This document shows, in pieces, positions 1 to 64,000 of a stretch of DNA of 64,000 nt. The stretch lies in assembly GCA_037445065.1 (NCBI GenBank), contig JBBILD010000007.1:128001-192000 (forward strand), given 5' to 3'. The DNA comes from Myxococcales bacterium (GTDB taxonomy: Bacteria > Desulfobacterota > Binatia > HRBIN30). The notes below the pieces were generated by a model. The model ran no database searches. It had not been told where the DNA came from and saw only the letters and a program-made list of their open reading frames with translations. The position numbers were made by a program, and so were the translations under genes. Positions within the stretch are counted from its first letter, which is position 1. Each line of letters begins with the position of its first letter.

Positions 1-909
1 TTCGGGAACACTCGGGGCTACGTGGTGGCGCAGCTTGCCAGTATAATGGATCCGACCATCCCGAAGAACGAAGGATTTTTTAACTCCATCCGTTTGATCG
101 TCCCTCCCGGATGTTGCTTGAACCCGCCGCCGGATCGTTCGGTGGCCGCTGGGACCCATCATCCCGGCACCGAGGTGGGCGAGGCAATCGCAAAGGCGCT
201 GGAGCAGGTGATCCCCGAGCGTTGCTGCCCGCAGATTTACAAAATGGGCATGCCCACTGTGATTTTCGGCAAAAACCCCAAGACGGGGCAATTATTCATT
301 GATCACTCGGTGGACACATTCGCTTCCTACTGCGGTGCCGTGTACGGCCAGGACGGCTGGGGTGCCATGAACGTGAGCTTCGGGAACCTGATCCGCGCGA
401 CTGCAGAAATCAACGAGAGCATTTTCCCAGTGCGGCATTGGTCGCGTGACTACGCCACGGACACGGGGGGCCCGGGGAGGTGGCGCGGCTGCCCTGGGTC
501 GCTCTACGTCAAGGAAATCTGCGCGCCGGCTCAGGTGTACACGTACGTTGTAGGCCGCAAATACCCGGTCCCCGGCATCGCTGGCGGCAAGCCGGGTGCC
601 CCCAACCGATTGATCGTGCGGGCGGGAGGGCCGCACGCCTTCGAGGTGGAGACCACCGCCTTTTACGTCGAGCACCAGCCCGGCGAACGCTACGAATATC
701 GCTACGGTGGGGGCGGAGGTTGGGGAGACCCGCTCGAACGTGACCCGGCAAAGGTGCTGGAAGACGTGTTGGATGAGTACGTGTCGGTAGAAGGGGCCCG
801 CCGGGACTATGGGGTGGTGCTGCGCGGCTCGCTCGAAGACCTCAGCTTGGCCGTGGACTGGGAGGCCACCGAGGCCTTGCGCGCGCAACTGCGCGCCGCA
901 CGCGCGTAG
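1..909 (+). CDS. Hydantoinase B/oxoprolinase family protein (5' truncated by window edge)
   Basis: Frame is open from base 1. Motifs DTGGPGRWRG, GGGGGWGDPLERDP and DVLDEYVSVEGARRDYGVV are typical of HyuB/oxoprolinase C-termini. Adjacent to a HyuA-like gene. Confidence 0.88.
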   Translation, partial: FGNTRGYVVAQLASIMDPTIPKNEGFFNSIRLIVPPGCCLNPPPDRSVAAGTHHPGTEVGEAIAKALEQVIPERCCPQIYKMGMPTVIFGKNPKTGQLFIDHSVDTFASYCGAVYGQDGWGAMNVSFGNLIRATAEINESIFPVRHWSRDYATDTGGPGRWRGCPGSLYVKEICAPAQVYTYVVGRKYPVPGIAGGKPGAPNRLIVRAGGPHAFEVETTAFYVEHQPGERYEYRYGGGGGWGDPLERDPAKVLEDVLDEYVSVEGARRDYGVVLRGSLEDLSLAVDWEATEALRAQLRAARA

Positions 910-920
910 GAGCATAAGCC

Positions 921-2990
921 ATGGCACGCCGCAGGGCATCCTATCGCGTTGGGATTGACGTGGGGGGCACCTTCACCGATTTCGTGCTGCTGCGTCCGGA
1001 CGGCACCTTGCGCATCGCGAAATCGCCCACCACGCCGAAGGACCAGGCCGAGGGCATCCTGCAAGGCTTGGCCGCGATTGCCAGCGAGGAGGGGATGCCC
1101 TTGGCCGAATTCTTGACCCGTGTCGAGCGCATCGTGCACGGCACCACGGTTGCCGATAACACCATGATCGAGATGAACGGCGCCGTCACCGGTCTCATCA
1201 CGAGCGCCGGCCATCGTGACGAAATCGAACTGCGCCGCGGGTTCAAGGAAGACATTTGGGACCCCGCTCTGCCGCCTCCTCCAGCGATTGCGCCCCGACG
1301 GCGCCGCATCGGCGTCGCGGAGCGCCTCGACTACGAAGGCAACGTTCTGGTGCCCTTGGACGAAGACGATGTGCGGCGCGCACTCCGTCGCTTGCGAGCC
1401 CTGGGCACGGAATCGCTGGCTGTTGTCTTCCTGTTCTCCTTCGTAAATCCGCAGCACGAACAGCGTGTCCGTGAGATCGCCGCAGAAGAGTGCCCCGACA
1501 TGGCGGTTTGGCTCTCGCACGAGGTGCTGCCGGCTGCACCGGAGTTCGAGCGCACGAGCACCACCCTGGTCAATGCCTATGTGGGGCCGCGCATCGAAAA
1601 CTACCTGGTGGGCCTCGGCCGTGCCCTCGATGAACTGGGCTACCGCGGCAAACTACTGGTCATGCAGTCGAACGGCGGCATGATGCCGGTTCCGTACGTA
1701 CTGCGCCGGCCGGTGACACTGCTCAGCTCCGGACCCACGGGCGGGGTCATTGGCGCGTGTCAGGTGGCGCGGCTGGCTGGCCTCCAAGATTTTATTTGCG
1801 CGGACATGGGCGGCACGAGCTACGACGTATGCTTGGTGCGCGGAGCAGAACCGGAGATCAAAGCGGGCTGGAACTGGCACCATCGTTACTTGATTGCCCT
1901 GCCCATGGTGCAGGTACAGTCCATCGGCGCTGGTGGCGGGTCGCTCGCACGGGTTGTCGGCGGGACTTTGCAGGTGGGGCCGCAAAGCGCGGGCGCCGAC
2001 CCGGGCCCGATTTGCTACGGGCGCGGCGGAACGGTCGTGACCGTCACCGATGCCAACTTGTTCCTGGGCTATCTCGGTGCGGAAAGCTTTTGTGGTGGGC
2101 GCATGCGGCTCCAGCCAGAAGGGGTCGCAGAGGCGCTGGGGGAGCAGGTGGCGCGACCGCTGGGTCTCTCGATCGAGGAAGCAGCGCACGGAATCTATCG
2201 CCTGGTAAACGCCAACATGGCGAATGCGATCCGCCGCATTTCCGCGCAACGGGGAATTGATCCGCGCGGCTTGACGCTGGTGAGCTTCGGGGGCAATGGG
2301 CCGGTCCACGCCACCGCCCAGGCACGCGAGCTGGGAATTCGCCAGGTGTTCGTGCCTCGCTTGGCACCTGCGTTCTCTGCCTTAGGGCTGCTCATGGCGG
2401 ACCAACTCGTGGACGAAATACGTTCCTACATCGTTCGTACCGACGAGGCCGATTTGAGCCGCATCCGCGCCCTGTTCGCGGAAATGGAAGAGGCGGCTTT
2501 GCGAGTTCTGGAAAATGGCACCGCGCGCCGCTTCGAGCGCCGCCGCTTTTTGCACATGTGTTACCCGGGCCAAACCTTCGACATCGCCGTGCCGGTGGTG
2601 GGGCGTGGAACGGAGCTGAGCGAACGCGAGTACCGCGCCACGGTGGAGCGCTTCCACGACCTGCACGAGGCGCTCCACACGTACGCGGTGCGCGACGAGC
2701 GCCCAATTTTGCGGGCGCTGCGCTTGAGTGCGGTCGGCGTGATCGAAAAGCCGCGCTTCGCAGAACTCGCCCGTACTCGTTCTTCGCCGAAACCGAAGGG
2801 GCGCCGCCGCGCCTTTTTCGGCGGTGGTTTCCGCTCGGTGCCGGTTTTCGACGGCGCATCGCTCGGCCACGGGCAGCGAATCGAGGGACCGGGAATTATC
2901 GAGGAAGCCTTTACAACAGTGGTTTTGCAACCGGGCGACCGTTGCCGAGTGGACCACTGGGGCAACTACTGGATCGAGGTCGGGAGCTGA
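921..2990 (+). CDS. Hydantoinase A/oxoprolinase family protein
   Basis: Motifs GIDVGGTFTD, HGTTVADN, EFERTSTT, SGPTGG, DMGGTSYD, IGAGGGS, SAGADPGP. GGAG RBS upstream. Confidence 0.93.
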   Translation: MARRRASYRVGIDVGGTFTDFVLLRPDGTLRIAKSPTTPKDQAEGILQGLAAIASEEGMPLAEFLTRVERIVHGTTVADNTMIEMNGAVTGLITSAGHRDEIELRRGFKEDIWDPALPPPPAIAPRRRRIGVAERLDYEGNVLVPLDEDDVRRALRRLRALGTESLAVVFLFSFVNPQHEQRVREIAAEECPDMAVWLSHEVLPAAPEFERTSTTLVNAYVGPRIENYLVGLGRALDELGYRGKLLVMQSNGGMMPVPYVLRRPVTLLSSGPTGGVIGACQVARLAGLQDFICADMGGTSYDVCLVRGAEPEIKAGWNWHHRYLIALPMVQVQSIGAGGGSLARVVGGTLQVGPQSAGADPGPICYGRGGTVVTVTDANLFLGYLGAESFCGGRMRLQPEGVAEALGEQVARPLGLSIEEAAHGIYRLVNANMANAIRRISAQRGIDPRGLTLVSFGGNGPVHATAQARELGIRQVFVPRLAPAFSALGLLMADQLVDEIRSYIVRTDEADLSRIRALFAEMEEAALRVLENGTARRFERRRFLHMCYPGQTFDIAVPVVGRGTELSEREYRATVERFHDLHEALHTYAVRDERPILRALRLSAVGVIEKPRFAELARTRSSPKPKGRRRAFFGGGFRSVPVFDGASLGHGQRIEGPGIIEEAFTTVVLQPGDRCRVDHWGNYWIEVGS

Positions 2991-4159
2991 GTGCGGAAGC
3001 GCTGCCTCTGACTCAGGATGAGCCCAGCCCCGGCGACCGCCAGCGAGCCCACGGCCGTGTACATGGTTCGGTAACCGAAGTGCTCGGCGATGGACCCGAG
3101 TGCGGGGTTTCCCAGCGAGTGGCCGACGTCGAACATGGCAGTGAACCAACTCACTGCACGGCCCCGCCGCCCGCCAGCGAGATCCACCACCAGCGCGGCC
3201 AAAATGGGGAACGCGTACCCATGGCCGATGCCGGCGAGTACCCCGGCCCACAGGCGCAGCTCGCCCTCCACCCTTGGGATACACAGCAAGGCAACCCCGT
3301 AAACGAGAAAGGCGGCGGTGAGTACCGGTAGCCGGCCGACTCGATCGGGTAGGTTGCTACTGATCACACGCACGGCCACAGCTGCAAAGGCATATGCGAA
3401 GAACACTTGGCCTGCGCCTCCGCCGGCGACGGTGGCGAGAAAGGGTGCCAGAAACGTGAAGACACTGGCCTCTGCGACCCCGAACACGAGCGTGAGTCCG
3501 AGCAGCAAAACGAAGCTGCGCCCAAAGCGCTTGCCTGCGCTTTCTCGAGGGGCCGTAGGATCGGCGCTCCGGTGGCGCTCCGGGAGCGCACGAGCGATCG
3601 CACCACTGGCCAGCGCGAAGGCGGCTGCAACCGAAAAGTACGCTGCAAAGCCTCCCTCGCGTTGTAGCCACTCGCCGATTAACGGCCCGAGCCCGTTCGC
3701 AGTCATGCCCCACACTCCAAACCAGGCAAGCCCCTGTGCGCGGCGAGTCACCGGGATGATGTCCGACGCGAAGGTCACAAAACTCGTGAACATCGCACCA
3801 ATGCACATGGTGTTGATTACGACGAGTAGGGCACACCACAGGCCAAGGTCCTGGACGCTCAGGAAGCCGAGAGAACTCGCTGCGTGCAAGCCAGTGGCGA
3901 GAAACATCACGGGCTTGCGGCCAATGCGGTCGAGCAGCACACCGAGCGGCCACCGGATGGCCACCGCAGCGACCGCTCCAAGCCCAGCATAGAAGCCAAT
4001 GGTGACCTCGCTGCCGCCCAGGCTGCGCACGAAGAGCGGGAACAAGATGTACATGGCGCAGGCCAGGGAGCCGGTAAGCTGCATGGCACAGGCGAGCACA
4101 AAGGTGCGGCTGAACAGAGGCGGATCGAGGAGCGAACCTTGGGCACTCGGCTGCTTCAT
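2966..4159 (-). CDS. MFS transporter
   Basis: About 12 hydrophobic segments. MFS motif A (GVLLDRIGRK) with a repeat (LPDRVGR). Confidence 0.9.
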   Translation of the reverse strand: MKQPSAQGSLLDPPLFSRTFVLACAMQLTGSLACAMYILFPLFVRSLGGSEVTIGFYAGLGAVAAVAIRWPLGVLLDRIGRKPVMFLATGLHAASSLGFLSVQDLGLWCALLVVINTMCIGAMFTSFVTFASDIIPVTRRAQGLAWFGVWGMTANGLGPLIGEWLQREGGFAAYFSVAAAFALASGAIARALPERHRSADPTAPRESAGKRFGRSFVLLLGLTLVFGVAEASVFTFLAPFLATVAGGGAGQVFFAYAFAAVAVRVISSNLPDRVGRLPVLTAAFLVYGVALLCIPRVEGELRLWAGVLAGIGHGYAFPILAALVVDLAGGRRGRAVSWFTAMFDVGHSLGNPALGSIAEHFGYRTMYTAVGSLAVAGAGLILSQRQRFRTQLPTSIQ

Positions 4160-4207
4160 CGTAGCTCCGCCCTTCCGCTGCGGCGAAAACGCGGGTTCAG
4201 CCGTGGG

Positions 4208-5119
4208 TCAGGCGGCACGGCCAGTGGCGTGGCGTTCGTTTGCTTCGGCCGCTTGTGCGGCAAGCGGCGCCTGAACGGGAGCGGGCTCTTCCGCCCACTG
4301 GATACGCCGGTAGTCGAAGCCAGATGCGGTGGCGTGGTTGAATTTGACAATGTCGAAGTACGGCGAGAGATCGAAGTCGCGCGGTGTCACGAGCGCTGGA
4401 TCCTCGCGATGGTAGACGGCCCGAAACGGCTCGCGCCGCCTGGCCCAGCGCTGCCACCACCTAGGCTTTGCTGCCTCGTCTAGGGTGACCCGAGGCACGA
4501 TTGGAAAGCCGACCGCAGAAAAGGCCCTGGCCAGCATGGTCGTACAAATCACCGCCGAAGGCTCGCCCCCATACCGCAGGGCCGCCCGGCGAAAGCGGCG
4601 CGGAATCAAGCTCACAGGGAAAAAGTAACGGGCCAACTCGAGCACATGCCGGACATTGTACGGCTTGCCGATTTGCGCGGTCACGTCCGCCAAAACCCGG
4701 TCCAAGTCTTCGCGCCGCAGGCCGCGCGGACGACACACACGAAGGTTGTGGCGCAAGTACTTGGTGACGGGGTTGCATACCACTCCGTCCTCCAGTGCTT
4801 CGATCAGCAGGTAGCGAGCCTCCTCACCGAGGCGTTCGCGGAGTTCCGCCGCTAATTCCGGGCGGAAGCGACGCAGTTCGTCGCCGATGTACAGAGCAGC
4901 ATGCGACCAAGAACTCTGCGTGAGATAGCGGATCACCTGGCTGATGCGCTGGTCACCCTCGACCAGAATCACATCCCCGGGCCGTAAGTTCGCGCGTAAA
5001 GCGGAGGCGTCGTTCGGGATGCGCAGCTCGTAGCTGCGCCGCGGTCTGCAGAGCACGCGGATCATTGCCGCGATCACGCGCTGGCGGATCGGATCGGTAA
5101 GGCGCTGCCAGAGCTTCAT
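4208..5119 (-). CDS. YiiX/YebB-like permuted papain-like (NlpC/P60) cysteine hydrolase
   Basis: PGDVILVEG...SQVIRYLTQSSWSHAALY (His before Cys), later ICTTMLARAF and VTPRDF. Confidence 0.82.
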   Translation of the reverse strand: MKLWQRLTDPIRQRVIAAMIRVLCRPRRSYELRIPNDASALRANLRPGDVILVEGDQRISQVIRYLTQSSWSHAALYIGDELRRFRPELAAELRERLGEEARYLLIEALEDGVVCNPVTKYLRHNLRVCRPRGLRREDLDRVLADVTAQIGKPYNVRHVLELARYFFPVSLIPRRFRRAALRYGGEPSAVICTTMLARAFSAVGFPIVPRVTLDEAAKPRWWQRWARRREPFRAVYHREDPALVTPRDFDLSPYFDIVKFNHATASGFDYRRIQWAEEPAPVQAPLAAQAAEANERHATGRAA

Positions 5120-5219
5120 GGGTTCTCTTTCTTCAACCTGCCTTTACCGGTATGGGAAAGCGGTCCGTTTCGCAATGGAATTGTGAGCGAAAAGCCATCG
5201 GGACGAGGAGGCAATTAGA

Positions 5220-6101
5220 ATGGAACTCGGACGGGTCGGGATTTGGACCTTTGCGCTCGACATGCAACCGGCAAGCAAAGCCCAAGAGGCAGCAGCCGAA
5301 ATTGAAGCGCTGGGCTACGGGGCCATTTGGATCCCAGAGGCAATGGGCCGAGAGGCCATTGCCAATGCGGCGATCTTGCTCGCCGCCACCCGGCGCATCT
5401 CTGTGGCCACTGGCATCGCTTCGATTTGGGCGCGCGATGCAATGGCTGCCGCGGGCGCCCAAAAGACGCTGTGTGAAGCGTACGGCGGGCGTTTCTTGTT
5501 GGGATTGGGGGTGAGCCACGCGCCCATGGTGAGCGTACGCGGGCACCAGTACGAGCAGCCGGTCGCTGCCATGGAGCGCTACCTGAATGCCATGGACTCG
5601 GCGCCGTTTATGTCCGTGGCCCCCGCCGAACCACCACGGCGCGTCCTCGCTGCCTTGCATCCCAAGATGCTCGAACTGGCCCGCACCCGTGCTGACGGAT
5701 CCCACACCTACTGCGTGCCGACCGAGCATACCGCCTGGGCGCGGGAGCGGTTGGGGCCAGACAAGATTCTGGCGGTGGAACAAACGGCCGTGCTCGAAAC
5801 CAAGGCGGAGCGAGCGCGCGAAATCGGCCGCCGTTTCCTCGCCGTTTACCTCGGTCTGCCGAACTATGCCCGCAACCTGCACCGCTTCGGCTTTACGGAC
5901 GACGATCTCGCCAACGGCGGCAGCGACCGCTTGGTGGATGCCTTGGTGGTATGGGGACACGAAGAGGCGATCCGCAAGCGCGTGCGCGAACACCTGGACG
6001 CAGGCGCAAGCCACGTCTGCGTGCAGGTGCTGGATCCCGACCCCCGTGCCTTGCCGTTGCCTCAGTGGCGGCGTTTGGCTCCCGCATTGTTAGCGTGCTG
6101 A
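5220..6101 (+). CDS. LLM class (probably F420-dependent) oxidoreductase
   Basis: LGRVGIW, GYGAIWIPE, VATGIASIWAR, GRFLLGLGVSH, AGASHVCVQV. GAGGAGG RBS upstream. Confidence 0.88.
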   Translation: MELGRVGIWTFALDMQPASKAQEAAAEIEALGYGAIWIPEAMGREAIANAAILLAATRRISVATGIASIWARDAMAAAGAQKTLCEAYGGRFLLGLGVSHAPMVSVRGHQYEQPVAAMERYLNAMDSAPFMSVAPAEPPRRVLAALHPKMLELARTRADGSHTYCVPTEHTAWARERLGPDKILAVEQTAVLETKAERAREIGRRFLAVYLGLPNYARNLHRFGFTDDDLANGGSDRLVDALVVWGHEEAIRKRVREHLDAGASHVCVQVLDPDPRALPLPQWRRLAPALLAC

Positions 6102-6201
6102 CTGCGGTCGCGGCCGACTCGGAGCAAAGTAGTGCCGGCCGAGCACTGGCAGGAGATACAAGCTCGCTCGCGAGAAGTGACAGCAAGCGACAGGTTCTTG
6201 C

Positions 6202-6230
6202 TTGACAAAGGCGGGTGGCCAAGCTCTAGT
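6202..6230 (+). promoter_or_regulatory. Candidate sigma70 promoter for the beta-helix gene
   Basis: Perfect TTGACA (6202-6207), 17-nt spacer, TCTAGT (6225-6230), about 60 nt upstream of ATG 6294. Confidence 0.4.
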
Positions 6231-6293
6231 CGCCAACGTACCGCCTCCACCGGAGCTACGCAGTCTGGCGGAACCAATTGTGAGAGGGAGCCC

Positions 6294-7607
6294 ATGAGAC
6301 GACCGAACCGCCCAGTATTTTGGATCACTGCCGCCGTGGCGCTTGCCATCGCCGCCGCCGCACCCGCGGCTACATGGCGAGTGGCTGCGAACGGCGCAGA
6401 CAGCGGCGGTTGCGGCTCGACCGCTACACCCTGCCGTACGATTTCTCAAGCGATCTTCAACGCCAACCCGGGAGACACGATTCTCATCGGACCGGGGGTT
6501 TACGGAGACGTGAACGCCGACGGAGACCTCAATGATCCAGGGGAGGAAAACTCCGGTGTGCCGGGTAAGATGATCGTCATCGCCGAGGCGTTGACCATTG
6601 TCTCGCGCGATGGGGCCGGATCCACCGTGATCCGCGGTGTGCCGTCGGCGGTGACGGTGTCGATCCAGGCAAGCAACGTGGCTTTCGGAAAGAAAGGCAG
6701 GGGCTTCACCGTTCGCGGCGGCGCGGGCAGCGTGGGCATCGAGATCACACCGGGGCAGAGTGCAGTGAGTCTGATGGGCAACGTGGTGGACGGTCACCCG
6801 AACGGTTTGGGTCTGATTGACGGCAGCGGGCACCAGATTCGCAACAATTGGTGGACGACGGGATTCCTGCAGTTGCTGGGCTCCAACATCTCTGTGCGAG
6901 ACAACTTGTTCATCGGGGCGGGTTTGGTTTTGCAAAGTGCTGCGAGCACAGTGACGGTGGATCGAAACCAGGTGCAGCGCAGCACCGGGGTGGGGATAGA
7001 CGTCCAAGGTACCAACCACCTGGTGCGGCGGAACGTGGTGGCCATGGGGTTGTCAGGTGCCGGCTTTCGCTGCCAGGGCACGTGCAGTTCGGTGCGGTTC
7101 CAGGACAACATCGCGCGCCGCAACAACGGGCACGGGTTCGAGATCCTTGCTGGTGCGGGCCAGGTTTTGCAGGGCAATCTCGCTTCCGGCAACGCGAGTT
7201 CGGGGTTTTACGTGAACCTTGCCACGGCAGCGGCAGTGACGTTGACCAAGAACACCGCGGTAAATAACGGTGCGGCCGGCTTTACGTTCTTGGGTGCCAG
7301 CGACAACGTCAACTTGCCATCGCTCAGCAATTGCGTCTCGGTGGGCAATCAAGGCGATGGAATCCAAGTTGCGGGCTATCTGCTCGTTCAACGCTGCAAT
7401 ATCTACGGCAACGTCGGCAGCGGCTTCAGTTGCGGGGTCAACAAGACCTCCAATTTCGGTAGCGTGGTGGCGCAGCAGAACTACTGGGGTGCCGCGAGCG
7501 GTCCGGGGCCGGATCCGGCGGATCAGCTTTGCGGACAGACATCGTTGATTGACGCGAGCAATCCCGCCGCGAGCGAAATCGGGGTAGGGGTGCTGCGCAA
7601 CCCTTGA
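6294..7607 (+). CDS. Secreted right-handed parallel beta-helix repeat protein
   Basis: Start reassigned to MRRPNRPVFW (RBS GAGGGAG). Signal peptide ending AAPA-A. DUF1565-like PCRTISQAI, many N-x-x-x-x-N-x-x-x-G repeats, C-terminal QNYWGAASGPG. Confidence 0.8.
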   Translation: MRRPNRPVFWITAAVALAIAAAAPAATWRVAANGADSGGCGSTATPCRTISQAIFNANPGDTILIGPGVYGDVNADGDLNDPGEENSGVPGKMIVIAEALTIVSRDGAGSTVIRGVPSAVTVSIQASNVAFGKKGRGFTVRGGAGSVGIEITPGQSAVSLMGNVVDGHPNGLGLIDGSGHQIRNNWWTTGFLQLLGSNISVRDNLFIGAGLVLQSAASTVTVDRNQVQRSTGVGIDVQGTNHLVRRNVVAMGLSGAGFRCQGTCSSVRFQDNIARRNNGHGFEILAGAGQVLQGNLASGNASSGFYVNLATAAAVTLTKNTAVNNGAAGFTFLGASDNVNLPSLSNCVSVGNQGDGIQVAGYLLVQRCNIYGNVGSGFSCGVNKTSNFGSVVAQQNYWGAASGPGPDPADQLCGQTSLIDASNPAASEIGVGVLRNP

Positions 7608-7659
7608 TTGCGGGAGGCACGCGGCAAGCGTCGCGTGGGGGCCGCACGGTGTTGCACGC

Positions 7660-9399
7660 TCAGAGGTCGAGGAGTGTTTCGCGCCCCGTGGCGGTAAAGC
7701 GCGCGCACAGCGCATCGTAATTGGCGCGCGAGAAGGGTTCGAAGGTGAGTTCTCGCCCCGGGCGCCAGTAAATCGGGTCCGGGCAGCGATCGGGCCGGAA
7801 TTTTTGCCAGCGGAGTTGGTTTTTCAGCACCTTGCTCGTCGCCGTTTGGGGGAGTTCGGTGGCGATTCGCACGTACGTCGGCAGCCACTTGGGGGACAGG
7901 TCGCGCTGGCCGGCTAAAAACGACGCAAACTCGCGTGTTTCGAAGCGGGCTTCACTGCGCAAGACGAGGGCCGCCATCACGCGGTCGCCCCCGTCTGGGT
8001 CCGGCACTCCATACACCGCCGCAAGCACGACGTCGGGATGCCTCTGCAGAATCTCTTCCACGGGGCGGGCCAAGAAATTCTCTCCATCGACACGCAGCCA
8101 TTCATTCGATCGGCCCACAAAATAAAGGTAGCCGCGCTCGTCCTTGTACCCGAGATCACCACTCCAGTACCAGCCGAAGCGGGTCCGTTCCTGCACCGCG
8201 GCTTCGTTCTTGTAGTACCCCTCGAACCAACCTGTTCCGAGGGTGTTGACGATTTCCCCGATGCACTCTTCCGCATTCAGAAGGCGGCCGTCAGAACCGA
8301 ACCGCGCCGGGGGTTTCTCCCGCCCGTGCTCGTCCACCACGGCGATGCCGAAGGCAGCGAGGCCGACGGACCCAGGCGGGTCACCGGGCTGCCGCGTGAC
8401 TCCCAGGCCTCCCTCGCTCGCCCCGAATACGTCAATGACCCTGCACCCGAACCTCTCCTCGAACTCGCTCGCTACCTTGGCCGAACCCTCGTTGCCAAAA
8501 CAAATCCGCAGCGGATTGTCCGCGTCATCGGGGCGGCGTGGGGTGGAGAGAATGTAGGCAAGGGGTTTCCCAGTATAATTGAAGTACGTCGCGCGGTAAC
8601 GGCGAATGTCGGCGAGCCAGCGGCTCTTGGAGAACTTGCGTGCGAAGGCCACCGGCACGCCAGCGGCGAGCGCGGGTAGGAAGCCGCACATCACGGCGTT
8701 GGCGTGAAACAGCGGCATGGCTACGTAGCCGCAGTCTCCCGCGCGAAGCTCGTAAACGTTGGTCGCGATGTTGAAGGCCGTTTCCACCAGGCGCCGGTGG
8801 CTGCAACAGACGGCTTTCGGGGCAGTAACGGTGCCGCTGGTGAAAATCAGCATGGCGAGGTCCCCCTCGTGCACGCTGACCCGCGGAGCTGGCTCGCCTT
8901 CGAATCGGCGCAGTTCGCGAGCGATGTCGCGGCCGAGCCCTGCTTGCCGCACAGGCGGTGCCTGGGATGTGGGTTCCACTTCATCCCAGCGGCTCGTTAC
9001 CAACAAGCAGGAGTCTGCGACGCCGCAACTTCTCCAGCACTCTTCCAGCAGGGGCTGGTACTTGGTTTCGACCACTAGAAGCGTGCAATCGGTGTGCGCA
9101 ATGTCACGCGCGAGGTGTTCCCCTCGCTTCGTATGATTGATCCCCACGGCTGCGGCGCCGGCGAGCCAGGCCCCGCCGAGGGCAAAGGCGTAGTCGGGGG
9201 TATTGTCGAGCAAAATGCCGACGTGGAAGGGACGTGCCATGCCCGCCGTCGTGCGCAGGCTACGGAACAGTTCCGCCCAGCGAGCGCATTCTTGGTAGTA
9301 CTCCCCGAAGCTGCACTGCCACGAAGCGAAGCGCAGAAAGGGGAGGTCACGCGTCGCTGGGTCCGTGCCGCGCAATCGGATCAGCTCGGCAAGCGTCAC
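7660..9399 (-). CDS. AMP-binding long-chain acyl-CoA synthetase (FadD1/FadD17-like)
   Basis: LIFTSGTVTAPK AMP-binding motif, FGASEGG, YWSGDLG, LRVDGENF, LPQTATSKVLK. Confidence 0.9.
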   Translation of the reverse strand: MTLAELIRLRGTDPATRDLPFLRFASWQCSFGEYYQECARWAELFRSLRTTAGMARPFHVGILLDNTPDYAFALGGAWLAGAAAVGINHTKRGEHLARDIAHTDCTLLVVETKYQPLLEECWRSCGVADSCLLVTSRWDEVEPTSQAPPVRQAGLGRDIARELRRFEGEPAPRVSVHEGDLAMLIFTSGTVTAPKAVCCSHRRLVETAFNIATNVYELRAGDCGYVAMPLFHANAVMCGFLPALAAGVPVAFARKFSKSRWLADIRRYRATYFNYTGKPLAYILSTPRRPDDADNPLRICFGNEGSAKVASEFEERFGCRVIDVFGASEGGLGVTRQPGDPPGSVGLAAFGIAVVDEHGREKPPARFGSDGRLLNAEECIGEIVNTLGTGWFEGYYKNEAAVQERTRFGWYWSGDLGYKDERGYLYFVGRSNEWLRVDGENFLARPVEEILQRHPDVVLAAVYGVPDPDGGDRVMAALVLRSEARFETREFASFLAGQRDLSPKWLPTYVRIATELPQTATSKVLKNQLRWQKFRPDRCPDPIYWRPGRELTFEPFSRANYDALCARFTATGRETLLDL

Positions 9400-9427
9400 G
9401 TTGCCTCCCGCAGGTGAGGGTTTGGGC

Positions 9428-10912
9428 TCAGCGCGCTTGTGCCGCAGCGATAGGCGTGACCTTGGCTTTCTTCCGTACCGGGCGCTGTACTCGCTTTTCC
9501 TTGGCTCGCGCCGCTTCTTGCAGCTCGCGGAAGGCGTGCTCGATGTCGAGAATGAAGTCGTGTAGATCGGGGAAGTGTTCCCAGTCGGCGTTGACGCCCC
9601 AGAACAAGCCGCCGTTGTAGCTGAAGAGCCCCACCACCACGCCTAAATTTTCGAACAAGGGAACCACGGGGTACGCGGTCTTCATCTCGGCGCCAAGCAA
9701 GTACAAGGGAAGCTGCGGCCCCGGTACGTTGGTGACAATCAGATTGTAAGGGCGGGTACGGGTGGCTAAACGCACCGCTTGCACAAGCAGGTTCGGCACC
9801 GTCCACTCGCTGATTGCAGTGAGGACTTCACCGCCCAACGCTTGTTTCGATTCTTTGAGGTCTTTGGTCGTCTCCGTCACCGCGTGCAGGCGAGCCACTG
9901 GATCGGCAATGTGCACCGGCAGAGGAGCGCCGATTTGGGTGACACGATTGCCAAGCTTGCCCCGCTCGTCGTGAGCGCGCACGCTCACCGGTACCATCGC
10001 GCGAATATCCAGCTCGTCCGGATCGAGCCCTCGGCGCGCAAAAAACCGGCGCAGTGCCCCGGAGACGGTGGCAAGGACCACGTCATTGACGGTGCCGCCC
10101 AAGACGCGTTTGACGTCTTTCACCTCGGCGAGCGGCATGTCGGTCCAGTCGAATCGCCGGTGGGGGCCGACCTCTACTTGCAGCGGCGTGCGTGAAACCG
10201 GACTCAGCGCCGGGGCAAGCGTTTCGATAATGCCTTCGACCACGTCGGCGATCTGATGCACTTTTTGCTCGGGGTTGCGCAACGTATCCAAGACCGCCTT
10301 CGCCAACTCGAGTGGTTGCTCCGCGCGTCGTACGAGTTCGTCCAGGATCAGTTGCCGTCGCGTGGGTTGGGGGCGCGGAGTCCAAGGCTCGGGAACCCCG
10401 GGATCGTCTTCCGGGAAGGGGCTGAGGATGACCGACATGAGGTCCGCTCCGGAGATGCCGTCCACCATGCAGTGGTGGGTCTTACTGACCAGCGCAAAAC
10501 GGTTCCCTTGCAAGCCCTCGACGACCCACATCTCCCACAGCGGGCGCTTGCGGTCCAACGGTTGCGACATGATCCTCCCGACCAAGCGCTTGAGCACGCG
10601 CTCGTCCCCCGGGTGTGGGAGCGCGGTGTGGCGCACGTGGTAGGCTAAGCGAAAGCGGTTGTCATCTACCCAGATGGGGTGGTTTTCGTATGGGATGTAT
10701 GCGATTCGCTGGCGGAAGCGGGGCACCAAGTGCAAGCGAGCATGGATGGCAGCGCGGATTTTTTCGATGTCAACGCCGCCCTCTGGACTGCGCAGCGGCT
10801 CGGCGTCGAATAAACAAACCGCCCCCACGTGCATGTGGCAGTTGCTGTCTTCGAGCCCCAAGAAGGAAGCATCTAACGCGCTCAGTCGTTCGTAGTACGG
10901 TTTGCTTTCCAT
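9428..10912 (-). CDS. Wax ester synthase/diacylglycerol O-acyltransferase (WS/DGAT)
   Basis: Start reassigned to MESKPYYERLSALDASFL (RBS AGGAGG). Catalytic HHCMVDG, PLWEMWVVEGL, VTNVPGP. Confidence 0.93.
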   Translation of the reverse strand: MESKPYYERLSALDASFLGLEDSNCHMHVGAVCLFDAEPLRSPEGGVDIEKIRAAIHARLHLVPRFRQRIAYIPYENHPIWVDDNRFRLAYHVRHTALPHPGDERVLKRLVGRIMSQPLDRKRPLWEMWVVEGLQGNRFALVSKTHHCMVDGISGADLMSVILSPFPEDDPGVPEPWTPRPQPTRRQLILDELVRRAEQPLELAKAVLDTLRNPEQKVHQIADVVEGIIETLAPALSPVSRTPLQVEVGPHRRFDWTDMPLAEVKDVKRVLGGTVNDVVLATVSGALRRFFARRGLDPDELDIRAMVPVSVRAHDERGKLGNRVTQIGAPLPVHIADPVARLHAVTETTKDLKESKQALGGEVLTAISEWTVPNLLVQAVRLATRTRPYNLIVTNVPGPQLPLYLLGAEMKTAYPVVPLFENLGVVVGLFSYNGGLFWGVNADWEHFPDLHDFILDIEHAFRELQEAARAKEKRVQRPVRKKAKVTPIAAAQAR

Positions 10913-11077
10913 GCCCCTGGTTCCTCCTGCAACCGCTTCTCCTAGCACGGGACCTCTACCGCACGGAAGGAGCACAGTAGGCAAACGGTGGAGAACACGA
11001 ATCCCCTCGGGGTGGCTGTGAAGCAGGTTGTTGGGGACGGGCCGCACCGACCTGTGGTAGGTGAGCGGGGAGGCGGA

Positions 11078-12268
11078 ATGAGCTGGCGGAAAAAATTGAT
11101 GTGGCTTTCCGTCTTGTACGCGGCGGAGGGTCTGCCCATGGGTGTGTACGCCGATGTGGTGCCGGTGTTTTTGCGCCAGCAGCAGGCTTCGCTCGCCGTG
11201 ATCGGCCTGCTGAGCCTGCTCGGACTCCCCTGGAGCTTGAAGCTCTTGTGGTCGCCGCTGGTGGACCGTTTCCCCAGGTATCAACGTTGGATTGTGGGTT
11301 GTTTGGCCGTGGTCACAGTCTCACTGGTGGTTCTGGCGCAAAACGCCGACGGTGGTGGGCTTCCCGTGGTCTTGGTGGCACTCGGCTTGTTGTGTCTGGC
11401 CAGTGCCACGCAAGACATCGCTATTGATGCTTACTCGATCCAACTTGTAGCGCGCGGGGAAGAGGGAATGGCAAACGGTGTGCGCTTGGCCGCCTACCGC
11501 GTAGCGCTGATTGCCGCGGGTGGGGGAGCCATGTTGTTGGTGCGTCCCTACGGCTGGGCAGTGACCTTCGCTGCCATTGCCGCAGTGACTCTCCTGCTAG
11601 CGGCTACCATTGCCGCCAGCCCGCGCGTGGCGGTTCCTCACAATGCGAGCACGCGAGCATGGGCGGCAGCGCTCTGGCGCTGGCTGCGCCGCCCGGGTGC
11701 GCTTTCTGTGTTCGCGTTTGCCCTCGTTTACAAACTCGGCGATGCCAGCATGGGCCCCATGATCAAGCCGTTTTGGGTGGATCGCGGATTGTCCACGGAC
11801 GAGATCGCCATCGTTTCTACCACGATGGGTGCCTTGGCCACCATTGCTGGTTCGCTTGCTGGCGGCTGGTACACGAGTCGCGCTGGGATTTTGCGCGCCT
11901 TGTGGGTGTTGGGTCTCGCGCAAGCGCTCTCCAACTTGGGGTACGCTGCAGCGGCGGGCTTGGAGGTCGGCCGCGCAGGGATTTACGCGGCATCGGTCAC
12001 GGAGAGCTTTTGTGGCGGCTTGGGCAGTGCAGCCTTCCTGGCCTTTTTGATGCGTGCCTGCGAGCGGGAACGAGCGGCCACCGAATATGCCTTGCTCTCG
12101 GCGCTGTTCTCCTCGGCGCGCCTGTTCGCCGGTGCGCCGAGCGGGTACTTTGCCGAAGCCATGGGTTACGCGGGATACTTTGGTTTTACAGCTGCACTCG
12201 CCCTGCCTGGCCTGTTACTCATCCCACGTTTGGCGCCATGGACCGCGGAGGAACAGCAGTCGTCTTGA
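11078..12268 (+). CDS. ampG: AmpG-family muropeptide MFS transporter
   Basis: LYAAEGLPMG, LPWSLKLLWSPLVDR, SATQDIAIDAY, ATEYALLSAL are AmpG-family signatures. Start at MSWRKK (RBS GGGAGG). Confidence 0.8.
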   Translation: MSWRKKLMWLSVLYAAEGLPMGVYADVVPVFLRQQQASLAVIGLLSLLGLPWSLKLLWSPLVDRFPRYQRWIVGCLAVVTVSLVVLAQNADGGGLPVVLVALGLLCLASATQDIAIDAYSIQLVARGEEGMANGVRLAAYRVALIAAGGGAMLLVRPYGWAVTFAAIAAVTLLLAATIAASPRVAVPHNASTRAWAAALWRWLRRPGALSVFAFALVYKLGDASMGPMIKPFWVDRGLSTDEIAIVSTTMGALATIAGSLAGGWYTSRAGILRALWVLGLAQALSNLGYAAAAGLEVGRAGIYAASVTESFCGGLGSAAFLAFLMRACERERAATEYALLSALFSSARLFAGAPSGYFAEAMGYAGYFGFTAALALPGLLLIPRLAPWTAEEQQSS

Positions 12269-13245
12269 GACACGAGCGCCGGTTTCTGTTGCGGCTTTGT
12301 CTCGTGGTTTATCTGCTGGTCGGGTTGGTTGTTGACCCAGTGGCTAGGGCCCAGCGGGGTCCGCAAACAACCGTGCGCGAGTTCTGCCGTTTGGACGCCA
12401 TGGGCGCGCGAGCAACGCTCCAGGGCTGGCCGCAAGTGGCACCGCTCGTTGCGTGGCCGTCGGAGCCGGCATGGGACCGAGTGGTGCTCATCACCAGCTA
12501 CACGGTGGGCTGGCCCGTCGCGGAAGAAGAGGGACAGTTCGCGATCGAGGTGCGATACGCGGTGCAAGGCGTCGTCACCGCAGCGGGCCTGCGCGAAGAA
12601 GCGCACGTGGAAAGCCGCCTCTTTCGCGTCGCGCCTATGCCCGATGGCTTGTGGCGGATCACAGGGCCACCCCCACCGCCCCACATCTTTGCGCACAACG
12701 CCGACGCCAGTGGCGTGCAACGCTCGTTGGCCGCGGGTGGCGTGAACTTCGTGGCGAATTCGACCTTCGTGCACTGGCTGTTTGGTGAGGCAGGATGGGA
12801 GGTCCCGCTGCTCTCCACCCTGGAATTCGAGCACTCCGATCGCTTCCATGTCGTGAAGGAGCCTCGCCCGGGAGATCTCGTGTTGTACTTTGACGGTTCG
12901 CAGCCGTACCATGTGGGGGTCTTGGAGCAGGAAGGAGTGGTGGTGTCCTCGACGCTGAACGGTGGGGTCGTGCGTACGTCGGTCGAGACGTTTGCCGGCG
13001 AGCGGAAGTTCTTGCGCTTGGTCGAGCCTGAGCCCCTGCCAACGCTAACGCCGACTCCGCTCTTGCCTCGTGCCCTACCTACCTATGCAAGAAAGGCCGC
13101 CAAGCTGCCGGCCCCAGCGCAGCGCCCGCTTTGGAACGCGAGAGCAGCGCAACAAAAGGCGCACAAGCGCGTTTTCGCAGCGAAGCCGGCGGGGAAAACA
13201 TCTACCCCCGCGCGAGAGAAAAAATCGGGAGGAATCGAGCGATGA
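12265..13245 (+). CDS. Exported protein with a degenerate NlpC/P60-like domain and basic Pro-rich tail
   Basis: TTG start overlapping the ampG stop (RBS GGAGGA). N-terminal hydrophobic signal. ANSTFVHWLF...PGDLVLYF...YHVGV aligns with NlpC/P60 DCSGFV...PGDLVFF...HVGI. Confidence 0.6.
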   Translation: MRHERRFLLRLCLVVYLLVGLVVDPVARAQRGPQTTVREFCRLDAMGARATLQGWPQVAPLVAWPSEPAWDRVVLITSYTVGWPVAEEEGQFAIEVRYAVQGVVTAAGLREEAHVESRLFRVAPMPDGLWRITGPPPPPHIFAHNADASGVQRSLAAGGVNFVANSTFVHWLFGEAGWEVPLLSTLEFEHSDRFHVVKEPRPGDLVLYFDGSQPYHVGVLEQEGVVVSSTLNGGVVRTSVETFAGERKFLRLVEPEPLPTLTPTPLLPRALPTYARKAAKLPAPAQRPLWNARAAQQKAHKRVFAAKPAGKTSTPAREKKSGGIER

Positions 13246-13925
13246 ACACGAAGGAGCAACGTGGCATCTGTGCATTGGTCCTACTGGCACTGTTTGCCGG
13301 CTGCGCGAAGAAACCTGTGACGGCGCCGCGTGCGGTGGTGCCAGAGACGATCGCCCAAGAGGTGCGCGTGGTGGCCTCCGAGGGTAAGAACTTCGGCAGC
13401 ATGGTGGCGCTCGGGGTGGGGATGTCGAATGGCTCTAGCCGAACCTACACCGCGGCTGCAGAGCGGATTTATGCTGTGGACGAGCGCGGCTACCGCATCG
13501 CGCCTCTCTCCGTAGAAGAAGCGGCCCGCCAAGCTGGTGGCATCACCGCACTGGTTGCCGGGTTGCAGGGCGCCGGCGCGGGTGCCTTCCTAACCGGGCT
13601 CCTAGGTGCAATCCCTGGGGCCATTATTGGCGCCGCGCAGGGAGGGGCAGAGGGAGCCGGAAAGGGAGCTGCGATCGGGGCCGGAATCGGTGTCGCGGTC
13701 GGGGCAATCGGTGGCTTTCACGAATCGAAGAGCAAGACCGAGGAAGAAATCGTCGAGCAATTGCACGGCCTGTATTTCGGAGAACAAAAACTCAAGCCAG
13801 GTCTGCCGGTGAGCGGCTTCGTGTTTTACCCAGCGGGGCGCTACACCGGGGTACGTGCGGTCCTGGTGGATGAAGAAACCGGCGCCGCGGTGGAAGCCGC
13901 GGGGACGATGGTGGAGCGGCCATGA
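13242..13925 (+). CDS. Lipoprotein with glycine-zipper segment
   Basis: Lipobox LFAG-C. GxxxG-rich GAGAGAFLTGLLGAIPGAIIG...GAAIGAGIGVAVGAIGG. ATGA overlap with the upstream gene. Confidence 0.75.
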   Translation: MNTKEQRGICALVLLALFAGCAKKPVTAPRAVVPETIAQEVRVVASEGKNFGSMVALGVGMSNGSSRTYTAAAERIYAVDERGYRIAPLSVEEAARQAGGITALVAGLQGAGAGAFLTGLLGAIPGAIIGAAQGGAEGAGKGAAIGAGIGVAVGAIGGFHESKSKTEEEIVEQLHGLYFGEQKLKPGLPVSGFVFYPAGRYTGVRAVLVDEETGAAVEAAGTMVERP

Positions 13926-15376
13926 GGGAGGGGCCGATGGCAACTCCTTCTGCTCGTGAAGCCGTAGGAACGGGCGAGCCTCCGGCCTTGGCCGAGACCT
14001 TGGCCCGCTTTGTTTCCGAGACCAGTCGTGCGCAGCTCCCCGCAGTCGTGTTGCGCAAGGTGGCCGCGCATGTGCTGGACACCTTGGGTGTCGCCGCTGC
14101 CGCCGTGAGGACGGAGTTTTGTGCCGCGACTTGGGCAGCTCTCGAGCGAGTGGGGAGTCGCGGTCGAGCCACGTGCATTGGACTCAAGAAAACTTTGGCG
14201 CCGCCCTGGGCGGCTCTGGCCAATGGGATCCTTGCGCACGGGCTCGACTACGATGACACCCACGCGGAAGCGGTGGTGCACGTGAGCGCTCCGGTGGTCA
14301 GCGCAGCGCTGGCGATGGCAGAGGCCCACGGCGCCACCGGCGTTCAGTTGCTCGACGCGGTCGCATTGGGAATGGAGGTCAGTGTACGAGTGGGACTGGC
14401 GGCTCCGGGTGGCTTTCACGACCGCGGCTTTCATCCGACGCCGATTGCCGGCACCTTTGGCGCGACTGCGGCAGTGTGCCGCTTGCTGGAACTCGACGGG
14501 GAGCGCACCTGCTTTGCCTTCGGCTTGGCGGCGAGCCAGGCGGCCGGAACTCTGGAGTTCTTAGGAGATGGTTCCTGGTCGAAACGCCTGCACGCGGGTT
14601 GGGCGGCGCACGCCGGCGTGGTGGCTGCGGCGCTGGCGGCAGAAGGCTTCGTGGGCCCCAAGGGGGCGCTCGACGGCCGTTTTGGTCTCTATCGCACGCA
14701 CCTAGGCGAGCACGGCTGGGACGCGGCGGCGGTGATGCGCGACCTCGGCAAAGAGTGGCGGCTGCAAGAAATCAGCATCAAGCCCTACCCGGCTTGTCAC
14801 ATGACGCACGCGTGTGTGGATGCGGCCCGCGCCTTGCGCGCACGGCACGCGCCTTCCCCGCAGGCGATCGAACGGATCGAATGCTTTGTGCACGAGCGGG
14901 TGTTCCCCGTGATCTGCGAGCCGCGCCAGGCCAAACTCACCCCGCGCACGGACTACGAAGCAAAGTTCAGCTTGCCCTACACAGTGGCCGCCATGTTGGT
15001 GCGGGGGCACTTGGCGATCGAGGACTTCACGCCACAGGCGATTACGGATCCTGCGGTGCTGCAACTGGCGCAGCGGGTAGTCTGCCTGCCGGATGCACAG
15101 AGCCGGTACCCACGGTACTTCGATGGGCGGGTCCGCATCGTCCTCCGTTCGGGCGAGGTGTACGAGCAGGCCGAACCGATCAACCGGGGCCACCCCGAAC
15201 GGCCCCTGTCGCAAGCAGAGGTAGAAGCCAAGTTCCGCGACAACGCGCTTCGTCTCCTGTCGGAACGCAACACTGAGCGGGTACTGCAGTGGCTTTCGGT
15301 GTTTCCGCAGCATGAGTTGGTTGCGCATCTTACCCGCTGGCTACGATCTTCGCGCCGCAGGGAGCTGCGGCGCTAA
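13922..15376 (+). CDS. MmgE/PrpD family protein
   Basis: AALANGILAHGLDYDDTH, RGFHPT, IKPYPACHMTH, AKFSLPY, RGHPERPLS...KF. Confidence 0.92.
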   Translation: MREGPMATPSAREAVGTGEPPALAETLARFVSETSRAQLPAVVLRKVAAHVLDTLGVAAAAVRTEFCAATWAALERVGSRGRATCIGLKKTLAPPWAALANGILAHGLDYDDTHAEAVVHVSAPVVSAALAMAEAHGATGVQLLDAVALGMEVSVRVGLAAPGGFHDRGFHPTPIAGTFGATAAVCRLLELDGERTCFAFGLAASQAAGTLEFLGDGSWSKRLHAGWAAHAGVVAAALAAEGFVGPKGALDGRFGLYRTHLGEHGWDAAAVMRDLGKEWRLQEISIKPYPACHMTHACVDAARALRARHAPSPQAIERIECFVHERVFPVICEPRQAKLTPRTDYEAKFSLPYTVAAMLVRGHLAIEDFTPQAITDPAVLQLAQRVVCLPDAQSRYPRYFDGRVRIVLRSGEVYEQAEPINRGHPERPLSQAEVEAKFRDNALRLLSERNTERVLQWLSVFPQHELVAHLTRWLRSSRRRELRR

Positions 15377-15389
15377 GCCCGACGCTTGC

Positions 15390-16229
15390 ATGCCTGTCCC
15401 GATTCGCGTGCCGTTTTACCCGCACCTCCGTGCCCATGAGCTGCTGAGTTGCGAGGGCGAGGCCATCCACGACGGCGGCTATTTCTCCCTCGCCGAGCGC
15501 ATGACCTCCGAGCCTGTGCTCGTTCGCTTTGCACCCCGCGATGGCTGGGTCTTGGACGCTGGTTGCGGTGGGGGACGCTGGCTGCACCGCTTGCAGAAGG
15601 CTGGTTGCCGCGTCCTGGGCATGGACTTCGCTGCTGATGTCCTGGGAGCGGTACGCCAGCGCTTGCACTCGGTGCCCTTGCTGCGCGGGCGGGCCGAGCG
15701 GCTGCCCTTTGCGAGCAACTCTCTGGCCGGCATTGTGTCGCTGGGGGTCGTAGAACACGACCCAGAAGGTCCGCAGCGGTTTTTGCGCGAGTACGCGCGC
15801 GTACTGCGCCCGGGCGGGCGGCTGCTCGTTTCTGTGCCGTACAACAACGGCCTGCGGCGGCTTTGGTTCAATCACCGGTATCGGCGTCGCGATCGGCGAC
15901 TTTCTGGAGAAGCGTACCAGTTCGTCGAGTACCGCTTCTCCCGGCGCGAGATGGAAAGCGAGCTCGTGCGATCGGGTCTGGTGCCGATTGCCTGCTGCCC
16001 GCACGACTTTTACCCTCCGTTGAACATGTCAGTGGTCGCCGATCAAAACATGCTCGCCATCCGCTTCGAACGAACCGCGGCTGGCTATGAATTGCGCTTG
16101 CCCCCCACGCGTTCCTGGGAGCTATCCGGTTGGTGGAGGCTGCTCGTGGGCGGGCTGTTCCGGGTATCGCCATGGATGGTTACTGCCGAGATTCTCGTGG
16201 TCGCAGAGAAACGCGAGGTGCTTTCCTGA
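15390..16229 (+). CDS. Class I SAM-dependent methyltransferase
   Basis: VLDAGCGGG motif I, RLPFASNS, RVLRPGG. Confidence 0.85.
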   Translation: MPVPIRVPFYPHLRAHELLSCEGEAIHDGGYFSLAERMTSEPVLVRFAPRDGWVLDAGCGGGRWLHRLQKAGCRVLGMDFAADVLGAVRQRLHSVPLLRGRAERLPFASNSLAGIVSLGVVEHDPEGPQRFLREYARVLRPGGRLLVSVPYNNGLRRLWFNHRYRRRDRRLSGEAYQFVEYRFSRREMESELVRSGLVPIACCPHDFYPPLNMSVVADQNMLAIRFERTAAGYELRLPPTRSWELSGWWRLLVGGLFRVSPWMVTAEILVVAEKREVLS

Positions 16230-16386
16230 GCCGGGCTGCACTGGCTCCTGCGTGTGCGCACTAGTCGCGCTCGTTTTCGCTCGGGACGGAAAGCACGCTG
16301 GAAGATAGGAGGACCGTGTTTCGCAGACGCGAAGCATGCGCGGGAACTTGCTTTCAAAGCAGCGTCGGTGAGGCACAGCGTGGGCG

Positions 16387-17421
16387 ATGCGGGTGAGCGA
16401 AGCACAGGGGGACGGAAAGAGCTGCCTTCCACCGGGTGGCCGCGCCAGGGCCCAAACAATTGCCGGCCGCTTCCTGCTGGTTTTGTTGGGCCTGACGAGT
16501 GGTGTTTTGCTGTTAGAGGCGTCCCTGCACCTCCTTGCTTGGCGACTGGGGCGAGACCCCACGCCCGTCCTTGCTGGTCAAGGAAAGACGGTGCTGGTTA
16601 CCGTTGGCGATTCGAACACGTACGGCTTGTACCTGAGGGAAGAAGAGGCCTACCCGGCGGTTCTCTCCCGACTTTGGCGAGACCATGGAGGACGACCGCC
16701 ATTGGCGGTGGTCAACTTGGGTTATCCGGGAATGAATTCCACATTGCTGGCATCGCAGTTTGGCCGGGTCTTGCAGGAGCTTCGCCCGCGGGTGGTTACC
16801 CTGATGCTCGGGGTCAACGATTTCTGGACGATCCCCATGCCCGCACGGGGAGAAGATGCGGCTGTTGAACGGCTGAGGCGTTGGTTTTGGCAGCATGTGC
16901 GCACGTACCGCCTGTTGTACTTTCTGTTTCGTTCGGCCGAGTTGCACCTGGCGCAGGTGCCACAAGATTTGCGAAGGGTGCGGCCTGGAGAGTTCTTCAC
17001 CCGCTGGTCATCTCGTGCGCGTGTGGGCGAGACGGAGTTGCAGTTGGGCTTCGAAGTGGACGCTGCGGCTGAGGCCCCGGCGTCCGTGCGGGAGACGACA
17101 TTGGCTGCAAACCTCGCTGCGATGGTCGAGGAGGCGCGCCGCAGCGGAGCCTGCGTGTTGTTGCTGACGTATGCGGCCGACGGTGGGCTGTATTGGCTCG
17201 CCAATCAGACCGTCCGTCGCCTGGCGGGCGAATTGGGCGTGGGGCTTGTGGATCTCGCTTCCACGTTCGCACCGCGTTGCCCGGTCCGTGTTGAGGGGAG
17301 CTTGGTTCAAGCAAAGTCGCATTGCCCTCAGTATTTGTTCCCGGACCAACACCCGACCGCGCTAGGGCATCGCGAAATCGCACTGCGGTTATTGGAGCCC
17401 GTTCGCTCGTGCTTGCGGTAG
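16387..17421 (+). CDS. Membrane-anchored SGNH/GDSL hydrolase
   Basis: VGDSNTYG, NLGYPGMNS, LGVNDF, DQHPT. N-terminal transmembrane segment. Confidence 0.85.
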   Translation: MRVSEAQGDGKSCLPPGGRARAQTIAGRFLLVLLGLTSGVLLLEASLHLLAWRLGRDPTPVLAGQGKTVLVTVGDSNTYGLYLREEEAYPAVLSRLWRDHGGRPPLAVVNLGYPGMNSTLLASQFGRVLQELRPRVVTLMLGVNDFWTIPMPARGEDAAVERLRRWFWQHVRTYRLLYFLFRSAELHLAQVPQDLRRVRPGEFFTRWSSRARVGETELQLGFEVDAAAEAPASVRETTLAANLAAMVEEARRSGACVLLLTYAADGGLYWLANQTVRRLAGELGVGLVDLASTFAPRCPVRVEGSLVQAKSHCPQYLFPDQHPTALGHREIALRLLEPVRSCLR

Positions 17422-17758
17422 GTCTGCGGCGTTCGCGGCGAGAGCCCGAGCGCGACTCGGCGGAGCTGTGGATGGCTCGGGATGTCCGCGGGTGCGCGAC
17501 GGCCCCCGGGCAACTGGAGAGCGCACGTCCTGCCGTGATCTCATTTGGCTGCTGTATGCACCGGCAGGGTGAAGCGGCCAGACAAGCCCCCGCTCGGGGT
17601 CCCGGTGCGGCGTACTCCCCGAGGCTCCTGTCGGAGTTCCTCAGCGGTCCGTTGTGAATGACTGCGAAGCGTCCCGGAGCGAGCGGACCCGTGACGGGGC
17701 GGGTTATACATCCGCCCTCCGTTCTTTCGGCGCGGAAAAAGGGCCGCTCCAGTGCCGG

Positions 17759-19264
17759 CTACGGGGCTGCTCCCGAGTGGCACTCCCAGCAGGGCCCCCG
17801 CCAATCATCGCCAACGTTGGCCGGGTGCTCGAACTCGAGTCCTTCCTCGCTGCTGGCGAAGCGTTTTTCGCCGGGCGGGCCTTGCGCCAGCACGACGTGG
17901 CATAAGTTGCAATCGCTGCGAATCATGCGGCCGTCCTCAGCTCGGTGGTTTCCAGCATGGCAGCGCATGCAGCCTGGCCAGAAGAGGTGGCTCGAGTGAT
18001 CCGGATACGCATCCCAGCGTATCTGCATTTCGGGGAAAAAGTTGCGCTCGAAAATCCGTTGTAACTCGCTCGCTGCCTGTTCGATGGCTTGCGCCTGGGC
18101 GCGAGCGATCTGCGGGTGATTCTCCTGGTAAAATCCACGCAGGCCATTGGCGATGGCGGGGATTGCTGCTTCGCGCGACGGGTAATCGCCGGTGAGGAGA
18201 TCAATTCCGATCTGTTTGAGCGAGGGCAGGCTTGCGTCCAGGTGCCCGGCCGCGAGCGCGGCGTTGACGGCGTCGCGGGGCGACAGAAAACGGTGTGCCG
18301 GGCGGTTGTGGCAGTCTACACAGTCCAGGCGCCGCCATTGGCTTCCGGCAGGCGGTGTTTCGCCGGCTCCCGCGGCGCGGTAGGTGACCGTCTTGCCAGT
18401 GCGTGCGTCCGTGGCTCGCACCCAGGGGATCGTCGTCCGCTCTGCATCGGCGGCAACGTACTCGACGACGTTTTCCAGCCGCATGTGCCAGTGAATGCCG
18501 CCCGCCTCTGGGCTACCTGGCTCCCCACCGCCGACATGAAGAGCCAGATCGAGATCCCAGCGGCTGTTGCGTTCGTCGGCAAGGAAATACACGTAGCGGC
18601 GCAAGCTAAAACCCAAGTGCTTGGCCGGCCAATGGCAAAGCTCGCAAGTATCTTGGGCGGGCCGTAAGTTGTGGACCGGCACCGGAATCGGGCGCGAATA
18701 CGTATCGGTGAGGAAGGCGTAGAGCTGGCGGGTGCCGTTGAGTTTGGCGCGCAGGTACCAATCGAAGCCCTCCCCCACGTGGCAGTCCACGCAAGCCACG
18801 CGCGCGTGTGGCGAGTGCTGGTAGGCAGCATACTCGGGTCCCATGACTTTGTGGCAGACCGCGCCGCAGAAGGTGTTCGATTCGGTGGCCTCGTAAGCTT
18901 GGAAACTTCCGAAGGCAGAAACAAAGAGAAAACCGAGTAGACCTGCGAGAGCGAGTGCGGTCCGGCGGCGGGTGGCAGCCTGATTCAAGTCGAGCACCGG
19001 CCACGCAAACTCCCAGCCTCGTCCCGTCTTTCGCCAGCGCCGCCAACTCCACCACCAACCGGTCGCGGCCAGTAGCAGGCCACCGATCATCACGAGGGGA
19101 AGGAAAAGGAAGACCACGAGATCTGCGTACGGAGGCGGTGCTTGTGGGGAGACGGTTTCGAGCAGCAACAAAAAGGCAATCGTACCGAGCGCCACGGCCG
19201 CTAACCCGAGGCCAGCGACGGTCAGGGGATTTTTCCAGAGTGTCTTCCGTGGGCTTGGGTTCAT
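17759..19264 (-). CDS. ImcH-like NapC/NirT-family inner-membrane multiheme cytochrome c (3 TM, 7 heme motifs)
   Basis: Three N-terminal TM helices. ESNTFCGAVCH (CX3CH) plus six CXXCH (CVDCH, CELCH, CVDCH, CMRCH, CNLCH, CWECH). SPHARVACVDCHVG and NLRPAQDTCELCHWP resemble Geobacter ImcH. Start MNPSPRK overlaps the upstream stop. Confidence 0.85.
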   Translation of the reverse strand: MNPSPRKTLWKNPLTVAGLGLAAVALGTIAFLLLLETVSPQAPPPYADLVVFLFLPLVMIGGLLLAATGWWWSWRRWRKTGRGWEFAWPVLDLNQAATRRRTALALAGLLGFLFVSAFGSFQAYEATESNTFCGAVCHKVMGPEYAAYQHSPHARVACVDCHVGEGFDWYLRAKLNGTRQLYAFLTDTYSRPIPVPVHNLRPAQDTCELCHWPAKHLGFSLRRYVYFLADERNSRWDLDLALHVGGGEPGSPEAGGIHWHMRLENVVEYVAADAERTTIPWVRATDARTGKTVTYRAAGAGETPPAGSQWRRLDCVDCHNRPAHRFLSPRDAVNAALAAGHLDASLPSLKQIGIDLLTGDYPSREAAIPAIANGLRGFYQENHPQIARAQAQAIEQAASELQRIFERNFFPEMQIRWDAYPDHSSHLFWPGCMRCHAGNHRAEDGRMIRSDCNLCHVVLAQGPPGEKRFASSEEGLEFEHPANVGDDWRGPCWECHSGAAP

Positions 19265-21021
19265 GGGCGCACCGAAAAACCGAGCCGATGAGGGTGGCAG
19301 GTAAAGCACGGGAAGGCAAAGTGCGGCTCACCGCGGCCGTCGTTGCGGAAAAAGCGGGTGGCGCTGTGGCATACCTCGCACAACCCGGAACCTGGGCCGC
19401 TCACACTTGCAAAACTACCGTCCGCAAGGCCGCGTACGTTCTCGAAACGAAGCGGCACGAGTTCGCCGTTTGGCGCGCGCACGAAGCGAGCGAGGAGGAA
19501 CGCGTTGTCGCTCCCGTGGGGGTCATGGCACACCGCGCATTCGGAGGGCGAGCCGGCCCGTGGGTCCTGATGGGTGCGCCGCTCGCTCCCGTGACAGGTC
19601 GCGCAGCCCGTAATCGAGGCGTGGCCGGGACCGTAAGGCGTACCCTCTGCAGCCGCGTGGCAAAGGTCGCATTCGATCTCCAAATTGCCGTGGCCAAATT
19701 CTACCGCGTGCTCCGTGGTGGCGCGGTGACAAAAGGCGCAGGCGCCGAACGGACGCAGCAGAGCATCACCGTGGTTTACGCCGACGAAACTCGGCACGCC
19801 TCCTGCGTCGGGCAGGGAGCGATGCTGCGGGCCAAAGGGTCCAAGTTCCTGTTCGTGGCACAAGAGACAGCCCAGTTCGGCCGCACCGCTGTTGCGCATG
19901 GCCTCGGCCTTGTCGCTGTGGCAAAAAGCACAGGAACCAAAGACCCCTTGCTTGCCCAGTTCGTGCGCGGGGCCGAGAAAAGCGGGCACCAAGCTCGCGG
20001 GCGGGAAGGTGCGGTGGCCCCGGCCGTAGTAGCCCGGGCTAGTGGCCGCATGGCAGACCTCGCAAGTGAGCGAAGCGTGTACTGGGGAGACTGCGGACGC
20101 AATCGAACGATGGCAGAGAGCGCATTCACCAAAGGCAGCTCCTTCACGTGGTGCGTGAGGGTCCGGCTGCCGATCGGGCACCAAATCGGCTGCCGGCAAG
20201 AGGCGGTGCGCGGGGCCAAAGTCCGATGTGGACCCGAGCGGATGGCAGGTGGCACAGGACAACGCGCCTGCCGGACCGAGGAGGGCCTCGAGCGAGCGCG
20301 CCGCTCGGTTGTGGCACAATGCGCAGTCGCCCCAGCTCGCCTCTGCCTGCGGCCGGTGTGGTTCGAGAGCGGGGTCAGGAACTCGCTGCGCCCCCGGCCG
20401 GCTGGCGTGCCCGCGCCCGTACGGCATTCCGGGCACTTCGCGGTGGCAGGTGGTGCAGGCCGTCGCCGCAGTGCCGCCGAACGGCTGTGCCAGGGAAGTG
20501 GCTTGCTCCGCGTGGCACAGGGCGCATTTGCCCCAAAAGGACAGGTCCTGTAAATCGTGCGGGTCGGGTGGCGGATTGGGAACCAGGCTCGGGGCCGGCA
20601 GGCTTTGGTGGTGCGGACCGTACTCAGGAGAGAGGCGCTCGCGATGGCAGTCCGTGCATCGCAGCCCCAGGTCGCCCGTGTTCAAGCTGTTTGCCTTCTC
20701 CGCATGGCAGTACGCACAGCTCCCCATCGCCCTGAGGGCGCCTAGCTCATGACCGCTTGCGGGGAAGGCGGGGACCAAGCTGGCAGCGGGCAGGGCTCGA
20801 TGGCCGCGTCCCACAAACCCGGGCAGCCGTTGCGCATGGCAGGTGGTGCATCGGAGGTCGGCAGCGAAGGGCAACACCTGCTGGGCTTGCGTTTGGTGGC
20901 AAAAAGCGCACTCGCCGAATGCGCTCGCTTCTGCCGGCGGGCTCCCCTGGTACACGGTGCTCCCTGAGTCGCCGCATGCCGCCAGCGTACTGGCGAGCAG
21001 GAGCAAGACCGCGCGCCTCAC
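19261..21021 (-). CDS. 18-heme lipoprotein cytochrome c built from tandem diheme repeats
   Basis: GTG start with AAGGAG RBS. Lipobox TLAA-C. 18 CXXCH counted. Seven ~65-aa repeats followed by a C-terminal CxxCHDPH module. Confidence 0.88.
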   Translation of the reverse strand: MRRAVLLLLASTLAACGDSGSTVYQGSPPAEASAFGECAFCHQTQAQQVLPFAADLRCTTCHAQRLPGFVGRGHRALPAASLVPAFPASGHELGALRAMGSCAYCHAEKANSLNTGDLGLRCTDCHRERLSPEYGPHHQSLPAPSLVPNPPPDPHDLQDLSFWGKCALCHAEQATSLAQPFGGTAATACTTCHREVPGMPYGRGHASRPGAQRVPDPALEPHRPQAEASWGDCALCHNRAARSLEALLGPAGALSCATCHPLGSTSDFGPAHRLLPAADLVPDRQPDPHAPREGAAFGECALCHRSIASAVSPVHASLTCEVCHAATSPGYYGRGHRTFPPASLVPAFLGPAHELGKQGVFGSCAFCHSDKAEAMRNSGAAELGCLLCHEQELGPFGPQHRSLPDAGGVPSFVGVNHGDALLRPFGACAFCHRATTEHAVEFGHGNLEIECDLCHAAAEGTPYGPGHASITGCATCHGSERRTHQDPRAGSPSECAVCHDPHGSDNAFLLARFVRAPNGELVPLRFENVRGLADGSFASVSGPGSGLCEVCHSATRFFRNDGRGEPHFAFPCFTCHPHRLGFSVRP

Positions 21022-21608
21022 TTTGGCGCCCTCCTTTGTACCTGGCGGTGACAGGCTACGCACAGCTCATCCTCAGCGAGGGGAAGGCGCAGGAAGGCTG
21101 TGTTTTGCGGGGCGAAAGAAAACTCCGCGCTGCTGCCCTCTCGAGTCAAATCCTGGCAGCGCGCAAGGGTGGCGCGGCGGATCGCCAACGCGACAGAGTG
21201 ACTCGGCAGTGGGCGCACTGGCGCGAGGATTTCTTCGGCGATGCGGGGATCGTGAAAGAGGTGGCAAGTGCCGCAGTACATGCGGCCGTCTTCGGCAAGG
21301 GGAAGGTTTTGCTGCGCCTCTTCTGGCTCCACTCTTGGCGGCAACAGAGCGGCGACCCGTTCTGGACTGAGCTCCAGGTGTTCTGCAGACCCGCTGTGCA
21401 GCGTGCGGTCGTGGCAGCTCAAGCAGGTCTCTTCTTTCGAGGTTAGAAGATCCATGTCTTCGTTGTGGCAGAGGGCGCACTTTTCCTCGTCTGGCTCGCC
21501 ATCGGCGCGCAGCATCCAGTGCGGATTGTCCTCGTCCTCCGCACGCATCTCTGCGGCCCACAGTCCCGGAACGAGCAAAAGCAGCAAAACCACGGCACGC
21601 AGATGCAT
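21018..21608 (-). CDS. Periplasmic tetraheme cytochrome c
   Basis: Start MHLRAVVLLLLL (signal peptide). CALCH, CLSCH, CGTCH, CVACH. Confidence 0.85.
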   Translation of the reverse strand: MHLRAVVLLLLLVPGLWAAEMRAEDEDNPHWMLRADGEPDEEKCALCHNEDMDLLTSKEETCLSCHDRTLHSGSAEHLELSPERVAALLPPRVEPEEAQQNLPLAEDGRMYCGTCHLFHDPRIAEEILAPVRPLPSHSVALAIRRATLARCQDLTREGSSAEFSFAPQNTAFLRLPLAEDELCVACHRQVQRRAPK

Positions 21609-21931
21609 CACGGCCCCACTCCGTTGCTGCCGTGGCAAGCGGCACAACTTGCCTCTCCTTGGTTGCGCACCAGCGCCCGGATTTCGGTGAGGTCGAGGTC
21701 GGGAATCCCGGTGCGATTGACGAGATGGAGGTTGCGTTGCGGGTGGCAAAAAAAGCAGTCCTGGCGCCCCCACCCGCTCGGATGTTCCTCTTGCACGAGT
21801 TCCAGCCCTGCAGGAGAGGCGAGCAGGTTCCCGTAATCCTCACCTTTCGGACCGGCGCTCTCCCCGCAGGCGAACAGCCAAAGAGAGAGGCACAGAACGC
21901 CACCAAGGTACCAGAACCGCCGTGCTACCAC
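21608..21931 (-). CDS. Small diheme lipoprotein cytochrome c
   Basis: GTG start (RBS GGAGG) within ORF 21608..22273. Lipobox WLFA-C. CFFCH, CAACH. Stop overlaps the next ATG. Confidence 0.8.
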   Translation of the reverse strand: MVARRFWYLGGVLCLSLWLFACGESAGPKGEDYGNLLASPAGLELVQEEHPSGWGRQDCFFCHPQRNLHLVNRTGIPDLDLTEIRALVRNQGEASCAACHGSNGVGP

Positions 21932-22572
21932 GCTCCCTCCACTCCAGCCTGCTCGTGGCAAGCAATGCAGTAGTCCGCCCGGTGGCAGGAGCCACACTCG
22001 GCCGGGTTCGCGCGCGCTTCCACGGAATGGAAGAAGCGGAAGCTGCGCTCGTGCACCTGCGTGTCGATCGTGTCGCGTCGCGCGTGGCAATTCACGCACT
22101 CTTGCTGGCGGTGGCAATCTTCGCAGCTGGCACTGTCCGTACGGGCAATCATGGCGTGGGCGCGCACCCAGCCAGCGTGGTGGTCTTCGGGCAGCAACGG
22201 CCACAGATTCCGATGGCAAACGAGGCAGCGGCTGGGGGCGTTTGCTACCCGCTCTATCCCGGGCAAGTGGCAAGTGTGGCAGGCTTCGGCGCCTGGGCGC
22301 AGGGCAAGGGTGGATAGCGATCGCGCGAGGTCGCTGTCCTCGCTTTCGATGCGCAGGGAGAACTGGTGGCAGTCAACGCAGGCTACACCTTGCTCCGCAA
22401 AGGTCTTGCGGTGGCCGGCGTGGTCGAAGCTGCGCCTCGCTTCCGCCGTGCTCGGGTTACGCAGCGGGGAGTGGCGAGGCTGGAGCCAGGCGTTCGCCGG
22501 GAGCACCTCGCGGCAGGCAGCGAGCACCGTACAAAGCACCATGGCCGTCCCGATCCTCGCGACGTGTTTCAC
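21925..22572 (-). CDS. Heptaheme lipoprotein cytochrome c
   Basis: GTG start overlapping the porin stop (RBS GGGGAGG). Lipobox VLAA-C. CVDCH, CHTCH, CLVCH, CEDCH, CVNCH, CGSCH, CIACH. Confidence 0.85.
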   Translation of the reverse strand: MKHVARIGTAMVLCTVLAACREVLPANAWLQPRHSPLRNPSTAEARRSFDHAGHRKTFAEQGVACVDCHQFSLRIESEDSDLARSLSTLALRPGAEACHTCHLPGIERVANAPSRCLVCHRNLWPLLPEDHHAGWVRAHAMIARTDSASCEDCHRQQECVNCHARRDTIDTQVHERSFRFFHSVEARANPAECGSCHRADYCIACHEQAGVEGAW

Positions 22573-23999
22573 CCAGCCCAACCTCCCCGCAACCGCTCCA
22601 TTTCCGGAAACACTCCACCCCATCCCTCTTCGGGCAGATACCGCCAGCGGTAGGCCAAATACAAACCGACACGGAATTCGTGATCGAAGCGGGGATTGTG
22701 ATTTGCCTCTAGGTGAAATTCGGCGAGCAGGTTTGGGCGCAGCAGGTAGCCGATGCCGAGACGTCCACTGGTCGCTGTGTCGCTGCGGTTGGTCACCTTG
22801 TCGAAGGTGGCGGCTTCCAACTTGGTGCGAAACACGAACCGCTCGTACACCCGGTTCTCGTGATACACTCGCCAGTGATGCCCCCGCCCGCCGGGGCCAT
22901 CGATCAGGCTGTATTCTGCCCGCACTCGTTCGAGCCCGTCTCCCCCGGGCAGCCAGAGGAGCCCGACGCTCGCCAGGTAACCGGTCTCCGTCGCGCCGGG
23001 GCGTGGTTCGTATTGCTGGAGCCCAGCGTCGGCATACGCGGACCAATGGCGGCCGTGATAGTACTGGAGCCCGCCGCGCACCTGCCGCAAGCTACTTGCT
23101 GAGAAGAGAGAGAAGATCGGGTCTGCGTAGCGCTCGAGCTGCGAGAGTCGCAGCGCCGGTGCAGAACGCTGCTCGGGCTTGTAGTAAGCGGCTTCCATCC
23201 TGGCGAACAGACGCGGATGGAGCAAAAACGAGGCGCCAGCGTTGAGGCGCTCGACATTGCGCTCGGCGGTGTCGTAGGAGGCTAGCCAATACAGGTCGGG
23301 ACGAATGCGCAGGCCCACAAACTGGTGGCGGAAACGAAGCTGGGAGAGCTGGCGGATGCGGTGCGCTTCGCGTTCGAGCTGCACGAAGCTGAACCCCACG
23401 ATTCCGCTCCGTCCAATGCGGTAGTGCGTGCTGGCACCGAAAAACTGCTCGTCGCGCGACAGCGAGCCCAGGCGTGGTTGTGGTTCGAAGTACCGAGGCT
23501 GTCCTCCGAAGACCGAAACTGCCCAGCCCACTCCGCGGTCGAAGGTGAGACGTCCAGCATCTGCCACCCAAAACCCGACACCTGCCGTCTCGATTGCCTG
23601 GCGGCCCAAGGAGAACTGCAGGCCGCGCAGGCCCAACTCGGCCCGACCGAGATAGAAGTCCGCATCCGTGTTGGCGCGGCTCCAGTCTCGCTCGGCCCGG
23701 AAGTACGTTTCGCCGCCTGTGTCATGATGGATTCGATCTGCAGCGAGCGCTCCGTAAAGGTTGGTCGGGCTCTCGGCGCGGGTGCCGATGTCCACATCGC
23801 GGACCTGGCCGAGCAGCTCGGCGCTACCCTCCCACTGGGCTGCGTACGCGCCTGTTCTCCCGCTAACAAGCGACCATAGGGCAAGCGGCAGGGCGGCGAT
23901 GCCAATGACAGAGCGAATCCGGTGGCGGGCGGTAGAGAAGTGCGGGCCGCGCCAGCCTGGTGACAAGCGCAGCCCGCGCCACTTAGAACTGCCGCGCAT
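22569..23999 (-). CDS. Putative outer-membrane beta-barrel (porin of a porin-cytochrome complex); start uncertain
   Basis: Signal peptide ending GAYA-AQWEG. Alternating amphipathic strands rich in aromatic residues and Gly (FSLGRQ, VGFSFVQ, VRGGLQYY, LGIGYLL, VGLYLAYRW). No CXXCH. Lies between cytochrome genes. Confidence 0.72.
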   Translation of the reverse strand: MRGSSKWRGLRLSPGWRGPHFSTARHRIRSVIGIAALPLALWSLVSGRTGAYAAQWEGSAELLGQVRDVDIGTRAESPTNLYGALAADRIHHDTGGETYFRAERDWSRANTDADFYLGRAELGLRGLQFSLGRQAIETAGVGFWVADAGRLTFDRGVGWAVSVFGGQPRYFEPQPRLGSLSRDEQFFGASTHYRIGRSGIVGFSFVQLEREAHRIRQLSQLRFRHQFVGLRIRPDLYWLASYDTAERNVERLNAGASFLLHPRLFARMEAAYYKPEQRSAPALRLSQLERYADPIFSLFSASSLRQVRGGLQYYHGRHWSAYADAGLQQYEPRPGATETGYLASVGLLWLPGGDGLERVRAEYSLIDGPGGRGHHWRVYHENRVYERFVFRTKLEAATFDKVTNRSDTATSGRLGIGYLLRPNLLAEFHLEANHNPRFDHEFRVGLYLAYRWRYLPEEGWGGVFPEMERLRGGWAG

Positions 24000-26427
24000 G
24001 AACAGCCGATACCGGGAATGAGCGGCCCTCGGCGTGGCAAACCAGGCAAGCCTCCACACCGGTTGTGGTGGTCTGTGTATCGGCATGCGCTTGCGACGCG
24101 GTGGCGTCGTGGCACGAGGTGCAGGCTGCGGTGATGGGACCAATGCGCCCGCCTTCCACCTCGTTGCCCGTGGTGGGATCGAGATGGGCGCGCCGCGTCC
24201 CGAGCGCGGTGCCGGGGAAAGGCGGCAGGGTGTAGGTGCCGGGCAAGTGGCAAGTGCGGCAGTTGCGCCGATCGCCCGGGAACAAGACTTCCGAGAAATC
24301 GAAGCGAGTGAAGTTCTGTGGCGGCGGGCCGAAGCCATACACGACGTACGGCTTTTGGTGGAGTTCTTCGCCGGTGTGGATTTTGTGGATGAGCACCTTG
24401 AAGTCGATGGTGGCGGTTTCTTCGCTAGCGGCCACGGCCGCGGGGTCGCGGCGGCGCCGTGCGGCGTCCGACTGGTTCGGGTTGTGGCAAACGACACAGG
24501 CCTCCAGCGTATTGCGCAGGTTGCCGTGCACGCTGAAGTCCACGGAGAATTGTCCGTGGCATGAGGCACATTGCTCGTCGCCCACGACCTCTCGCCGTGC
24601 TACCGGGGCTGAGCCATCCACAGTAAACGTCACGAGCGTATTCGGGGCTGCTTCCTGGACCACCTTGGGTTGAATCGGATCCACCGCGCTCAAGGTGACT
24701 TGCCGCCGGGCTTCGCTCACCACCGCCCATGTGCCGGTGGCCGAGGCGGGAATCGAGAACGGCACGGAGTAGCGGAACGTCCCGGACGCATCCGGACCTT
24801 CCACGGTCCCACTCGCGCCGCCGCCTGCGGCAGTGGCCACGAGCATCTCGGTGTAGTCGGTGGTGGGGCCACTGAACGTGAAGGCCAGCCGATTGAGAGA
24901 GGCGAGGCTTTGTAAGGGCGTCCCGGCCTGGTCGGTGACGCGGAAGGAAACAATGGGCGACTCGCCAGCGTTGTGGTTTTCGAGGCCGGTGATTTCGACA
25001 CGGAGGCCGTTCAACTGACGAGAACGCCCCGGCACTACGTGGGCCCCGGCAACCGACACGTCGAACTCTCTACCCGAGTCCGGTTCGTGGCAAAAGCCGC
25101 AATCGCCGTCTTCGAAGCCGCGCGCCTGGAAATGGTTGTGACCCGGTGGGCCCGCATCGCTGGCGCTGGAAGAGGGATTGACGTCATCGTGGCAGGCAAC
25201 ACAGGCTGCCGTGCTGGGGCGAGTGCGGTGGTAGTCCGCGGTGGGACCTTCGGCATGACAGACGGCGCAGTTCTCGATGGCTCGCGGAAAGCCCACGCCG
25301 GTGATCCGGCCGTCTTGTTCCTTGCGCGCAAACACGATGTCTTGACGCAGGAAACTGCTGTAAATCGCGTAGCTCGAACCAGGAGCACCGTTAACGATCG
25401 AAGGCAGTTCCTTTCCCCGGTGGATTTTGTGCACCATCACTCCGAGGTCCACGCTGCGGCCGCGCTCGTCAGTTGCCTCTTGGGTGTGGCAAACGGTACA
25501 GAGACGGAGTTCGCGGCGGTTACCGTGAGCCACCAGGGGATCATGGCACGCGTTGCATTGCGACGTGGTAGACCCGGCTCGGATCACCGGTGGAGAGCCG
25601 TCAGGAACGAAGTCGAACACCGGGTTTGCGGCCCGTTGTACGCCGTCGAGGAGGCGGTCCACCTGCATGCCGACGCTGTAAGTGGCGCCGCTGTTCACAG
25701 GAGCGAAGGTCTTGCGGAAGGTGTACTGGTAAAGCCCGCGAGCAGCGTCAATGGTGGCAAGCGAGCCGCCGGAGTCGTAAGCCGGGCGCGTGCGGTTGAT
25801 CTCGTTCACGTAGCGGGTGAAACGCTGGTGAAACTCGCCGCCACCATCGTATTCTTCGACCCGCGCGAGCGTGAAGCGTACCCGCGCGAGAGACGGATCC
25901 TGGGTCGCAGACAGCACCGGGGTGAGCGGAGCTCCCTGGTCGTCTGTGAGGGTGAACAGCACGCGAAGACTGCCGGCTTCGTCGAAATTCGCAGCGACCA
26001 CGGCGGCCTTGACCCCGGATCCAACCGGCGTCGGCATTGGTGGCAAGGTTGGCGAGGGAAGCGTTGGCGTCGCAGTGGCGGTGGGTGGCGGTGCGGTCGG
26101 GGTTTCCGTCGCAGTCAGAGTCGGCTCTGTTTCCGGGGTGGTCGGCAACGGGGTTGCCGGGCAGCCCGTGAGGGCCTGATTCACGAGCACAATGAGTTCG
26201 TCAACCGTGATGTTTCCGTCGCCGTTGAGATCGGTGCTGGGGCAGCACGTGCTGGGGGGCAGCTCCTGAAGCGACACGTTCACGGCGCACAGGACTTCGT
26301 CTACCGTCACCGAGCCGTCCTCGTTGCAGTCCCCGGGGCATTGTGCCCGCGCGCTGGCACCCGCGATCAGCGCGGCAAACGCCAGCAGTCCAGTGAGCAT
26401 AGAGCAGCGAAGCAAATAGTTTCTCAT
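23983..26427 (-). CDS. OmcA/MtrC-family decaheme cytochrome c with N-terminal dockerin-like domain and Pro/Thr linker
   Basis: Ten CXXCH in two groups of five, each group preceded by a beta-rich domain. MVHKIHRG and LIHKIHTG motifs. Signal peptide ASARA-Q. CPGDCNEDGSVTVDE...DLNGDGNITVDELIVLVNQALTGC. Confidence 0.9.
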   Translation of the reverse strand: MRNYLLRCSMLTGLLAFAALIAGASARAQCPGDCNEDGSVTVDEVLCAVNVSLQELPPSTCCPSTDLNGDGNITVDELIVLVNQALTGCPATPLPTTPETEPTLTATETPTAPPPTATATPTLPSPTLPPMPTPVGSGVKAAVVAANFDEAGSLRVLFTLTDDQGAPLTPVLSATQDPSLARVRFTLARVEEYDGGGEFHQRFTRYVNEINRTRPAYDSGGSLATIDAARGLYQYTFRKTFAPVNSGATYSVGMQVDRLLDGVQRAANPVFDFVPDGSPPVIRAGSTTSQCNACHDPLVAHGNRRELRLCTVCHTQEATDERGRSVDLGVMVHKIHRGKELPSIVNGAPGSSYAIYSSFLRQDIVFARKEQDGRITGVGFPRAIENCAVCHAEGPTADYHRTRPSTAACVACHDDVNPSSSASDAGPPGHNHFQARGFEDGDCGFCHEPDSGREFDVSVAGAHVVPGRSRQLNGLRVEITGLENHNAGESPIVSFRVTDQAGTPLQSLASLNRLAFTFSGPTTDYTEMLVATAAGGGASGTVEGPDASGTFRYSVPFSIPASATGTWAVVSEARRQVTLSAVDPIQPKVVQEAAPNTLVTFTVDGSAPVARREVVGDEQCASCHGQFSVDFSVHGNLRNTLEACVVCHNPNQSDAARRRRDPAAVAASEETATIDFKVLIHKIHTGEELHQKPYVVYGFGPPPQNFTRFDFSEVLFPGDRRNCRTCHLPGTYTLPPFPGTALGTRRAHLDPTTGNEVEGGRIGPITAACTSCHDATASQAHADTQTTTTGVEACLVCHAEGRSFPVSAVHARQF

Positions 26428-26618
26428 CTCCGACCCCCTTCGTTTGGCATCGCTTCATCGCAGGGCGCGCCTTTTGTTCCCTTGCCCACGACCCGAGTAT
26501 CCTCCGGTGTGTGACTCATGCCTTGAGCTTCCACAACCAGGAAAACTTGTGAAGCGGTGTACTGTATTTCTTCTCTTTCGATGTTCAGAACACCTTGGAA
26601 TTCTGGTAAGCAGCGCGT

Positions 26619-28811
26619 GTGATGAGGAGCGGGGCTTGGGTCGTTGCGCTAGCCTCGGTGGCCTTGCTCTGGGCGGTACCGAGCCACGCCTTGCGTTGCG
26701 CAGGGGACTGCGACGGGGATGGTGCGGTGACAGTCGAGGAGCTGGTCACGGCTGTGGCGATTGCCCTGGGCGAGCAGTCCGGAAGCAGGTGCCTGGCGGT
26801 GGACGGCAATGGCGACGAGCAGGTGACCGTGGACGAGATCGTGCGCGCGGTGCGCGTTGCGCTCGAGGGATGCCCGCAACCGATTGTGTACTACGACCGA
26901 GACGACCCGCGCCGCACGAACCCCTTCCCGGATGACTTTTGGCTGGTCGAGGACGCAGCGCAGCGCACCGGCGTACGACTGAATGTGGCAGCGCCGCCGG
27001 CACCGTCGGATGTAAGCGGCATCTTGCGCCTCCTCTTGCGGGAGACCAACCGCTTGGACGGCTTCAGCCCGATCGCTCACTTCGTGCTGGAGCTGAGCGA
27101 AGCCCCTGATCCGCGCAGCTTGCCCCTCACACCGGCGGAGTCGCTCGAGCGGGGGGCGAGCGTGGGTCTGTTCGACCTCACACCGGGGAGCACGAACTTT
27201 GGCTCGCGAGTGCCCGTGCGCGTGCTGGTGCGCGACGATACGAGCGTGCTCGGAGTGCGCACCCATAGCTTGTTGATTTTTCCATCCATCTCGCTCACTC
27301 CGCGCGGCCGTTACGGACTAGTCGTCTCGACGCGTTTGCGCACGCTGGGGGGCGAGCGGTTTGGCCCCTCCCCGTTTTTCCGGCGTGCGCTGAGCGCTCC
27401 GGTCAGCGGGGAAAGTGCAGCGGTGCAAAAAGTTCGGGCGTTGAGTAGCGAGGTGCTGTCGGCGGTGGGGGACTTCGAGCCGGAGGTACGCGACGATGCG
27501 ATTCTCGCTGTGCGCATTTCGGTGCGCAGCGTGGACGATTTGCCGCGCGACCTGCTCGCCATCAAGGAGCAGGTGCTGGCGGCGCCGCCTCCATCCTTCG
27601 AGGTCCAGAGTGTTCAGGCAGAAACCAATCCTTTGAGCCCGGTGGCAGCGGTGGTGCGAGGAGTATGGAACGCCCCCGATTGGCGGGACGGCTTGTACTT
27701 GAGCCGCGACAGCAACGGCACGCCGCGGGTCACAAAGACCAATCGCGTGCCGTTCGTGCTGGCGCTGCCGCGAACCAGTTTGTTCTCCCCCGTCCCAGTC
27801 ACGATGTACCAGCATGGCAACCCAGGAAGTGCGGAACGCGAGGTTCCGGGTGAGGCGCGGGAGTATCTGGCGGAAGCTGGGTTCGCGGTGGCCGGGTTTA
27901 CCGACAACTTGAACCGCGAAGTCAGCGCCGGCATTTCCAACTCGGAAGAAGCGATTGCGCGCCAAGTGACTGCGGTATTTTTCGCCTTGGTGCAGGATCG
28001 CCGCATCCCGGACTACTGGACCGAGCTGAATGGCGAGCAAATCGCCTTCGTGCGGCTGTTGCAGAGCATGGGCTCCCTCGACGTCCTGCCCGTAGGAGAG
28101 CCCGACGGAGTGCCCGAATTGGATACCGGGGCGCCACTCACGTATGTCGGGATCAGCCAAGGTGCCAATTATGCGCCCGGCCTGCTGCCATACGCGCCCG
28201 AGATCAAGGCGGCGGCACTGGTGGTCGGCGGAGCGCGGTTGATGGAGACCTTGATTCACCAGCGCCCCGACGACTTCGTTCGCTTGCTGGGACAAGTGTT
28301 TCCAAACATGACTGCCGCCGACATTTGGATGGGCCTGTCGCTCTTCCAGCACAATTTCGACCGCCAGGACCAGCACAACCACGCCCGCTTCCTGTACCGC
28401 GAGCCGCTCGCCATCAACGGGATCACCCCTAAGGCGAGTATTCTTCTCATCGAGGGTCTGGAGGATTCCCTCGTACCGAACCACGCAACCGACGCGCTGG
28501 CTTGGCTGATGGGACCGTTACCGCACTTGCGACCGATTGCGCGTCCTGTTCCGTTTCTCGCCGCTGCGGACCCACCCATTCGCGGTAACGTAGACGAGGC
28601 GACTACGGCCGCGTTTTTCCAGTACGTACCGGCAGGGGTCCCTGGGCTGCCGCCCACACCTGGTTGCGCGGTGCTTGCCCCGACAGTGGGCTCCGAAGGC
28701 CACTATTGTGCACAAGCGGCACCCGAGTCGCGGCGGCAGCGCTCGATTTTCTTGCGCTCTGCGCTGCTGCCGGGAGCGCCGGAGATCGTGGATCCGTTCG
28801 CACTTCCTTGA
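26619..28811 (+). CDS. Secreted dockerin-like domain + alpha/beta-hydrolase (lipase-like)
   Basis: Signal peptide (PSHA-L). CAGDCDGDGAVTVEE...DGNGDEQVTVDEIVRAVRVALEGC. PFPDD, LDGFSP, YQHG, nucleophile GISQG, EDSLVPN and a C-terminal His (EGHY). Confidence 0.78.
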   Translation: MMRSGAWVVALASVALLWAVPSHALRCAGDCDGDGAVTVEELVTAVAIALGEQSGSRCLAVDGNGDEQVTVDEIVRAVRVALEGCPQPIVYYDRDDPRRTNPFPDDFWLVEDAAQRTGVRLNVAAPPAPSDVSGILRLLLRETNRLDGFSPIAHFVLELSEAPDPRSLPLTPAESLERGASVGLFDLTPGSTNFGSRVPVRVLVRDDTSVLGVRTHSLLIFPSISLTPRGRYGLVVSTRLRTLGGERFGPSPFFRRALSAPVSGESAAVQKVRALSSEVLSAVGDFEPEVRDDAILAVRISVRSVDDLPRDLLAIKEQVLAAPPPSFEVQSVQAETNPLSPVAAVVRGVWNAPDWRDGLYLSRDSNGTPRVTKTNRVPFVLALPRTSLFSPVPVTMYQHGNPGSAEREVPGEAREYLAEAGFAVAGFTDNLNREVSAGISNSEEAIARQVTAVFFALVQDRRIPDYWTELNGEQIAFVRLLQSMGSLDVLPVGEPDGVPELDTGAPLTYVGISQGANYAPGLLPYAPEIKAAALVVGGARLMETLIHQRPDDFVRLLGQVFPNMTAADIWMGLSLFQHNFDRQDQHNHARFLYREPLAINGITPKASILLIEGLEDSLVPNHATDALAWLMGPLPHLRPIARPVPFLAAADPPIRGNVDEATTAAFFQYVPAGVPGLPPTPGCAVLAPTVGSEGHYCAQAAPESRRQRSIFLRSALLPGAPEIVDPFALP

Positions 28812-28853
28812 CGGGCTTCTCCGAACGGCACGGAGGGGTTCTAGAGAATGCTT

Positions 28854-28890
28854 GCCCGGGGCTCTCCCACGGCGGGGAGAAGCCCCGGGC
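28854..28890. terminator. GC-rich hairpin between convergent genes
   Basis: gcccggggctctccc / gggagaagccccgggc inverted repeat with one bulge, in the 120-bp gap between convergent stops. No U-tract. Confidence 0.45.
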
Positions 28891-28930
28891 TGCTAGCTCG
28901 GGGCGTTAGCGCGGCTGGTAGAGAGGTCGG

Positions 28931-31900
28931 TCAAGTGAAATGCAGGTTGCGGTAGGTCCGGAACAACTGGGTTGTTGCTTGCCGGGAGGCCCCCACGAAG
29001 GTCACCTCGCCTCCGACGGCTTGGTGAATGACGAAACGGAAGGGGGCTCCTAGGGGACCTCGGAAGAGGTGCGTTCCGGGAAACATGTGGCCGAGCGCGT
29101 GCTGGTCTTGCAAGAAGTGCGAAGCAGCTCCGAGAGCCTGCAGTTTGTTGTCACCTGTCACGATGCCATCGAGCGCAGCTCGGTAATTCTCCGCGGCCGC
29201 CCCACTAAAGTGCCCCTGGTTGTTGAGTGCGGCCCACCATTGGCGGTACCACGGTTCACCGAAAGCATCCTGGGCGAGATTGTTGCGGACCAGGATTTCT
29301 GCCTCGAAACCGTTGTAGCCCGCATCCAAGGCCGCCTCGCGGGTGATGTCGGCGTGCGTCGCGGTGTCGCTGGCCGGGATGATGCCTTCCCGTGCGGGTT
29401 CGAAGCCGCCTGGGTTCAGGATCTTCTGGTCGAAGTAGGCGGATGAGAAAATCCCGGCAGCCGCGGCGCCCAGTTTGACCAGGTCACCGGGCAGACCGGC
29501 TCCATTGCCGATCTCTTGGGTGGCGTGCGAGGCGACTGTACTGAAAGCCGAGCGCACAGCCACTACACGCAGAGTGTTCACCGCTTGTGCAACGCTGATG
29601 CCCTGTGCGGCGGAACCAGCAAGCGAAGAGATCACCATGTTGGCCGTCGCCGCCACTACTCCTAGGCCTACGCCGACAGCTCCCGCGATCGCGCCGCTAA
29701 TGGCAGCCTTTCCGATTTGGCTCAACGGCAACCCTTGAGCCGCAGCGGCCATGGCACTGATCGCAGCCGAGAGAACCGCGGCGACCAGTACCGCTATGAG
29801 GATTTCTATGAACTCGCCATTGGCGTCCGTCAAATTGGTCGGATTCCACGCCGCGTAGGAGTACGGGTTGAAGAACTGGCGCGCTGGATCGTGGCTTTGG
29901 AACATGGCGATGTCCGAGTCGTAAAAGCGCGCGCCGGCGTAGAGTAAGCCGCTCAATGGCTCGCGCTGGTACCCGGTAAAGTCGCGGCACGCTCGTACGT
30001 CGCCGCAGGCGAGGCCGGAGAGTCGCCGGCCATCGGCGCTAAAGTATCCGATGAGCCCGCCAAAGGGGGCGAAGCGGATGTGGGCCATCACAGCGCCACT
30101 GTCGCTGGTAATCATTTCTGTCGAACCGACGTGGTTCAGGTGGTAGTAGGCGAACTCGCTAGGTAGCCCCTGCGCGGCAGTTGGCCGAACCAGCAAGGGC
30201 CACGGGAAGGTCGCAAAAAAGAAGACCATTGCGACCAGCGCGATGCGCCCGCGCCCGACCTTGCCCAGGAAGGAAAGGCGGGTGCGGCTGGGAGCGATCC
30301 ACAGGCATGCGATGAGCGTGAGGCCGAGCAAAGCGAACACGGGTGCGGCATCGGGGCGGACGACGACTTGCAGAAAGGGAATGCCCTCGGCCGTGCGGGA
30401 GGCGAGCAGGCGGATTGCGGCGCGCCCGGGCGCACTGGCAAAGGCCGGGTTGGTGGCTTTTTGCGAGGCGAGCAGGATCTTGCCGGCAAAGTAATATTTG
30501 GTCAGGTAGCCGTTTTCCGCCTCGGCCAGGCCGAAGTAATTCCGAGTCCACGGACCACCACCATTACGCATGCCGATGCGATTGCCGGCTTGGTCATAGG
30601 CAAATTCGACCGCACCGCCGTCCACGCGAACCAGTCGATTTTCGGCGTCGTACTCGTAAGTACGGTTTGCGTTGCGGATTCGGTTCCCGTTCGCGTCGTA
30701 TTGCACCAGGTGTTCCAGCCCGTCCACAGCTACGACTTGGTGCGGGCGCTGCCGCGTGTAGAAGAGGGTGCTTCCCTCTTTTTGAACCAGGTTCCCGAGC
30801 GGATCGTAGGCGTACTCCAGATCCGCGTTCGCTCCTGGTAGGTGCACGGCGCGCAAGCGGCCAAGCCCGTCGTAGGTGAACGCCGCGCTGCGATCGAGGT
30901 CGGGTACCGCCGGCGCGTTCGGCTCGCTGAGCGTGGCTAGGAAGCCGTTGGCGTTGTAGCTCGAGTAGTTGAGTTTCTGCAGGATTTGTCCCGCGCGCTC
31001 ACTCCGGCTCGAGGACAAGCGGAAGTTGTTGGAGACGTCCGCGTACTCGCGCACGTCACGCACACCGTTGCCGAGGAGCAATTCGCGCGGCCGTGCGAAC
31101 ATGTCGTAACCGATGCGGCGGGCGTACACCCGCTGTCCGATGACCGCATACACTTGGCCAGCCGGGTCGTAGCGGTAGCGGACCCGCTCGCCGTCGGGGT
31201 AGGTTACGGAGGCAATGTTGCCGGCTGCGTCGTACGCCCAGAGGAGTGTGCCCCTTGTGTCAGGCTCCCCGGGCAGGCTGAGGGTCACCTGGTTGGCGAC
31301 CGGGCGCCCGTGCACGTCGTAAAAAGTGAGGTTCGTTCCGGTGGCTTCGTACACGGCGGTAAGCCGCGAGACGGCGCCGCGCGGATCCAGATTCGGGAAA
31401 TCGGAGGACACCCAGACGTGGCGGTCGTACTGGTATCGCACGTCCGGCCGCGGGTCGTCGCAGCGGTGCACGTACGAATCGCCGCTCGAGTAATACTTGG
31501 CGATGAGTCGCCCCAGAGCGTCGTAACAGAGGCTGATGTGGCGGCCACTGGCCGGATCGTTCACGTAGACCAAATTGCCGTTGGCATCGTACCCGTATTG
31601 CCACACTCCGGAGTTCGGATCTTCGCGCTGGACCAAGAGCCCGCGGGAGTCGTACGTGAAACGGCTAGCGGTGGCGGCGTCCCACACGCCTGGGGCGGTC
31701 CCTTGGAGGGTTTCCAACACACGACCGAACGCGTCGAAGCGGCTCGCGGTGGCCTGCAGGAAGCGGTCCCCGCTGCGCGTCGTCTTCTCTACGACACGAC
31801 CGAAACCGTCTCGCTTCTCCAGTGTGCGTGCCCCTTCACAAGTACCGGCATTCGTGCAGGGGTCGATGGTTTCGACGGACCACGCTGCCGGGTACTCGAA

Positions 31901-34900
31901 GCGGGTCACGGCGCCGTCGGGAGCGATGCGTTCGGTGGGGCGATCGAGTAAATCGTAGGAAACCAACGTAGCGCCGTACGCAAGCGGAGGGGTGACGTAG
32001 CGCCCGCGCGTCCAGCGCACCGTAAAGGGGGCGAACTCGACGGTGAGCCGGCCACGGGCGTCGTAAAAGCGGGTTGCTTCGATAATCGTTGCCCGCCGGC
32101 GATCCACGTAGGAGTCACGTTGGGTTTGGATGAGGCGGCCGAGGGCGTCGAAGAGCTGGTAGCGCGTAGCGCGCCGCGAGCCCGATACGAGTTGCTCGAT
32201 GGCGATGACGCTTGGCTGGCCGCTTCCACCAATGGCATGGCGGATCCGCAGGTAGGGTCGCTCTGGTGGGTCCATGGTCCGAAATTGCGCGCGCAGGCGG
32301 CAGAATTCGTCATACTGCCACCGGTTCGAGGGCACGGTTTGTTGAAACCATTCGGCGGAGAGGTAGGGAATGCTTTCCTCGATCTTTGTGCCGCAGACCG
32401 GGTGGAAGTGTTGGTCTGTTTGCTGCCCAAGCGGGTTGATCGCTCGCACCACGTAGGTCTGGAGACGTGTGTCGTACTGATACTCCGTGCGCCTTCCCTC
32501 TGTGTCTTCGGAACGCGTGAGATTCCCAAAGACGTCGTATTCCATGCGGGTGCACGTGCAGTTGCCGCCACCTGGGCACGGCACGAAACGGGCAGCTAGG
32601 GCTGGCAATAGCTGGTCTACCCAGCGGTAAGTGGTCACCGGGTTGCCGCGCTGATCGTAGTCGTGCCAGACCCGCTCCAGGATGCGATTGGTGCCGTGAT
32701 CGAAGGTCCAGTTTTCCACGGCTCGATCCACCAGGTAGCGGTCGGGTTCGTTCCAACTCGCGTACAGCGTGAATGTTTCCACCGAAGGAGTGCCGGTCGC
32801 AAAGCGCAATGTGCGGGTGACGTTGCCGTACGCGTCCCACCCCAAGTTGCGCGTACCGACCACCTTGCGGATCATAAAATTCTCGGTGTCGTAACGGAGG
32901 GCTTCGCTGCGTCGCGTCCAAAAACGCTCTTCGGGCGCGCGCAAGTGCGGGCAGGCAGTCGGGGCGCAGGCGCTCGGATCGGAGCGGCAAGGCTCCGCGC
33001 TCACCGGAACGCACTCCCACGTTTCTGTTTCGAAGCGGAGCAGCCGCTCTTGACTGTCTACGAGCGATACAGCTTGCTTGCGGCCGATCCGGATTGCGTC
33101 CTGGTGAAAGAACCACAGTTGTCGAACGCCTCCTGGCTCGATCCGAGCCACCGTGCGAAAGCCGCGGAACTCGCGCGCGCTCGGTTCGTACAAGCCGTAC
33201 GCATACGCAAACGAGAGTGTGGATTCGTGGTCACCGTAGGGGGCAGAGCAGGCCTGGCTCGCCTCCCCCGTGCACCATCCATCTGTGGTGGTAATCGCGC
33301 TCAAGGTCCAGTGGCTCCACGGCAAGCGCCACACGCCAGCCGCGTCGGTGTTGTCCCAGACACTGGCCGGCTCGTAGTCGAGGTAGGTCGTTCCCCCGAT
33401 TCCGTTCTCCATTTGCACCATGAGGTCGGTACGCACCATGTCCGTGCGCGCGGCGAGGGGCCCTTGCTCGGCACAGGTGACGCCATCCGTGCTGGCGCAC
33501 CAGGCGCCTGCGGCGCTGCGAGTGAACTCGGCCCGCTCGGAGAAGAATTGCACGGAATCCACCGTGCCGTCCGCGTCGAGGTCGAAGACGTCGCTGTGAT
33601 AGCGGGTGACGCCAGCGGTGCCGAAATCCTGGTCGGTGACTTTGCGGATTGCGTCGCGCGGAGCTGGCCACGCGACCGGCTGGGTGGCAAACCCAGCGCC
33701 ACGGTTGAGCCAAACCTGCCAGAATTGTGAGCGCTGGCCGTTCTGGCACGCTTCGATCACGTCGGCGAGGCCATCGCCGTTGATGTCGAACAGATCGCGC
33801 ACCACGTCCCCGCGACCGTCGTTCAAGGCCTGGCGCACCCCGTTCCAGCCGCACGAAGAGGGAGGGAGGTACCAATCAAGAGGCCCCACTGCCTGGTTTC
33901 CCGTGTTGATCATGACACGCCAGACGCCGGCATAGGGCTTGCCACCCGAGCGGTCCCAAGTGATGACCTGGTCGGCGAGCCCGTCCCCGTTCATGTCCGC
34001 CATGGTGGCCACCAGCAGCCCGCGCGTATTGGTGAAGCGGAGGAAGCGCCAGGGTGTGCGAAACGGGCTTGGATTCGGGGAGAACCCGCTACCGGTGTTG
34101 AACCAAATTTGGATCTGGTCGCCACCCACGGGGGCGAGCACGTAGTCTGGGCGGCCATCGCCGTTCATGTCGATCAGGTCCGCGACGTCGGCGGAACCAT
34201 CGTGACCGAGGAAATGGACATCCCCCTCCGATCGGCGCAGCTCTCGCCGCGGCGCCCACCACAGTTGCGGGGTTCCGAACCGCCACGACTCTTGCGCTGT
34301 ACTCGGGCGGATCCCGGGGAACACCAGCCAGTATGGATTGCCCTGCGTCCACGGTTGGTTGCTTACGTAGTCCGGCACGCCGTCACCGGTGAGATCCACG
34401 GTTTCGCTCTCGGACCACGTCGCCTCGGCGTGCGTACGGCTCAAGCGGAAAGCGGGACAATTGCCGCTCCGCCCGAGAACCGAGGCGACCTCGAAGAGAT
34501 CCCACGCGGTGGACACCGGGTCGAACCCTCGTAGGCTGCCTGAGTGCACGTCCCAACGCGCGGCTAATAAGGTTCCGTCAATGGCCCAGGTCATGCACGA
34601 CTCGTTGATGTCCACCAGATCCGGAAAGCCGTCCCCGTTCATATCGGTAACTTCGCGGTAGGTCGCGCGGTCGGCCTGTACGCGTAGTTCGAGTCGCAAC
34701 GCGTCTTGGTACGGTTCGATTCCGAGCGGATTCGCAAAGGTCGGCCGCTGGGCGAGTTGGCTTCCCGCAAAGCCTAGGTGGCCTTGGAGGTCTCGGTACA
34801 AGAACGTCGTGCTGGCTGGCTGCCGGTCGAGGCGAGAAAGCGCCCGGCCGTTGCCGTCGTAGAGAGTCACCGCACTCAGGAAAGAAACCCGCCCCAGCCG

Positions 34901-35815
34901 CTCGCCCCCACCGAGGTCGAATTCGTACTCGAACCCGTACTGACGTACCCGATAGCCGAAGTGCAAAATCTCGATGCGGTCGAGCAAGCGCTCGAGTTCG
35001 CGCGGGTAGCCTCCTGTGGCCTCGATGATGCGGTCTTCGCACGGCCGCCCGGAGCGCTTGCCGTCCGGGCAGGAAAACCGGCTCGTGCTCCAAACAAAGC
35101 GCACTTCGAAGGGGATCGGGATTTCTTGGTTGCGGTTACCCGTGTACTGAATGGCAAGGGGATACGACGTATCGCGGCGCGCGTTGGTGTCGTACAGAAC
35201 GATGAGGTAGTTGCCATTCGCGTCTTCGACGCGGGTCAGATACCAGCGAAAGGTGCTGCAGCCGGCAAGTGGCATGGCCGGCTCGCGCGCCGCAAAGGCG
35301 CTGCCGAAGGTGTAGCGGCGCCCACTGCGGTCGAAGATCGTCCAGGTGTCGTCCGCCGCTTGGTATTCGATCCGCAAGAACGAGTCCTCCACGGTGGGCC
35401 AGCAGCGGTTGCCTTCCAACACGCACTCGACTTGGCCCTCTGGCAGCACGATCAGAAAGTTTGCTGGCTCGCGGCCGCACAAGATCGCGCCCTCCTTGGT
35501 GCTGCGCTGAACATGGCCGAGCGGTAGGTCCCAGCCATACCCGTATGGGCTCGGTCCGCTCTGGCTCGAGTATTTCAGCGAAAGCTTGGGTGCGATCCCA
35601 GCACGCCCGGGAGGAACCTGAATAGGGATCTCGGTGGTGGCGGATCCGATAAACAGATTTGCTTCCGGTGCTCGCGCTAAACCGGTGAACGGCGTCGAGC
35701 CATCGCCTGTGTTCGCGCCTTGTGCTCCCGAGGGTTCCGCGTGAAGCGGAAAAGAACGTGCAACCAGGAGCGCTGCAGCGAAAACTAACACCTTGTGCCA
35801 ACGTCGAACATTCAT
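28931..35815 (-). CDS. SpvB/FG-GAP/TcdB-like RHS (YD) repeat protein with RHS core and C-terminal effector domain
   Basis: SpvB-like IPIQVPPGRAGIAPKLSLKYSS...YGYGWDL. Six DxNGDG-like FG-GAP motifs. GFRTVARI. Many YD repeats (YDALGRL, YDGLGRL, YDANGN). Core YAGARFYD...NPYSYAAWNPTNLTDANG. N-terminal signal peptide. Confidence 0.92.
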   Translation of the reverse strand: MNVRRWHKVLVFAAALLVARSFPLHAEPSGAQGANTGDGSTPFTGLARAPEANLFIGSATTEIPIQVPPGRAGIAPKLSLKYSSQSGPSPYGYGWDLPLGHVQRSTKEGAILCGREPANFLIVLPEGQVECVLEGNRCWPTVEDSFLRIEYQAADDTWTIFDRSGRRYTFGSAFAAREPAMPLAGCSTFRWYLTRVEDANGNYLIVLYDTNARRDTSYPLAIQYTGNRNQEIPIPFEVRFVWSTSRFSCPDGKRSGRPCEDRIIEATGGYPRELERLLDRIEILHFGYRVRQYGFEYEFDLGGGERLGRVSFLSAVTLYDGNGRALSRLDRQPASTTFLYRDLQGHLGFAGSQLAQRPTFANPLGIEPYQDALRLELRVQADRATYREVTDMNGDGFPDLVDINESCMTWAIDGTLLAARWDVHSGSLRGFDPVSTAWDLFEVASVLGRSGNCPAFRLSRTHAEATWSESETVDLTGDGVPDYVSNQPWTQGNPYWLVFPGIRPSTAQESWRFGTPQLWWAPRRELRRSEGDVHFLGHDGSADVADLIDMNGDGRPDYVLAPVGGDQIQIWFNTGSGFSPNPSPFRTPWRFLRFTNTRGLLVATMADMNGDGLADQVITWDRSGGKPYAGVWRVMINTGNQAVGPLDWYLPPSSCGWNGVRQALNDGRGDVVRDLFDINGDGLADVIEACQNGQRSQFWQVWLNRGAGFATQPVAWPAPRDAIRKVTDQDFGTAGVTRYHSDVFDLDADGTVDSVQFFSERAEFTRSAAGAWCASTDGVTCAEQGPLAARTDMVRTDLMVQMENGIGGTTYLDYEPASVWDNTDAAGVWRLPWSHWTLSAITTTDGWCTGEASQACSAPYGDHESTLSFAYAYGLYEPSAREFRGFRTVARIEPGGVRQLWFFHQDAIRIGRKQAVSLVDSQERLLRFETETWECVPVSAEPCRSDPSACAPTACPHLRAPEERFWTRRSEALRYDTENFMIRKVVGTRNLGWDAYGNVTRTLRFATGTPSVETFTLYASWNEPDRYLVDRAVENWTFDHGTNRILERVWHDYDQRGNPVTTYRWVDQLLPALAARFVPCPGGGNCTCTRMEYDVFGNLTRSEDTEGRRTEYQYDTRLQTYVVRAINPLGQQTDQHFHPVCGTKIEESIPYLSAEWFQQTVPSNRWQYDEFCRLRAQFRTMDPPERPYLRIRHAIGGSGQPSVIAIEQLVSGSRRATRYQLFDALGRLIQTQRDSYVDRRRATIIEATRFYDARGRLTVEFAPFTVRWTRGRYVTPPLAYGATLVSYDLLDRPTERIAPDGAVTRFEYPAAWSVETIDPCTNAGTCEGARTLEKRDGFGRVVEKTTRSGDRFLQATASRFDAFGRVLETLQGTAPGVWDAATASRFTYDSRGLLVQREDPNSGVWQYGYDANGNLVYVNDPASGRHISLCYDALGRLIAKYYSSGDSYVHRCDDPRPDVRYQYDRHVWVSSDFPNLDPRGAVSRLTAVYEATGTNLTFYDVHGRPVANQVTLSLPGEPDTRGTLLWAYDAAGNIASVTYPDGERVRYRYDPAGQVYAVIGQRVYARRIGYDMFARPRELLLGNGVRDVREYADVSNNFRLSSSRSERAGQILQKLNYSSYNANGFLATLSEPNAPAVPDLDRSAAFTYDGLGRLRAVHLPGANADLEYAYDPLGNLVQKEGSTLFYTRQRPHQVVAVDGLEHLVQYDANGNRIRNANRTYEYDAENRLVRVDGGAVEFAYDQAGNRIGMRNGGGPWTRNYFGLAEAENGYLTKYYFAGKILLASQKATNPAFASAPGRAAIRLLASRTAEGIPFLQVVVRPDAAPVFALLGLTLIACLWIAPSRTRLSFLGKVGRGRIALVAMVFFFATFPWPLLVRPTAAQGLPSEFAYYHLNHVGSTEMITSDSGAVMAHIRFAPFGGLIGYFSADGRRLSGLACGDVRACRDFTGYQREPLSGLLYAGARFYDSDIAMFQSHDPARQFFNPYSYAAWNPTNLTDANGEFIEILIAVLVAAVLSAAISAMAAAAQGLPLSQIGKAAISGAIAGAVGVGLGVVAATANMVISSLAGSAAQGISVAQAVNTLRVVAVRSAFSTVASHATQEIGNGAGLPGDLVKLGAAAAGIFSSAYFDQKILNPGGFEPAREGIIPASDTATHADITREAALDAGYNGFEAEILVRNNLAQDAFGEPWYRQWWAALNNQGHFSGAAAENYRAALDGIVTGDNKLQALGAASHFLQDQHALGHMFPGTHLFRGPLGAPFRFVIHQAVGGEVTFVGASRQATTQLFRTYRNLHFT

Positions 35816-35920
35816 TGTTGACCCCCTAAGAAGTGGTTTGCTTGGCGATGAGTGGCGCTGGGCCGCGGAGCCCGCTCGGGAACTCGCTTACGGCCTACAG
35901 CGTGGTGCGCGTGACCAGCC

Positions 35921-36253
35921 TTACGGGAGTGCCGCTGGTGGCGGAGCGACACGGGGATCGCGCGGCAGCCGTGGAATCGGATTCCGCCCGGGCGGGATTC
36001 CGAGTCCTCGCCCATGCTGCTGCCTGAGTCGCCGGAGTTCCTGCCGCACCTCCATGGCCCGCTGCCGAGCGCGCAGGCCGGACTGCACTTCTTCCCGACT
36101 CATCGTGGGTGGCTCGCGCAGGGGCACCGCTGCGAACGCGGGCGGCGCGAGCGCCCCGGCGAGCAGACTGACCGCTGCCAGAAGAGTCCCGGAAGGGCCG
36201 GCCAAGCGGCGGACTGGTTTCGCTTTGTCGAGCGCTTTCCCCTTGAAGTTCAT
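35921..36253 (-). CDS. Small secreted hypothetical protein (110 aa)
   Basis: Start MNFKGKA with strong AGGAGGTG RBS. Signal peptide ending PPAFA-A. Helical Arg/Glu segment and Pro-rich tail. Preceded by a sigma54 motif. Confidence 0.65.
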   Translation of the reverse strand: MNFKGKALDKAKPVRRLAGPSGTLLAAVSLLAGALAPPAFAAVPLREPPTMSREEVQSGLRARQRAMEVRQELRRLRQQHGRGLGIPPGRNPIPRLPRDPRVAPPPAALP

Positions 36254-36290
36254 TGCCCACCTCCTGCATGGGAGTTTGCGGCGGCACTTC

Positions 36291-36305
36291 GCAAGGCACG
36301 CGCCA
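36291..36305 (-). promoter_or_regulatory. Sigma54 (-24/-12) promoter
   Basis: Minus strand TGGCGCGTGCCTTGC matches TGGCACG-N4-TTGC with exact GG-N10-GC spacing, 38 nt upstream of the ATG at 36253. Confidence 0.7.
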
Positions 36306-36755
36306 GGGGGCGCCTCTTGTGCCGGAGGTGGAGACGGTGCGCACGGCCTCGCACGGTGTTCTCGTCGCGAGAGCAGCGCTGCTCTCGTTGGGAGACGCGG
36401 GCGGCGCCGAGCGGGGAGAGAAGGGAGAGACACGGGCGACCGCGCAGGCGTTCGGAAATCAATGCGACAGATTGAACGTTGTGGAGTTCCCGCGCGGTGT
36501 GGTTTGCCCTGCGCGCAGCACGGGAATCAAGAGACCTCTGGTGGCCTCGGCCCAAGAGCCGAGCGGCGCTGTCCTTCGCGCTCGCGAGCAAGACAGCATT
36601 GCGAGCGTTGCGGAAGCAAGCAGAGCGTCGCGCTGACGTCGCCCTGAAGCCGGGCGGAAGGGATGCGAGCGTCGCATGGGCAAAACAGAAGCGCAGTGGC
36701 GTCGAAATTGCCTTCGGACGCAACTTTAGTTGGCTTGGCGACGCGGGGTCCCTGC

Positions 36756-38384
36756 ATGGTCGAGGCTCAGTTCAGTTGGGAACACCAGCAAGCCCGATTC
36801 CTCGCACTCGCCGATATGCGCAATGCCTTGCGGCTCGCTGCCTGGGAACAACTGGCTACCTTCTCTGGCGCCCCCTCGTTCGGAGCGTGCGAGAGCGAGA
36901 CATTGGCGAACTACCTGCGGCGGGTAGGGGTTCTCGCCGCGGCGTCGCTGGTGGAGCCAGAAGTGGCGGCGCGCACGGGAGAAGAGGTCTTATGGCTCCT
37001 CGAGTGCGTGGCCGAAGGTGGGCCGACTCCTTGGTGGCACCAGCAGCTCACCGCTTGGCAAGCGAGCCTCGGGCCAAGCCTGCGCGACTGGCTCTATAGC
37101 GGGGAAGACGCTTTTGCGGCACGTCTCGCTCAGGCCAGGCAGGGCGTGGAACCCTCAATTCCGGCTGCCCAGGAAGGCGAGCAAAGTGCCTCGGACCTCG
37201 AGCGAGAGTTGTTGGAAGCGTTGGCAAAGGAGGTGGAGGAGCGCCTGCAAAGTTGCGAGGAGCTGCTGTTGGCGTTCGAAAAAGACCCGGCAAACACCGA
37301 CACCGTGCACGCTTTGTTTCGGCATTATCACTCGCTCAAGGGTGCTGCGGCGGCCGTGGGCTTGGAGCGGGCCGCGGAGCAACTCCATCAAGGGGAGTCG
37401 CTCCTGCAGGCGGTGCGCGACGGCGAAATCGAAATCGAGGCCGGGGCGCTCGTGGACTTCTTTTTGGTCCTTGGCGACTCGGTGCGTGCGCTCGTGCAGG
37501 CTGCTTGCGGGCAGATGCCCGCCAGCGAGCCAATCGAGGACGTGGAGCAAGCGCTAGCCCAATTGCTGCAGGGCGCGTCACCCAAGCGGGACCGAGGTGT
37601 CGCAGCGGCGAGCGGGTCCGAAGCGGCGGCCCTGTCCCCCGCTTCCGAACCGGGGGAGATCCGCAACGTGGTGCAGTTGCTGCAAAGCAAGGGCACAGTT
37701 GGCAACCTGGACCCCGAAGTCGTGGCCTTGATTGCGGCGCTCGAGCGGAAGGCGCAACTGGCCTCGGCGCGCGCTGCAGAACTCGAGCGCGAGGTTTTGG
37801 AACTCAGCACGGTGCCGCTCGACGAGGTTTTCCGGCGCCTGCCCCGCGTTGCTCGCGACGCGTGCCGCCAGGAAGGTAAGGAGGCCAAGCTCGAGCTAGC
37901 TGGTGAGTCGGTGCGCATCGAGCGCGCGCAGGTGGATCGCCTGGGTGCGGTCCTCACCCACCTCGTGCGCAATGCCATCGCGCACGGCATCGAACTGCCT
38001 GCTGTTCGGGTGCGACAGGGCAAACCCACACAAGGGCGAGTGCGGGTGACCGCCGGATCGCAGGCCGGCTCGTTGGTAGTGGCGGTGGAGGATGACGGGG
38101 CTGGCTTCGACTTTGCCGCCATCCGCAGCCGTGCTGCCTCGTTGGGCTTGCTTTCTCCTGAGGCCGACCCCAGCCAGGAAGAACTGCTCGAATTCGTCTT
38201 CCGTCCGGGATTTTCTACTCGCGCGGAAGCCAATGAAGTGGCTGGTCGCGGCGTGGGAATGGATGCGGTGTTGGCGGAAGTCCGGGCTTTGGGGGGTGCG
38301 GTTCGGGTGCAATCGCAAGCTGGGAAGGGGACGCGTGTGGAAGTCTCCCTTCCCCAGGGAAAGGGCGTGCGAGGACGCGCATGA
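36756..38384 (+). CDS. CheA-like histidine kinase (Hpt + HATPase) lacking the CheW-like domain
   Basis: Hpt LFRHYHSLKGAA. N-box LTHLVRNAIAHGIE. EDDGAG, FRPGFST, GRGVGMD. Ends about 10 aa after GTRVEVSLP. Confidence 0.85.
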   Translation: MVEAQFSWEHQQARFLALADMRNALRLAAWEQLATFSGAPSFGACESETLANYLRRVGVLAAASLVEPEVAARTGEEVLWLLECVAEGGPTPWWHQQLTAWQASLGPSLRDWLYSGEDAFAARLAQARQGVEPSIPAAQEGEQSASDLERELLEALAKEVEERLQSCEELLLAFEKDPANTDTVHALFRHYHSLKGAAAAVGLERAAEQLHQGESLLQAVRDGEIEIEAGALVDFFLVLGDSVRALVQAACGQMPASEPIEDVEQALAQLLQGASPKRDRGVAAASGSEAAALSPASEPGEIRNVVQLLQSKGTVGNLDPEVVALIAALERKAQLASARAAELEREVLELSTVPLDEVFRRLPRVARDACRQEGKEAKLELAGESVRIERAQVDRLGAVLTHLVRNAIAHGIELPAVRVRQGKPTQGRVRVTAGSQAGSLVVAVEDDGAGFDFAAIRSRAASLGLLSPEADPSQEELLEFVFRPGFSTRAEANEVAGRGVGMDAVLAEVRALGGAVRVQSQAGKGTRVEVSLPQGKGVRGRA

Positions 38385-41300
38385 AGTGGCGCGAAGTGTT
38401 GCAAATGCCGGTCTCCGAGGCCACGCGCCGCGGTGCGGAGCAGATGGCGCGGCTACTGCGTACGGATGTACGCGATTTGTTTGCTCCGCGCTCTCAGCCG
38501 GCTGAGGCCGTCTCGCCGTCACCCACGGGGGAGGGTGTGACTGTTGCTTCCAACCCCTTGGGTAGCGCCAGTGCTGCGGTAGCCATGCAGCCCCGCCCTG
38601 AGGTCCATCCACGGCCACTCCAGCCCAATGAGCGGCGGTTCGAGTACGAACCCGGAGAGATCCTGGCAGACACATTCTCGGTGTCCGGAGCGGTAGGCGT
38701 TCGCGGTGCTGCGAAGCTGTTCCGAGCCCAGCATCTGCTGTGGGGATGCGAGGTGCTACTGGTGGTGCCGCAGGCGGAATGGCTGGAGGCAGTTCCGGGA
38801 GAAGCCTGGTGGGCGAGCTTGGCGAGCCGGTGGTCGGCATGCGGCCTCCACCCACATTTGCAGTACTGTTTCGAAGAACGGGTTCTGGATCAGGTTCCCT
38901 GCCTTATCCTCGAGCCGGTGGAAGGGAAGACGCTGCGTGCCTGGGTTGCGGCTGGTCGGACGCAGCCGTTGCGGGTTGCGTTGGAACTCGCGATCCAGTT
39001 GTGCCAAGGGCTCTCCCAGGCGCACGAGCGCGGCTTGTTCCACGGTGGCCTCACCCCGGAAAGTGTTTGGGTAGACGACAACGGGATCCTGCGGCTCGCA
39101 TACTTTGGTCTCCATTTCCCGCGCGAAGCGGTGGTGGAGGAGGCTTACGTGGCACCGGAACGTTGGGTGGACGAAGGCAGCCCTGAGCTTGCTGCCGACC
39201 TGTTTGCCCTCGGGGTTTGCCTGTACGAGCTGCTGTGCGGAGTACGCCCGTACGAGGTCACGCGCGGGCCGCGGCGCGAGCCTGTCGATCCTGCGCGGCG
39301 CCGAGGCGAACCCCTCCCCGAGGCGCTGTGCGCGCTGCTCCGCGCCTGTGTGGATTGGGAACCGATGCGGCGCCCGAGTGCGGTACGCGAGGTGAGCGAG
39401 GCGCTGCACGCCGCTTACCGCGAGCGGTTCGGAACGCCGAGCTCCTACGCCAGGGTGGATGTACGGCGTGCCGATGCGGGTGGCTGGAACAATCAGGGAA
39501 TGGTGGCTCTTGCCCGCGGCAGCGCCGATGACGCGGAGGCCGCCTGGCAGACCGCTTTGGCACACGATCCGCAGCATTTGGAAGCTGGTTTTAACCTTGC
39601 CCTCTCGCGCTGGCGTCGGGGTCTAGGTTCGGACCAGGAAGTCTTGCGCGCACTCGAGCGGGCGCGTCCCAACCCCGGCTGCCCTTGGCGCGCTGACTAT
39701 CTCGCCGCCCTTGCCCGCATCGAGGCTGGCGATGGCTTCGGCGCGAAGCCCTTTCTCGAGCGCATTGCAGCAGAGCTGAGCGGCGAAGCGCAATTCGAGG
39801 ACTTGCTGCGCCTTGCGCGCCGCTCCCGTTCGCACCGTTACCAAGGTCGCGAACTCAAGGGGCACTCGCAGTTTGTCTCGGCAGTCGGGGTAGGCGCCGA
39901 CGGGCGATGGATCGTGTCGGGAAGCGACGACCACACGGTGGTGGTGTGGGATGCTCTCTCCGGCAATCCGGTGCGCATACTGGAGGGACACGAAAAACGC
40001 GTTTCCTGCCTGGCGCTGACGCCCGATGCGAGCAAGGTGCTTACGGGGAGCGAGGATTTTACCTTGCGCCTGTGGGATGTGCAGCGCGGTCGCTGCGAGT
40101 GCACGCTGCGGCTTGCCGGACAGGTTTTTGCTGTGGCAATTTCGGCCGATGGACGGCGGGCCGTGAGCAGTGCAGCCGGCTCGGACAACTTCCTAGGCAT
40201 TGACGGCACCACGGTCGCGCTGTGGGACCTGGAACGGGGGCGAGTGTTGTGCACCTTCGAGGAGCATAGCAGTGCCGTCAAAGCGGTCGCCCTCACCCCT
40301 GACGGGCGCTACCTGGCGACCGGTAGCGACGATCAAACCGTGCGCGTGTGGGACACAACAACGGGGCGGTGCATTCGTGTCTTGCGTGGCCACACCCACA
40401 ATGTGTCCTGCGTCGCCGTGTCCGCGGATGGGAAGCGCGTGGTCTCCGGTAGTTGGGACCGCACGGTGCGTCTTTGGGACGCACGTGCTGGCCGCTGCTT
40501 AGCCGAACTCGGCGGCCACGAGGGAATCGTGACCACTGTTTGTGTGGATGCAGAAGCGAAAACGGCGGTCACCGGGAGTTGGGACGGCTCGGTGCGCGTG
40601 TGGGATTTGGAATCCAAGCGCTGCATTCGCGCCTATGCCGCACACCAGGGCTTGGTGACGGGTGTGGCTCTATCCGCTTCGGCCCAACTCGCCGTGTCGG
40701 GAGGTTGGGACAATGTCGTGCGCCTGTGGGACGTCCCCCAGCCAGGACCGTTGGTCTGCCAGCCACAGCTCTCTCTGCGCGAGTATCTCCCAGCGCTGGA
40801 TGTGGAGACCGCGATCGTGGAAGAAGACCTCGCCAACTTGGAGGCGGCGATCGAACGGGAAGATCTGACCCATGCCCTGTTCTTGTTTTCCCGCCTCGAG
40901 CCCCGCTTGTCGCAAGAGGCCCTGCGCCCGCTTCGCCAGCGCTTGCAACCGAGAATGGCGACCCGCCGCTTGCTCGCCACTACTGTGGAAAGCCGCGGCC
41001 AGCTTCCGGGATCGCCACAGGTGTGCAACTGGGCCGCGGGCCTGTTGCTGTGCGCTGGGAGCGAAAACGAACTGTACTGCTGGCGAAACGGAGAGACGCG
41101 CGTGCTTGCATCGGTAGATGGCGAGGTGGGCCCCGTACGCGCACTTGCCGTGTCTCCGGATGCACGCTCGGCCGCTTGCGCTGGCCTCGGCCGGGTGGTG
41201 ACGGTGGTGGACACAAGTAGCGGCGCCCGAACGTGCGTCTTGCGCGGCCACAGCAGTGTCGTGTCTGCGTTGCTCTGGCTCGATGAGGTCACCCTTGCCA

Positions 41301-41878
41301 GCGCCAGTTACGACGGCACGGTGCGGGTGTGGGAGCCCGCCGCCGGCCGCGTGAACATGGTGCTGGAAGGGAGCAGCGCGCCGCTTCGCTGTTTGGCTGC
41401 GGGAGGCGGGCAGATCGCGGCTGGGGATTGGAGCGGGGCGATTCATGTGTGGGAAGGCGATCGTGGACGTCACCGGGTCTGTCTGCGCCCGACCGAGGCG
41501 CCGGTGCGTGCTCTCGAATTCCTGGACCCCGCAACCTTGCTCGTGGGCGCCGAAGACGGGTCTGTGGTTGCCTGCGACCTCACCACTGGCGAGTGCACGG
41601 TTTGGCAAGTTGGCGGGCAGGCAGCTCCTGCCACGAGCCTGCGTGCGTTGTGGGACGGCCGGCGTGTGTTCACCGCCCATACCGACGGGCGGGTGTGCGT
41701 CTGGGATGTTGCTGATGCCACTGCGGAGTTGCTGCCAAGCGAACGGGGAACTCCCCTTCTCGCAGGGTTCCTCGAGGCAGACGGCAGCGAGCTGCTCGTC
41801 GTTGCCGGTGATGGCTCGTTGGTTGCGTACCGCCTGCGGTGGGACTGGGAAGCGGCTGAGCCGGCACGTAGGTCTTGA
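38381..41878 (+). CDS. Ser/Thr kinase-like (probable pseudokinase) + TPR + WD40 repeat protein
   Basis: Kinase fold (YVAPE, DLFALGVCLYELLCG, RRPS) with HGGLTPE and YFG in place of HRDLKP and DFG. TPR WNNQGMVAL...FNLAL. Seven GH...WD repeats plus a degenerate second set. ATGA overlap with the CheA-like gene. Confidence 0.88.
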   Translation: MKWREVLQMPVSEATRRGAEQMARLLRTDVRDLFAPRSQPAEAVSPSPTGEGVTVASNPLGSASAAVAMQPRPEVHPRPLQPNERRFEYEPGEILADTFSVSGAVGVRGAAKLFRAQHLLWGCEVLLVVPQAEWLEAVPGEAWWASLASRWSACGLHPHLQYCFEERVLDQVPCLILEPVEGKTLRAWVAAGRTQPLRVALELAIQLCQGLSQAHERGLFHGGLTPESVWVDDNGILRLAYFGLHFPREAVVEEAYVAPERWVDEGSPELAADLFALGVCLYELLCGVRPYEVTRGPRREPVDPARRRGEPLPEALCALLRACVDWEPMRRPSAVREVSEALHAAYRERFGTPSSYARVDVRRADAGGWNNQGMVALARGSADDAEAAWQTALAHDPQHLEAGFNLALSRWRRGLGSDQEVLRALERARPNPGCPWRADYLAALARIEAGDGFGAKPFLERIAAELSGEAQFEDLLRLARRSRSHRYQGRELKGHSQFVSAVGVGADGRWIVSGSDDHTVVVWDALSGNPVRILEGHEKRVSCLALTPDASKVLTGSEDFTLRLWDVQRGRCECTLRLAGQVFAVAISADGRRAVSSAAGSDNFLGIDGTTVALWDLERGRVLCTFEEHSSAVKAVALTPDGRYLATGSDDQTVRVWDTTTGRCIRVLRGHTHNVSCVAVSADGKRVVSGSWDRTVRLWDARAGRCLAELGGHEGIVTTVCVDAEAKTAVTGSWDGSVRVWDLESKRCIRAYAAHQGLVTGVALSASAQLAVSGGWDNVVRLWDVPQPGPLVCQPQLSLREYLPALDVETAIVEEDLANLEAAIEREDLTHALFLFSRLEPRLSQEALRPLRQRLQPRMATRRLLATTVESRGQLPGSPQVCNWAAGLLLCAGSENELYCWRNGETRVLASVDGEVGPVRALAVSPDARSAACAGLGRVVTVVDTSSGARTCVLRGHSSVVSALLWLDEVTLASASYDGTVRVWEPAAGRVNMVLEGSSAPLRCLAAGGGQIAAGDWSGAIHVWEGDRGRHRVCLRPTEAPVRALEFLDPATLLVGAEDGSVVACDLTTGECTVWQVGGQAAPATSLRALWDGRRVFTAHTDGRVCVWDVADATAELLPSERGTPLLAGFLEADGSELLVVAGDGSLVAYRLRWDWEAAEPARRS

Positions 41879-41938
41879 GCAGGCTGAGAGAACTGCACGC
41901 CTGCTGTGCTCGGCCCGCACGGCCCGAAAGGAATCGCA

Positions 41939-43348
41939 TCAGCCGGCCAGTTCCGGCTTCGTTTTTTGCCGGCCGCCCGTCGCGCACGGGGTGAAGAGAA
42001 TGTCCCACAACTCTGCCAGGTTTTGCACGCCGGTGCACTCCACTCCGTCGGGCAAAGTCAGTTGCGGGCGATTCGAGGCCGGTACCACGAAGCGGCGAAA
42101 GCCGAGCTGCATGCCTTCTTGGATGCGTTGGCTCACTTGATGGACGCCACGCACCTCACCCGCCAGCCCGACCTCCCCCACCAGTAACAACGACGCATCA
42201 ATCGGCTGGTCGAGAAAACTCGACCCTACAGCAGCGATGACCGCTAGGTCGGCAGCGGGTTCGTCCACGCGTACACCGCCGGCCACGTTGACGAATACGT
42301 CTTGCCCCAGCAAATGCAGCCCCATCTTCTTTTCGAGCACAGCGAGCAGCAAACTCACCCGGTTCGGGTCCATCCCCACGGTGGCACGCCGCGGGTTGGA
42401 AAAAGACGTGGGAGACACCAGGGCCTGAATTTCGACCAGAAGCGGCCGCGTGCCCTCCATGCATGCGACCACTGCCGAGCCTGCAGCCGCTGCCGGTCGC
42501 TCCGCCAGGAAGAGAGCGGAGGGGTTTCCTACCGGGTGAAGGCCCGAGTCCTTCATTTCAAACACGCCGATCTCATTGGTCGAGCCAAAGCGATTCTTCA
42601 CCGCGCGTAAGATGCGGAAGGGGTGGCCGCGGTCGCCCTCGAAGTACAGCACGGTATCCACCATGTGCTCGAGCACGCGCGGCCCAGCGATCGCGCCTTC
42701 TTTGGTGACGTGGCCGACGAGCAGGACGGGCACGTGCTTGCGCTTGCCCAGCTCGACAAAGCGCGCCGCACTTTCCCGCACTTGGCCGACACTCCCGGGT
42801 GCAGAGGGAATTTGATCGCTCCATATGGTCTGGATCGAATCAATTGCGACCACTCCGGGCTCTACCTGCTCGATCTGCGAGAGCACCGCCTCCGTGTTGG
42901 TTTCGGCGAGCACGAGAATGGCTGCCTCGGCCAGGCCGAGGCGAGCGGCGCGCATTTTTACCTGTTGGGGAGATTCCTCTCCGGAAACGTACAATCCCGG
43001 CCGCTCCCCACTCCATGCGGCCAGCGCTTGCAGAACCAGCGTGGACTTCCCAATGCCGGGATCTCCGCCCAGCAAGATCACCGAGCCTGGCACCAAGCCA
43101 CCGCCCAGCACGCGGTCCAGTTCACTGATCCCGCTTTGCTTGCGTTCCTCTGCTGCTGGGGCCACCGTGCGCAACCACTGCGGCTGAGAAGCCGGTACCC
43201 CCCCGCGGCGGGCGTTTGCACTGGTGTTCGGCTGCAGCACTTCTTCTACGAGCGAATTCCAGCTTTGGCAGTCGGGACAGCGGCCGAGCCACCGCGGTGA
43301 CTGGAACCCACACGCCTGGCAGGCGTACACGGTGCGTGTCTTGCTCAT
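41939..43348 (-). CDS. radA: DNA repair protein RadA/Sms
   Basis: Zn finger CQAC...CPDC, Walker A GDPGIGKST, KNRFG motif, Lon-like C-terminus. Confidence 0.97.
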   Translation of the reverse strand: MSKTRTVYACQACGFQSPRWLGRCPDCQSWNSLVEEVLQPNTSANARRGGVPASQPQWLRTVAPAAEERKQSGISELDRVLGGGLVPGSVILLGGDPGIGKSTLVLQALAAWSGERPGLYVSGEESPQQVKMRAARLGLAEAAILVLAETNTEAVLSQIEQVEPGVVAIDSIQTIWSDQIPSAPGSVGQVRESAARFVELGKRKHVPVLLVGHVTKEGAIAGPRVLEHMVDTVLYFEGDRGHPFRILRAVKNRFGSTNEIGVFEMKDSGLHPVGNPSALFLAERPAAAAGSAVVACMEGTRPLLVEIQALVSPTSFSNPRRATVGMDPNRVSLLLAVLEKKMGLHLLGQDVFVNVAGGVRVDEPAADLAVIAAVGSSFLDQPIDASLLLVGEVGLAGEVRGVHQVSQRIQEGMQLGFRRFVVPASNRPQLTLPDGVECTGVQNLAELWDILFTPCATGGRQKTKPELAG

Positions 43349-43420
43349 CTCGGAACGTCGAGCCTGCGGTAGCACAACAAGGCTGCGCCCGGCAGGTGAG
43401 GAAGGGAGCCGAGAGGAGCG

Positions 43421-44989
43421 CTACGAAGCCGCGCCCGCGGCCGCGGTCGGCGCTTCCCGACTTAGGTCGATCCGCGGGAACAGCACTGCGGACGGCTGGG
43501 TGCGCGCTCCGGCCGAAAAGTGGGAACCCCAGCCGAGGCTCGCCGGCAGAGTCGCGGGCAGCTCCACGTTCAGCAAAGCCGCGATGCGCTCGCTCGTCTC
43601 GGGCAGGAACCAGCGCAGCAAGAGAGCGATGGTGTACAAGGCTTCGAGCAAGCGGTGCAGCACCGCGCCGGCGCGGGCCCGCTGTTCTGCTTGCCGGGCC
43701 AGTTGAAAGGGCGCGGTGATCACCACGTACTTGTTCGCCTGATCAATGGCGCTCCACAGCGCCTCGAGCGCGCGGTGAAACGCCAACTCTTGGCTCAGCC
43801 GTGGAACCTCGGAGAAGGCTCGCTCGAAGGCAGCGCGCAAAGCGCGATCGTCCTCGCTCTCGCGATCGAGCGGCTGCACTTCTCCATGGAAATACCGGTG
43901 CTGCATGGCCAGTACACGGCTCACCAGATTTCCCAAGTTGTTGGCGAGATCTGCATTGACGCGAGTGACGAATGCGTCCTCGTTGAAGTTCGCATCTTGG
44001 CCGAAGGCCATCTCGCGCAGCAGGAAATAACGCAGGGCGTCGATTCCGAACTTGCGCTTCATCTCGAGGGGGCGGATGACATTGCCGAGGCTCTTGGACA
44101 TCTTGGCCTCACCACGGATCCAGTACCCGTGCACCAGCAACCGCCGGTAGAGGGGGAGCTCGAGTGCCATCAACATGGCCGGCCAAAAAATCGCGTGGGG
44201 TTTGACAATGTCTTTGCCAATCACGTGGTGGGCCTCTGGCCAGAACTGGCGGAAGGTCTCTTCCCCGTGCATTTTGAGTGCGCTCACGTAACTGATGAGC
44301 GCGTCGAACCACACGTAGCACACGTAGTTGCGGTCGAAGGGCAGCTCGATGCCCCACTGCAGGCGACTTTTCGGGCGCGAGATGCAGAGGTCGCCAATGC
44401 CGCCGCTGGCCAGCATGGCCAGCACTTCGTTGCGGTAGCGTTCGGGCCAAACCAAATCCGGGTTGCGTTCGAGTTCGGCTTGCAAGCGGTCGAGGTAGCG
44501 CGTCATGCGGAAGAAGTAGTTGTCCTCTTCGACCGCTTCGGGTGGGCGCTGGTGGTCCGGGCAATTGCCATTGACGAGTTCTTTCTCGGTAAGAAAGCGC
44601 TCGCACCCGGTGCAGTAGAGGCCCGAGTAACGGCTGAAGTAAATGTCGCCGCGGTCGTAGACGCGCTGTAAGAACTCCTGCACTAGCGCTTCGTGCCGGG
44701 GGTCGGTGGTACGTACGAACTGGTCCACGCGAAACCCGCACTCCTGCCACGCCTGCTGGAAGAGAGGGCTCATACGGTCGGCAAAGGCTTTGGGGTCCTC
44801 CCCGCAGCTTGCCGCCATGGAGGCGATCTTGTCCCCGTGCTCGTCGGTGCCGGTGACGAGGAACGTTTCTTTCCCGAGGGCACGAGCCAGGCGCGCCAAG
44901 GTGTCCGCAACCACCATGGTGTAGGTGTGCCCCAGGTGCGGTTCGGCGTTGATGTAATAAATGGGGGTTGTGACGTAGAAGCGGCTCAT
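43421..44989 (-). CDS. metG: Methionine--tRNA ligase (short form, no C-terminal tRNA-binding domain)
   Basis: YVTTPIYY, HLGH, TGTDEHG, YVWFDAL, KMSKS. Confidence 0.97.
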   Translation of the reverse strand: MSRFYVTTPIYYINAEPHLGHTYTMVVADTLARLARALGKETFLVTGTDEHGDKIASMAASCGEDPKAFADRMSPLFQQAWQECGFRVDQFVRTTDPRHEALVQEFLQRVYDRGDIYFSRYSGLYCTGCERFLTEKELVNGNCPDHQRPPEAVEEDNYFFRMTRYLDRLQAELERNPDLVWPERYRNEVLAMLASGGIGDLCISRPKSRLQWGIELPFDRNYVCYVWFDALISYVSALKMHGEETFRQFWPEAHHVIGKDIVKPHAIFWPAMLMALELPLYRRLLVHGYWIRGEAKMSKSLGNVIRPLEMKRKFGIDALRYFLLREMAFGQDANFNEDAFVTRVNADLANNLGNLVSRVLAMQHRYFHGEVQPLDRESEDDRALRAAFERAFSEVPRLSQELAFHRALEALWSAIDQANKYVVITAPFQLARQAEQRARAGAVLHRLLEALYTIALLLRWFLPETSERIAALLNVELPATLPASLGWGSHFSAGARTQPSAVLFPRIDLSREAPTAAAGAAS

Positions 44990-45843
44990 TCCGGTGCCCC
45001 GTTCTCCCGGTTTCGTTTCTCGACCAGGTCTTCCAGACCGACCTCCACCTGCGCGCCTCCCTCATCGAGTTGGAGCAGTACCGTTTGCTTGAGAATATTC
45101 TGCCGCACCACCACGCCTTCGCCCCGCACCGAGGTGACCCGAGTGCCGGAGGCTGGCAGGCTGCGGCCCAGCTCTAGGTAGGTCTCGTACTCGTACTTGA
45201 GGCAGCACTTGAGACGGCCGCACATCCCGGCAAGCTTCGTTGGGTTGAGGGACAGCCCCTGGGCTTTGGCCATTTTCACAGACACGCCACCTGGGCTGCG
45301 CAGGAACGTCGAGCAACACAACTCGCGCCCGCACGGTCCCATCGCACCGAGCAGTTTTGCCTCTTCGCGATGCCCGATTTGCTTCATTTCGATGCGCGCG
45401 TGCAGCGCGTGCGCCAACTCGCGTACCAGCTGGCGGAAATCTACGCGACCCTCGGAAAAAAAGTAAAAGATGATTTTGCCTGCGTCGTGTGCCTGCTCGA
45501 CCCGCACGATTTTCATCGGGAGCTGAAGTTCGCGTACCCGATGCAGGCAAATGCGTAGGGCTTCGAGCTCCCGTTCGTGCAGCCTCTCGGCTCGTTCCAG
45601 GTCGGCTTCGTTTGCCCGGCGCAAGACTCGGGGCGGGGGGGACTCGGGCGCCTGAAGGCTCTTGGGAAGAGCCGTCACGGTACCGAGGCGCTGTCCCTCC
45701 TCGGTCGGGACGATCACTTGCTCGCCCCATTTGAGGTCGAGGTCGCCAGCGTCGTACGCAAAGACCGAGCCTACATCGTGGAACTTGATACCCACCAGGC
45801 GATTTAGCGGGGACGTAGCACCAGTGGACAGCGTTGCATCCAT
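44986..45843 (-). CDS. ricT: PSP1 domain protein (RicT/YaaT family)
   Basis: RVDFRQLVRELA, GPCGRELCC, KMAKAQ, GMCGRLKCCLKYE. Conserved tmk-holB-ricT-metG context. Confidence 0.88.
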   Translation of the reverse strand: MDATLSTGATSPLNRLVGIKFHDVGSVFAYDAGDLDLKWGEQVIVPTEEGQRLGTVTALPKSLQAPESPPPRVLRRANEADLERAERLHERELEALRICLHRVRELQLPMKIVRVEQAHDAGKIIFYFFSEGRVDFRQLVRELAHALHARIEMKQIGHREEAKLLGAMGPCGRELCCSTFLRSPGGVSVKMAKAQGLSLNPTKLAGMCGRLKCCLKYEYETYLELGRSLPASGTRVTSVRGEGVVVRQNILKQTVLLQLDEGGAQVEVGLEDLVEKRNRENGAPE

Positions 45844-46796
45844 CAGCTTTCCTCGAACAACTGTAACGCCATGCTTTCCAGCAAGAGGCTGCGGTTCGGA
45901 TAGCCGTCCCGCAATACTTGCCAAGTCTCGTACACGATGCGCGCCTGCCGCATCGCCGCCTGCCGCTGCCCGTTATCCTGCCCGCGCACCGCCCGGTCGC
46001 GCAAGTGGTTGAGCAGGAATTCGAGCTTCGCGGTGGTTTTTCCCTCGGGCTGCAGCAGCGAGTTGGCGAACTGCAACAGATCCCGGCAGCGGGCACGTGG
46101 GAGCTCGTCGAGAGTACGTGCCAAGGCTTGCCGCTCCTCCGCAGTCAGTAGCCCGGCTATGGACAGTGCTCGGCCCACGCTTCCTTCGCTGAGCGCGGCC
46201 GCCTCGGCCGCTTCCTCGTCGCCGAAACCGTGCTGCTCTATGAGGACGGCGCGCACCTGCTCCACCGTCAAAGGCGGCACTGGAACTCGCTGGCAGCGCG
46301 AGCGAATCGTCGGGAGCAAAGCGTCGGTCAGGCTCGCGGTCAGCCAGATCTGCGTGCGCGGAGGCGGTTCCTCGAGAGTTTTCAGCAGGGCATTTTGTGC
46401 AGCCACGGTGAGGCGTTCTGCGTCTTCGACCAGGACAATGCGTTCCGGAGCCTGGACGGGGGCGAATTGAACGAACTGGCGGATTTCTCTCGCGCGCTCG
46501 ATCCCGACCTCTTTCTTCGTCCCTGGGCCGACAACGAGCAAATCCGCAAACGTGCCGGCAGCAACTTGCCGGCAAGCGGAGCAGGCGCCGCACGCATCGA
46601 GGGCGTCTCCTCGCCCAGCAGAGCAGATTCTCCACGCCGCCAAGGCGCGCGCAAGAGAGCGCTTCCCCACACCCGAAGGGCCGGCAAAGAGCAATACCGG
46701 AGGTAAGCGGTCCTGGCGGCTCCGCTCGAGGAGCCGAGCCACGAGTTCGCTACGCCCGCGCAACTCAGAAAAGCGAATCAGGTTTCCTTGAGGCAT
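45843..46796 (-). CDS. holB: DNA polymerase III subunit delta'
   Basis: LLFAGPSGVGK, CGACSAC, AQNALLKTLEEPP, LLPTIRSRC. Confidence 0.93.
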   Translation of the reverse strand: MPQGNLIRFSELRGRSELVARLLERSRQDRLPPVLLFAGPSGVGKRSLARALAAWRICSAGRGDALDACGACSACRQVAAGTFADLLVVGPGTKKEVGIERAREIRQFVQFAPVQAPERIVLVEDAERLTVAAQNALLKTLEEPPPRTQIWLTASLTDALLPTIRSRCQRVPVPPLTVEQVRAVLIEQHGFGDEEAAEAAALSEGSVGRALSIAGLLTAEERQALARTLDELPRARCRDLLQFANSLLQPEGKTTAKLEFLLNHLRDRAVRGQDNGQRQAAMRQARIVYETWQVLRDGYPNRSLLLESMALQLFEES

Positions 46797-47404
46797 GACT
46801 CGATCGCCTGCAAGATCGCGGCTTGAACGGCTGGGGGCTCTTGTGTGCTGTCAATCACCGCGTAGGGTGTGGCGCTTTTTTGCACGAGTTGGAGGAAGCC
46901 AGCGCGAATGCGCTCGTGGAATGCCAGTGCCTCGCGGTGGAAACGATCGTCTCGTCCGGCGCGTTCGAGGCCGAGGGCTACGGGACAATCGAGCAGCAAG
47001 GTCAGGTCGGGCCAGACCCCACGCCGCGCCAAGGCGTCGGCCTGGCGCACGGCAGCCAGATCGAGGCCGCGCCCGAAGCCTTGGTAGGCAAGCGTCGAGA
47101 GGGAAAAGCGGTCCGACAGAACGAGCTTTCCGGCGGAAAGGGCGGGGAGAACCACCGCAGCCACGTGTTGCGCGCGATCGGCCAAGTACAAGAACAGCTC
47201 GGCCTCGGGGAGCGGCGGATCGGCGCGGGTATCCATGAGCAAGCGGCGGATTTCGAGACCTAAACCCGTGCCACCAGGTTCCCGCGTTTCCACCACATCG
47301 AAGCCGCGCGCTCGCAGGGCCGCCGCCGCAAGCCGGAGGTGGGTGGACTTGCCGGCGCCCTCGACTCCCTCGAACGCGATGAACCGGCCTCGCCTGCTAG
47401 CCAC
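46778..47404 (-). CDS. tmk: Thymidylate kinase
   Basis: FIAFEGVEGAGKST, TREPGG, ADRAQH, SDRF, YQGFGRG. Confidence 0.95.
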   Translation of the reverse strand: MASRRGRFIAFEGVEGAGKSTHLRLAAAALRARGFDVVETREPGGTGLGLEIRRLLMDTRADPPLPEAELFLYLADRAQHVAAVVLPALSAGKLVLSDRFSLSTLAYQGFGRGLDLAAVRQADALARRGVWPDLTLLLDCPVALGLERAGRDDRFHREALAFHERIRAGFLQLVQKSATPYAVIDSTQEPPAVQAAILQAIESCLKET

Positions 47405-47780
47405 GCCCGCTCTCGCGGCCGAGCACAAGCTCGATTCCGTAAATGAGTTGGTGCCCTGTGAAGGGCTTGGTGATGTAGTAATCAGCGCCGTACTGGTAAC
47501 CCTGGACCACGTCTTCGTCGGCTGTCTTCGCGGTCACGAGGATCACGGGAAGCAGGGCCGTCTCCGGATTTTCCTTGATTTTCTGCAGCACCTCGAGGCC
47601 GCTCATCTCGGGCATCATGACGTCCAGCAACACGATGTCCGGCCGCCGCGCACGGATCAATTCGAGAGCTTGCGGTCCGCTACTGGCCTCTTCGACCTCG
47701 TAGCCCCGTGGCTCGAGCAGCCCGCGAACGATCACCAGGCTGTCTGGATTGTCGTCTACCACTAGAACCCGCGTGCCCAT
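47397..47780 (-). CDS. Single-domain response regulator
   Basis: VLVVDD, IVLLDVMMP, VILVTA, GADYYITKPF. No output domain. Confidence 0.92.
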   Translation of the reverse strand: MGTRVLVVDDNPDSLVIVRGLLEPRGYEVEEASSGPQALELIRARRPDIVLLDVMMPEMSGLEVLQKIKENPETALLPVILVTAKTADEDVVQGYQYGADYYITKPFTGHQLIYGIELVLGRESGRG

Positions 47781-47915
47781 CGACCCCGATCCTGGTGGTT
47801 GTGAAGACCACCGCGTCTGTACGCAGACTTTGATTGGAAGCACTGCCGCGTATCCAGTTGCACGGGTTCGTTCTATATCCCGGCTCCCGCTCCTTTGCAA
47901 AGCAAGACTTGTGCT

Positions 47916-48389
47916 TCATGAATCGAACTCCTCGTTCCAGCGTACGCTTACTTCGCCGCTCTCCGTCCAGTGCACGATGGCTTCGACGGCTCGCGTTCCC
48001 CCGCCCCATCCGACACCGCGCGACCGAACGCGCACCGCAGTGGCGTCCACTGGGCTCACCGTTACCTCGTAGCCTTCGCCTGCAGGGCCAAAGGGAATGA
48101 ATTGCCCCGGCACGCCGAACACCCCGCCGTCATCGAAAGTTCCTTGCGCACCGTCGGGCCCACGCAGGGCCTCCTCTGCGGAGCGTTTTTGCGCCACCCA
48201 CGCCAAGGCACGGTCGAGCCCTGCCTCGGCCACATAAAAGGCAGTGGTGGCGCGGCGAGCGTTTTGCGCCTGTAGGAGTTCGATCCAAGCCGCAGTGGCG
48301 ATCCAAAGCGTGGCCGGAAGGAGGAGGCTCACCCAGCCGAGTACCAGTACGAGCGCCGCTCCCTCTGGATCACTCCACCTGCGGCTCAT
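47916..48389 (-). CDS. PilX-like minor pilin
   Basis: EG-AALVLVL class III-like N-terminus without Glu5. AFYVAEAGL motif. Last gene of the minor pilin cluster. Confidence 0.75.
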   Translation of the reverse strand: MSRRWSDPEGAALVLVLGWVSLLLPATLWIATAAWIELLQAQNARRATTAFYVAEAGLDRALAWVAQKRSAEEALRGPDGAQGTFDDGGVFGVPGQFIPFGPAGEGYEVTVSPVDATAVRVRSRGVGWGGGTRAVEAIVHWTESGEVSVRWNEEFDS

Positions 48390-48946
48390 GGCAGCGCTGG
48401 GTTTCGGCGCGCGCTAGTGACGCGCACCCACTCGCGCACGAGGCCCGACCCAGGGCCGCCTTGCCGCTCGGCACAAAGGCGCAGGACAATGGCGCTGGCT
48501 TGCCGCCGCGCCTGCAGATCCCACAGTGGTTGGCCACTGGAGTCGAAGTATCGCAGTTCGAACCCGCCTTCGCTGACATCGGAGAGCCAGGGTTGCGGGC
48601 TTGCCCCGAGCGTGGCGCGGAAGACGGTACGGCGGTCTGCATCCCAAGCGTATGCGACCCGCTCGTGCGCATCGCTGCGGTCGCCATCGCCATTGAGATC
48701 GGCCTCGAAGGTGATCTCCGACGCTCCCGCGATCGGCACGCCGGAAAAGGTTGTCCCGGTGGGGGAAAACCCCGCGATTCGCCACTCCCGTTCGAACATT
48801 TCGCTGGTCACGAGCAGGGCTTGGCGGAGGTCTCGGAGGGCCTGTTGCCGCGCGATGTGCCGCAGTGCGGAGTGGCCGAAAGACGCAGCGTCGGCAGCAA
48901 GCAAGGCAGCCACGGCAAGGGTGGCCATAATCTCGGTGAGACTCAC
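48386..48946 (-). CDS. PilW-like minor pilin (no leader peptide)
   Basis: (M)SLTEIMATLAVAALL, REWRIAGF, ADLNGDGD, FELRYFDSSG. Position in the fimT-pilV-pilW-pilX order. Confidence 0.7.
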   Translation of the reverse strand: MSLTEIMATLAVAALLAADAASFGHSALRHIARQQALRDLRQALLVTSEMFEREWRIAGFSPTGTTFSGVPIAGASEITFEADLNGDGDRSDAHERVAYAWDADRRTVFRATLGASPQPWLSDVSEGGFELRYFDSSGQPLWDLQARRQASAIVLRLCAERQGGPGSGLVREWVRVTSARRNPALP

Positions 48947-49320
48947 GGTGCGCCCCTCCGCCAGACGGTGGTACGCAGCTGCAGAGGTTCTCCCTCCCAG
49001 TTGTCACCGTCCACCTCCACGGTTGCCTCGAACAGTTGGTCAGATTCTGGCGAGCGCTGCCAGCTCCAGCGGGCCTCGAGCGATGCGGAGGGCTGGGCGA
49101 GGGCATCCGACCCGGTGGCGCGCAACGACTCGATCGTATCGCTTGCTAGGCGGAGGGCTTGCTGGATCTGCAGAGAGCGGAGGGAGTGGCGATACGCTTG
49201 AGCAATCGTGCTCGCGGTGAGTGCGGCAGCGATGCCGAAGACTGTCATGGCAAGCAGAACCTCGATCAAGGAGGAGCCACGGGAAGTGCGGTGCATGGCA
49301 GAGTGATCGGCAAGGTTCAT
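48943..49320 (-). CDS. PilV-like minor pilin
   Basis: RG-SSLIEVLLAMTVFGIAA prepilin-type N-terminus. ATGA overlaps. Confidence 0.75.
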   Translation of the reverse strand: MNLADHSAMHRTSRGSSLIEVLLAMTVFGIAAALTASTIAQAYRHSLRSLQIQQALRLASDTIESLRATGSDALAQPSASLEARWSWQRSPESDQLFEATVEVDGDNWEGEPLQLRTTVWRRGAP

Positions 49321-49760
49321 TGCACGCGCACCCTGCCAGCGATGTCGAGGATGACGGAGCGTTCGCTTCCAGCGGCGTTGCGTAAACGCAATGTCCCGAA
49401 GGTTGCTGCGTTTCCCCGCGGGCGGAACGTAAACGAGCTCGCCGTCGCATTGCAGGCGACGATGTGGACGCCTCGGGGTAGCCGCCGGGGAGAGTGGGTG
49501 TCTACGTACGTTGTGCCGTTGCGGGCTTGCAGCCGGTAGGCCGCCTCCCCTTCCGGCAGCAGCAGGCGATGGCTGCGATTGGTGGCCGCGGCGCGCAAGC
49601 GCACCAACGCCAGATCCGCCATCACCTGCTGTGCCGCGGCTTGCAAGGCCAGCTCCTGCTCCCACCTGCGCCAGTGAAACGCAGCGCTGCCCGCAAGCCA
49701 GGCCGCGAGAGCTATGCCGACCAGAACTTCGAGGAGGGCTCTGCCTGCAACGCTTCGCAT
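49317..49760 (-). CDS. FimT/GspH-like minor pilin
   Basis: AG-RALLEVLVGIAL, LALVRLRA, FTFRPRG, C-terminal ILDIAGRVRV. Confidence 0.78.
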   Translation of the reverse strand: MRSVAGRALLEVLVGIALAAWLAGSAAFHWRRWEQELALQAAAQQVMADLALVRLRAAATNRSHRLLLPEGEAAYRLQARNGTTYVDTHSPRRLPRGVHIVACNATASSFTFRPRGNAATFGTLRLRNAAGSERSVILDIAGRVRVQ

Positions 49761-49880
49761 GCCACCGGCCACCAAACGATTTTCGTGCCAGACCCAGATC
49801 GGTGCGAAAAAGCCAGCACGCGTTCGGTCGAAGACCTTTGCTGTTCTCAGGGTGAGAGTGCGAGCTGGCTCAGAGTGAGT

Positions 49881-50657
49881 TCACCACCCGGCGAATTCGC
49901 CGGATGCGAGACGTAGGTACCAAGCGATCCAGGCGTCACCGAAGTACAGGGCCGCCAGCGCGCCGAGGGCAAGGAAGGGCCCGAACGGGATCGGGGTTTC
50001 ATGACTCGAAGGATCTAAGAGGAGCCGAATGCCGCCGACCAGCGAACCGCTCAGCGAGCCGACAAGCAAGGTGAGAAGCACCGCCTTCCAGCCGAGGAAG
50101 GCGCCGATCATGGCGAGCAGCTTGATGTCGCCCCCGCCCATCCCCTCGCGCCCGCGGACGCGAGCGTAGAATTCTGCGACCGCCCACAGAATCCCGCCGC
50201 CGAGCAAGGTCCCGACAACCCGCTCGGCAAGGGACGGGCCCCATCCCGGCAGGGCGAGAAGGAGACCGAGCATGATACCTGGCAGGCTGATTCGGTCCGG
50301 AATGATCTGGTGCTCGAGGTCAATGAAGCTCACGGTTACCAACGCCGCGCACAGGAGCGAGGAGACCGCAGCCCAGGGGGTGAGCCCAAAGAACCACACG
50401 TTTACCGCAAACAGCCCGCCAGTGAGAGCCTCGACCAGCGGGTACTGCCAGGAGATGCGCTGCCCGCAACTGCGGCAACGCCCGCCCAGCCAGAGGAAGC
50501 TCAGAATCGGCACATTGTCCCACGGGCGGATGCGCGCTTGGCAGTGCGGGCAGCGTGAGGGCGGGTAGACGATGGACTCCCCGCGCGGCAAGCGTGCGAT
50601 GCAAACGTTGAGGAAGCTGCCGACAATCGTTCCCAAAAGAAATGCCGCTACCACCAC
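49881..50657 (-). CDS. pilD: Prepilin peptidase/N-methyltransferase
   Basis: GSFLNVCIARLP, CPHC...CRSC, IDLEHQIIPD, GMGGGDIKL, IPFGPFL. Confidence 0.95.
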   Translation of the reverse strand: MVVAAFLLGTIVGSFLNVCIARLPRGESIVYPPSRCPHCQARIRPWDNVPILSFLWLGGRCRSCGQRISWQYPLVEALTGGLFAVNVWFFGLTPWAAVSSLLCAALVTVSFIDLEHQIIPDRISLPGIMLGLLLALPGWGPSLAERVVGTLLGGGILWAVAEFYARVRGREGMGGGDIKLLAMIGAFLGWKAVLLTLLVGSLSGSLVGGIRLLLDPSSHETPIPFGPFLALGALAALYFGDAWIAWYLRLASGEFAGW

Positions 50658-50663
50658 GGGTCC

Positions 50664-52097
50664 TTACCTTTCCGCGCCGGCCTCTTGCATGGCTGCGCGT
50701 GCGTGGAAGGCGGCTTGTTCTGCATTGCCTTCCTGCTCGTACAACTGCGCCAGCAGTTGGTGCGCGCGCGTGAACTGGGGGTCCTGTTGAAGAGCCGCGT
50801 GTGCAGCCCGCCGAGCGGCCGCTCGGTTGCCCTGCTCGCGGTAGGCGACGGCTAGCAGGTAGTGCGCAGGCGCTGCCCAAGGATGGCGCTCCACTGCCCA
50901 CTGCCGCGCGGCTACGTCGTCGCGAAACACGGGCAGGTAGGCCGCACTGAGCAAGGCAGCGAGCGCAGCCACCACTGCCCCGGCCCACCCGGGGGAAGGG
51001 TTCCAGCCGGACAAGCGAACCTGGCGCTCGATGTCCTGCACAGCGCGCGCCGCGAACCAAGCAAAGCCCACCATGGGCACGTACAAGTACCGGTCCGCGC
51101 GCACCACCGCGAGTGGAATGACGTTGCTCACTGGAAGCAACGCTAGCGCCGTCCAACCGAGCCAAAAGCTGAGGTTGGGCCAGGCACGTCCGCGGCGCCA
51201 GAGCCAGAGCAGCAGCGCCAGTGCAGCGAAAACCGCGACAACGCTGCGGAGGGAGTGCACGGAGGCCCGACGGTAGTAGTACGCCGGAGCGAGGTCGAGG
51301 GGCAGGAAGAAACTCATGATGTAATCCCACCACACTCGTCCCATGAGCAAGAGCGTGGTGGCGGCGTCGCCGTGCGCTGGCTTTACGACTTCTCCCCACT
51401 TGGCATAGAGGCTCACTGCTGCAGTGAGCCCCGCCAGTAAGAAGAACGGGAGCTTGTCGCGGTAGCGAACCGGGTGCGGAGAGAACCAGCGCTCATACCA
51501 CAGGAGCATGAGGGGAAACGGAGTCACGCTGGATTTGCTCAGGCACGCTGCTGCGTATGCGAGCAACGAGCTGACGTAGGCGCGCCGGTTCGTTGCGGTG
51601 CGCAAGTAGCGGTCGTAGGCCAGCAAAGCGAGGAGCAAAAACAGTGTGGAAAGCAAGGTTTTCCGCTGCGCGACGATGGCCACCGCCTCCACTTGGAGAG
51701 GATGGAGAGCGAAAAGAAGCCCGGCGATGGTCCCCACTCGTCGGTCGCCAGCCACACGAGTGACCCAAGCTTGCACGAGCCAGGCCACGATGACGTGCAA
51801 CAGCACGTTGGTCAGGTGGTAGCCTCCCGCCCAGGTCCCCCAGAACTGGTAGTCGAGGAGGTAGGACACCATCGGCAGGGGCAGGTAGTCGTACAAGGTG
51901 AACGTGGAGAAGCACAGCCACAACCGCTCCCACGAGAACGGGCCGATGGCTGGGTTCTCTGAAACGAACCCGGGATCATCGAAGGCGACTTGTAAAAACG
52001 GGTAGCCGGTGGTGGGAAGGTACACCGCCAGCGTCAGGAACCCGATCCACAAACAGCCGGTGGCCGGGCGGTCGAGGGTTGCGAGCAGACGGATCAC
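50664..52097 (-). CDS. TMTC-like membrane glycosyltransferase with C-terminal TPRs
   Basis: GTG start overlapping the upstream stop. AFDD luminal motif, YHLTNVLLH, LFALHPLQVEAV, ADRYLYVP. Multiple TM helices followed by TPR-like helices. Confidence 0.78.
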   Translation of the reverse strand: MIRLLATLDRPATGCLWIGFLTLAVYLPTTGYPFLQVAFDDPGFVSENPAIGPFSWERLWLCFSTFTLYDYLPLPMVSYLLDYQFWGTWAGGYHLTNVLLHVIVAWLVQAWVTRVAGDRRVGTIAGLLFALHPLQVEAVAIVAQRKTLLSTLFLLLALLAYDRYLRTATNRRAYVSSLLAYAAACLSKSSVTPFPLMLLWYERWFSPHPVRYRDKLPFFLLAGLTAAVSLYAKWGEVVKPAHGDAATTLLLMGRVWWDYIMSFFLPLDLAPAYYYRRASVHSLRSVVAVFAALALLLWLWRRGRAWPNLSFWLGWTALALLPVSNVIPLAVVRADRYLYVPMVGFAWFAARAVQDIERQVRLSGWNPSPGWAGAVVAALAALLSAAYLPVFRDDVAARQWAVERHPWAAPAHYLLAVAYREQGNRAAARRAAHAALQQDPQFTRAHQLLAQLYEQEGNAEQAAFHARAAMQEAGAER

Positions 52098-52864
52098 GTG
52101 AACTCGCGCCGGCGAAAGATGGCCCAGCTCAGGAACAGGAGGAGGCCGATATAACTGAGGGTGTACACTGCACACCACGCGTAGAACGACCACGGGATGA
52201 GCTGGCCCGCCACCACCCGGTCCGCGATGTAGAGTGCATCGAGCCGCGGCACGATGCGATGCAACACGGCGGCCAGTACCTGCAGCACGGTGGGAAACTC
52301 TTCGCTTTGAAAGTGGGTCAGCCATGCGCTCGAGCGCCCAGCGATAAAAACGCCGGTAGTAAACAGTCCCGCCAGCACGGGTGTGACCACAACCGCACTG
52401 AACAGCACTGCCACTGCTGCCAACAGCGCGGTCTCCAGCAGCATGCACCCCATGGCCGGAACGAGACCCACGTCCACGCGCCGCTCCAGCAAAGCAATGA
52501 TGGCAAGCGTTACCGCACCCATGGAGGCTAACAGCATGGTCAGGGTGAGCAGTAGGCCCAGGTACTTGCCGAGCAGAAACTCGCCCCGTCCGACCGGCTT
52601 GGCGAGCACGTTGTAGATGGTCCGGCGGTGCACTTCATTGTAAACCATGGTCACGCCCAGGACCACTGTGGCTGTGATGCCGAACAAGGAGAGCCCGAAG
52701 AGCGCGAAGTCCTTGACGAACTTGATGGTATCGCCGAGCGATACCGAACCAAAAGCGGCGGCAATGCCGATCAGGAGCACGGAAAACAACATCACGCTGT
52801 AAAGAATCTTGTTGCGGATCGACTCGCGACTCGTGTTCACGGCAATGGCCCAGATCCGCCTCAT
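52094..52864 (-). CDS. ABC transporter permease (Myxococcus PilI-like)
   Basis: IAVNTSRESIRNKILY, EVHRRTIYNVLAKPVGRGEFLLGKYLG, C-terminal FRRREF. About 6 TM. Confidence 0.85.
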   Translation of the reverse strand: MRRIWAIAVNTSRESIRNKILYSVMLFSVLLIGIAAAFGSVSLGDTIKFVKDFALFGLSLFGITATVVLGVTMVYNEVHRRTIYNVLAKPVGRGEFLLGKYLGLLLTLTMLLASMGAVTLAIIALLERRVDVGLVPAMGCMLLETALLAAVAVLFSAVVVTPVLAGLFTTGVFIAGRSSAWLTHFQSEEFPTVLQVLAAVLHRIVPRLDALYIADRVVAGQLIPWSFYAWCAVYTLSYIGLLLFLSWAIFRRREFT

Positions 52865-54666
52865 GGTTGCACTCCTCCATGCGGCCCGGGTTCCGGTTCA
52901 GCCTGCGCTGCTGCGTGCAGTGCAGGATCGCCGGGGTCTAGCGCAGAAGCGATGCGGAAAGCGGCCCGTGCCTTTTCTTTCTCACCGAGTTGTTCCCAGG
53001 CAAGGGCGATTCCTTTCCAAAGGTTTGGCTCCGCGGGTGCGATACGCAGGCCTGCCCGGCACGCTTGCTCCGCTTCTCGCCAGCGGGCAAGACCAATCAG
53101 CAAGCGGCAGCGGTTTTGGTGTGCGCCGCGATGTCGCGGCTCGATGTCGAGCGCGCGCTCGTACCAGGCGAGCGCCTGCTCGAAGGCGCCGAGGTGCTCG
53201 TAGGCCGTGCCTAGGCCGAAGGCAGTACCTTCTTCTCTTGGGTACAGTGTCCAAGAGCGAAGGTACGCTTGGCGGGCTAGCTCATGTTGCCCTGCCCGTT
53301 GCAGCTCCACAGCGTGGTTTTTGTGAGCCTTGGAGCTAAACGGAGCGTCGCGTGCCGTGGCGGCAAAGAGAGCCGCTTGGGTTTGCCAGTCGAAGTTGCG
53401 CTGCCAGGTGCGTACGGCGTAGGCGAGCAGCAGCGCCGTGCTGAACAGAGCGGCGTAAGTACGTGCTCGCGTGCGGAACAAATGCTCGACAGCCAGAGCG
53501 AGAAGCCAGCACAAGCCAATGGAAGGCAAGTACAACAGCCGTTCCGCGCGAACTGTGCCAATGGGAAAGAGCAAGTTCCCGGTGAGGGCGAGGCCCAAGA
53601 GGGGGAAAAGGGCGGCAAAACCAACAGCACCCGGCCGCCTCCAGAAGGTGAACAGGGAGGCGGCAACCAAGGCAATGCCGAGCCACAACCGCCCCTCGAG
53701 GAGCGTTTGCACCGGCGGCACTTGCGGGTAGGAATAGTCCGCGCTCAGCACGAGCGGGACGGCGAACTGGGAAGCATACTCGGCGAGGATGGCGAGTGCA
53801 GTCGCCACACGTTCTGTCCACGGCACGTGCGCCAGCACGTTGTCGGCGAAATCTACGCCGAGCCCAGGAGCCAGCGGCCCGACCACCAGAAAGCGCAGGT
53901 ACAAGTACGCGGCGATACAAGCGAGCCAAGCGAGCCAGTCCAAACGGCGCGCCTCGGCCCACAGTGCTTGCCGCCACGTGCCGCAATGGAAGGATGCGCG
54001 GTAAAGCAGCATCAAGGGCAGCCACAGGACGGAGTTTTCCTTCGCAAACAGGGCCAGGAAAAAAGCGCCGACGGAAACCGCCAACCACAGCCGCCGGCGG
54101 CGCGTGGCACGGGCCGCCTCGCTAGCGGCGAGTGTGGCCGTCAGCCCGAGTAGAGCCGCCAGCAGCTCGTGGCGGCCGACCACACCGGTTACGGCCTCGG
54201 TATGGATCGGGTGCACCGCAAACAGCGCACCAGCCAGGAAGGCAACGCGCGCGCTGCGAAACAGTTGCTGAGCGCTGTACGCGACCAACAAACTGACAAG
54301 GACGTGTAGACCGACGTTGACCAAGTGGAACCACCAGGCAGTGTGCCCGAATAGCCAAGCGTCCAACGCGAAGGTGGCAATGGTGAGTGGCCGGTAAAGG
54401 TCCCCGGGAAACAAGGGAGCCGCCAGCACGGCGAGCCAATCGAGCGGGCCACGCAACGCGGGATGCGCCCAGATTTGCACCCAGTCGTCGAAGACGAACT
54501 CGGCGCCGATCGCGTTCGCGTAGGGAAGGAAGGCAAGAAGGGCGACGGCACAGGCAGGGAAGGCGCAGCTGCGTACGAACCCGAGTACCGCGGTTTGCAA
54601 AGCCACTGCGACAGCCGCGGGTAAAAACCACGGCCGCGCACCAGCAGCGGCAGAAGGATCAGTCAT
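52861..54666 (-). CDS. TMTC-like (DUF1736) membrane glycosyltransferase with C-terminal TPRs
   Basis: FVFDD, YRPLT, FHLVNVGLH, LFAVHPIHTEAVTGVVGRHELL, AKE, LSADYS, AERLLYLPSIG, RNFDW, then about 4 TPRs. Confidence 0.85.
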   Translation of the reverse strand: MTDPSAAAGARPWFLPAAVAVALQTAVLGFVRSCAFPACAVALLAFLPYANAIGAEFVFDDWVQIWAHPALRGPLDWLAVLAAPLFPGDLYRPLTIATFALDAWLFGHTAWWFHLVNVGLHVLVSLLVAYSAQQLFRSARVAFLAGALFAVHPIHTEAVTGVVGRHELLAALLGLTATLAASEAARATRRRRLWLAVSVGAFFLALFAKENSVLWLPLMLLYRASFHCGTWRQALWAEARRLDWLAWLACIAAYLYLRFLVVGPLAPGLGVDFADNVLAHVPWTERVATALAILAEYASQFAVPLVLSADYSYPQVPPVQTLLEGRLWLGIALVAASLFTFWRRPGAVGFAALFPLLGLALTGNLLFPIGTVRAERLLYLPSIGLCWLLALAVEHLFRTRARTYAALFSTALLLAYAVRTWQRNFDWQTQAALFAATARDAPFSSKAHKNHAVELQRAGQHELARQAYLRSWTLYPREEGTAFGLGTAYEHLGAFEQALAWYERALDIEPRHRGAHQNRCRLLIGLARWREAEQACRAGLRIAPAEPNLWKGIALAWEQLGEKEKARAAFRIASALDPGDPALHAAAQAEPEPGPHGGVQP

Positions 54667-55597
54667 GGCTGGCTCCGGCCGGAACGTACCGCAAGAAACG
54701 TTCTTCGAGCGAGCGTCGTGCGGGAAGCACGCTTTCTAGAACGGCCGTGCTTTGGGTGACGGCGTTGAGGAGGTGGCGCAAGGCGTCTGTGTTGCGTAGC
54801 GTAATCTGGGCGGCGGCCCGACTCCCGCTCAGCTCGACCCCGTTGTCCGACTTCAATCGCTCCCACAACTCTGGTGGTAGGTCGCGAACGGCAACCACGT
54901 AGCCCAGGGAGTCGCCCGCGTTGCATTGCAGATCCACCACTTCGCGCAAACGTCCTTGCGCCAGAATTCCCACCCGCTGGCACAGCATCTCCGTGTCGCT
55001 CAGGACGTGTGAAGAAAACAGCACGGCTGCTCCCTCTTGGGCGAGCGCGCCGATCAATTCTCGCATCGAGCGGCGGCCCACCGGATCGAGTCCGGACATC
55101 GGTTCGTCGAGAATGGCCAGACGCGGTCGGTGCAAGATCGCTTGCGCGACTGCGACGCGCTGCAAATTGCCCTTGGAGAGGGTGCGCATGCGTGCATCGA
55201 GCTTGTGTGCGAAGGAAAAGCGCTCTGCGAGTTCTTCGATGCGCCGCTTCCGCTCGGGTGCTGGAACCCCGTAAAGCTGGGCGTAGAACTGCAAGGTCTC
55301 GCGTACGGTGAGGTAGTCGTAAAAGTACGGCTGCTCCGGTGCAAAGCCGACGAGGTGACGCGGATCCTCGCCACTGGAAGTGGCGGCGTGCCAGACGATA
55401 CGGCCCGCGCTCGGGCGCAGCAAGCCCACTAACATTTTGAAGGTCGTCGTTTTGCCGGCGCCGTTGTGGCCAATGAGTCCGAACACCTCGCCCGGGCGCA
55501 CTGCGAAAGAAACCTCTTCCACGGCCGTGACCCGACGGTAGGTCCACGGGTGGCGGAAACACTTACTGACCCCAAGGAGTTCGAGAATCGGTTTCAT
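54659..55597 (-). CDS. ABC transporter ATP-binding protein (Myxococcus PilH-like)
   Basis: GHNGAGKTT, LSKGNLQR, ILDEPMSGLDP, SSH. Confidence 0.92.
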   Translation of the reverse strand: MKPILELLGVSKCFRHPWTYRRVTAVEEVSFAVRPGEVFGLIGHNGAGKTTTFKMLVGLLRPSAGRIVWHAATSSGEDPRHLVGFAPEQPYFYDYLTVRETLQFYAQLYGVPAPERKRRIEELAERFSFAHKLDARMRTLSKGNLQRVAVAQAILHRPRLAILDEPMSGLDPVGRRSMRELIGALAQEGAAVLFSSHVLSDTEMLCQRVGILAQGRLREVVDLQCNAGDSLGYVVAVRDLPPELWERLKSDNGVELSGSRAAAQITLRNTDALRHLLNAVTQSTAVLESVLPARRSLEERFLRYVPAGASHD

Positions 55598-56526
55598 GGC
55601 GTGTGCGAGCGCGGCGCAGACCCGCGCAGGATGGCCTCGCGCATTTGGCTGCTGCCGAGTTTGCGGGGCTTTCTGCCGGAGCGGCTGGCAACCTTACCCG
55701 TGCCGGGTTCGATGACGTACGGGTCGCCAAAAGGATCCACGGGTTCGCCACTGAGCCAACCCAGTTGCTGGAAAGGACGCCAATCGGCGGGAGCCGCCCC
55801 GATCTCGGCGCGATACCGGTCCACCAGGTGTTGCAATTGGGCGAGTTCTGCCGCAAAGCGCAGCTCGCTCATCTGTTGCTGGAGCATGTCCTTCATTTCC
55901 GGAATCTGCGCCGAGGCATAGGCTTGTTGAAGGAACGCCAGGGCCTGCTCCGGACCGCGGTGAGCCGCCTCGATCACTGCGAGAAGTCCACCGAGAAAGG
56001 GCGGAGCATCGGGGCACTGGATCGCGGTGCGTAGCGACTCGCTTGCCCGCTCCAGGTCGTCGCGGAAGAAGTAATAGGAAAAGCCGAGTAGGTAGTGTAT
56101 TTGCCACGAGTGGGGGAGGTTGCGAGTCCCCTTCTCCAGCAGCGCGATGCCCGCGTCGACGTCATTGGCTTCCCAAGGGAGGATGAGCCCCGCGAAGCGG
56201 TACACGTGCTCGGCACTGGGGTCGAGGTCGGTGACGCGGTCGCACATTTCCGCCAGCCATGGGTAGGTCCGATCGCTGCGGTAATGCCGGCCAAAGTAAT
56301 CAATGGTGCGAAACCACAAAGCGTTGGCCAGCGCATGGCGGTAGCCGAGCGAGACTGCCTGTAAAAAGCCGGCCGGGGGTGCATACACCCGTTCGGCTGC
56401 CTGACCGAGCCGGTCGCGCTCGGTGCGTAGCCGTTGCTGTGAAACCACTTGCGCACCAATGAGCGCCGCGAGCGCGAGCAGGAGCAGGCCACGGCGGATG
56501 AGCGAGCCGGGGTGCAGCAGCGCCAT
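55594..56526 (-). CDS. Membrane-anchored helical-repeat protein (Myxococcus PilG-like); start uncertain
   Basis: N-terminal TM, ANALWFRTIDYFG, VTDLDP, LLEKG, LLGFSYYF, DPFGDPY. Lies directly upstream of the pilH/pilI-like ABC genes. Confidence 0.7.
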   Translation of the reverse strand: MALLHPGSLIRRGLLLLALAALIGAQVVSQQRLRTERDRLGQAAERVYAPPAGFLQAVSLGYRHALANALWFRTIDYFGRHYRSDRTYPWLAEMCDRVTDLDPSAEHVYRFAGLILPWEANDVDAGIALLEKGTRNLPHSWQIHYLLGFSYYFFRDDLERASESLRTAIQCPDAPPFLGGLLAVIEAAHRGPEQALAFLQQAYASAQIPEMKDMLQQQMSELRFAAELAQLQHLVDRYRAEIGAAPADWRPFQQLGWLSGEPVDPFGDPYVIEPGTGKVASRSGRKPRKLGSSQMREAILRGSAPRSHTP

Positions 56527-56636
56527 TGCGGAGAAAGGCGACAGCACGCATTGCGGTGTGGTGTCAACAACACGCATCCGCGTTTCTCCCGACGCGTGGC
56601 GCGGGCAGCCGGTTGTACTTGGTGCCCGACCCGAAT

Positions 56637-58745
56637 TCACCGGCCGGCCTGGCTCGCTGGGCCGGACCAATCCACATCCAACCCATCTCGTTCTCCACTG
56701 GTGTCGCTGAGGCCGTACTTTTGCAGACGATGTCGGAACGAGCGATAGTTGATGCCGAGCAAGTCAGCCGCCCGCTTCTTCACCCCGCCGGCCTCGGCAA
56801 GGGCGCGCAAGATGATGCTCTTCTCGTAAGCAGCGAGGCTGTCGTCGAGGTTGCCACCGACCAGGTCGAGCCGCACCGTGCGCGGCGGAACGGTGGGATT
56901 CGGCTGCGCGGCAGTGGGGGTCCCTTCGGTGCTGCTCCAAGAGGGAACCGAACTGCGCTGGCCGCGCAGCACGTATTCGGGAAGGTGCTCTTCGTGAACG
57001 GTTTCGCCATCGCAGAGGGCAACTGCGTGCTCGATGATGTTCTCCAGTTCGCGAATGTTTCCCGGATAATGGTACTCCTGCAGCCGGCGCGCCGCAGCCA
57101 CCGACAAGCGCTGCACGCTTTTGCCGTGCAGATCGGAGAACTGTTTGAGGAAGCGGCGCACGAGCAAGGGAATGTCTTGCTTCCGTTCCCGCAAGGGTGG
57201 CAGCGACAGAGCCAGCACGTTGAGCCGGTAAAACAGGTCTTCTCGGAAGCGGCCCGCGGCCACCTCTGCCTCCAGGCTGCGGTTGGTGGCGGCAATGATG
57301 CGCACGTCCACACTCACGCTCGTATCGGAACCCACCGGGGTGAAGCTGCGCTCCTGCAGAACGCGCAACAGCTTCACTTGCAGTGGCAGGGGCAGCTCAC
57401 CGATCTCGTCGAGAAAGATGGTGCCGCCGTCCGCGGCGCGGAAGAGCCCGGCACGGTTTTGCACCGCTCCGGTAAACGCTCCGCGGGCGTGACCGAACAG
57501 CTCGCTTTCGATCAGGTTTTCCGGGATCGCGCCGCAGTTGACGGCAATGAAGGGACGCTCGGCGCGCGGGCTGCGCGCGTGCACGGCACGCGCGACCAGT
57601 TCCTTGCCAGTGCCGCTTTCGCCCAGAATCAACAGCGTCGCATCGCTGCGCGCCACCTTTTCGATGAATTCGCGCACGCGCTGCATGGCGGGGGTCGTGC
57701 CGATCAGCCCGTCGGCAGGAACAGGAACATCTGCTTCCAGCGGGGCTTCGATCAAGTCGTCTGCGGCTTGGTGCAGTTTTTCTTCGAGACGGCGCAGTGC
57801 CGTGACGTCCTGCAGGATGAACAGACCTCCGATGGGATTGTGATACGTATCGCGCAGGAGGGTTCCCGAACAGCGGACGATACGCTCGCCATCGCCATTG
57901 GCGGATAGGCGAAATTCGGTGGGCTCGTGCGCGGGGGATTGCAGGAAGCTCAAGCGCCCACTGGCGGTTTGCTTGAGCGCGGGAAACACACTGCCAATGT
58001 CGGTGCCCACCAAAGCGGTAGCTTCGCGGCCAGCGAGGTCCGCGGCCACCGGGTTGGCAGAGGTGATGCGGCCATCGAGGTCGGTGGTGATCAGGGCACT
58101 GTCAATGTTCCGAGCCAGAGCCTCTTGGAGCGAGAGTAGGCGCTCTCGCTCCGCTTCCCGTTCGCGCAGTGTGGCCTCGGCTTGGTGCAAACGGCGGGTG
58201 AGCGAGGCGGAAAGAATGGCGATCAGAAAAAAGCTCGCGTTGGTGATCGCAAAGCGCGCGAGGAACTGAACGTCCGCACTCCCCTGCGGGAAGTTTGCCA
58301 GCGAGGGGAGGAGTTCCAATTGCAGGAGCAAGGAAAGCAACGCATACGCGAGGGAGCTGAGCGAGGCGACCGCGATAGCCCCCGGCATGGAGAGCAGGAA
58401 GGCCGCGGCAATGACGACCAGGGAATAAAGAAAGCCAAAGGGGCTGAGCAGGCCACCAGTGACGTAAATGACGCCGGTGGTCAGCAAAATATCGAAGACG
58501 AGCTGGCCGTACGCGAAGGCGGTGAGCCGCTGGACACGCAACAACACGACAGCCGAAATCAAGGTCATCGCGTACGTGAGCGCGATGGCCCACAGCAGCA
58601 GCACCACAGGCACGGTGTAGCCAGCGAAATCGCTGCGGAAGTAGGCAGCAGCCAGCCCGCCGAGGAAGAGCGACACCAGCAGGACGCGCAAGAGAAGCGT
58701 TGCCTTCAGGCGCTCCCTCAGCCGTTCTTTCGCCTCAAACGGCAT
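56637..58745 (-). CDS. Fused PilS-membrane/PAS - PilR AAA+/HTH sigma54-dependent activator (no kinase, no receiver)
   Basis: PilS-like TM region ([27 protein letters not shown]). PAS ([17 protein letters not shown]). Walker [42 protein letters not shown], Fis [19 protein letters not shown]. Occupies the pilS-pilR position after pilC. Confidence 0.88.
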
Positions 58746-58765
58746 GCTTCCCTGCCTCCCGCCGC

Positions 58766-59986
58766 TTATCCAATGACCGATCCGAGCTTGAAGATCGGCA
58801 AGTACATGGAGATGACCAGACCGCCGATCACGACACCGAGGAAGACAATGATCAGGGGTTCCATAAGCGACGTGAGGTTGGCAACGGCGTTGTCCACTTC
58901 CTCCTCGTAAAACTCGGCGATCTTGTTGAGCATGGCGTCGAGGGCCCCGGTAGACTCGCCGACCGAGATCATTTGGCAGACCATGGGCGGGAACACTTTG
59001 CTTTCTTGCAAGGGCTCGGCGATGGTCTTGCCCTCGCTGATGCTCACCCGGGTGGCGAGAACCGCTCGTTCGACCACTTTGTTGCCAGCGGTGCGCGCGG
59101 TGATCGCGAGGGCGTCGAGAATCGGTACGCCAGAGGAGACCAGCGTACTGAGGGTGCGGGTAAAGCGCGCCACCGCGCTCTTTCGCAGCAGGTCGCCGAA
59201 CACGGGCGCCTGCAGCAGCAACGCGTCGATACTCAAGCGGCCGGACTCGGTTCGGTACAGTTGGCGGATGGCGAAGGCGCAAGCGGCCACGAATGCGACC
59301 ATGTATTTGAAGTACGCAATGGTGAAGTTGCTGAGGTTAATGACGAACTGGGTCGGTGCCGGCAACTCTTGCCCGAAGCTCGAAAACAGCTCGGCAAACA
59401 CGGGAATCACGAAGATCAGCAGCACTGCGGTGACGCCCACCGCGACGGTGACGATCACGGCTGGGTAAATCATCGCCCCTTTGATCTTGGCCTTGAGTTT
59501 CATGGCCTTTTCCATGTACGCGGCCAAGCGGTTGAGGATCGTATCCAGGATGCCGCCGACCTCGCCGGCGGCCACCATGTTGGTGTACAGGTCATCGAAC
59601 AGTTTGGGATGCTTTTTCAGCGCATCCGTGAAGGTGGAGCCTGCCTCCACCTCTTCTTTGATCTGGCGCACGATGTTGCGCAGCTTTTTGTTGGTGGATT
59701 GGGTCGCCAAAATGTCCAGGCACTGCACGATCGGCAAGCCCGCATCGATCATGGTGGCTAACTGCCGAGTGAACACCACGATGTCGCGTGTGGTAATTGA
59801 ATCGGAGAACCCCGGGATGGTGATTTCCCGATCGAGACCGCGGCCCTTTTCCTTGATCTTGTCGGGCAGCGGCTGGATGCGCTGGGAACGCAGGCGCACG
59901 AGCACAGCGTCGCGCGACGGCGCTTCCATTTCCCCCGCCAACATCTCTCCCCGCGGCGATACGCCTTGCCAACGATACACAGGCAT
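58766..59986 (-). CDS. pilC: Type IV pilus inner membrane platform protein PilC
   Basis: [45 protein letters not shown]. Confidence 0.96.
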
Positions 59987-60073
59987 GGTTTCACCTCTCC
60001 CGATTGCGTGTTTTCGTCCGTTGCGGACGGTTGCTTTGCAAACAAACCGCGCTTGTCAGTGGCATGATGTTCC

Positions 60074-61177
60074 TCAACGCCGGGCACGAGCTGGAGCGCC
60101 GATCATGGCGCGCACCTCGTCAGGCTCGGTCGCGTGCCCGAGCGCCTCGTCGTAGCTGATCAGCCGCCGCTGGTAGAGATCCACCAGCGACTGGCTCATG
60201 GTCTGCATTCCGAACTTCGCCTGTCCGACCTGCATTTGCGAATAAATCTGGTGGATTTTCTCTTCGCGAATGAGGTTGCGGATCGCGGGGTTCGGGATCA
60301 TGACTTCGACGGCCAGCACCCGCCCTTTGCCGTCGAGCCGCGGGATGAGTTGTTGTGAGATGACTCCTTGCAACACGAGCGACAGTTGCGCGCGCACTTG
60401 GGGTTGCTGGCTGGCGGGGAAGATGTCGATGATGCGGCTGATCGTTTGTACAGCAGAATTGGTGTGCAACGTGGAAAGTACGAGGTGCCCCGTTTCCGCC
60501 ACGTTGAGTGCCGAGGCGACGGTTTCTAAGTCGCGCATCTCTCCGATCAGCACCACGTCGGGATCTTGTCGCAGCACGTGGCGCAGAGCCTCCGCAAAGC
60601 CGTGGGTGTCGGCGTACACTTCGCGTTGGTTGACCACGCAGTTGCGGTGCTGGTGAACAAACTCGATGGGGTCTTCGATGGTCACGATGTGTTCGTGCCG
60701 CTCGCGATTGATCTTGTCGATCATGGCCGCAAGGGTGGTGGATTTGCCGCTTCCCGTGGGCCCGGTGACCAACACCAACCCGCGCGGCAGTTTGGTGAGT
60801 TCTGCCACCACCGGCGGCAACCCGAGCTCCGCCAGGCTGCGCACTTCGTAAGGGATCAGGCGGAAAGCGCCGCCGACCGTACCCTTTTGCAGAAACAGGT
60901 TGCCGCGGAAGCGGCTCAGCCCGCGAATGCCGAAAGAAAAGTCGAGCTCCGCTTGCTCTTCGAAGCGATGCCGCTGGCTATCGGTGAGCAGGCTGTAGCA
61001 CAGGGTTTTTGTCTCGTTCGCGGTGAGCGGCGGGAAGGGGAGCGGCTGCAGGACTCCATTCACCCGCATCATGGGCGGTGCATCGGCGGAGATGTGCAAG
61101 TCCGTGCCGCCGTGCTTGACGACCAGCTCGAGAAACGTCTGGATGCTCAAAGGGGCAGCAGCACTGACCTCGGACAT
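60074..61177 (-). CDS. pilT: Type IV pilus retraction ATPase PilT
   Basis: [49 protein letters not shown] motif. Confidence 0.97.
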   Translation of the reverse strand: MSEVSAAAPLSIQTFLELVVKHGGTDLHISADAPPMMRVNGVLQPLPFPPLTANETKTLCYSLLTDSQRHRFEEQAELDFSFGIRGLSRFRGNLFLQKGTVGGAFRLIPYEVRSLAELGLPPVVAELTKLPRGLVLVTGPTGSGKSTTLAAMIDKINRERHEHIVTIEDPIEFVHQHRNCVVNQREVYADTHGFAEALRHVLRQDPDVVLIGEMRDLETVASALNVAETGHLVLSTLHTNSAVQTISRIIDIFPASQQPQVRAQLSLVLQGVISQQLIPRLDGKGRVLAVEVMIPNPAIRNLIREEKIHQIYSQMQVGQAKFGMQTMSQSLVDLYQRRLISYDEALGHATEPDEVRAMIGAPARARR

Positions 61178-61191
61178 CGGCCACCTCCGCT

Positions 61192-62889
61192 TCAATCCGC
61201 CATCGTGACGCGCACGACTTCGTGGATGGTGGTCAGTCCTTGCTTGAGTTTCTGAATGCCGCTCATGCGCAGGGTCTTCATGCCGTTGGCGACAGCAGTG
61301 CGCTTGATCTCGCTCGCCGATGCGCCGTTGAGCACCAGTTCGCGGATGTTTTCGGTGACCGGCATCACCTCGTACAAGGCAATGCGGCCGCGATAGCCGC
61401 TGCCGTTGCAGCTCGGGCAGCCGGCGCCGTGGAACGGGGTGAAGGTGCCCACTTCTTCTTCCGGGACGCCGATGTCGAGCAACGCTTGCGGGTGGATCTC
61501 CGCTGGCTCCTTGCAGTTCGTGCAGATCAGCCGCGCCAAGCGCTGGGCTAAGATCAAGTTCACGGAAGAGGCCACCAAAAACGGCTCCACGCCCATGTTC
61601 AGCAGGCGGTTGATCGTGGAGGGTGCGTCGTTGGTGTGCAGGGTACTTAGGACCAAGTGTCCGGTGAGGGCTGCCTTGATGGCGATTTCCGCCGTTTCGA
61701 AGTCGCGGATCTCACCGACCATGATGATGTCGGGGTCTTGCCGCAGGAAAGAGCGGAGGGCAGCGGCGAAGTTGAGGCCGATCTCTTCGTGGATTTGCAC
61801 CTGGTTGATCCCGGGTAAGTTGAACTCGACCGGATCTTCTGCAGTGGAGATGTTGGAGGTGACTCGGTTGAGCTCCGAGAGTGCGGAGTACAAGGTGGTG
61901 GTTTTCCCGCTACCCGTGGGGCCGGTGACCAACACCATGCCGTAGGGCTTGTAGATCGCCTCTTTGAAATCGCGCAGTTGGTCGTCATCGAAGCCCAGCT
62001 TGGTCATGTCGAGCTGCAGGTTCGATTTATCTAGCAGCCGCAGCACAATTTTTTCGCCGAAGATCGTGGGCAGAACGGAGACGCGAAAATCCATTTCTTG
62101 ACCGCGACCGAGCTTGAGCTTGATGCGCCCGTCTTGGGGCAAGCGCCGTTCTGCGATGTCGAGCGAGGCCATGACCTTGATGCGCGAGGTGATGGCGTTC
62201 TTGAGTTTGAGCGGCGGCCGCATGATCTCTTCCAGCACGCCGTCCACCCGGAAGCGCACACGGAAGAGTTTCTCGAAGGGCTCGAGGTGGATGTCCGAGG
62301 CGCGCCGCTTGATGGCGCTGGTGAGGATGGCGTTCACCAAACGGACTACGGGAGCGTCCTCGGTGGCGCGCTCGAGTTCTTTGAGGTCGATGTCTTCCTC
62401 TCCCTCCACCACCTCGACGTCATCATCCGCGCCGAGCTGGGTGAGCACTTCCTCGTAGTTCGACCCTTCCTCGTAGTACTTCTCGATCGCTGCGGTAATG
62501 GCACTCACGCACGCGACGGCTACCTTCACGTCGTAGCCGGTGAGGAATTTTACTTCGTTGATGGCGACCAAGTTGGAAGGGTCGGACATCGCCACCGTTA
62601 GGGACGAGCCGCTGAGGCTAATCGGGATCAGGTGGTGGCGCTGCACGATGTTGACCGGCACCAAGCGAATCACCTCCGGCGGGATGTTCATCACGGAGGG
62701 GTCGAGCAACGACAGGTGGTACTCGCGTTGCAGGATGGCGGCCAGCTCGGCCTCGTCTACGAGTTGCCGTCTGACGACGGCGACGCTGAAAGGCTGCTGA
62801 GCGGTCTCAGGGTCTTCCAAAAGCTTGTTTAACTGCTCTGCAGTGATGAGCCGGCGGCGAACGAGCAACTCCCCGAGTCGGCTACTCAT
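61192..62889 (-). CDS. pilB: Type IV pilus assembly ATPase PilB
   Basis: MshEN-like RLGELLV N-terminus, [31 protein letters not shown]...CPSC Zn motif. Confidence 0.96.
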
Positions 62890-63002
62890 CGTTTTTGGCC
62901 TCCGAAGTTCTGCCCGGTCATTTCCGGCGGACCCACCTGTGCTTCTCTCCAACAACGCCATCCTGTCCTGTTGCGCTCCCTTCCGTAGGGAATCCGGCTT
63001 CA

Positions 63003-63017
63003 GCGAATGTCATGCCG
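63003..63017 (-). promoter_or_regulatory. Candidate sigma54 promoter upstream of pilB
   Basis: Minus strand CGGCATGACATTCGC with GG-N10-GC spacing, about 115 nt upstream of the pilB ATG. Imperfect TGACA-N5-TGTCA palindromes just upstream (63028-63042, 63061-63075). Confidence 0.45.
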
Positions 63018-63268
63018 AATAGAAGGTGACGAATTTTGGCAGTAAAGCCTTTGGGGCGTGTACCGATTTTTGTCACCCCATCGCGGGGAGCGTGCATCAT
63101 TGTCACGCCTGCTCAATCGGGCCCAAACACTCCTTGAATCCGCTCGGGCCGGCGGTTCGGACACGGCTCACCCCAACTCAGCGCCTCCAGCTCAGGCCGC
63201 CACGCGGTGTAGTCGCTCTGACTCCACCCCGGTCCTCCCTCCGAGCCCGTTCTCCCCTCCAGCCTCCC

Positions 63269-63858
63269 TTTCCTGGGACATCCACTTGCCCTTCCCGGAG
63301 CTCCTTCCTGGGACACCCACTTGCCCTTCCTGGGACACCCACTTGGCCTTCCCCGTTGCTTCCAGGGGCACCCACCTTTGGGGGCACCGATGCCCGTAGC
63401 TCAGACCATCGTTCTCCGGACACCCACCGGGACGGGCGCGACCTGGCCGCCGGGCGAGTAGTGGCGGCCCTTGTGGCCCCCCGCGGTGCCGATGGCGAGC
63501 AGCCAGCGGCCAGCGCTAGGCGGGAGCAGCCAAGGGCGAATAGTGTGGGTCAGCCTCGTCAGGCACCAGTTCCGTTGGACACCCAACGCAGGCCCGCAGC
63601 CCATGCTCCTGGGCTCCTTCGGACAGTATCCGCCCCAGGTACGACACCGCACGCACTAGAATGTCTTCCTCGTATTCGCGCACACCCACTCGTATTCGCG
63701 CGTATTCTTGGACACCCCACTTGGGGGCTAAGGAGCACCACGACTGGACACCCACCCCGATGGCGCCACCACGAATGGACACCCACCCCGATGGCACTGA
63801 TGCGCCAAGGGGAGACCATCGTTCTTGGGGCACCCACCCACGTTCTCTGGACACCCAC
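63269..63858 (+). repeat. Cluster of about 11 same-strand GGACACCCAC-core repeats, including 22-bp and 31-bp tandem units
   Basis: Cores at 63276, 63311, 63333, 63366, 63418, 63577, 63710, 63746, 63777, 63828, 63849. cttcctgggacacccacttgcc x3 (63269-63347). caccacgaxtggacacccaccccgatggc x2 (63736-63797). Confidence 0.85.
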
Positions 63859-63888
63859 CGGGAGCGGCACGACCTGCCCGCCGGACGC

Positions 63889-63975
63889 GTAGGGGCAGCC
63901 CTTGTGGCCGCCCGCGGTACGATTTGAACGTTCGTTGTTGCCCGGAAGGACACGCGGGAACAAGGCCGCCCCTAC
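63889..63975. repeat. Inverted pair of GTAG-type REP-like elements (REPIN/BIME-like)
   Basis: GTAGGGGCAGCCCTTGTGGCCGCCC (63889-63913) faces ...ACAAGGCCGCCCCTAC (to 63975). A further copy, GTAGTGGCGGCCCTTGTGGCCCCCC, is at 63458-63482. Confidence 0.7.
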
Positions 63976-64000
63976 AACCCGTGCGCGAAGCACGCCCGCG

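Follow-up and report, generated by a model that had tools for sequence, protein, structure and literature searches.

The Mtr and Pcc electron conduits are regarded as independent solutions with no relationship to each other. OmbB-OmaB-OmcB of the Om(abc)B/Pcc system of Geobacter sulfurreducens carries electrons across liposomes (PMC4245776, excerpt; "excerpt" marks sources cited from a part of the text), while the ExtABCD and ExtEFG systems of Geobacter combine small barrels of 18 to 21 strands with small lipoprotein cytochromes (PMC6148476, excerpt). ImcH of Geobacter serves acceptors above -100 mV (PMC13591261, excerpt), and the CX8C pair of MtrC protects Shewanella in air (PMC9973256, excerpt). 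Mtr, Omc and Pcc coexist in Desulfobacterota, whose MtrC-family genes often lie apart from mtrAB (Shaw et al., PMC12133095). That survey kept only genomes with a full MtrCAB and treated the pathways as separate; neither "Binat" nor "OmbB" occurs in its main text.

The locus compared here with these systems is an operon on a 64,000-nucleotide stretch of DNA (the window). Its features are listed below, with genes numbered in transcription order.

17759..26427, (-) strand: operon of seven genes, about 8.7 kb (six-frame translation)
23983..26427, (-) strand: gene 1, OmcA/MtrC-family decaheme cytochrome, 814 aa (TIGR03507, PF22113, PDB matches)
26161..26340, (-) strand: dockerin-like double EF-hand domain with a CxGDC motif, at the place of the lipobox (EF-hand and Dockerin_1 matches weak, below cut-off)
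22569..23999, (-) strand: gene 2, predicted outer-membrane beta-barrel, remote OmbB homolog (AlphaFold2, hhalign, reciprocal HMM)
21925..22572, (-) strand: gene 3, 7-heme lipoprotein, OmaB homolog (hhalign, reciprocal best match, lipobox)
21608..21931, (-) strand: gene 4, small diheme lipoprotein (kept in 20/20 loci, 45-78% identity)
21018..21608, (-) strand: gene 5, tetraheme cytochrome with a plain signal peptide (present in 20/20 loci)
19261..21021, (-) strand: gene 6, 18-heme lipoprotein (repeat decomposition)
about 19753-20922, (-) strand: six tandem diheme repeats of 64-67 aa in gene 6, before a conserved 6-heme core
17759..19264, (-) strand: gene 7, ImcH ortholog, NapC/NirT-type inner-membrane cytochrome (41% identity, PF03264)

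The first-pass annotation had described seven co-oriented, overlapping or abutting genes with 48 heme motifs, and six-frame translation confirmed this. Genes 1 to 7 contain 10, 0, 7, 2, 4, 18 and 6 CXXCH motifs, respectively, and one CX3CH (CGAVCH) is found in gene 7, giving 47 CXXCH plus one CX3CH for the operon. With the chosen starts, the genes overlap at every junction (17, 4, 7, 1, 4 and 4 nt from gene 1 to gene 7), and it is from these overlaps that we infer co-transcription of all seven. Counted over the 16 ORFs of the genome with at least two motifs, 47 of 71 CXXCH motifs fall within the operon; as the gene order is also conserved, the operon is not a product of chance. No sigma-70-like promoter was found, terminator-like sites numbered 13 (7.8 ± 3.6 in shuffles), and no Rfam family matched in positions 16500-29500. 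A lipobox cysteine is seen in genes 3, 4 and 6; signal peptides and transmembrane segments were called by eye, with no predictor.

The start of gene 2 is the least certain of the operon; the ATG at 23999 results in a 55-residue leader and a mature part of about 421 aa. The small beta-barrel expected at first pass is borne out by the AlphaFold2 model (22 strands, pLDDT 85.7, pTM 0.78), barrel closure being judged from the DSSP string and the pLDDT. Gene 2 has no match in Pfam or NCBIfam, and a PDB sequence search returned no relative but only two designed barrels (E 0.26-0.28); the same search with a Geobacter OmbB-type barrel returned no relative either. Aligned with hhalign, the gene 2 family matched the OmbB set over 385 columns (99.6%, E 3.6e-24), a match to be read with the caveat that beta-barrel profiles can align through their repeat alone. 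An HMM built solely from the barrels of close relatives matched Geobacter barrels near full length (E 1e-15 to 1e-17, 2,104 ORFs) and found one to three loci at E ≤ 0.01 in each of 11 out of 12 Geobacter genomes. In one of these (G364), the two matches correspond to the duplicate barrel genes located upstream of the genes for proteins annotated as OmcB and OmcC. In the reverse search with an OmbB HMM, gene 2 was the sole match among the 37,760 ORFs of its genome (E 8.6e-6). With OmbB, identity amounts to just 16% and pairwise BLASTP gives no significant match (E 0.01); the barrels form a separate, well-supported clade far from OmbB in a quick, midpoint-rooted tree. By these profiles, gene 2 is a remote, full-length OmbB homolog. 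A wholly new barrel family was also considered and was rejected, given the OmbB homology in the profile-profile and reciprocal HMM searches.

A gene 3 homolog is located after the barrel gene in all 20 close loci and in 19 of 20 distant ones. Gene 3 is related to the OmaB set (98.95% in hhalign, E 1e-17, reciprocal best match), its family shares a non-CXXCH motif with OmaB, and its lipobox cysteine is invariant (21/21 rows). Against the PDB, the gene 3 profile matched only a nitrite reductase (E 3e-4), which was read as CXXCH similarity. The gene 3 product is likely the cytochrome inside the barrel. Two claims of the first-pass annotation did not hold here: the barrel and its 7-heme partner, left unplaced, are remote homologs of OmbB and OmaB, and the 7-heme lipoprotein, thought to stand in place of MtrA, belongs as an OmaB homolog to the known Pcc family of Geobacter. 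For gene 4, no family over cut-off was found in Pfam or NCBIfam, and its product may be a conserved adapter of no known family. Gene 5, which is split into two ORFs at one locus (L044), matches generic c3/paired-CXXCH families only and likely encodes a periplasmic carrier. The number of CXXCH motifs in gene 6 ranges from 4 to 22 across 20 loci, pointing to a likely wire of adjustable length; the family would offer a series of naturally graded lengths for the physics and engineering of wires. Gene 7 was aligned with the G. sulfurreducens protein annotated as ImcH over residues 9-500 (41% identity, E 6e-124), so that the ImcH homology proposed for this quinol oxidase candidate extends over the full length. 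It contains seven motifs and a NapC/NirT N-terminal region (PF03264) and has no relative in the PDB sequence search.

The gene 1 product consists, in order, of a plain signal peptide, the dockerin-like domain, a Pro/Thr linker and an MtrC-type body. Its expected affiliation with MtrC-type decahemes was corroborated by TIGR03507 (379 bits, cut-off 209), by PF22113 and by PDB sequence matches to MtrF (E 5e-22), UndA and MtrC. Gene 1 has no lipobox here, so the surface location of the decaheme is putative. In 19 relatives, the N-terminus of MtrC carries a dockerin-like domain (7/19), as here, or a lipobox (12/19), according to classes assigned by reading aligned rows. The motif of the domain is present in 24 ORFs of the genome, and the domain is likely a surface anchor or export tag. 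No non-heme cysteine is found in the body of gene 1, and none of 20 decahemes has a CX8C pair or any other cysteine pair outside the heme motifs.

Among relatives of the same order, the barrel was present in 34 of 51. Genes 2-6 and the heme order barrel-7-2-4-n are kept in 20/20 loci fetched. MtrC is encoded directly upstream of the barrel in 19 of these genome loci (absent upstream in one) and in 37 of 44 informative metagenome loci, as counted by eye (missing in 7; of 61 loci in all, 17 were too short). Exceptions are L050, where MtrC is replaced, and L119 and L121, where it is located elsewhere. In 4 of the 20 distant loci, a TIGR03507 protein is encoded beside the Pcc-type barrel, and in L061 it occupies exactly the OmcB position. 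ImcH is encoded near the barrel in 11/20 loci; no ImcH was found in 13 of the 34 genomes that carry the barrel, and 8 of the 26 that lack it do encode an ImcH, many of the assemblies being fragmented. The seven-gene set as a conserved unit was rejected for this distribution of ImcH.

No match for MtrB (TIGR03509) was found in this genome (97.7% complete) or in 25 genomes of the same family, and the operon barrel is therefore the only porin partner in sight. With MtrA/DmsE (TIGR03508), the best operon score was 30.8 bits (cut-off 192), and in having neither MtrA nor MtrB the locus bears out the first-pass reading. The genome contains no second decaheme ORF, no other cytochrome with at least six CXXCH motifs beyond the operon and no obvious periplasmic shuttles. 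Cytochrome c maturation genes and GspD were found over cut-off, and the genome has four genes of the heme-copper-oxidase family (COX1). A pentaheme cytochrome encoded approximately 10 kb from one of the latter presumably resembles ActA from alternative complex III. No match to the futalosine marker PF02621 was obtained in the genome. A single-protein scan of genome contigs gave one weak match.

The OmbB/OmaB-type pair, the OmcA/MtrC decaheme and ImcH probably form one outward conduit from the quinone pool to external solid acceptors. ImcH would oxidise quinol, and the tetraheme cytochrome, the diheme lipoprotein and the repeat lipoprotein, in their presumed locations, would pass the electrons over the periplasm, replacing PpcA-type shuttles. 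The 7-heme protein would be seated in the 22-strand barrel. The decaheme might be secreted through the type II pathway and anchored by a lipid or, in this genome, by the dockerin-like domain; binding in place of OmcB, it would reduce Fe(III)/Mn(IV) oxides, humics or electrodes as putative substrates when oxygen is short.

It is unlikely that gene 6 encodes an outer, OmcB-like head and that the decaheme is a loosely attached, OmcA-like accessory instead of a pore subunit. In Geobacter loci, the outer cytochrome is indeed a large lipoprotein encoded after the OmaB gene, genes 2-6 are more constant than MtrC (see the exceptions above), and a range of 4 to 22 hemes may fit a surface wire better than a periplasm of fixed width. 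Nevertheless, the MtrC gene abuts the barrel gene in most loci, the distant loci, L061 above all, place TIGR03507 proteins beside Pcc-type barrels, and the lack of obvious shuttles leaves a periplasmic gap for gene 6 to fill. Quite unlikely is an inward use of the same conduit, by which electrons from Fe(II), reduced humics or partner cells would reach the quinone pool and the oxidases of an aerobe. The four COX1-family genes with the presumably ActA-like pentaheme and the missing CX8C pairs would suit it, and porin-cytochrome conduits are known in both directions (PMC5566968, excerpt). All tested members of OmabcB, MtrC/OmcA and ImcH, however, serve reduction, and oxidising conduits mostly lack an MtrC-type head, as far as the excerpt of PMC4245776 covers them. 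A non-respiratory cluster (electron sink, redox sensor or assimilatory metal reductase) is highly improbable. The genome encodes aerobic equipment and no second multiheme cluster, and some Pcc clusters occur in organisms not reducing metal oxides (PMC4245776, excerpt), but a set of 48 hemes with a quinol oxidase linked to it implies a high flux, and no transporter or regulator gene is located inside the operon.

The outward conduit is, judged from its genes, a Pcc-type conduit with an MtrC-type head. Of the undescribed hybrid conduit claimed in the first-pass annotation, the combination is real, while the parts come from known families and are less new than first read. A literature search, with subscription journals mostly outside its reach, found no description of the operon architecture. 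The same heme series stands in a supplementary table for a Binatia HRBIN30 genome, in which only MtrC was recognised. The assignment to Binatota/Binatia is supported as a lead; the further remark that this lineage is not established as electroactive needs qualification, as one paper pointed to it as a potential iron reducer on the grounds of its MtrC (PMC9671151). If correct, the natural MtrC-on-Pcc hybrid would show that heads and pores mix and would provide a ready-made chimera with which to test the demands that a terminal reductase places on its pore. As a single 8.7-kb unit from quinol to surface, the operon would be a compact option for moving into laboratory hosts. Because neither BLASTP from OmbB nor Pfam nor NCBIfam detects the barrel, and surveys for full MtrCAB drop such genomes, export potential would be uncounted for roughly two thirds of the genomes sampled from one order. 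More tentatively, pores and heads may be interchangeable, with the OmbB/OmaB pore and MtrC cap forming a third architecture that recurs across Desulfobacterota and predominates in this whole Binatia order. It would be a self-contained operon with a diheme-repeat wire replacing diffusible shuttles and an MtrC lipid anchor swappable for a dockerin-like tag, and its widespread hosts in soil, sediment and hot springs might be overlooked metal or electrode respirers.

With Shewanella MtrCAB, the locus shares a decaheme that matches TIGR03507 and the MtrF, UndA and MtrC structures and is encoded first in the cluster. It differs by the absence of MtrA, MtrB and the CX8C pair and by the dockerin-like domain that replaces the lipid anchor. 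Membership in MtrCAB was rejected, no MtrA (30.8 versus 192 bits) and no 26-strand MtrB/PioB being present. PCC3/PCC4 (He et al., PMC5566968, excerpt) resemble the locus as envelope-spanning clusters with repeat-rich multiheme wires and an inner-membrane partner. PCC3 porins have up to 42 strands, in contrast to 22 in the model here, and the partner in both types is a 5-TM cytochrome b-like protein instead of the c-type ImcH. Membership in PCC3/PCC4 was rejected as well: no 5-TM protein with two HX13H motifs is encoded, the barrel gene is the only heme-free gene, and the membrane cytochrome is ImcH. Small barrels and small lipoprotein cytochromes are shared with ExtABCD/ExtEFG, for which the excerpt of PMC6148476 describes no MtrC-type head, present here; in G364, the close-relative barrel HMM matched only the ombB/ombC loci at E ≤ 0.01. 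Gene 7 has the 6 CXXCH + CX3CH pattern of Geobacter ImcH, which in G364 is encoded approximately 560 kb from ombB, whereas it is part of the conduit operon here. Closest is Om(abc)B/Pcc of G. sulfurreducens, with a homologous barrel (385 columns) and an adjacent cytochrome in the same order and of similar size. The 22 strands of the model lie inside the range of Pcc porins (18-22, PMC4245776, excerpt), and the adjacent OmaB-homologous cytochrome has 7 hemes (range 5-14), although it carries a lipobox, whereas OmaB is soluble with 8 hemes. The outer cytochrome, optional and variable in the wider Pcc family, is not of the OmcB type: it is of the MtrC family, encoded upstream, and passes TIGR03507, for which OmcB has no match at E ≤ 1e-5. 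Finally, three extra cytochrome genes and ImcH are located inside the operon here.

Seven ORFs on the minus strand, between 26427 and 17759 of the 64-kb window (G000:C7:128001-192000), contain 10, 0, 7, 2, 4, 18 and 6 CXXCH motifs (genes 1 to 7), with one CX3CH motif in addition in gene 7. Under the chosen start codons, each of the six junctions is an overlap of 1–17 nt. The first-pass annotation had claimed a seven-gene multiheme cluster, of which ORFs, heme counts and overlaps were all recovered. The operon comprises 47 of the 71 CXXCH motifs found in those 16 ORFs of the source genome (G000) that have two or more motifs, and is its sole large multiheme cluster. It is real and conserved; its parts are ordinary, while their combination is unusual.

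The barrel encoded by gene 2 matched no family in Pfam or NCBIfam. Its AlphaFold2 model (25-row alignment; pLDDT 85.7, pTM 0.78) has 22 long consecutive strands by our own count from the DSSP string; the published range for Pcc porins is 18–22 (PMC4245776). A phylum-wide search with the barrel alignment, in a grouping that takes in Geobacter, matched 47 of 301 genomes, G000 included. In 19 of 20 distant loci, taken from the best matches, the barrel is followed by a gene 3 homolog, and the 20th stops at a contig edge. Several of these loci are from Geobacter, one with a neighbour named OmcB. Some distant loci may have been drawn as Pcc clusters by Shi et al., with the kinship to MtrC unmentioned. 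A profile rebuilt from the 27 close sequences only, to avoid circularity, matched the distant barrels at model positions 9–414 (E 1e-15 to 1e-17, 2,104 ORFs) and 11 of 12 Geobacter genomes with 1–3 loci each. In the Geobacter genome G364, the two matches are a pair of identical genes (403 aa), both lying upstream of octaheme genes (231 aa) and of proteins with the G. sulfurreducens names OmcB and OmcC; the names OmbB (barrel) and OmaB (barrel-adjacent cytochrome) were assigned there by gene position (PMC4245776, PMC6148476), not by database label. The likeness of gene 2 to OmbB, invisible to BLASTP (E 0.01), was detected by profile-profile comparison (99.6%, E 3.6e-24, 385 columns, 16% identity), and gene 2 was the sole match of the OmbB profile among 37,760 ORFs of G000 (E 8.6e-6). 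The 27 close barrels form a separate clade far from OmbB in a quick 64-row tree (support 99). Because of the profile matches, the reciprocal match and this clade, the gene 2 barrel is a new subfamily of Pcc porins.

Gene 3, the 7-heme lipoprotein, was aligned with the OmaB set over 136 columns (98.95%, E 1e-17) and is the best reciprocal match of the OmaB profile (E 1.9e-12, next 0.057). Since CXXCH content inflates scores of this kind, a motif with residues beyond the heme sites, picked after the alignment was seen, was checked as well. It is present in gene 3 and OmaB and absent from the other five cytochromes, OmcB and ImcH. Of the 104 close multiheme ORFs, 19 carry it, as do 10 of the 58 distant ones; each of these carriers immediately follows a barrel gene. 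Known lipoprotein partners of small barrels are ExtF and ExtCD (PMC6148476). By its core, as judged from homology, gene order and conservation, the operon belongs to the Pcc family as a divergent member.

Gene 1 exceeds the cut-off of the OmcA/MtrC-family model TIGR03507 (379 bits against 209), and its PDB matches by sequence are MtrF, UndA and MtrC. The barrel was found in 34 of 60 relatives, namely in 34 of 51 from the same taxonomic order and in none of nine other genomes of the class; these and the following counts include related, non-independent genomes and many fragmented assemblies. In the 20 loci examined out of the 34, the barrel is always followed by cytochromes with 7, 2, 4 and a variable number of hemes, with genes 4 and 5 present in all; MtrC is located directly upstream in 19, and ImcH lies within the stretch in 11 (seven directly downstream, three upstream of MtrC, one convergent). 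ImcH was detected in 21 of the 34 genomes with the barrel and in 8 of the 26 without it, many of them fragmented assemblies. Of 61 metagenome loci, some near-duplicates, 17 are too short upstream; in 37 of the remaining 44, read by eye, MtrC stands ahead of the barrel. TIGR03507 was over its cut-off in 35 of 61 genomes.

As distant Pcc loci outside the order also carry TIGR03507 proteins over cut-off (4 of 20, with four scanned: L059, L061, L065 and L067), the hybrid of MtrC on a Pcc core is recurrent. In L061 the protein takes the place expected for OmcB, the outer cytochrome. The decahemes adjoin Pcc-type barrels of different tree branches in other Desulfobacterota, and repeated capture of MtrC is possible. 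Larger clusters in L052, L054 and L057 combine a barrel, a 7-heme protein 35–40% identical to gene 3 and 20–23-heme cytochromes, with gene 4 homologs in all three, gene 5 homologs in L054 and L057, and no MtrC; they are likely a sister architecture. In L050 (L050:4198-7158, L050:10012-12408), MtrC gives way to a 9-heme protein that contains a collagen-like Gly-X-Y stretch, and gene 6 carries, as a fusion, a Pro/Thr linker plus an additional domain that brings one further heme.

Term searches of four papers (PMC8805035, PMC11492766, PMC12545173, PMC9386147) showed no cluster with MtrC on a Pcc core. One of them reports MtrC-like proteins unlinked to porin operons, while its Fig. 5 legend places MtrC/F among porin-operon cytochromes, the porin type unnamed (PMC11492766). 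The terms 'Mtr' and 'extracellular electron' do not occur in the main text of a Binatota survey (PMC8262859), and a Desulfobacterota Mtr survey left out genomes without full MtrCAB (PMC12133095). The supplements of all these papers may list such loci. A hot-spring study considers a Desulfobacterota_B genome to be potentially iron-reducing and to carry 'MtrABC' genes (PMC9671151). For a Binatia HRBIN30 genome, Table S6 of that study gives a run of neighbouring genes with heme counts of 6, 18, 4, 2 and 7, then a gap of one unlisted gene and a decaheme under the label MtrC; in this table, the series is the signature of the present operon, tabulated without interpretation.

The diheme lipoprotein (gene 4) and the tetraheme protein (gene 5) matched no family above its specific cut-off. 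In L044:9362-10145 the tetraheme gene is split into a pair of diheme ORFs, apparently by a frameshift or an error of assembly. Gene 6 consists of 64–67-residue units that each contain two CXXCH and two additional histidines, followed by a conserved C-terminal core, with six units and six core hemes in the window and 4, 6, 7, 12, 14, 16, 18, 20 or 22 CXXCH in its homologs. It would naturally be read from its sequence as an extensible bis-His wire, on either side of the outer membrane. Gene 7 is 41% identical to the G364 protein named ImcH (residues 9–500, E 6e-124); ImcH spans the membrane with three helices, has seven hemes and is used for acceptors above -100 mV (PMC13591261). In two relatives that lack a nearby ImcH, another multiheme cluster lies within a few kb of the operon (L036:321-4107, L037:2-4163). 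It comprises genes for 18, 11 and 7 hemes, shows a NapC/NirT-like N-terminus and is possibly an alternative quinol oxidase.

By analogy, the operon probably works like a porin-cytochrome conduit, with binding, location and direction taken from tested relatives. We consider an outward path the most likely: electrons would pass from quinol to ImcH, then to the tetraheme, diheme and repeat lipoproteins, from the repeat lipoprotein to the OmaB-like 7-heme protein inside the barrel, and finally via the MtrC-type decaheme to an external acceptor. Placed outside the membrane, gene 6 might itself form the outer head with MtrC as an accessory, which appears unlikely. Somewhat less probable still is a conduit run inward for electron uptake, and a non-respiratory use of the cluster is very improbable.

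The host appears to be aerobic or facultatively anaerobic, with a single conduit. G000 encodes cytochrome c assembly genes, GspD, four heme-copper-oxidase-family genes and a pentaheme protein, presumably ActA-like; no PpcA-like triheme was found in it by eye. The barrel's nearest atlas cluster (0.98), a lead only, is mostly Binatota among its 15 members with a phylum. Within gene 1 and beside the operon, the following features were found:

window 26161-26340, minus strand: dockerin-like CxGDC double EF-hand domain, below Pfam cut-offs
window 26619-28811, plus strand: divergent 730-aa secreted-looking gene with a dockerin-like domain, EF-hand being its sole family match
window 28931-35815, minus strand: 2,294-aa ORF, which we take to be of RHS/YD-repeat type, with a variable C-terminus

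L032, L034, L035 and L072-L074 also have a dockerin-bearing gene at the divergent position of the 730-aa gene. The CxGDC motif was found in 24 ORFs of G000, N- or C-terminally and often beside Pro/Thr linkers, and may label a lineage-wide surface-display or secretion system.

The operon is not a member of MtrCAB, the Shewanella conduit. MtrB was found neither in G000 nor in 25 genomes of the same family. It was over cut-off in 4 of 61 genomes, none barrel-bearing, with sub-cut-off fragments in the barrel-bearing G051. A CX8C pair in Shewanella MtrC keeps the formation of peroxide in air in check (PMC9973256). In contrast, gene 1 lacks a cysteine pair outside the heme motifs, as do all 20 aligned decaheme rows. 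Among 19 relatives, read by eye, the decaheme N-terminus carries a lipobox in 12 and a dockerin-like domain in seven. Unlike that of Shewanella MtrC, the N-terminus of gene 1 consists of a plain signal peptide, the dockerin-like double EF-hand and a Pro/Thr linker, and we infer that the dockerin-like domain substitutes for the lipid as a putative surface anchor or export tag.

Follow-up and report, generated by a model that had tools for sequence, protein, structure and literature searches.

The window, a stretch of 64,000 nucleotides, contains a cluster of pilus genes on its minus strand (Table 1). Straight after pilB, pilT and pilC, a single gene fills the pilS-pilR slot and encodes one protein of 702 amino acids, as an earlier note on this DNA had reported. 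The protein strings quoted in that note are all found in the minus-strand translation. The plus-strand translation of the same interval is riddled with stops, and a GGGAGG precedes the minus-strand ATG by approximately 10 nucleotides. The neighbours of this fused pilS-pilR gene recur elsewhere: pilC lies upstream of it at 10/10 loci from relatives and at 4/4 distant loci, and the membrane/TPR-like protein and ABC ATPase genes are kept downstream of it in relatives.

Table 1. Genes of the pilus cluster and features of the fused pilS-pilR gene, in window coordinates.
Feature	Position	Strand	Basis or remark
pilB	61192-62961	-	Pfam
pilT	60074-61195	-	Pfam
pilC (T2SSF)	58766-59986	-	stop 20 nt before the ATG of the fusion
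Fused pilS-pilR gene	56637..58745	-	ATG at 58745, stop at 56637; 6TM_PilS - PAS - sigma-54 AAA+ - lid - HTH_8
6TM_PilS membrane domain, residues 7-192	58170..58727	-	Pfam PF25323, E 7e-15
PAS domain, residues 207-319	57789..58127	-	Pfam
Junction, residues 315-351	57693..57803	-	alignments and AlphaFold2 model
Sigma-54 AAA+ (Sigma54_activat, PF00158), residues 347-513	57207..57707	-	E 1.5e-73
AAA_lid_14, residues 519-599	56949..57191	-	Pfam
Fis-type HTH_8, residues 637-677	56715..56837	-	Pfam; preceded by a disordered linker (597-623)
Membrane/TPR-like protein	~55594-56526	-	downstream of the fusion
ABC ATPase	54659-55597	-	downstream of the fusion
TPR protein		-	between ABC ATPase and ABC-2 permease in listed order
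ABC-2 permease	52094-52864	-	downstream of the fusion
Second TPR protein		-	between ABC-2 permease and pilD in listed order
Prepilin peptidase pilD	49881-50657	-	downstream end of the pilus cluster 49881..56526

The domain matches bear out the composition proposed in the earlier note, namely a PilS-like multi-TM sensor and PAS domain followed by an intact AAA+ domain with GAFTGA and an HTH. The 6TM_PilS match scores 55.6 bits against a Pfam cut-off of 27, and a hydropathy scan places six hydrophobic segments within residues 13-183. The absence of an H-box, HATPase or receiver domain was likewise confirmed, as the Pfam models HisKA (PF00512), HATPase_c (PF02518) and Response_reg (PF00072) gave no match to the protein at E <= 0.01. 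Since H-box/DHp, HATPase_c and receiver are all lacking, phosphotransfer within the fusion is impossible.

The AAA+ domain has intact Walker A (GESGTGKE) and Walker B DE motifs, which are invariant or nearly so across 51 family members; within the GAFTGA loop, G422, T425, G426 and A427 are invariant in these 51 sequences and A423 and F424 are at least 90% conserved. Matches in the PDB (FleQ, ZraR, NifA and NtrC1) cover the AAA+ part only. NCBIfam, which contains no PilR model, gave best scores to NifA, RtcR, NorR and NtrC, every one of them under its cut-off. An AAA+ domain with Walker A/B and GAFTGA, a C-terminal HTH and a sigma-54 gene in the same genome are the marks of an enhancer-binding protein (bEBP), and the combination of TM segments with DNA binding, in a single protein that has neither kinase nor receiver, fits a transmembrane one-component regulator. 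From these features the fusion is predicted to be a sigma-54 activator that would assemble as a six-membered ring and, using ATP, switch on a -24/-12 promoter.

Residues 5-327 of the fusion can be aligned as a single block to proteins of 530-600 amino acids, and those of the latter that were scanned have the arrangement 6TM_PilS-PAS-HisKA-HATPase_c. The alignment with these kinases ends where their H-box helix starts. The fusion and the PilS-type kinases have R20, Q81, D85, TGG, S101, F103 and Y107 in common, the membrane domain thus sharing a TGG..S.F...Y motif, and the TM1 residue R20 does not vary among 51 fused proteins and is kept in at least 80% of 49 kinases. We conclude that the N-terminal half is PilS-like throughout, in its TM domain as well as its PAS domain, which disposes of the concern, raised in the earlier note, that the N-terminus might be unrelated to PilS.

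Similarity to PilR-type proteins begins only at the AAA+ domain, and the closest receiver-bearing proteins are 54-58% identical to the C-terminal half. Trees were built separately for the two halves of the protein, as the earlier note had proposed. In the PilR-half tree, fused and REC-type proteins form one clade (SH-aLRT 97) that does not include the 11 other bEBPs of the genome, and at six out of six loci examined (L074, L084, L112, L069, L149 and L150) the REC-type relatives adjoin PilS-type kinases, pilC, pilA or pilD. The recognition-helix region of the HTH is nearly identical to that of PilR-type regulators. AAA+ and HTH are further apart in the fused proteins (median 92 aa, measurable in 50/51) than in the REC-type proteins (median 73 aa, 16/21). 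By sequence, then, the C-terminal half is grouped with PilR-type regulators.

Between the two halves, the junction placed by the earlier note at about 57700-57820 was found where expected, residues ~320-350 of the protein mapping to window positions 57698-57788. It comprises a remnant of the signalling helix that leads from PAS to DHp (315-332), followed by an acidic, disordered and variable linker (333-351). The alignments indicate that this segment stands in place of the H-box, HATPase_c, receiver and PilR coiled-coil linker, the variable acidic linker falling where the kinases have their AHEIRNPL block. Across the family the linker ranges from almost nothing to approximately 25 alignment columns. 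In two further samples of the same study, contigs run across the junction, one (X2 record 5) covering 57493-58149 with 0 differences and the other (X3 record 13) covering 57631-57844 with 4 differences, and the same architecture was found in dozens of separately assembled genomes. The hot-spring runs X5 and X6 gave no coverage of the junction, and none of the RNA runs listed contained the locus. An assembly artefact is therefore excluded, and the junction is not mis-assembled.

The earlier note had allowed that close relatives might all carry separate pilS and pilR and that this copy might be decaying. This is not the case: the fusion is present at full length and in one open frame in 28/40 related genomes, at 49-78% identity, although these relatives are kin and counts across them overstate independence. 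In a further 4 of the 40 the junction is spanned by a gene that is shorter or is ended by a contig edge. Among the best 120 database clusters (own cluster included; 53-100% identity), 119 have both 6TM_PilS and Sigma54_activat and none has HisKA, HATPase_c or Response_reg. In other classes of the phylum the family is found at 39-49% identity; four distant genomes of the phylum, with GC contents of 33-67%, carry the same architecture after pilC at 39-44% identity. The catalytic motifs are invariant or nearly so in the 51 sequences, which reach down to 40% identity. We conclude from the sequences that the fusion is an old conserved family, spread over a bacterial order and beyond, and under long-term conservation.

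Some further candidates were considered. Four proteins consisting of TM and PAS parts only (P0123, P0125, P0137 and P0170) were read as fragments and not as a split form, since the source flags three of them as partial and the fourth, a mere read-set entry, has no contig behind it. L069, apparently a compact full-length match, was rejected as a fusion and proved to be pilR followed by pilS. A scan of genome contigs that picked AAA+ motifs as patterns gave, among the 80 loci listed, mostly ordinary bEBPs and no named organism with the fusion outside the lineage of the window. Separately, the Atlas lists a second look-alike cluster of 677 aa (score 0.99) that is commonest in Bdellovibrionota, which we note as a lead.

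How might such a gene have arisen? In three loci from three other phyla (L074, L084 and L112) a canonical pilC-pilS-pilR arrangement is colinear with P0174, a fused protein of the family and the first row of the query alignment. The match of P0174 over pilS and then pilR extends across ~3.03-3.07 kb, compared with ~2.0 kb for its 668 matched residues, and the break point coincides with the expected onset of the H-box helix on the kinase side and with the start of the AAA+ domain on the PilR side. Given the PilS-like N-terminus, the PilR-type C-terminus, the pilS-pilR position and this break point, the fusion would most simply derive from neighbouring pilS and pilR genes through an old in-frame deletion of ~1 kb. 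The in-frame loss proposed in the earlier note is thus retained as the simplest origin, supported by break point and colinearity, but not as an event in this genome alone, as the 28 fusion-bearing relatives show. In both half-trees 2/20 fused proteins sit among the kinases and REC-type regulators, but the AU test does not reject one common origin (p = 0.36); the fusion may have arisen either once or repeatedly.

The genome that contains the window encodes rpoN (Sigma54_DBD match on G000:C2, E 2e-63) and 12 bEBPs. Its only other 6TM_PilS matches are two kinases, neither of which is paired with a bEBP, and no other PilS/PilR pair was found in this genome. Within the pil cluster of the window, a search for the sigma-54 consensus gave nothing convincing beside the regulator. 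The pilA gene of this genome is on another contig (G000:C3:151698-152075), whereas in 20/33 genomes with a whole or partial fusion pilA-like genes lie on the same strand ~0.3-1.5 kb downstream of it, which suggests that pilA has here been relocated away from its usual place. It is preceded, 39 nt before the start, by the -24/-12 element CGGTAC-N5-TTGCT. A further string upstream of the pilin gene, TGGCAC-N14-TTGCA, was rejected as a promoter for its wrong spacing.

Requiring at least 9 of 11 positions with GG and GC fixed, a -24/-12 match was found within 400 nt upstream of 29/37 distinct pilA-like genes, against a background of 0.049 per 400 nt, and 8/37 had none at that threshold. A sigma-54 promoter match accompanied an examined pilA in 25/26 genomes with the fusion, compared with 1/4 without it. 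In addition, the palindrome GACAA-N3-TTGTC occurs without mismatch at a single place in the 3.79 Mb genome, 119 nt upstream of the pilA promoter. With up to one mismatch it is upstream of only 12/37 pilA-like genes (background 0.0043 per 400 nt) and, where found, is always 95-119 nt before the -24 element. These observations point to the major pilin gene pilA as the likely target of the fusion and, by co-occurrence, to GACAA-N3-TTGTC as a candidate enhancer that is likely to be bound by its HTH.

An AlphaFold2 model of the fusion (mean pLDDT 83) shows TM6 continuing as one long helix (159-213) into the PAS domain. A second helix (315-332) is followed by disorder (333-351), with pLDDT below 50 at 332-338, and another disordered linker lies ahead of the HTH. 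A disordered linker of variable length argues against a rigid helical relay from sensor to AAA+. In passages of PMC6528607, PilS R24 and PilA E5 and P22 are named as determinants of PilS-PilA contact. Among 28 pilins, E5 is invariant and P22 at least 90% conserved; R20 of the fusion, a TM1 arginine, may correspond to R24 of P. aeruginosa PilS. A complex was also predicted between mature PilA (28-row alignment) and residues 1-215 of the fusion, which include the TM domain (51-row alignment); the score of 0.01 is evidence neither way.

Taken as a whole, these data are probably best explained by a working, one-protein, membrane-anchored replacement for PilS-PilR with pilA as its candidate target. 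The 6TM/PAS module would control assembly of the AAA+ ring without phosphorylation, its input would probably be pilin in the inner membrane, as for PilS, and the protein would act while tethered, the disordered linkers on either side of the AAA+ part allowing it to reach DNA. Pilin sensing by the TM domain and activation at the membrane are the less certain elements of this scheme. A bEBP must form a ring of six, and our literature searches gave no precedent for such a ring on a six-TM anchor. In the one membrane case read, RedR2/BtdS (PMC10084136), a bEBP is silenced by being held at the membrane, which speaks against this scheme.

A more modest role for the membrane part was also considered, in which the protein is a working sigma-54 activator of pilus genes, the TM segments serve for anchoring or localisation, and the PAS domain reads a cytoplasmic signal such as redox or a small ligand instead of pilin. 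Conservation of the PAS domain is compatible with this, as is a title, cited in PMC6058289, that links the TM domain of PilS to polar targeting. However, the polar intramembrane residues R20, Q81, D85 and TGG-S-F-Y are kept from fusion to kinases over very long distances, which is more than a mere anchor would need, and the pilin residues published for contact with PilS (PMC6528607) are conserved too; we consider this reading unlikely.

We think it slightly less likely still that the membrane form is an inactive precursor, from which a protease cutting the acidic linker at ~333-351 would free a soluble, PspF-like constitutive AAA+-HTH activator. Holding a bEBP at the membrane is described as switching it off in the case of RedR2/BtdS (PMC10084136), the linker is disordered and length-variable, and calls of 373-403 aa that comprise AAA+-HTH only (P0312, P0338 and P0350), on long contigs, group with a fused protein. 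These short forms may nevertheless be start-site miscalls, given a 689-aa member in the 90% cluster of P0312. Moreover, P0149 of the family has almost no linker, neither a protease site nor a partner protease was found, and a role would still be needed for the conserved sensor residues. Finally, it is highly improbable that the gene is a decaying pilS-pilR remnant, for which a gonococcal pilS-pilR homologue fusion (Rsp) in a species with inactive rpoN is a precedent (PMC6528607), or an assembly chimera: decay is refuted by conservation of an open frame with invariant catalytic motifs, by the occurrence of the fusion in 28/40 relatives and in distant classes with no frameshifts or relaxed constraint in the relatives, and by an intact rpoN and sigma-54 promoters kept at pilA, while the contigs of other samples that bridge the junction speak against a chimera.

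The membrane-anchored replacement for PilS-PilR can be extended to a broader proposal, in which pilin autoregulation across the order, and in scattered lineages outside it, is carried out by one membrane-embedded sigma-54 activator, with a pilin-gated ring, transcription of pilA at the membrane from a promoter marked by an enhancer unique in the genome, and a collapse of pilS-pilR that may have been repeated. We offer this tentatively, as a possibility that we would not expect to hold in full. Enhancer-binding proteins are regarded as soluble ATPases that assemble as rings on DNA, and a conserved bEBP on a six-helix anchor raises the question of how a membrane-bound protein forms its ring, loops DNA and touches sigma-54. 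To our knowledge, how the PilS sensor domain relays the pilin signal is still not understood; the fusion would offer a phosphorylation-free readout of this domain, with one protein and one predicted site in the genome. It would also imply that the architecture seen as a 'remnant' in the gonococcus is capable of being stable and functional, and that one deletion is enough to turn a two-component system into a one-component system. If the broader proposal is correct, no functional bEBP integral to the membrane would have been known before, and the fusion would be a minimal form of PilS signalling that occurs in nature.

Several known systems invite comparison. Receiver-less bEBPs with sensory N-termini include NifA (GAF), DmpR/XylR (V4R), the PAS types TyrR and PrdR, and PspF. 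In these, too, an N-terminal sensory module controls a sigma-54 AAA+ domain without phosphorylation; unlike the fusion, NifA, DmpR/XylR, TyrR, PrdR and PspF are soluble and have no PilS-type membrane domain. ToxR, CadC and TcpP, which belong to the TTRs (PMC10269533), resemble the fusion in combining sensor, anchor and DNA-binding domain in one protein that has to reach its promoter while embedded in the membrane. In the text of the supplementary tables of the TTR census (PMC10269533), which may be truncated for long files, 'Sigma54' is absent and HTH_8 accounts for 72 TTRs (0.14%). Such TTRs usually cross the membrane once, carry winged-helix or similar domains and act at sigma-70 promoters, whereas the fusion, with its six TM segments, is an enhancer-binding protein of the AAA+ class that has to oligomerise and to hydrolyse ATP.

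A closer parallel is Rsp of Neisseria gonorrhoeae, reportedly described by Carrick, Fyfe and Davies in 2000 (FEMS Microbiol Lett 186:197). As summarised in PMC6528607, Rsp lies at the same locus and joins nps, the homologue of pilS, to npa, the homologue of pilR; according to a statement in PMC10269533 it represses pilA. The descriptions set the two apart, in that Rsp is presented as a remnant whereas the fusion family is conserved and keeps all AAA+ motifs. We found no other conserved TM-anchored PilS-PilR fusion described in the literature. The fusion-bearing genomes also differ from the gonococcal case in having rpoN and sigma-54 pilA promoters.

The closest comparison is with PilS-PilR itself, which is known from Pseudomonas aeruginosa and also from Myxococcus, Geobacter, Kingella and commensal Neisseria (Nps/Npa). 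The six TM segments of PilS are described in PMC6058289 as allowing contact with PilA for autoregulation. The fusion has a sensor of the same 6-TM family with a PAS domain, an AAA+-HTH output of the same clade, the same place in the cluster (after pilC and before pilA) and the same kind of predicted target, a candidate sigma-54 pilA promoter with a putative upstream enhancer. It differs in dispensing with the H-box/DHp, HATPase_c, receiver and PilR coiled-coil linker, and in being one polypeptide instead of two, so that the activator is itself an integral membrane protein.

The coordinates given in the earlier note for a one-component PilS-PilR hold a 702-aa ORF that reads on the minus strand, from an ATG at 58745 to a stop at 56637; the plus strand of 56637-58745 contains many stops. 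The ATG is preceded by GGGAGG and lies 20 nt after the pilC stop codon. Pfam assigns five domains to the protein (Table) and finds no HisKA, HATPase_c or Response_reg in it, so that the note's observation of sensor, PAS, AAA+ and HTH parts without kinase or receiver domains is borne out by both the translation and Pfam. An intact sigma-54 AAA+ engine and HTH are joined to an intact PilS-type sensor, and the phosphotransfer parts are gone. There are six hydrophobic segments within residues 13-183 and, since this number is even and basic residues precede TM1, the region beyond TM6 should be cytoplasmic. In an AlphaFold2 model of the fusion (mean pLDDT 83, pTM 0.46), TM6 continues as a single helix (159-213) into the PAS domain; beyond a further helix (315-332) the chain is disordered as far as the AAA+ domain, and disorder returns at 597-623, ahead of the HTH.

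Table. Positions of the features discussed, in window coordinates unless residues of the fusion, a contig (C) of the window's own genome (G000) or a locus (L) is named.
Feature	Position	Strand	Remark
6TM_PilS	residues 7-192	minus	Pfam
PAS	residues 207-319	minus	Pfam
Sigma54_activat	residues 347-513	minus	Pfam
AAA_lid_14	residues 519-599	minus	Pfam
HTH_8	residues 637-677	minus	Pfam
Membrane/TPR-like protein, ABC ATPase, large TPR protein, ABC-2 permease, second large TPR protein, in this order	50664-56526	minus	between regulator and pilD
Four minor-pilin-like genes, then lone receiver-domain protein	47397-49775	minus	after pilD; receiver protein 167 aa
Sigma-54 consensus match	62717-62732	plus	TGGTACTCGCGTTGCA, 10/11
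Divergent ORF	63026-63892		288 aa, without Pfam family
Very long ORF	28931-35815	minus	2294 aa
Own pilA	G000:C3:151698-152075		
Relocated pilA region	G000:C3:151540-152075		L005, L034
Pilin-like gene	G000:C5:19732-19806	minus	L009
Second bEBP	G000:C3:212022-214607	minus	L148:523-3108; 861 aa
Kinase with weak 6TM_PilS match, then receiver-HTH_8 protein	G000:C10:89379-91389		L002; 31.6 bits; 188 aa, without AAA+
pilC-pilS-pilR	L074		Nitrospira MAG
pilC-pilS-pilR, then pilin	L084		Candidatus Acidiferrales MAG
pilC-pilS-pilR	L112		Methylomirabilota MAG
pilR-pilS	L069, L150		
pilR-pilA-pilD	L149		

Among the best 120 clusters (90% identity) in a large protein collection, which are 53-100% identical to the fusion and mostly named as 'Candidatus Binatia bacterium' MAGs, 119 carry both 6TM_PilS and Sigma54_activat, and none has a kinase or receiver domain. 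Forty related genomes were searched, 24 from the same family and 16 from three other families of the order. A full-length, single-frame fusion of 49-78% identity is present in 28. G014, G038 and G040 give shorter matches that nonetheless cross the junction. The match in G030 covers the N-terminal part and the junction before a contig end cuts off the rest, that in G007 is to a C-terminal part at the start of a contig, and seven genomes gave no match. Directly upstream of the fusion is pilC in all ten relatives' loci examined. Both halves were also spanned in 5 of 300 further phylum genomes sampled, a lower bound since the threshold (E <= 1e-100) would miss more divergent copies. One of these, G026, was already among the 40 relatives; in the other four (G330, G076, G060 and G066, the last matching residues 6-590), with GC contents of 33% to 67%, Pfam shows the fusion architecture directly after pilC. 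Across 51 aligned sequences, the most distant at 40% identity, Walker A, GAFTGA and Walker B do not vary, nor do many other positions. The junction, where the earlier note had advised a check for mis-assembly, is bridged by contigs from two further samples of what is likely the source study. Taken together, the conservation in relatives, the invariant motifs and the bridging contigs exclude both mis-assembly and decay. The fusion is old and, given its presence in 28 of the 40 relatives and four further phylum genomes, is not the recent event first supposed.

The two halves were traced separately. Residues 1-335, compared with 1.84 billion representatives, gave one end-to-end match (about 5-327) to many proteins of 530-600 aa, at ~30-39% identity and E values of 1e-25 to 1e-38. 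Of the 150 listed matches, 80 were scanned with Pfam, the final 62 rows and the very long multi-PAS proteins being set aside; the full-length proteins scanned are either 6TM_PilS-PAS-HisKA-HATPase_c kinases or fused proteins (nine, 637-775 aa). The fusion aligns with the kinases through the PAS domain and the first turns of the helix toward the DHp domain (kinase sequence there FQDLTKLREMEDELKRADR...); where the kinases then proceed to the H-box (AHEIRNPL), the fusion enters a variable acidic linker. Polar membrane-embedded residues are common to both (R20, Q81, D85, T96-G97-G98, S101, F103, Y107, Y134), and the end-to-end alignment confirms that the N-terminus is PilS-like. Residues 341-702, in turn, match receiver-bearing regulators of ~460 aa, labelled 'PilR' by JGI, at 54-58% identity. 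The similarity sets in with LIGxSPAM, where the AAA+ domain begins, and the receiver and coiled-coil linker of these regulators have no counterpart in the fusion. In each of the six loci examined (Table) the gene context marks them as true PilR, and in an AAA+-HTH tree they form one clade with the fused proteins (SH-aLRT 97) without any of the 11 other bacterial enhancer-binding proteins (bEBPs) of the window's own genome. The spacing from the AAA+ sensor-II motif to the HTH has a median, uncorrected for kinship, of 92 aa in fused proteins (50 of 51 measurable) against 73 aa in receiver-bearing ones (16 of 21).

P0174, a fused family protein standing first in the query alignment, is colinear with pilS then pilR in L074, L084 and L112 over about 3.03-3.07 kb, yet its 668 matched residues need only ~2.0 kb. 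This places roughly 1 kb between the pilS and pilR matches, as much as DHp, HATPase_c, receiver and linker would jointly occupy. The simplest origin is therefore an in-frame deletion that joined neighbouring pilS and pilR. The earlier note was right about the parts and their probable origin. In both of the separate trees it called for, 18 of 20 fused proteins form one group (support 98 and 87 for the N- and C-terminal halves, respectively), and P0149 and P0163 fall among the kinases and receiver-bearing regulators in both. Since a single origin is not rejected despite this placement (AU p = 0.36), one to three fusion events are possible. Three database proteins that group with a fused protein in the tree (P0312, P0338, P0350) were called as genes of 373-403 aa with AAA+ and HTH parts only, on contigs that are very long (up to 6.17 Mb); one of their 90% clusters also contains a 689-aa member. 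They may be genuinely short, or else reflect frameshifts or miscalled start sites.

The own genome (3.79 Mb, 97.7% complete) has rpoN and 12 bEBPs, and no separate PilS-PilR was found in it, its other 6TM_PilS matches being weak and limited to two kinases. One of these is paired with a receiver-HTH_8 protein (Table), presumably of RegB/RegA (PrrB/PrrA) type and not a pilus regulator; the other has no adjoining regulator. In five relatives without a full-length fusion there was no strong PilS-type match apart from the truncated G030 copy. A second bEBP has hydrophobic segments at residues ~45-121 and 298-323, and Pfam assigns no domain to its first 530 residues; it may likewise be a sigma-54 activator bound to the membrane, but of another kind.

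Upstream of the fusion, on the same strand, are pilB, pilT and pilC, and the genes between it and pilD are laid out in a way that we take to resemble pilG-pilH-pilI of the Myxococcus pil cluster. Of the four minor-pilin-like genes, one is GspH-like, one has an N_methyl motif and two have a hydrophobic N-terminus only; no kinase that could partner the lone receiver protein occurs within the pil cluster, and the window contains no major pilin gene beside the regulator. The TGGTACTCGCGTTGCA match lies within the 5' part of pilB in opposite orientation, and the divergent ORF starts 294 nt beyond it.

Of the 33 genomes with a complete or partial fusion, 20 carry one to three PilA-like genes within ~0.3-1.5 kb downstream on the same strand. 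The distant G076 shows the same arrangement, as does G330, where the pilin is ComP-like; in the own genome and the neighbouring genus pilA lies away from the pil cluster. We scored the region within 400 nt upstream of these genes for the sigma-54 consensus TGGCAC-N5-TTGCW, with GG and GC required and at least 9 of 11 positions matching. Of 37 distinct PilA-like genes, 29 are preceded by a match (in rows, 30 of 39, one place being counted twice), over a genome-wide background of 0.049 per 400 nt. The own pilA has CGGTACGAGGTTTGCT 39 nt before its GTG start, which GGAG precedes; the five genomes of the neighbouring genus conserve the element as well. The palindrome GACAAACTTTGTC lies 119 nt further upstream, and the genome has no other exact copy of GACAA-N3-TTGTC; the relocated pilA has thus kept both a candidate promoter and a genome-unique palindrome. 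With at most one mismatch the palindrome is found upstream of 12 of the 37 genes (background 0.0043 per 400 nt), and its distance to the -24 element is 95-119 nt in every case. An examined pilA has a promoter match in 25 of 26 genomes with the fusion and in one of four without (G011, 81% complete; none in G004, G012 and G015), a contrast that is suggestive and not a statistical test because the genomes are kin. At a separate pilin-like gene (Table) a 10/11 match, GGGCACGCCTGTTGCT, precedes the N-methylation motif by 43 nt, with no palindrome at the threshold used. The palindrome is of the same general kind as P. aeruginosa PilR sites, whose hallmarks in PMC6058289 are GTCT elements and a NifA-like TGT-N11-AGA, a likeness in kind that need not mean identity. 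Promoter and palindrome together give good support to the view that the fusion activates sigma-54 transcription of pilA from a candidate palindromic enhancer.

Less firmly, its input may be the pilin pool in the inner membrane. PilS is reported to contact PilA via its six TM segments (PMC6058289), and PMC6528607 names PilS R24 and PilA E5 and P22 as important residues. In the 51 aligned fusion sequences an Arg in TM1 is invariant, and in 28 pilins E5 is invariant and P22 at least 90% conserved. Receiver dimers keep NtrC1/DctD-type AAA+ domains apart and, by analogy, a dimeric TM-PAS-helix module could decide whether the loosely tethered AAA+ domains assemble into a ring. With the two flexible linkers of the model, ring and HTH could contact DNA while the protein stays in the membrane. 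The pilA promoter adjoins the regulator gene in most relatives, so that, speculatively, co-translational membrane insertion could keep the neighbouring promoter close. Alternatively, proteolysis may release the output half, or the sensor half may be an anchor only.

The component domains are ordinary, and such proteins are already labelled 'PilR' by JGI. Full-text searches of a literature from which subscription journals are mostly missing gave no account of a PilS-PilR fusion that is membrane-anchored, conserved and presumably functional, nor of any integral-membrane bEBP. The sole published precedent found for the PilS-PilR combination is the gonococcal Rsp. PMC6528607 discusses it as a remnant, apparently without control over pilE, and a title cited there calls the rpoN of that species inactive. 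A survey of transmembrane regulators (PMC10269533) cites Rsp as a hint that such regulators can evolve from two-component systems and has it repress pilA; the survey's supplementary tables, possibly incomplete, lack 'Sigma54' and hold 72 HTH_8 entries. The fusion should interest researchers on sigma-54 activators, on the evolution of two-component systems and on how pili are regulated.
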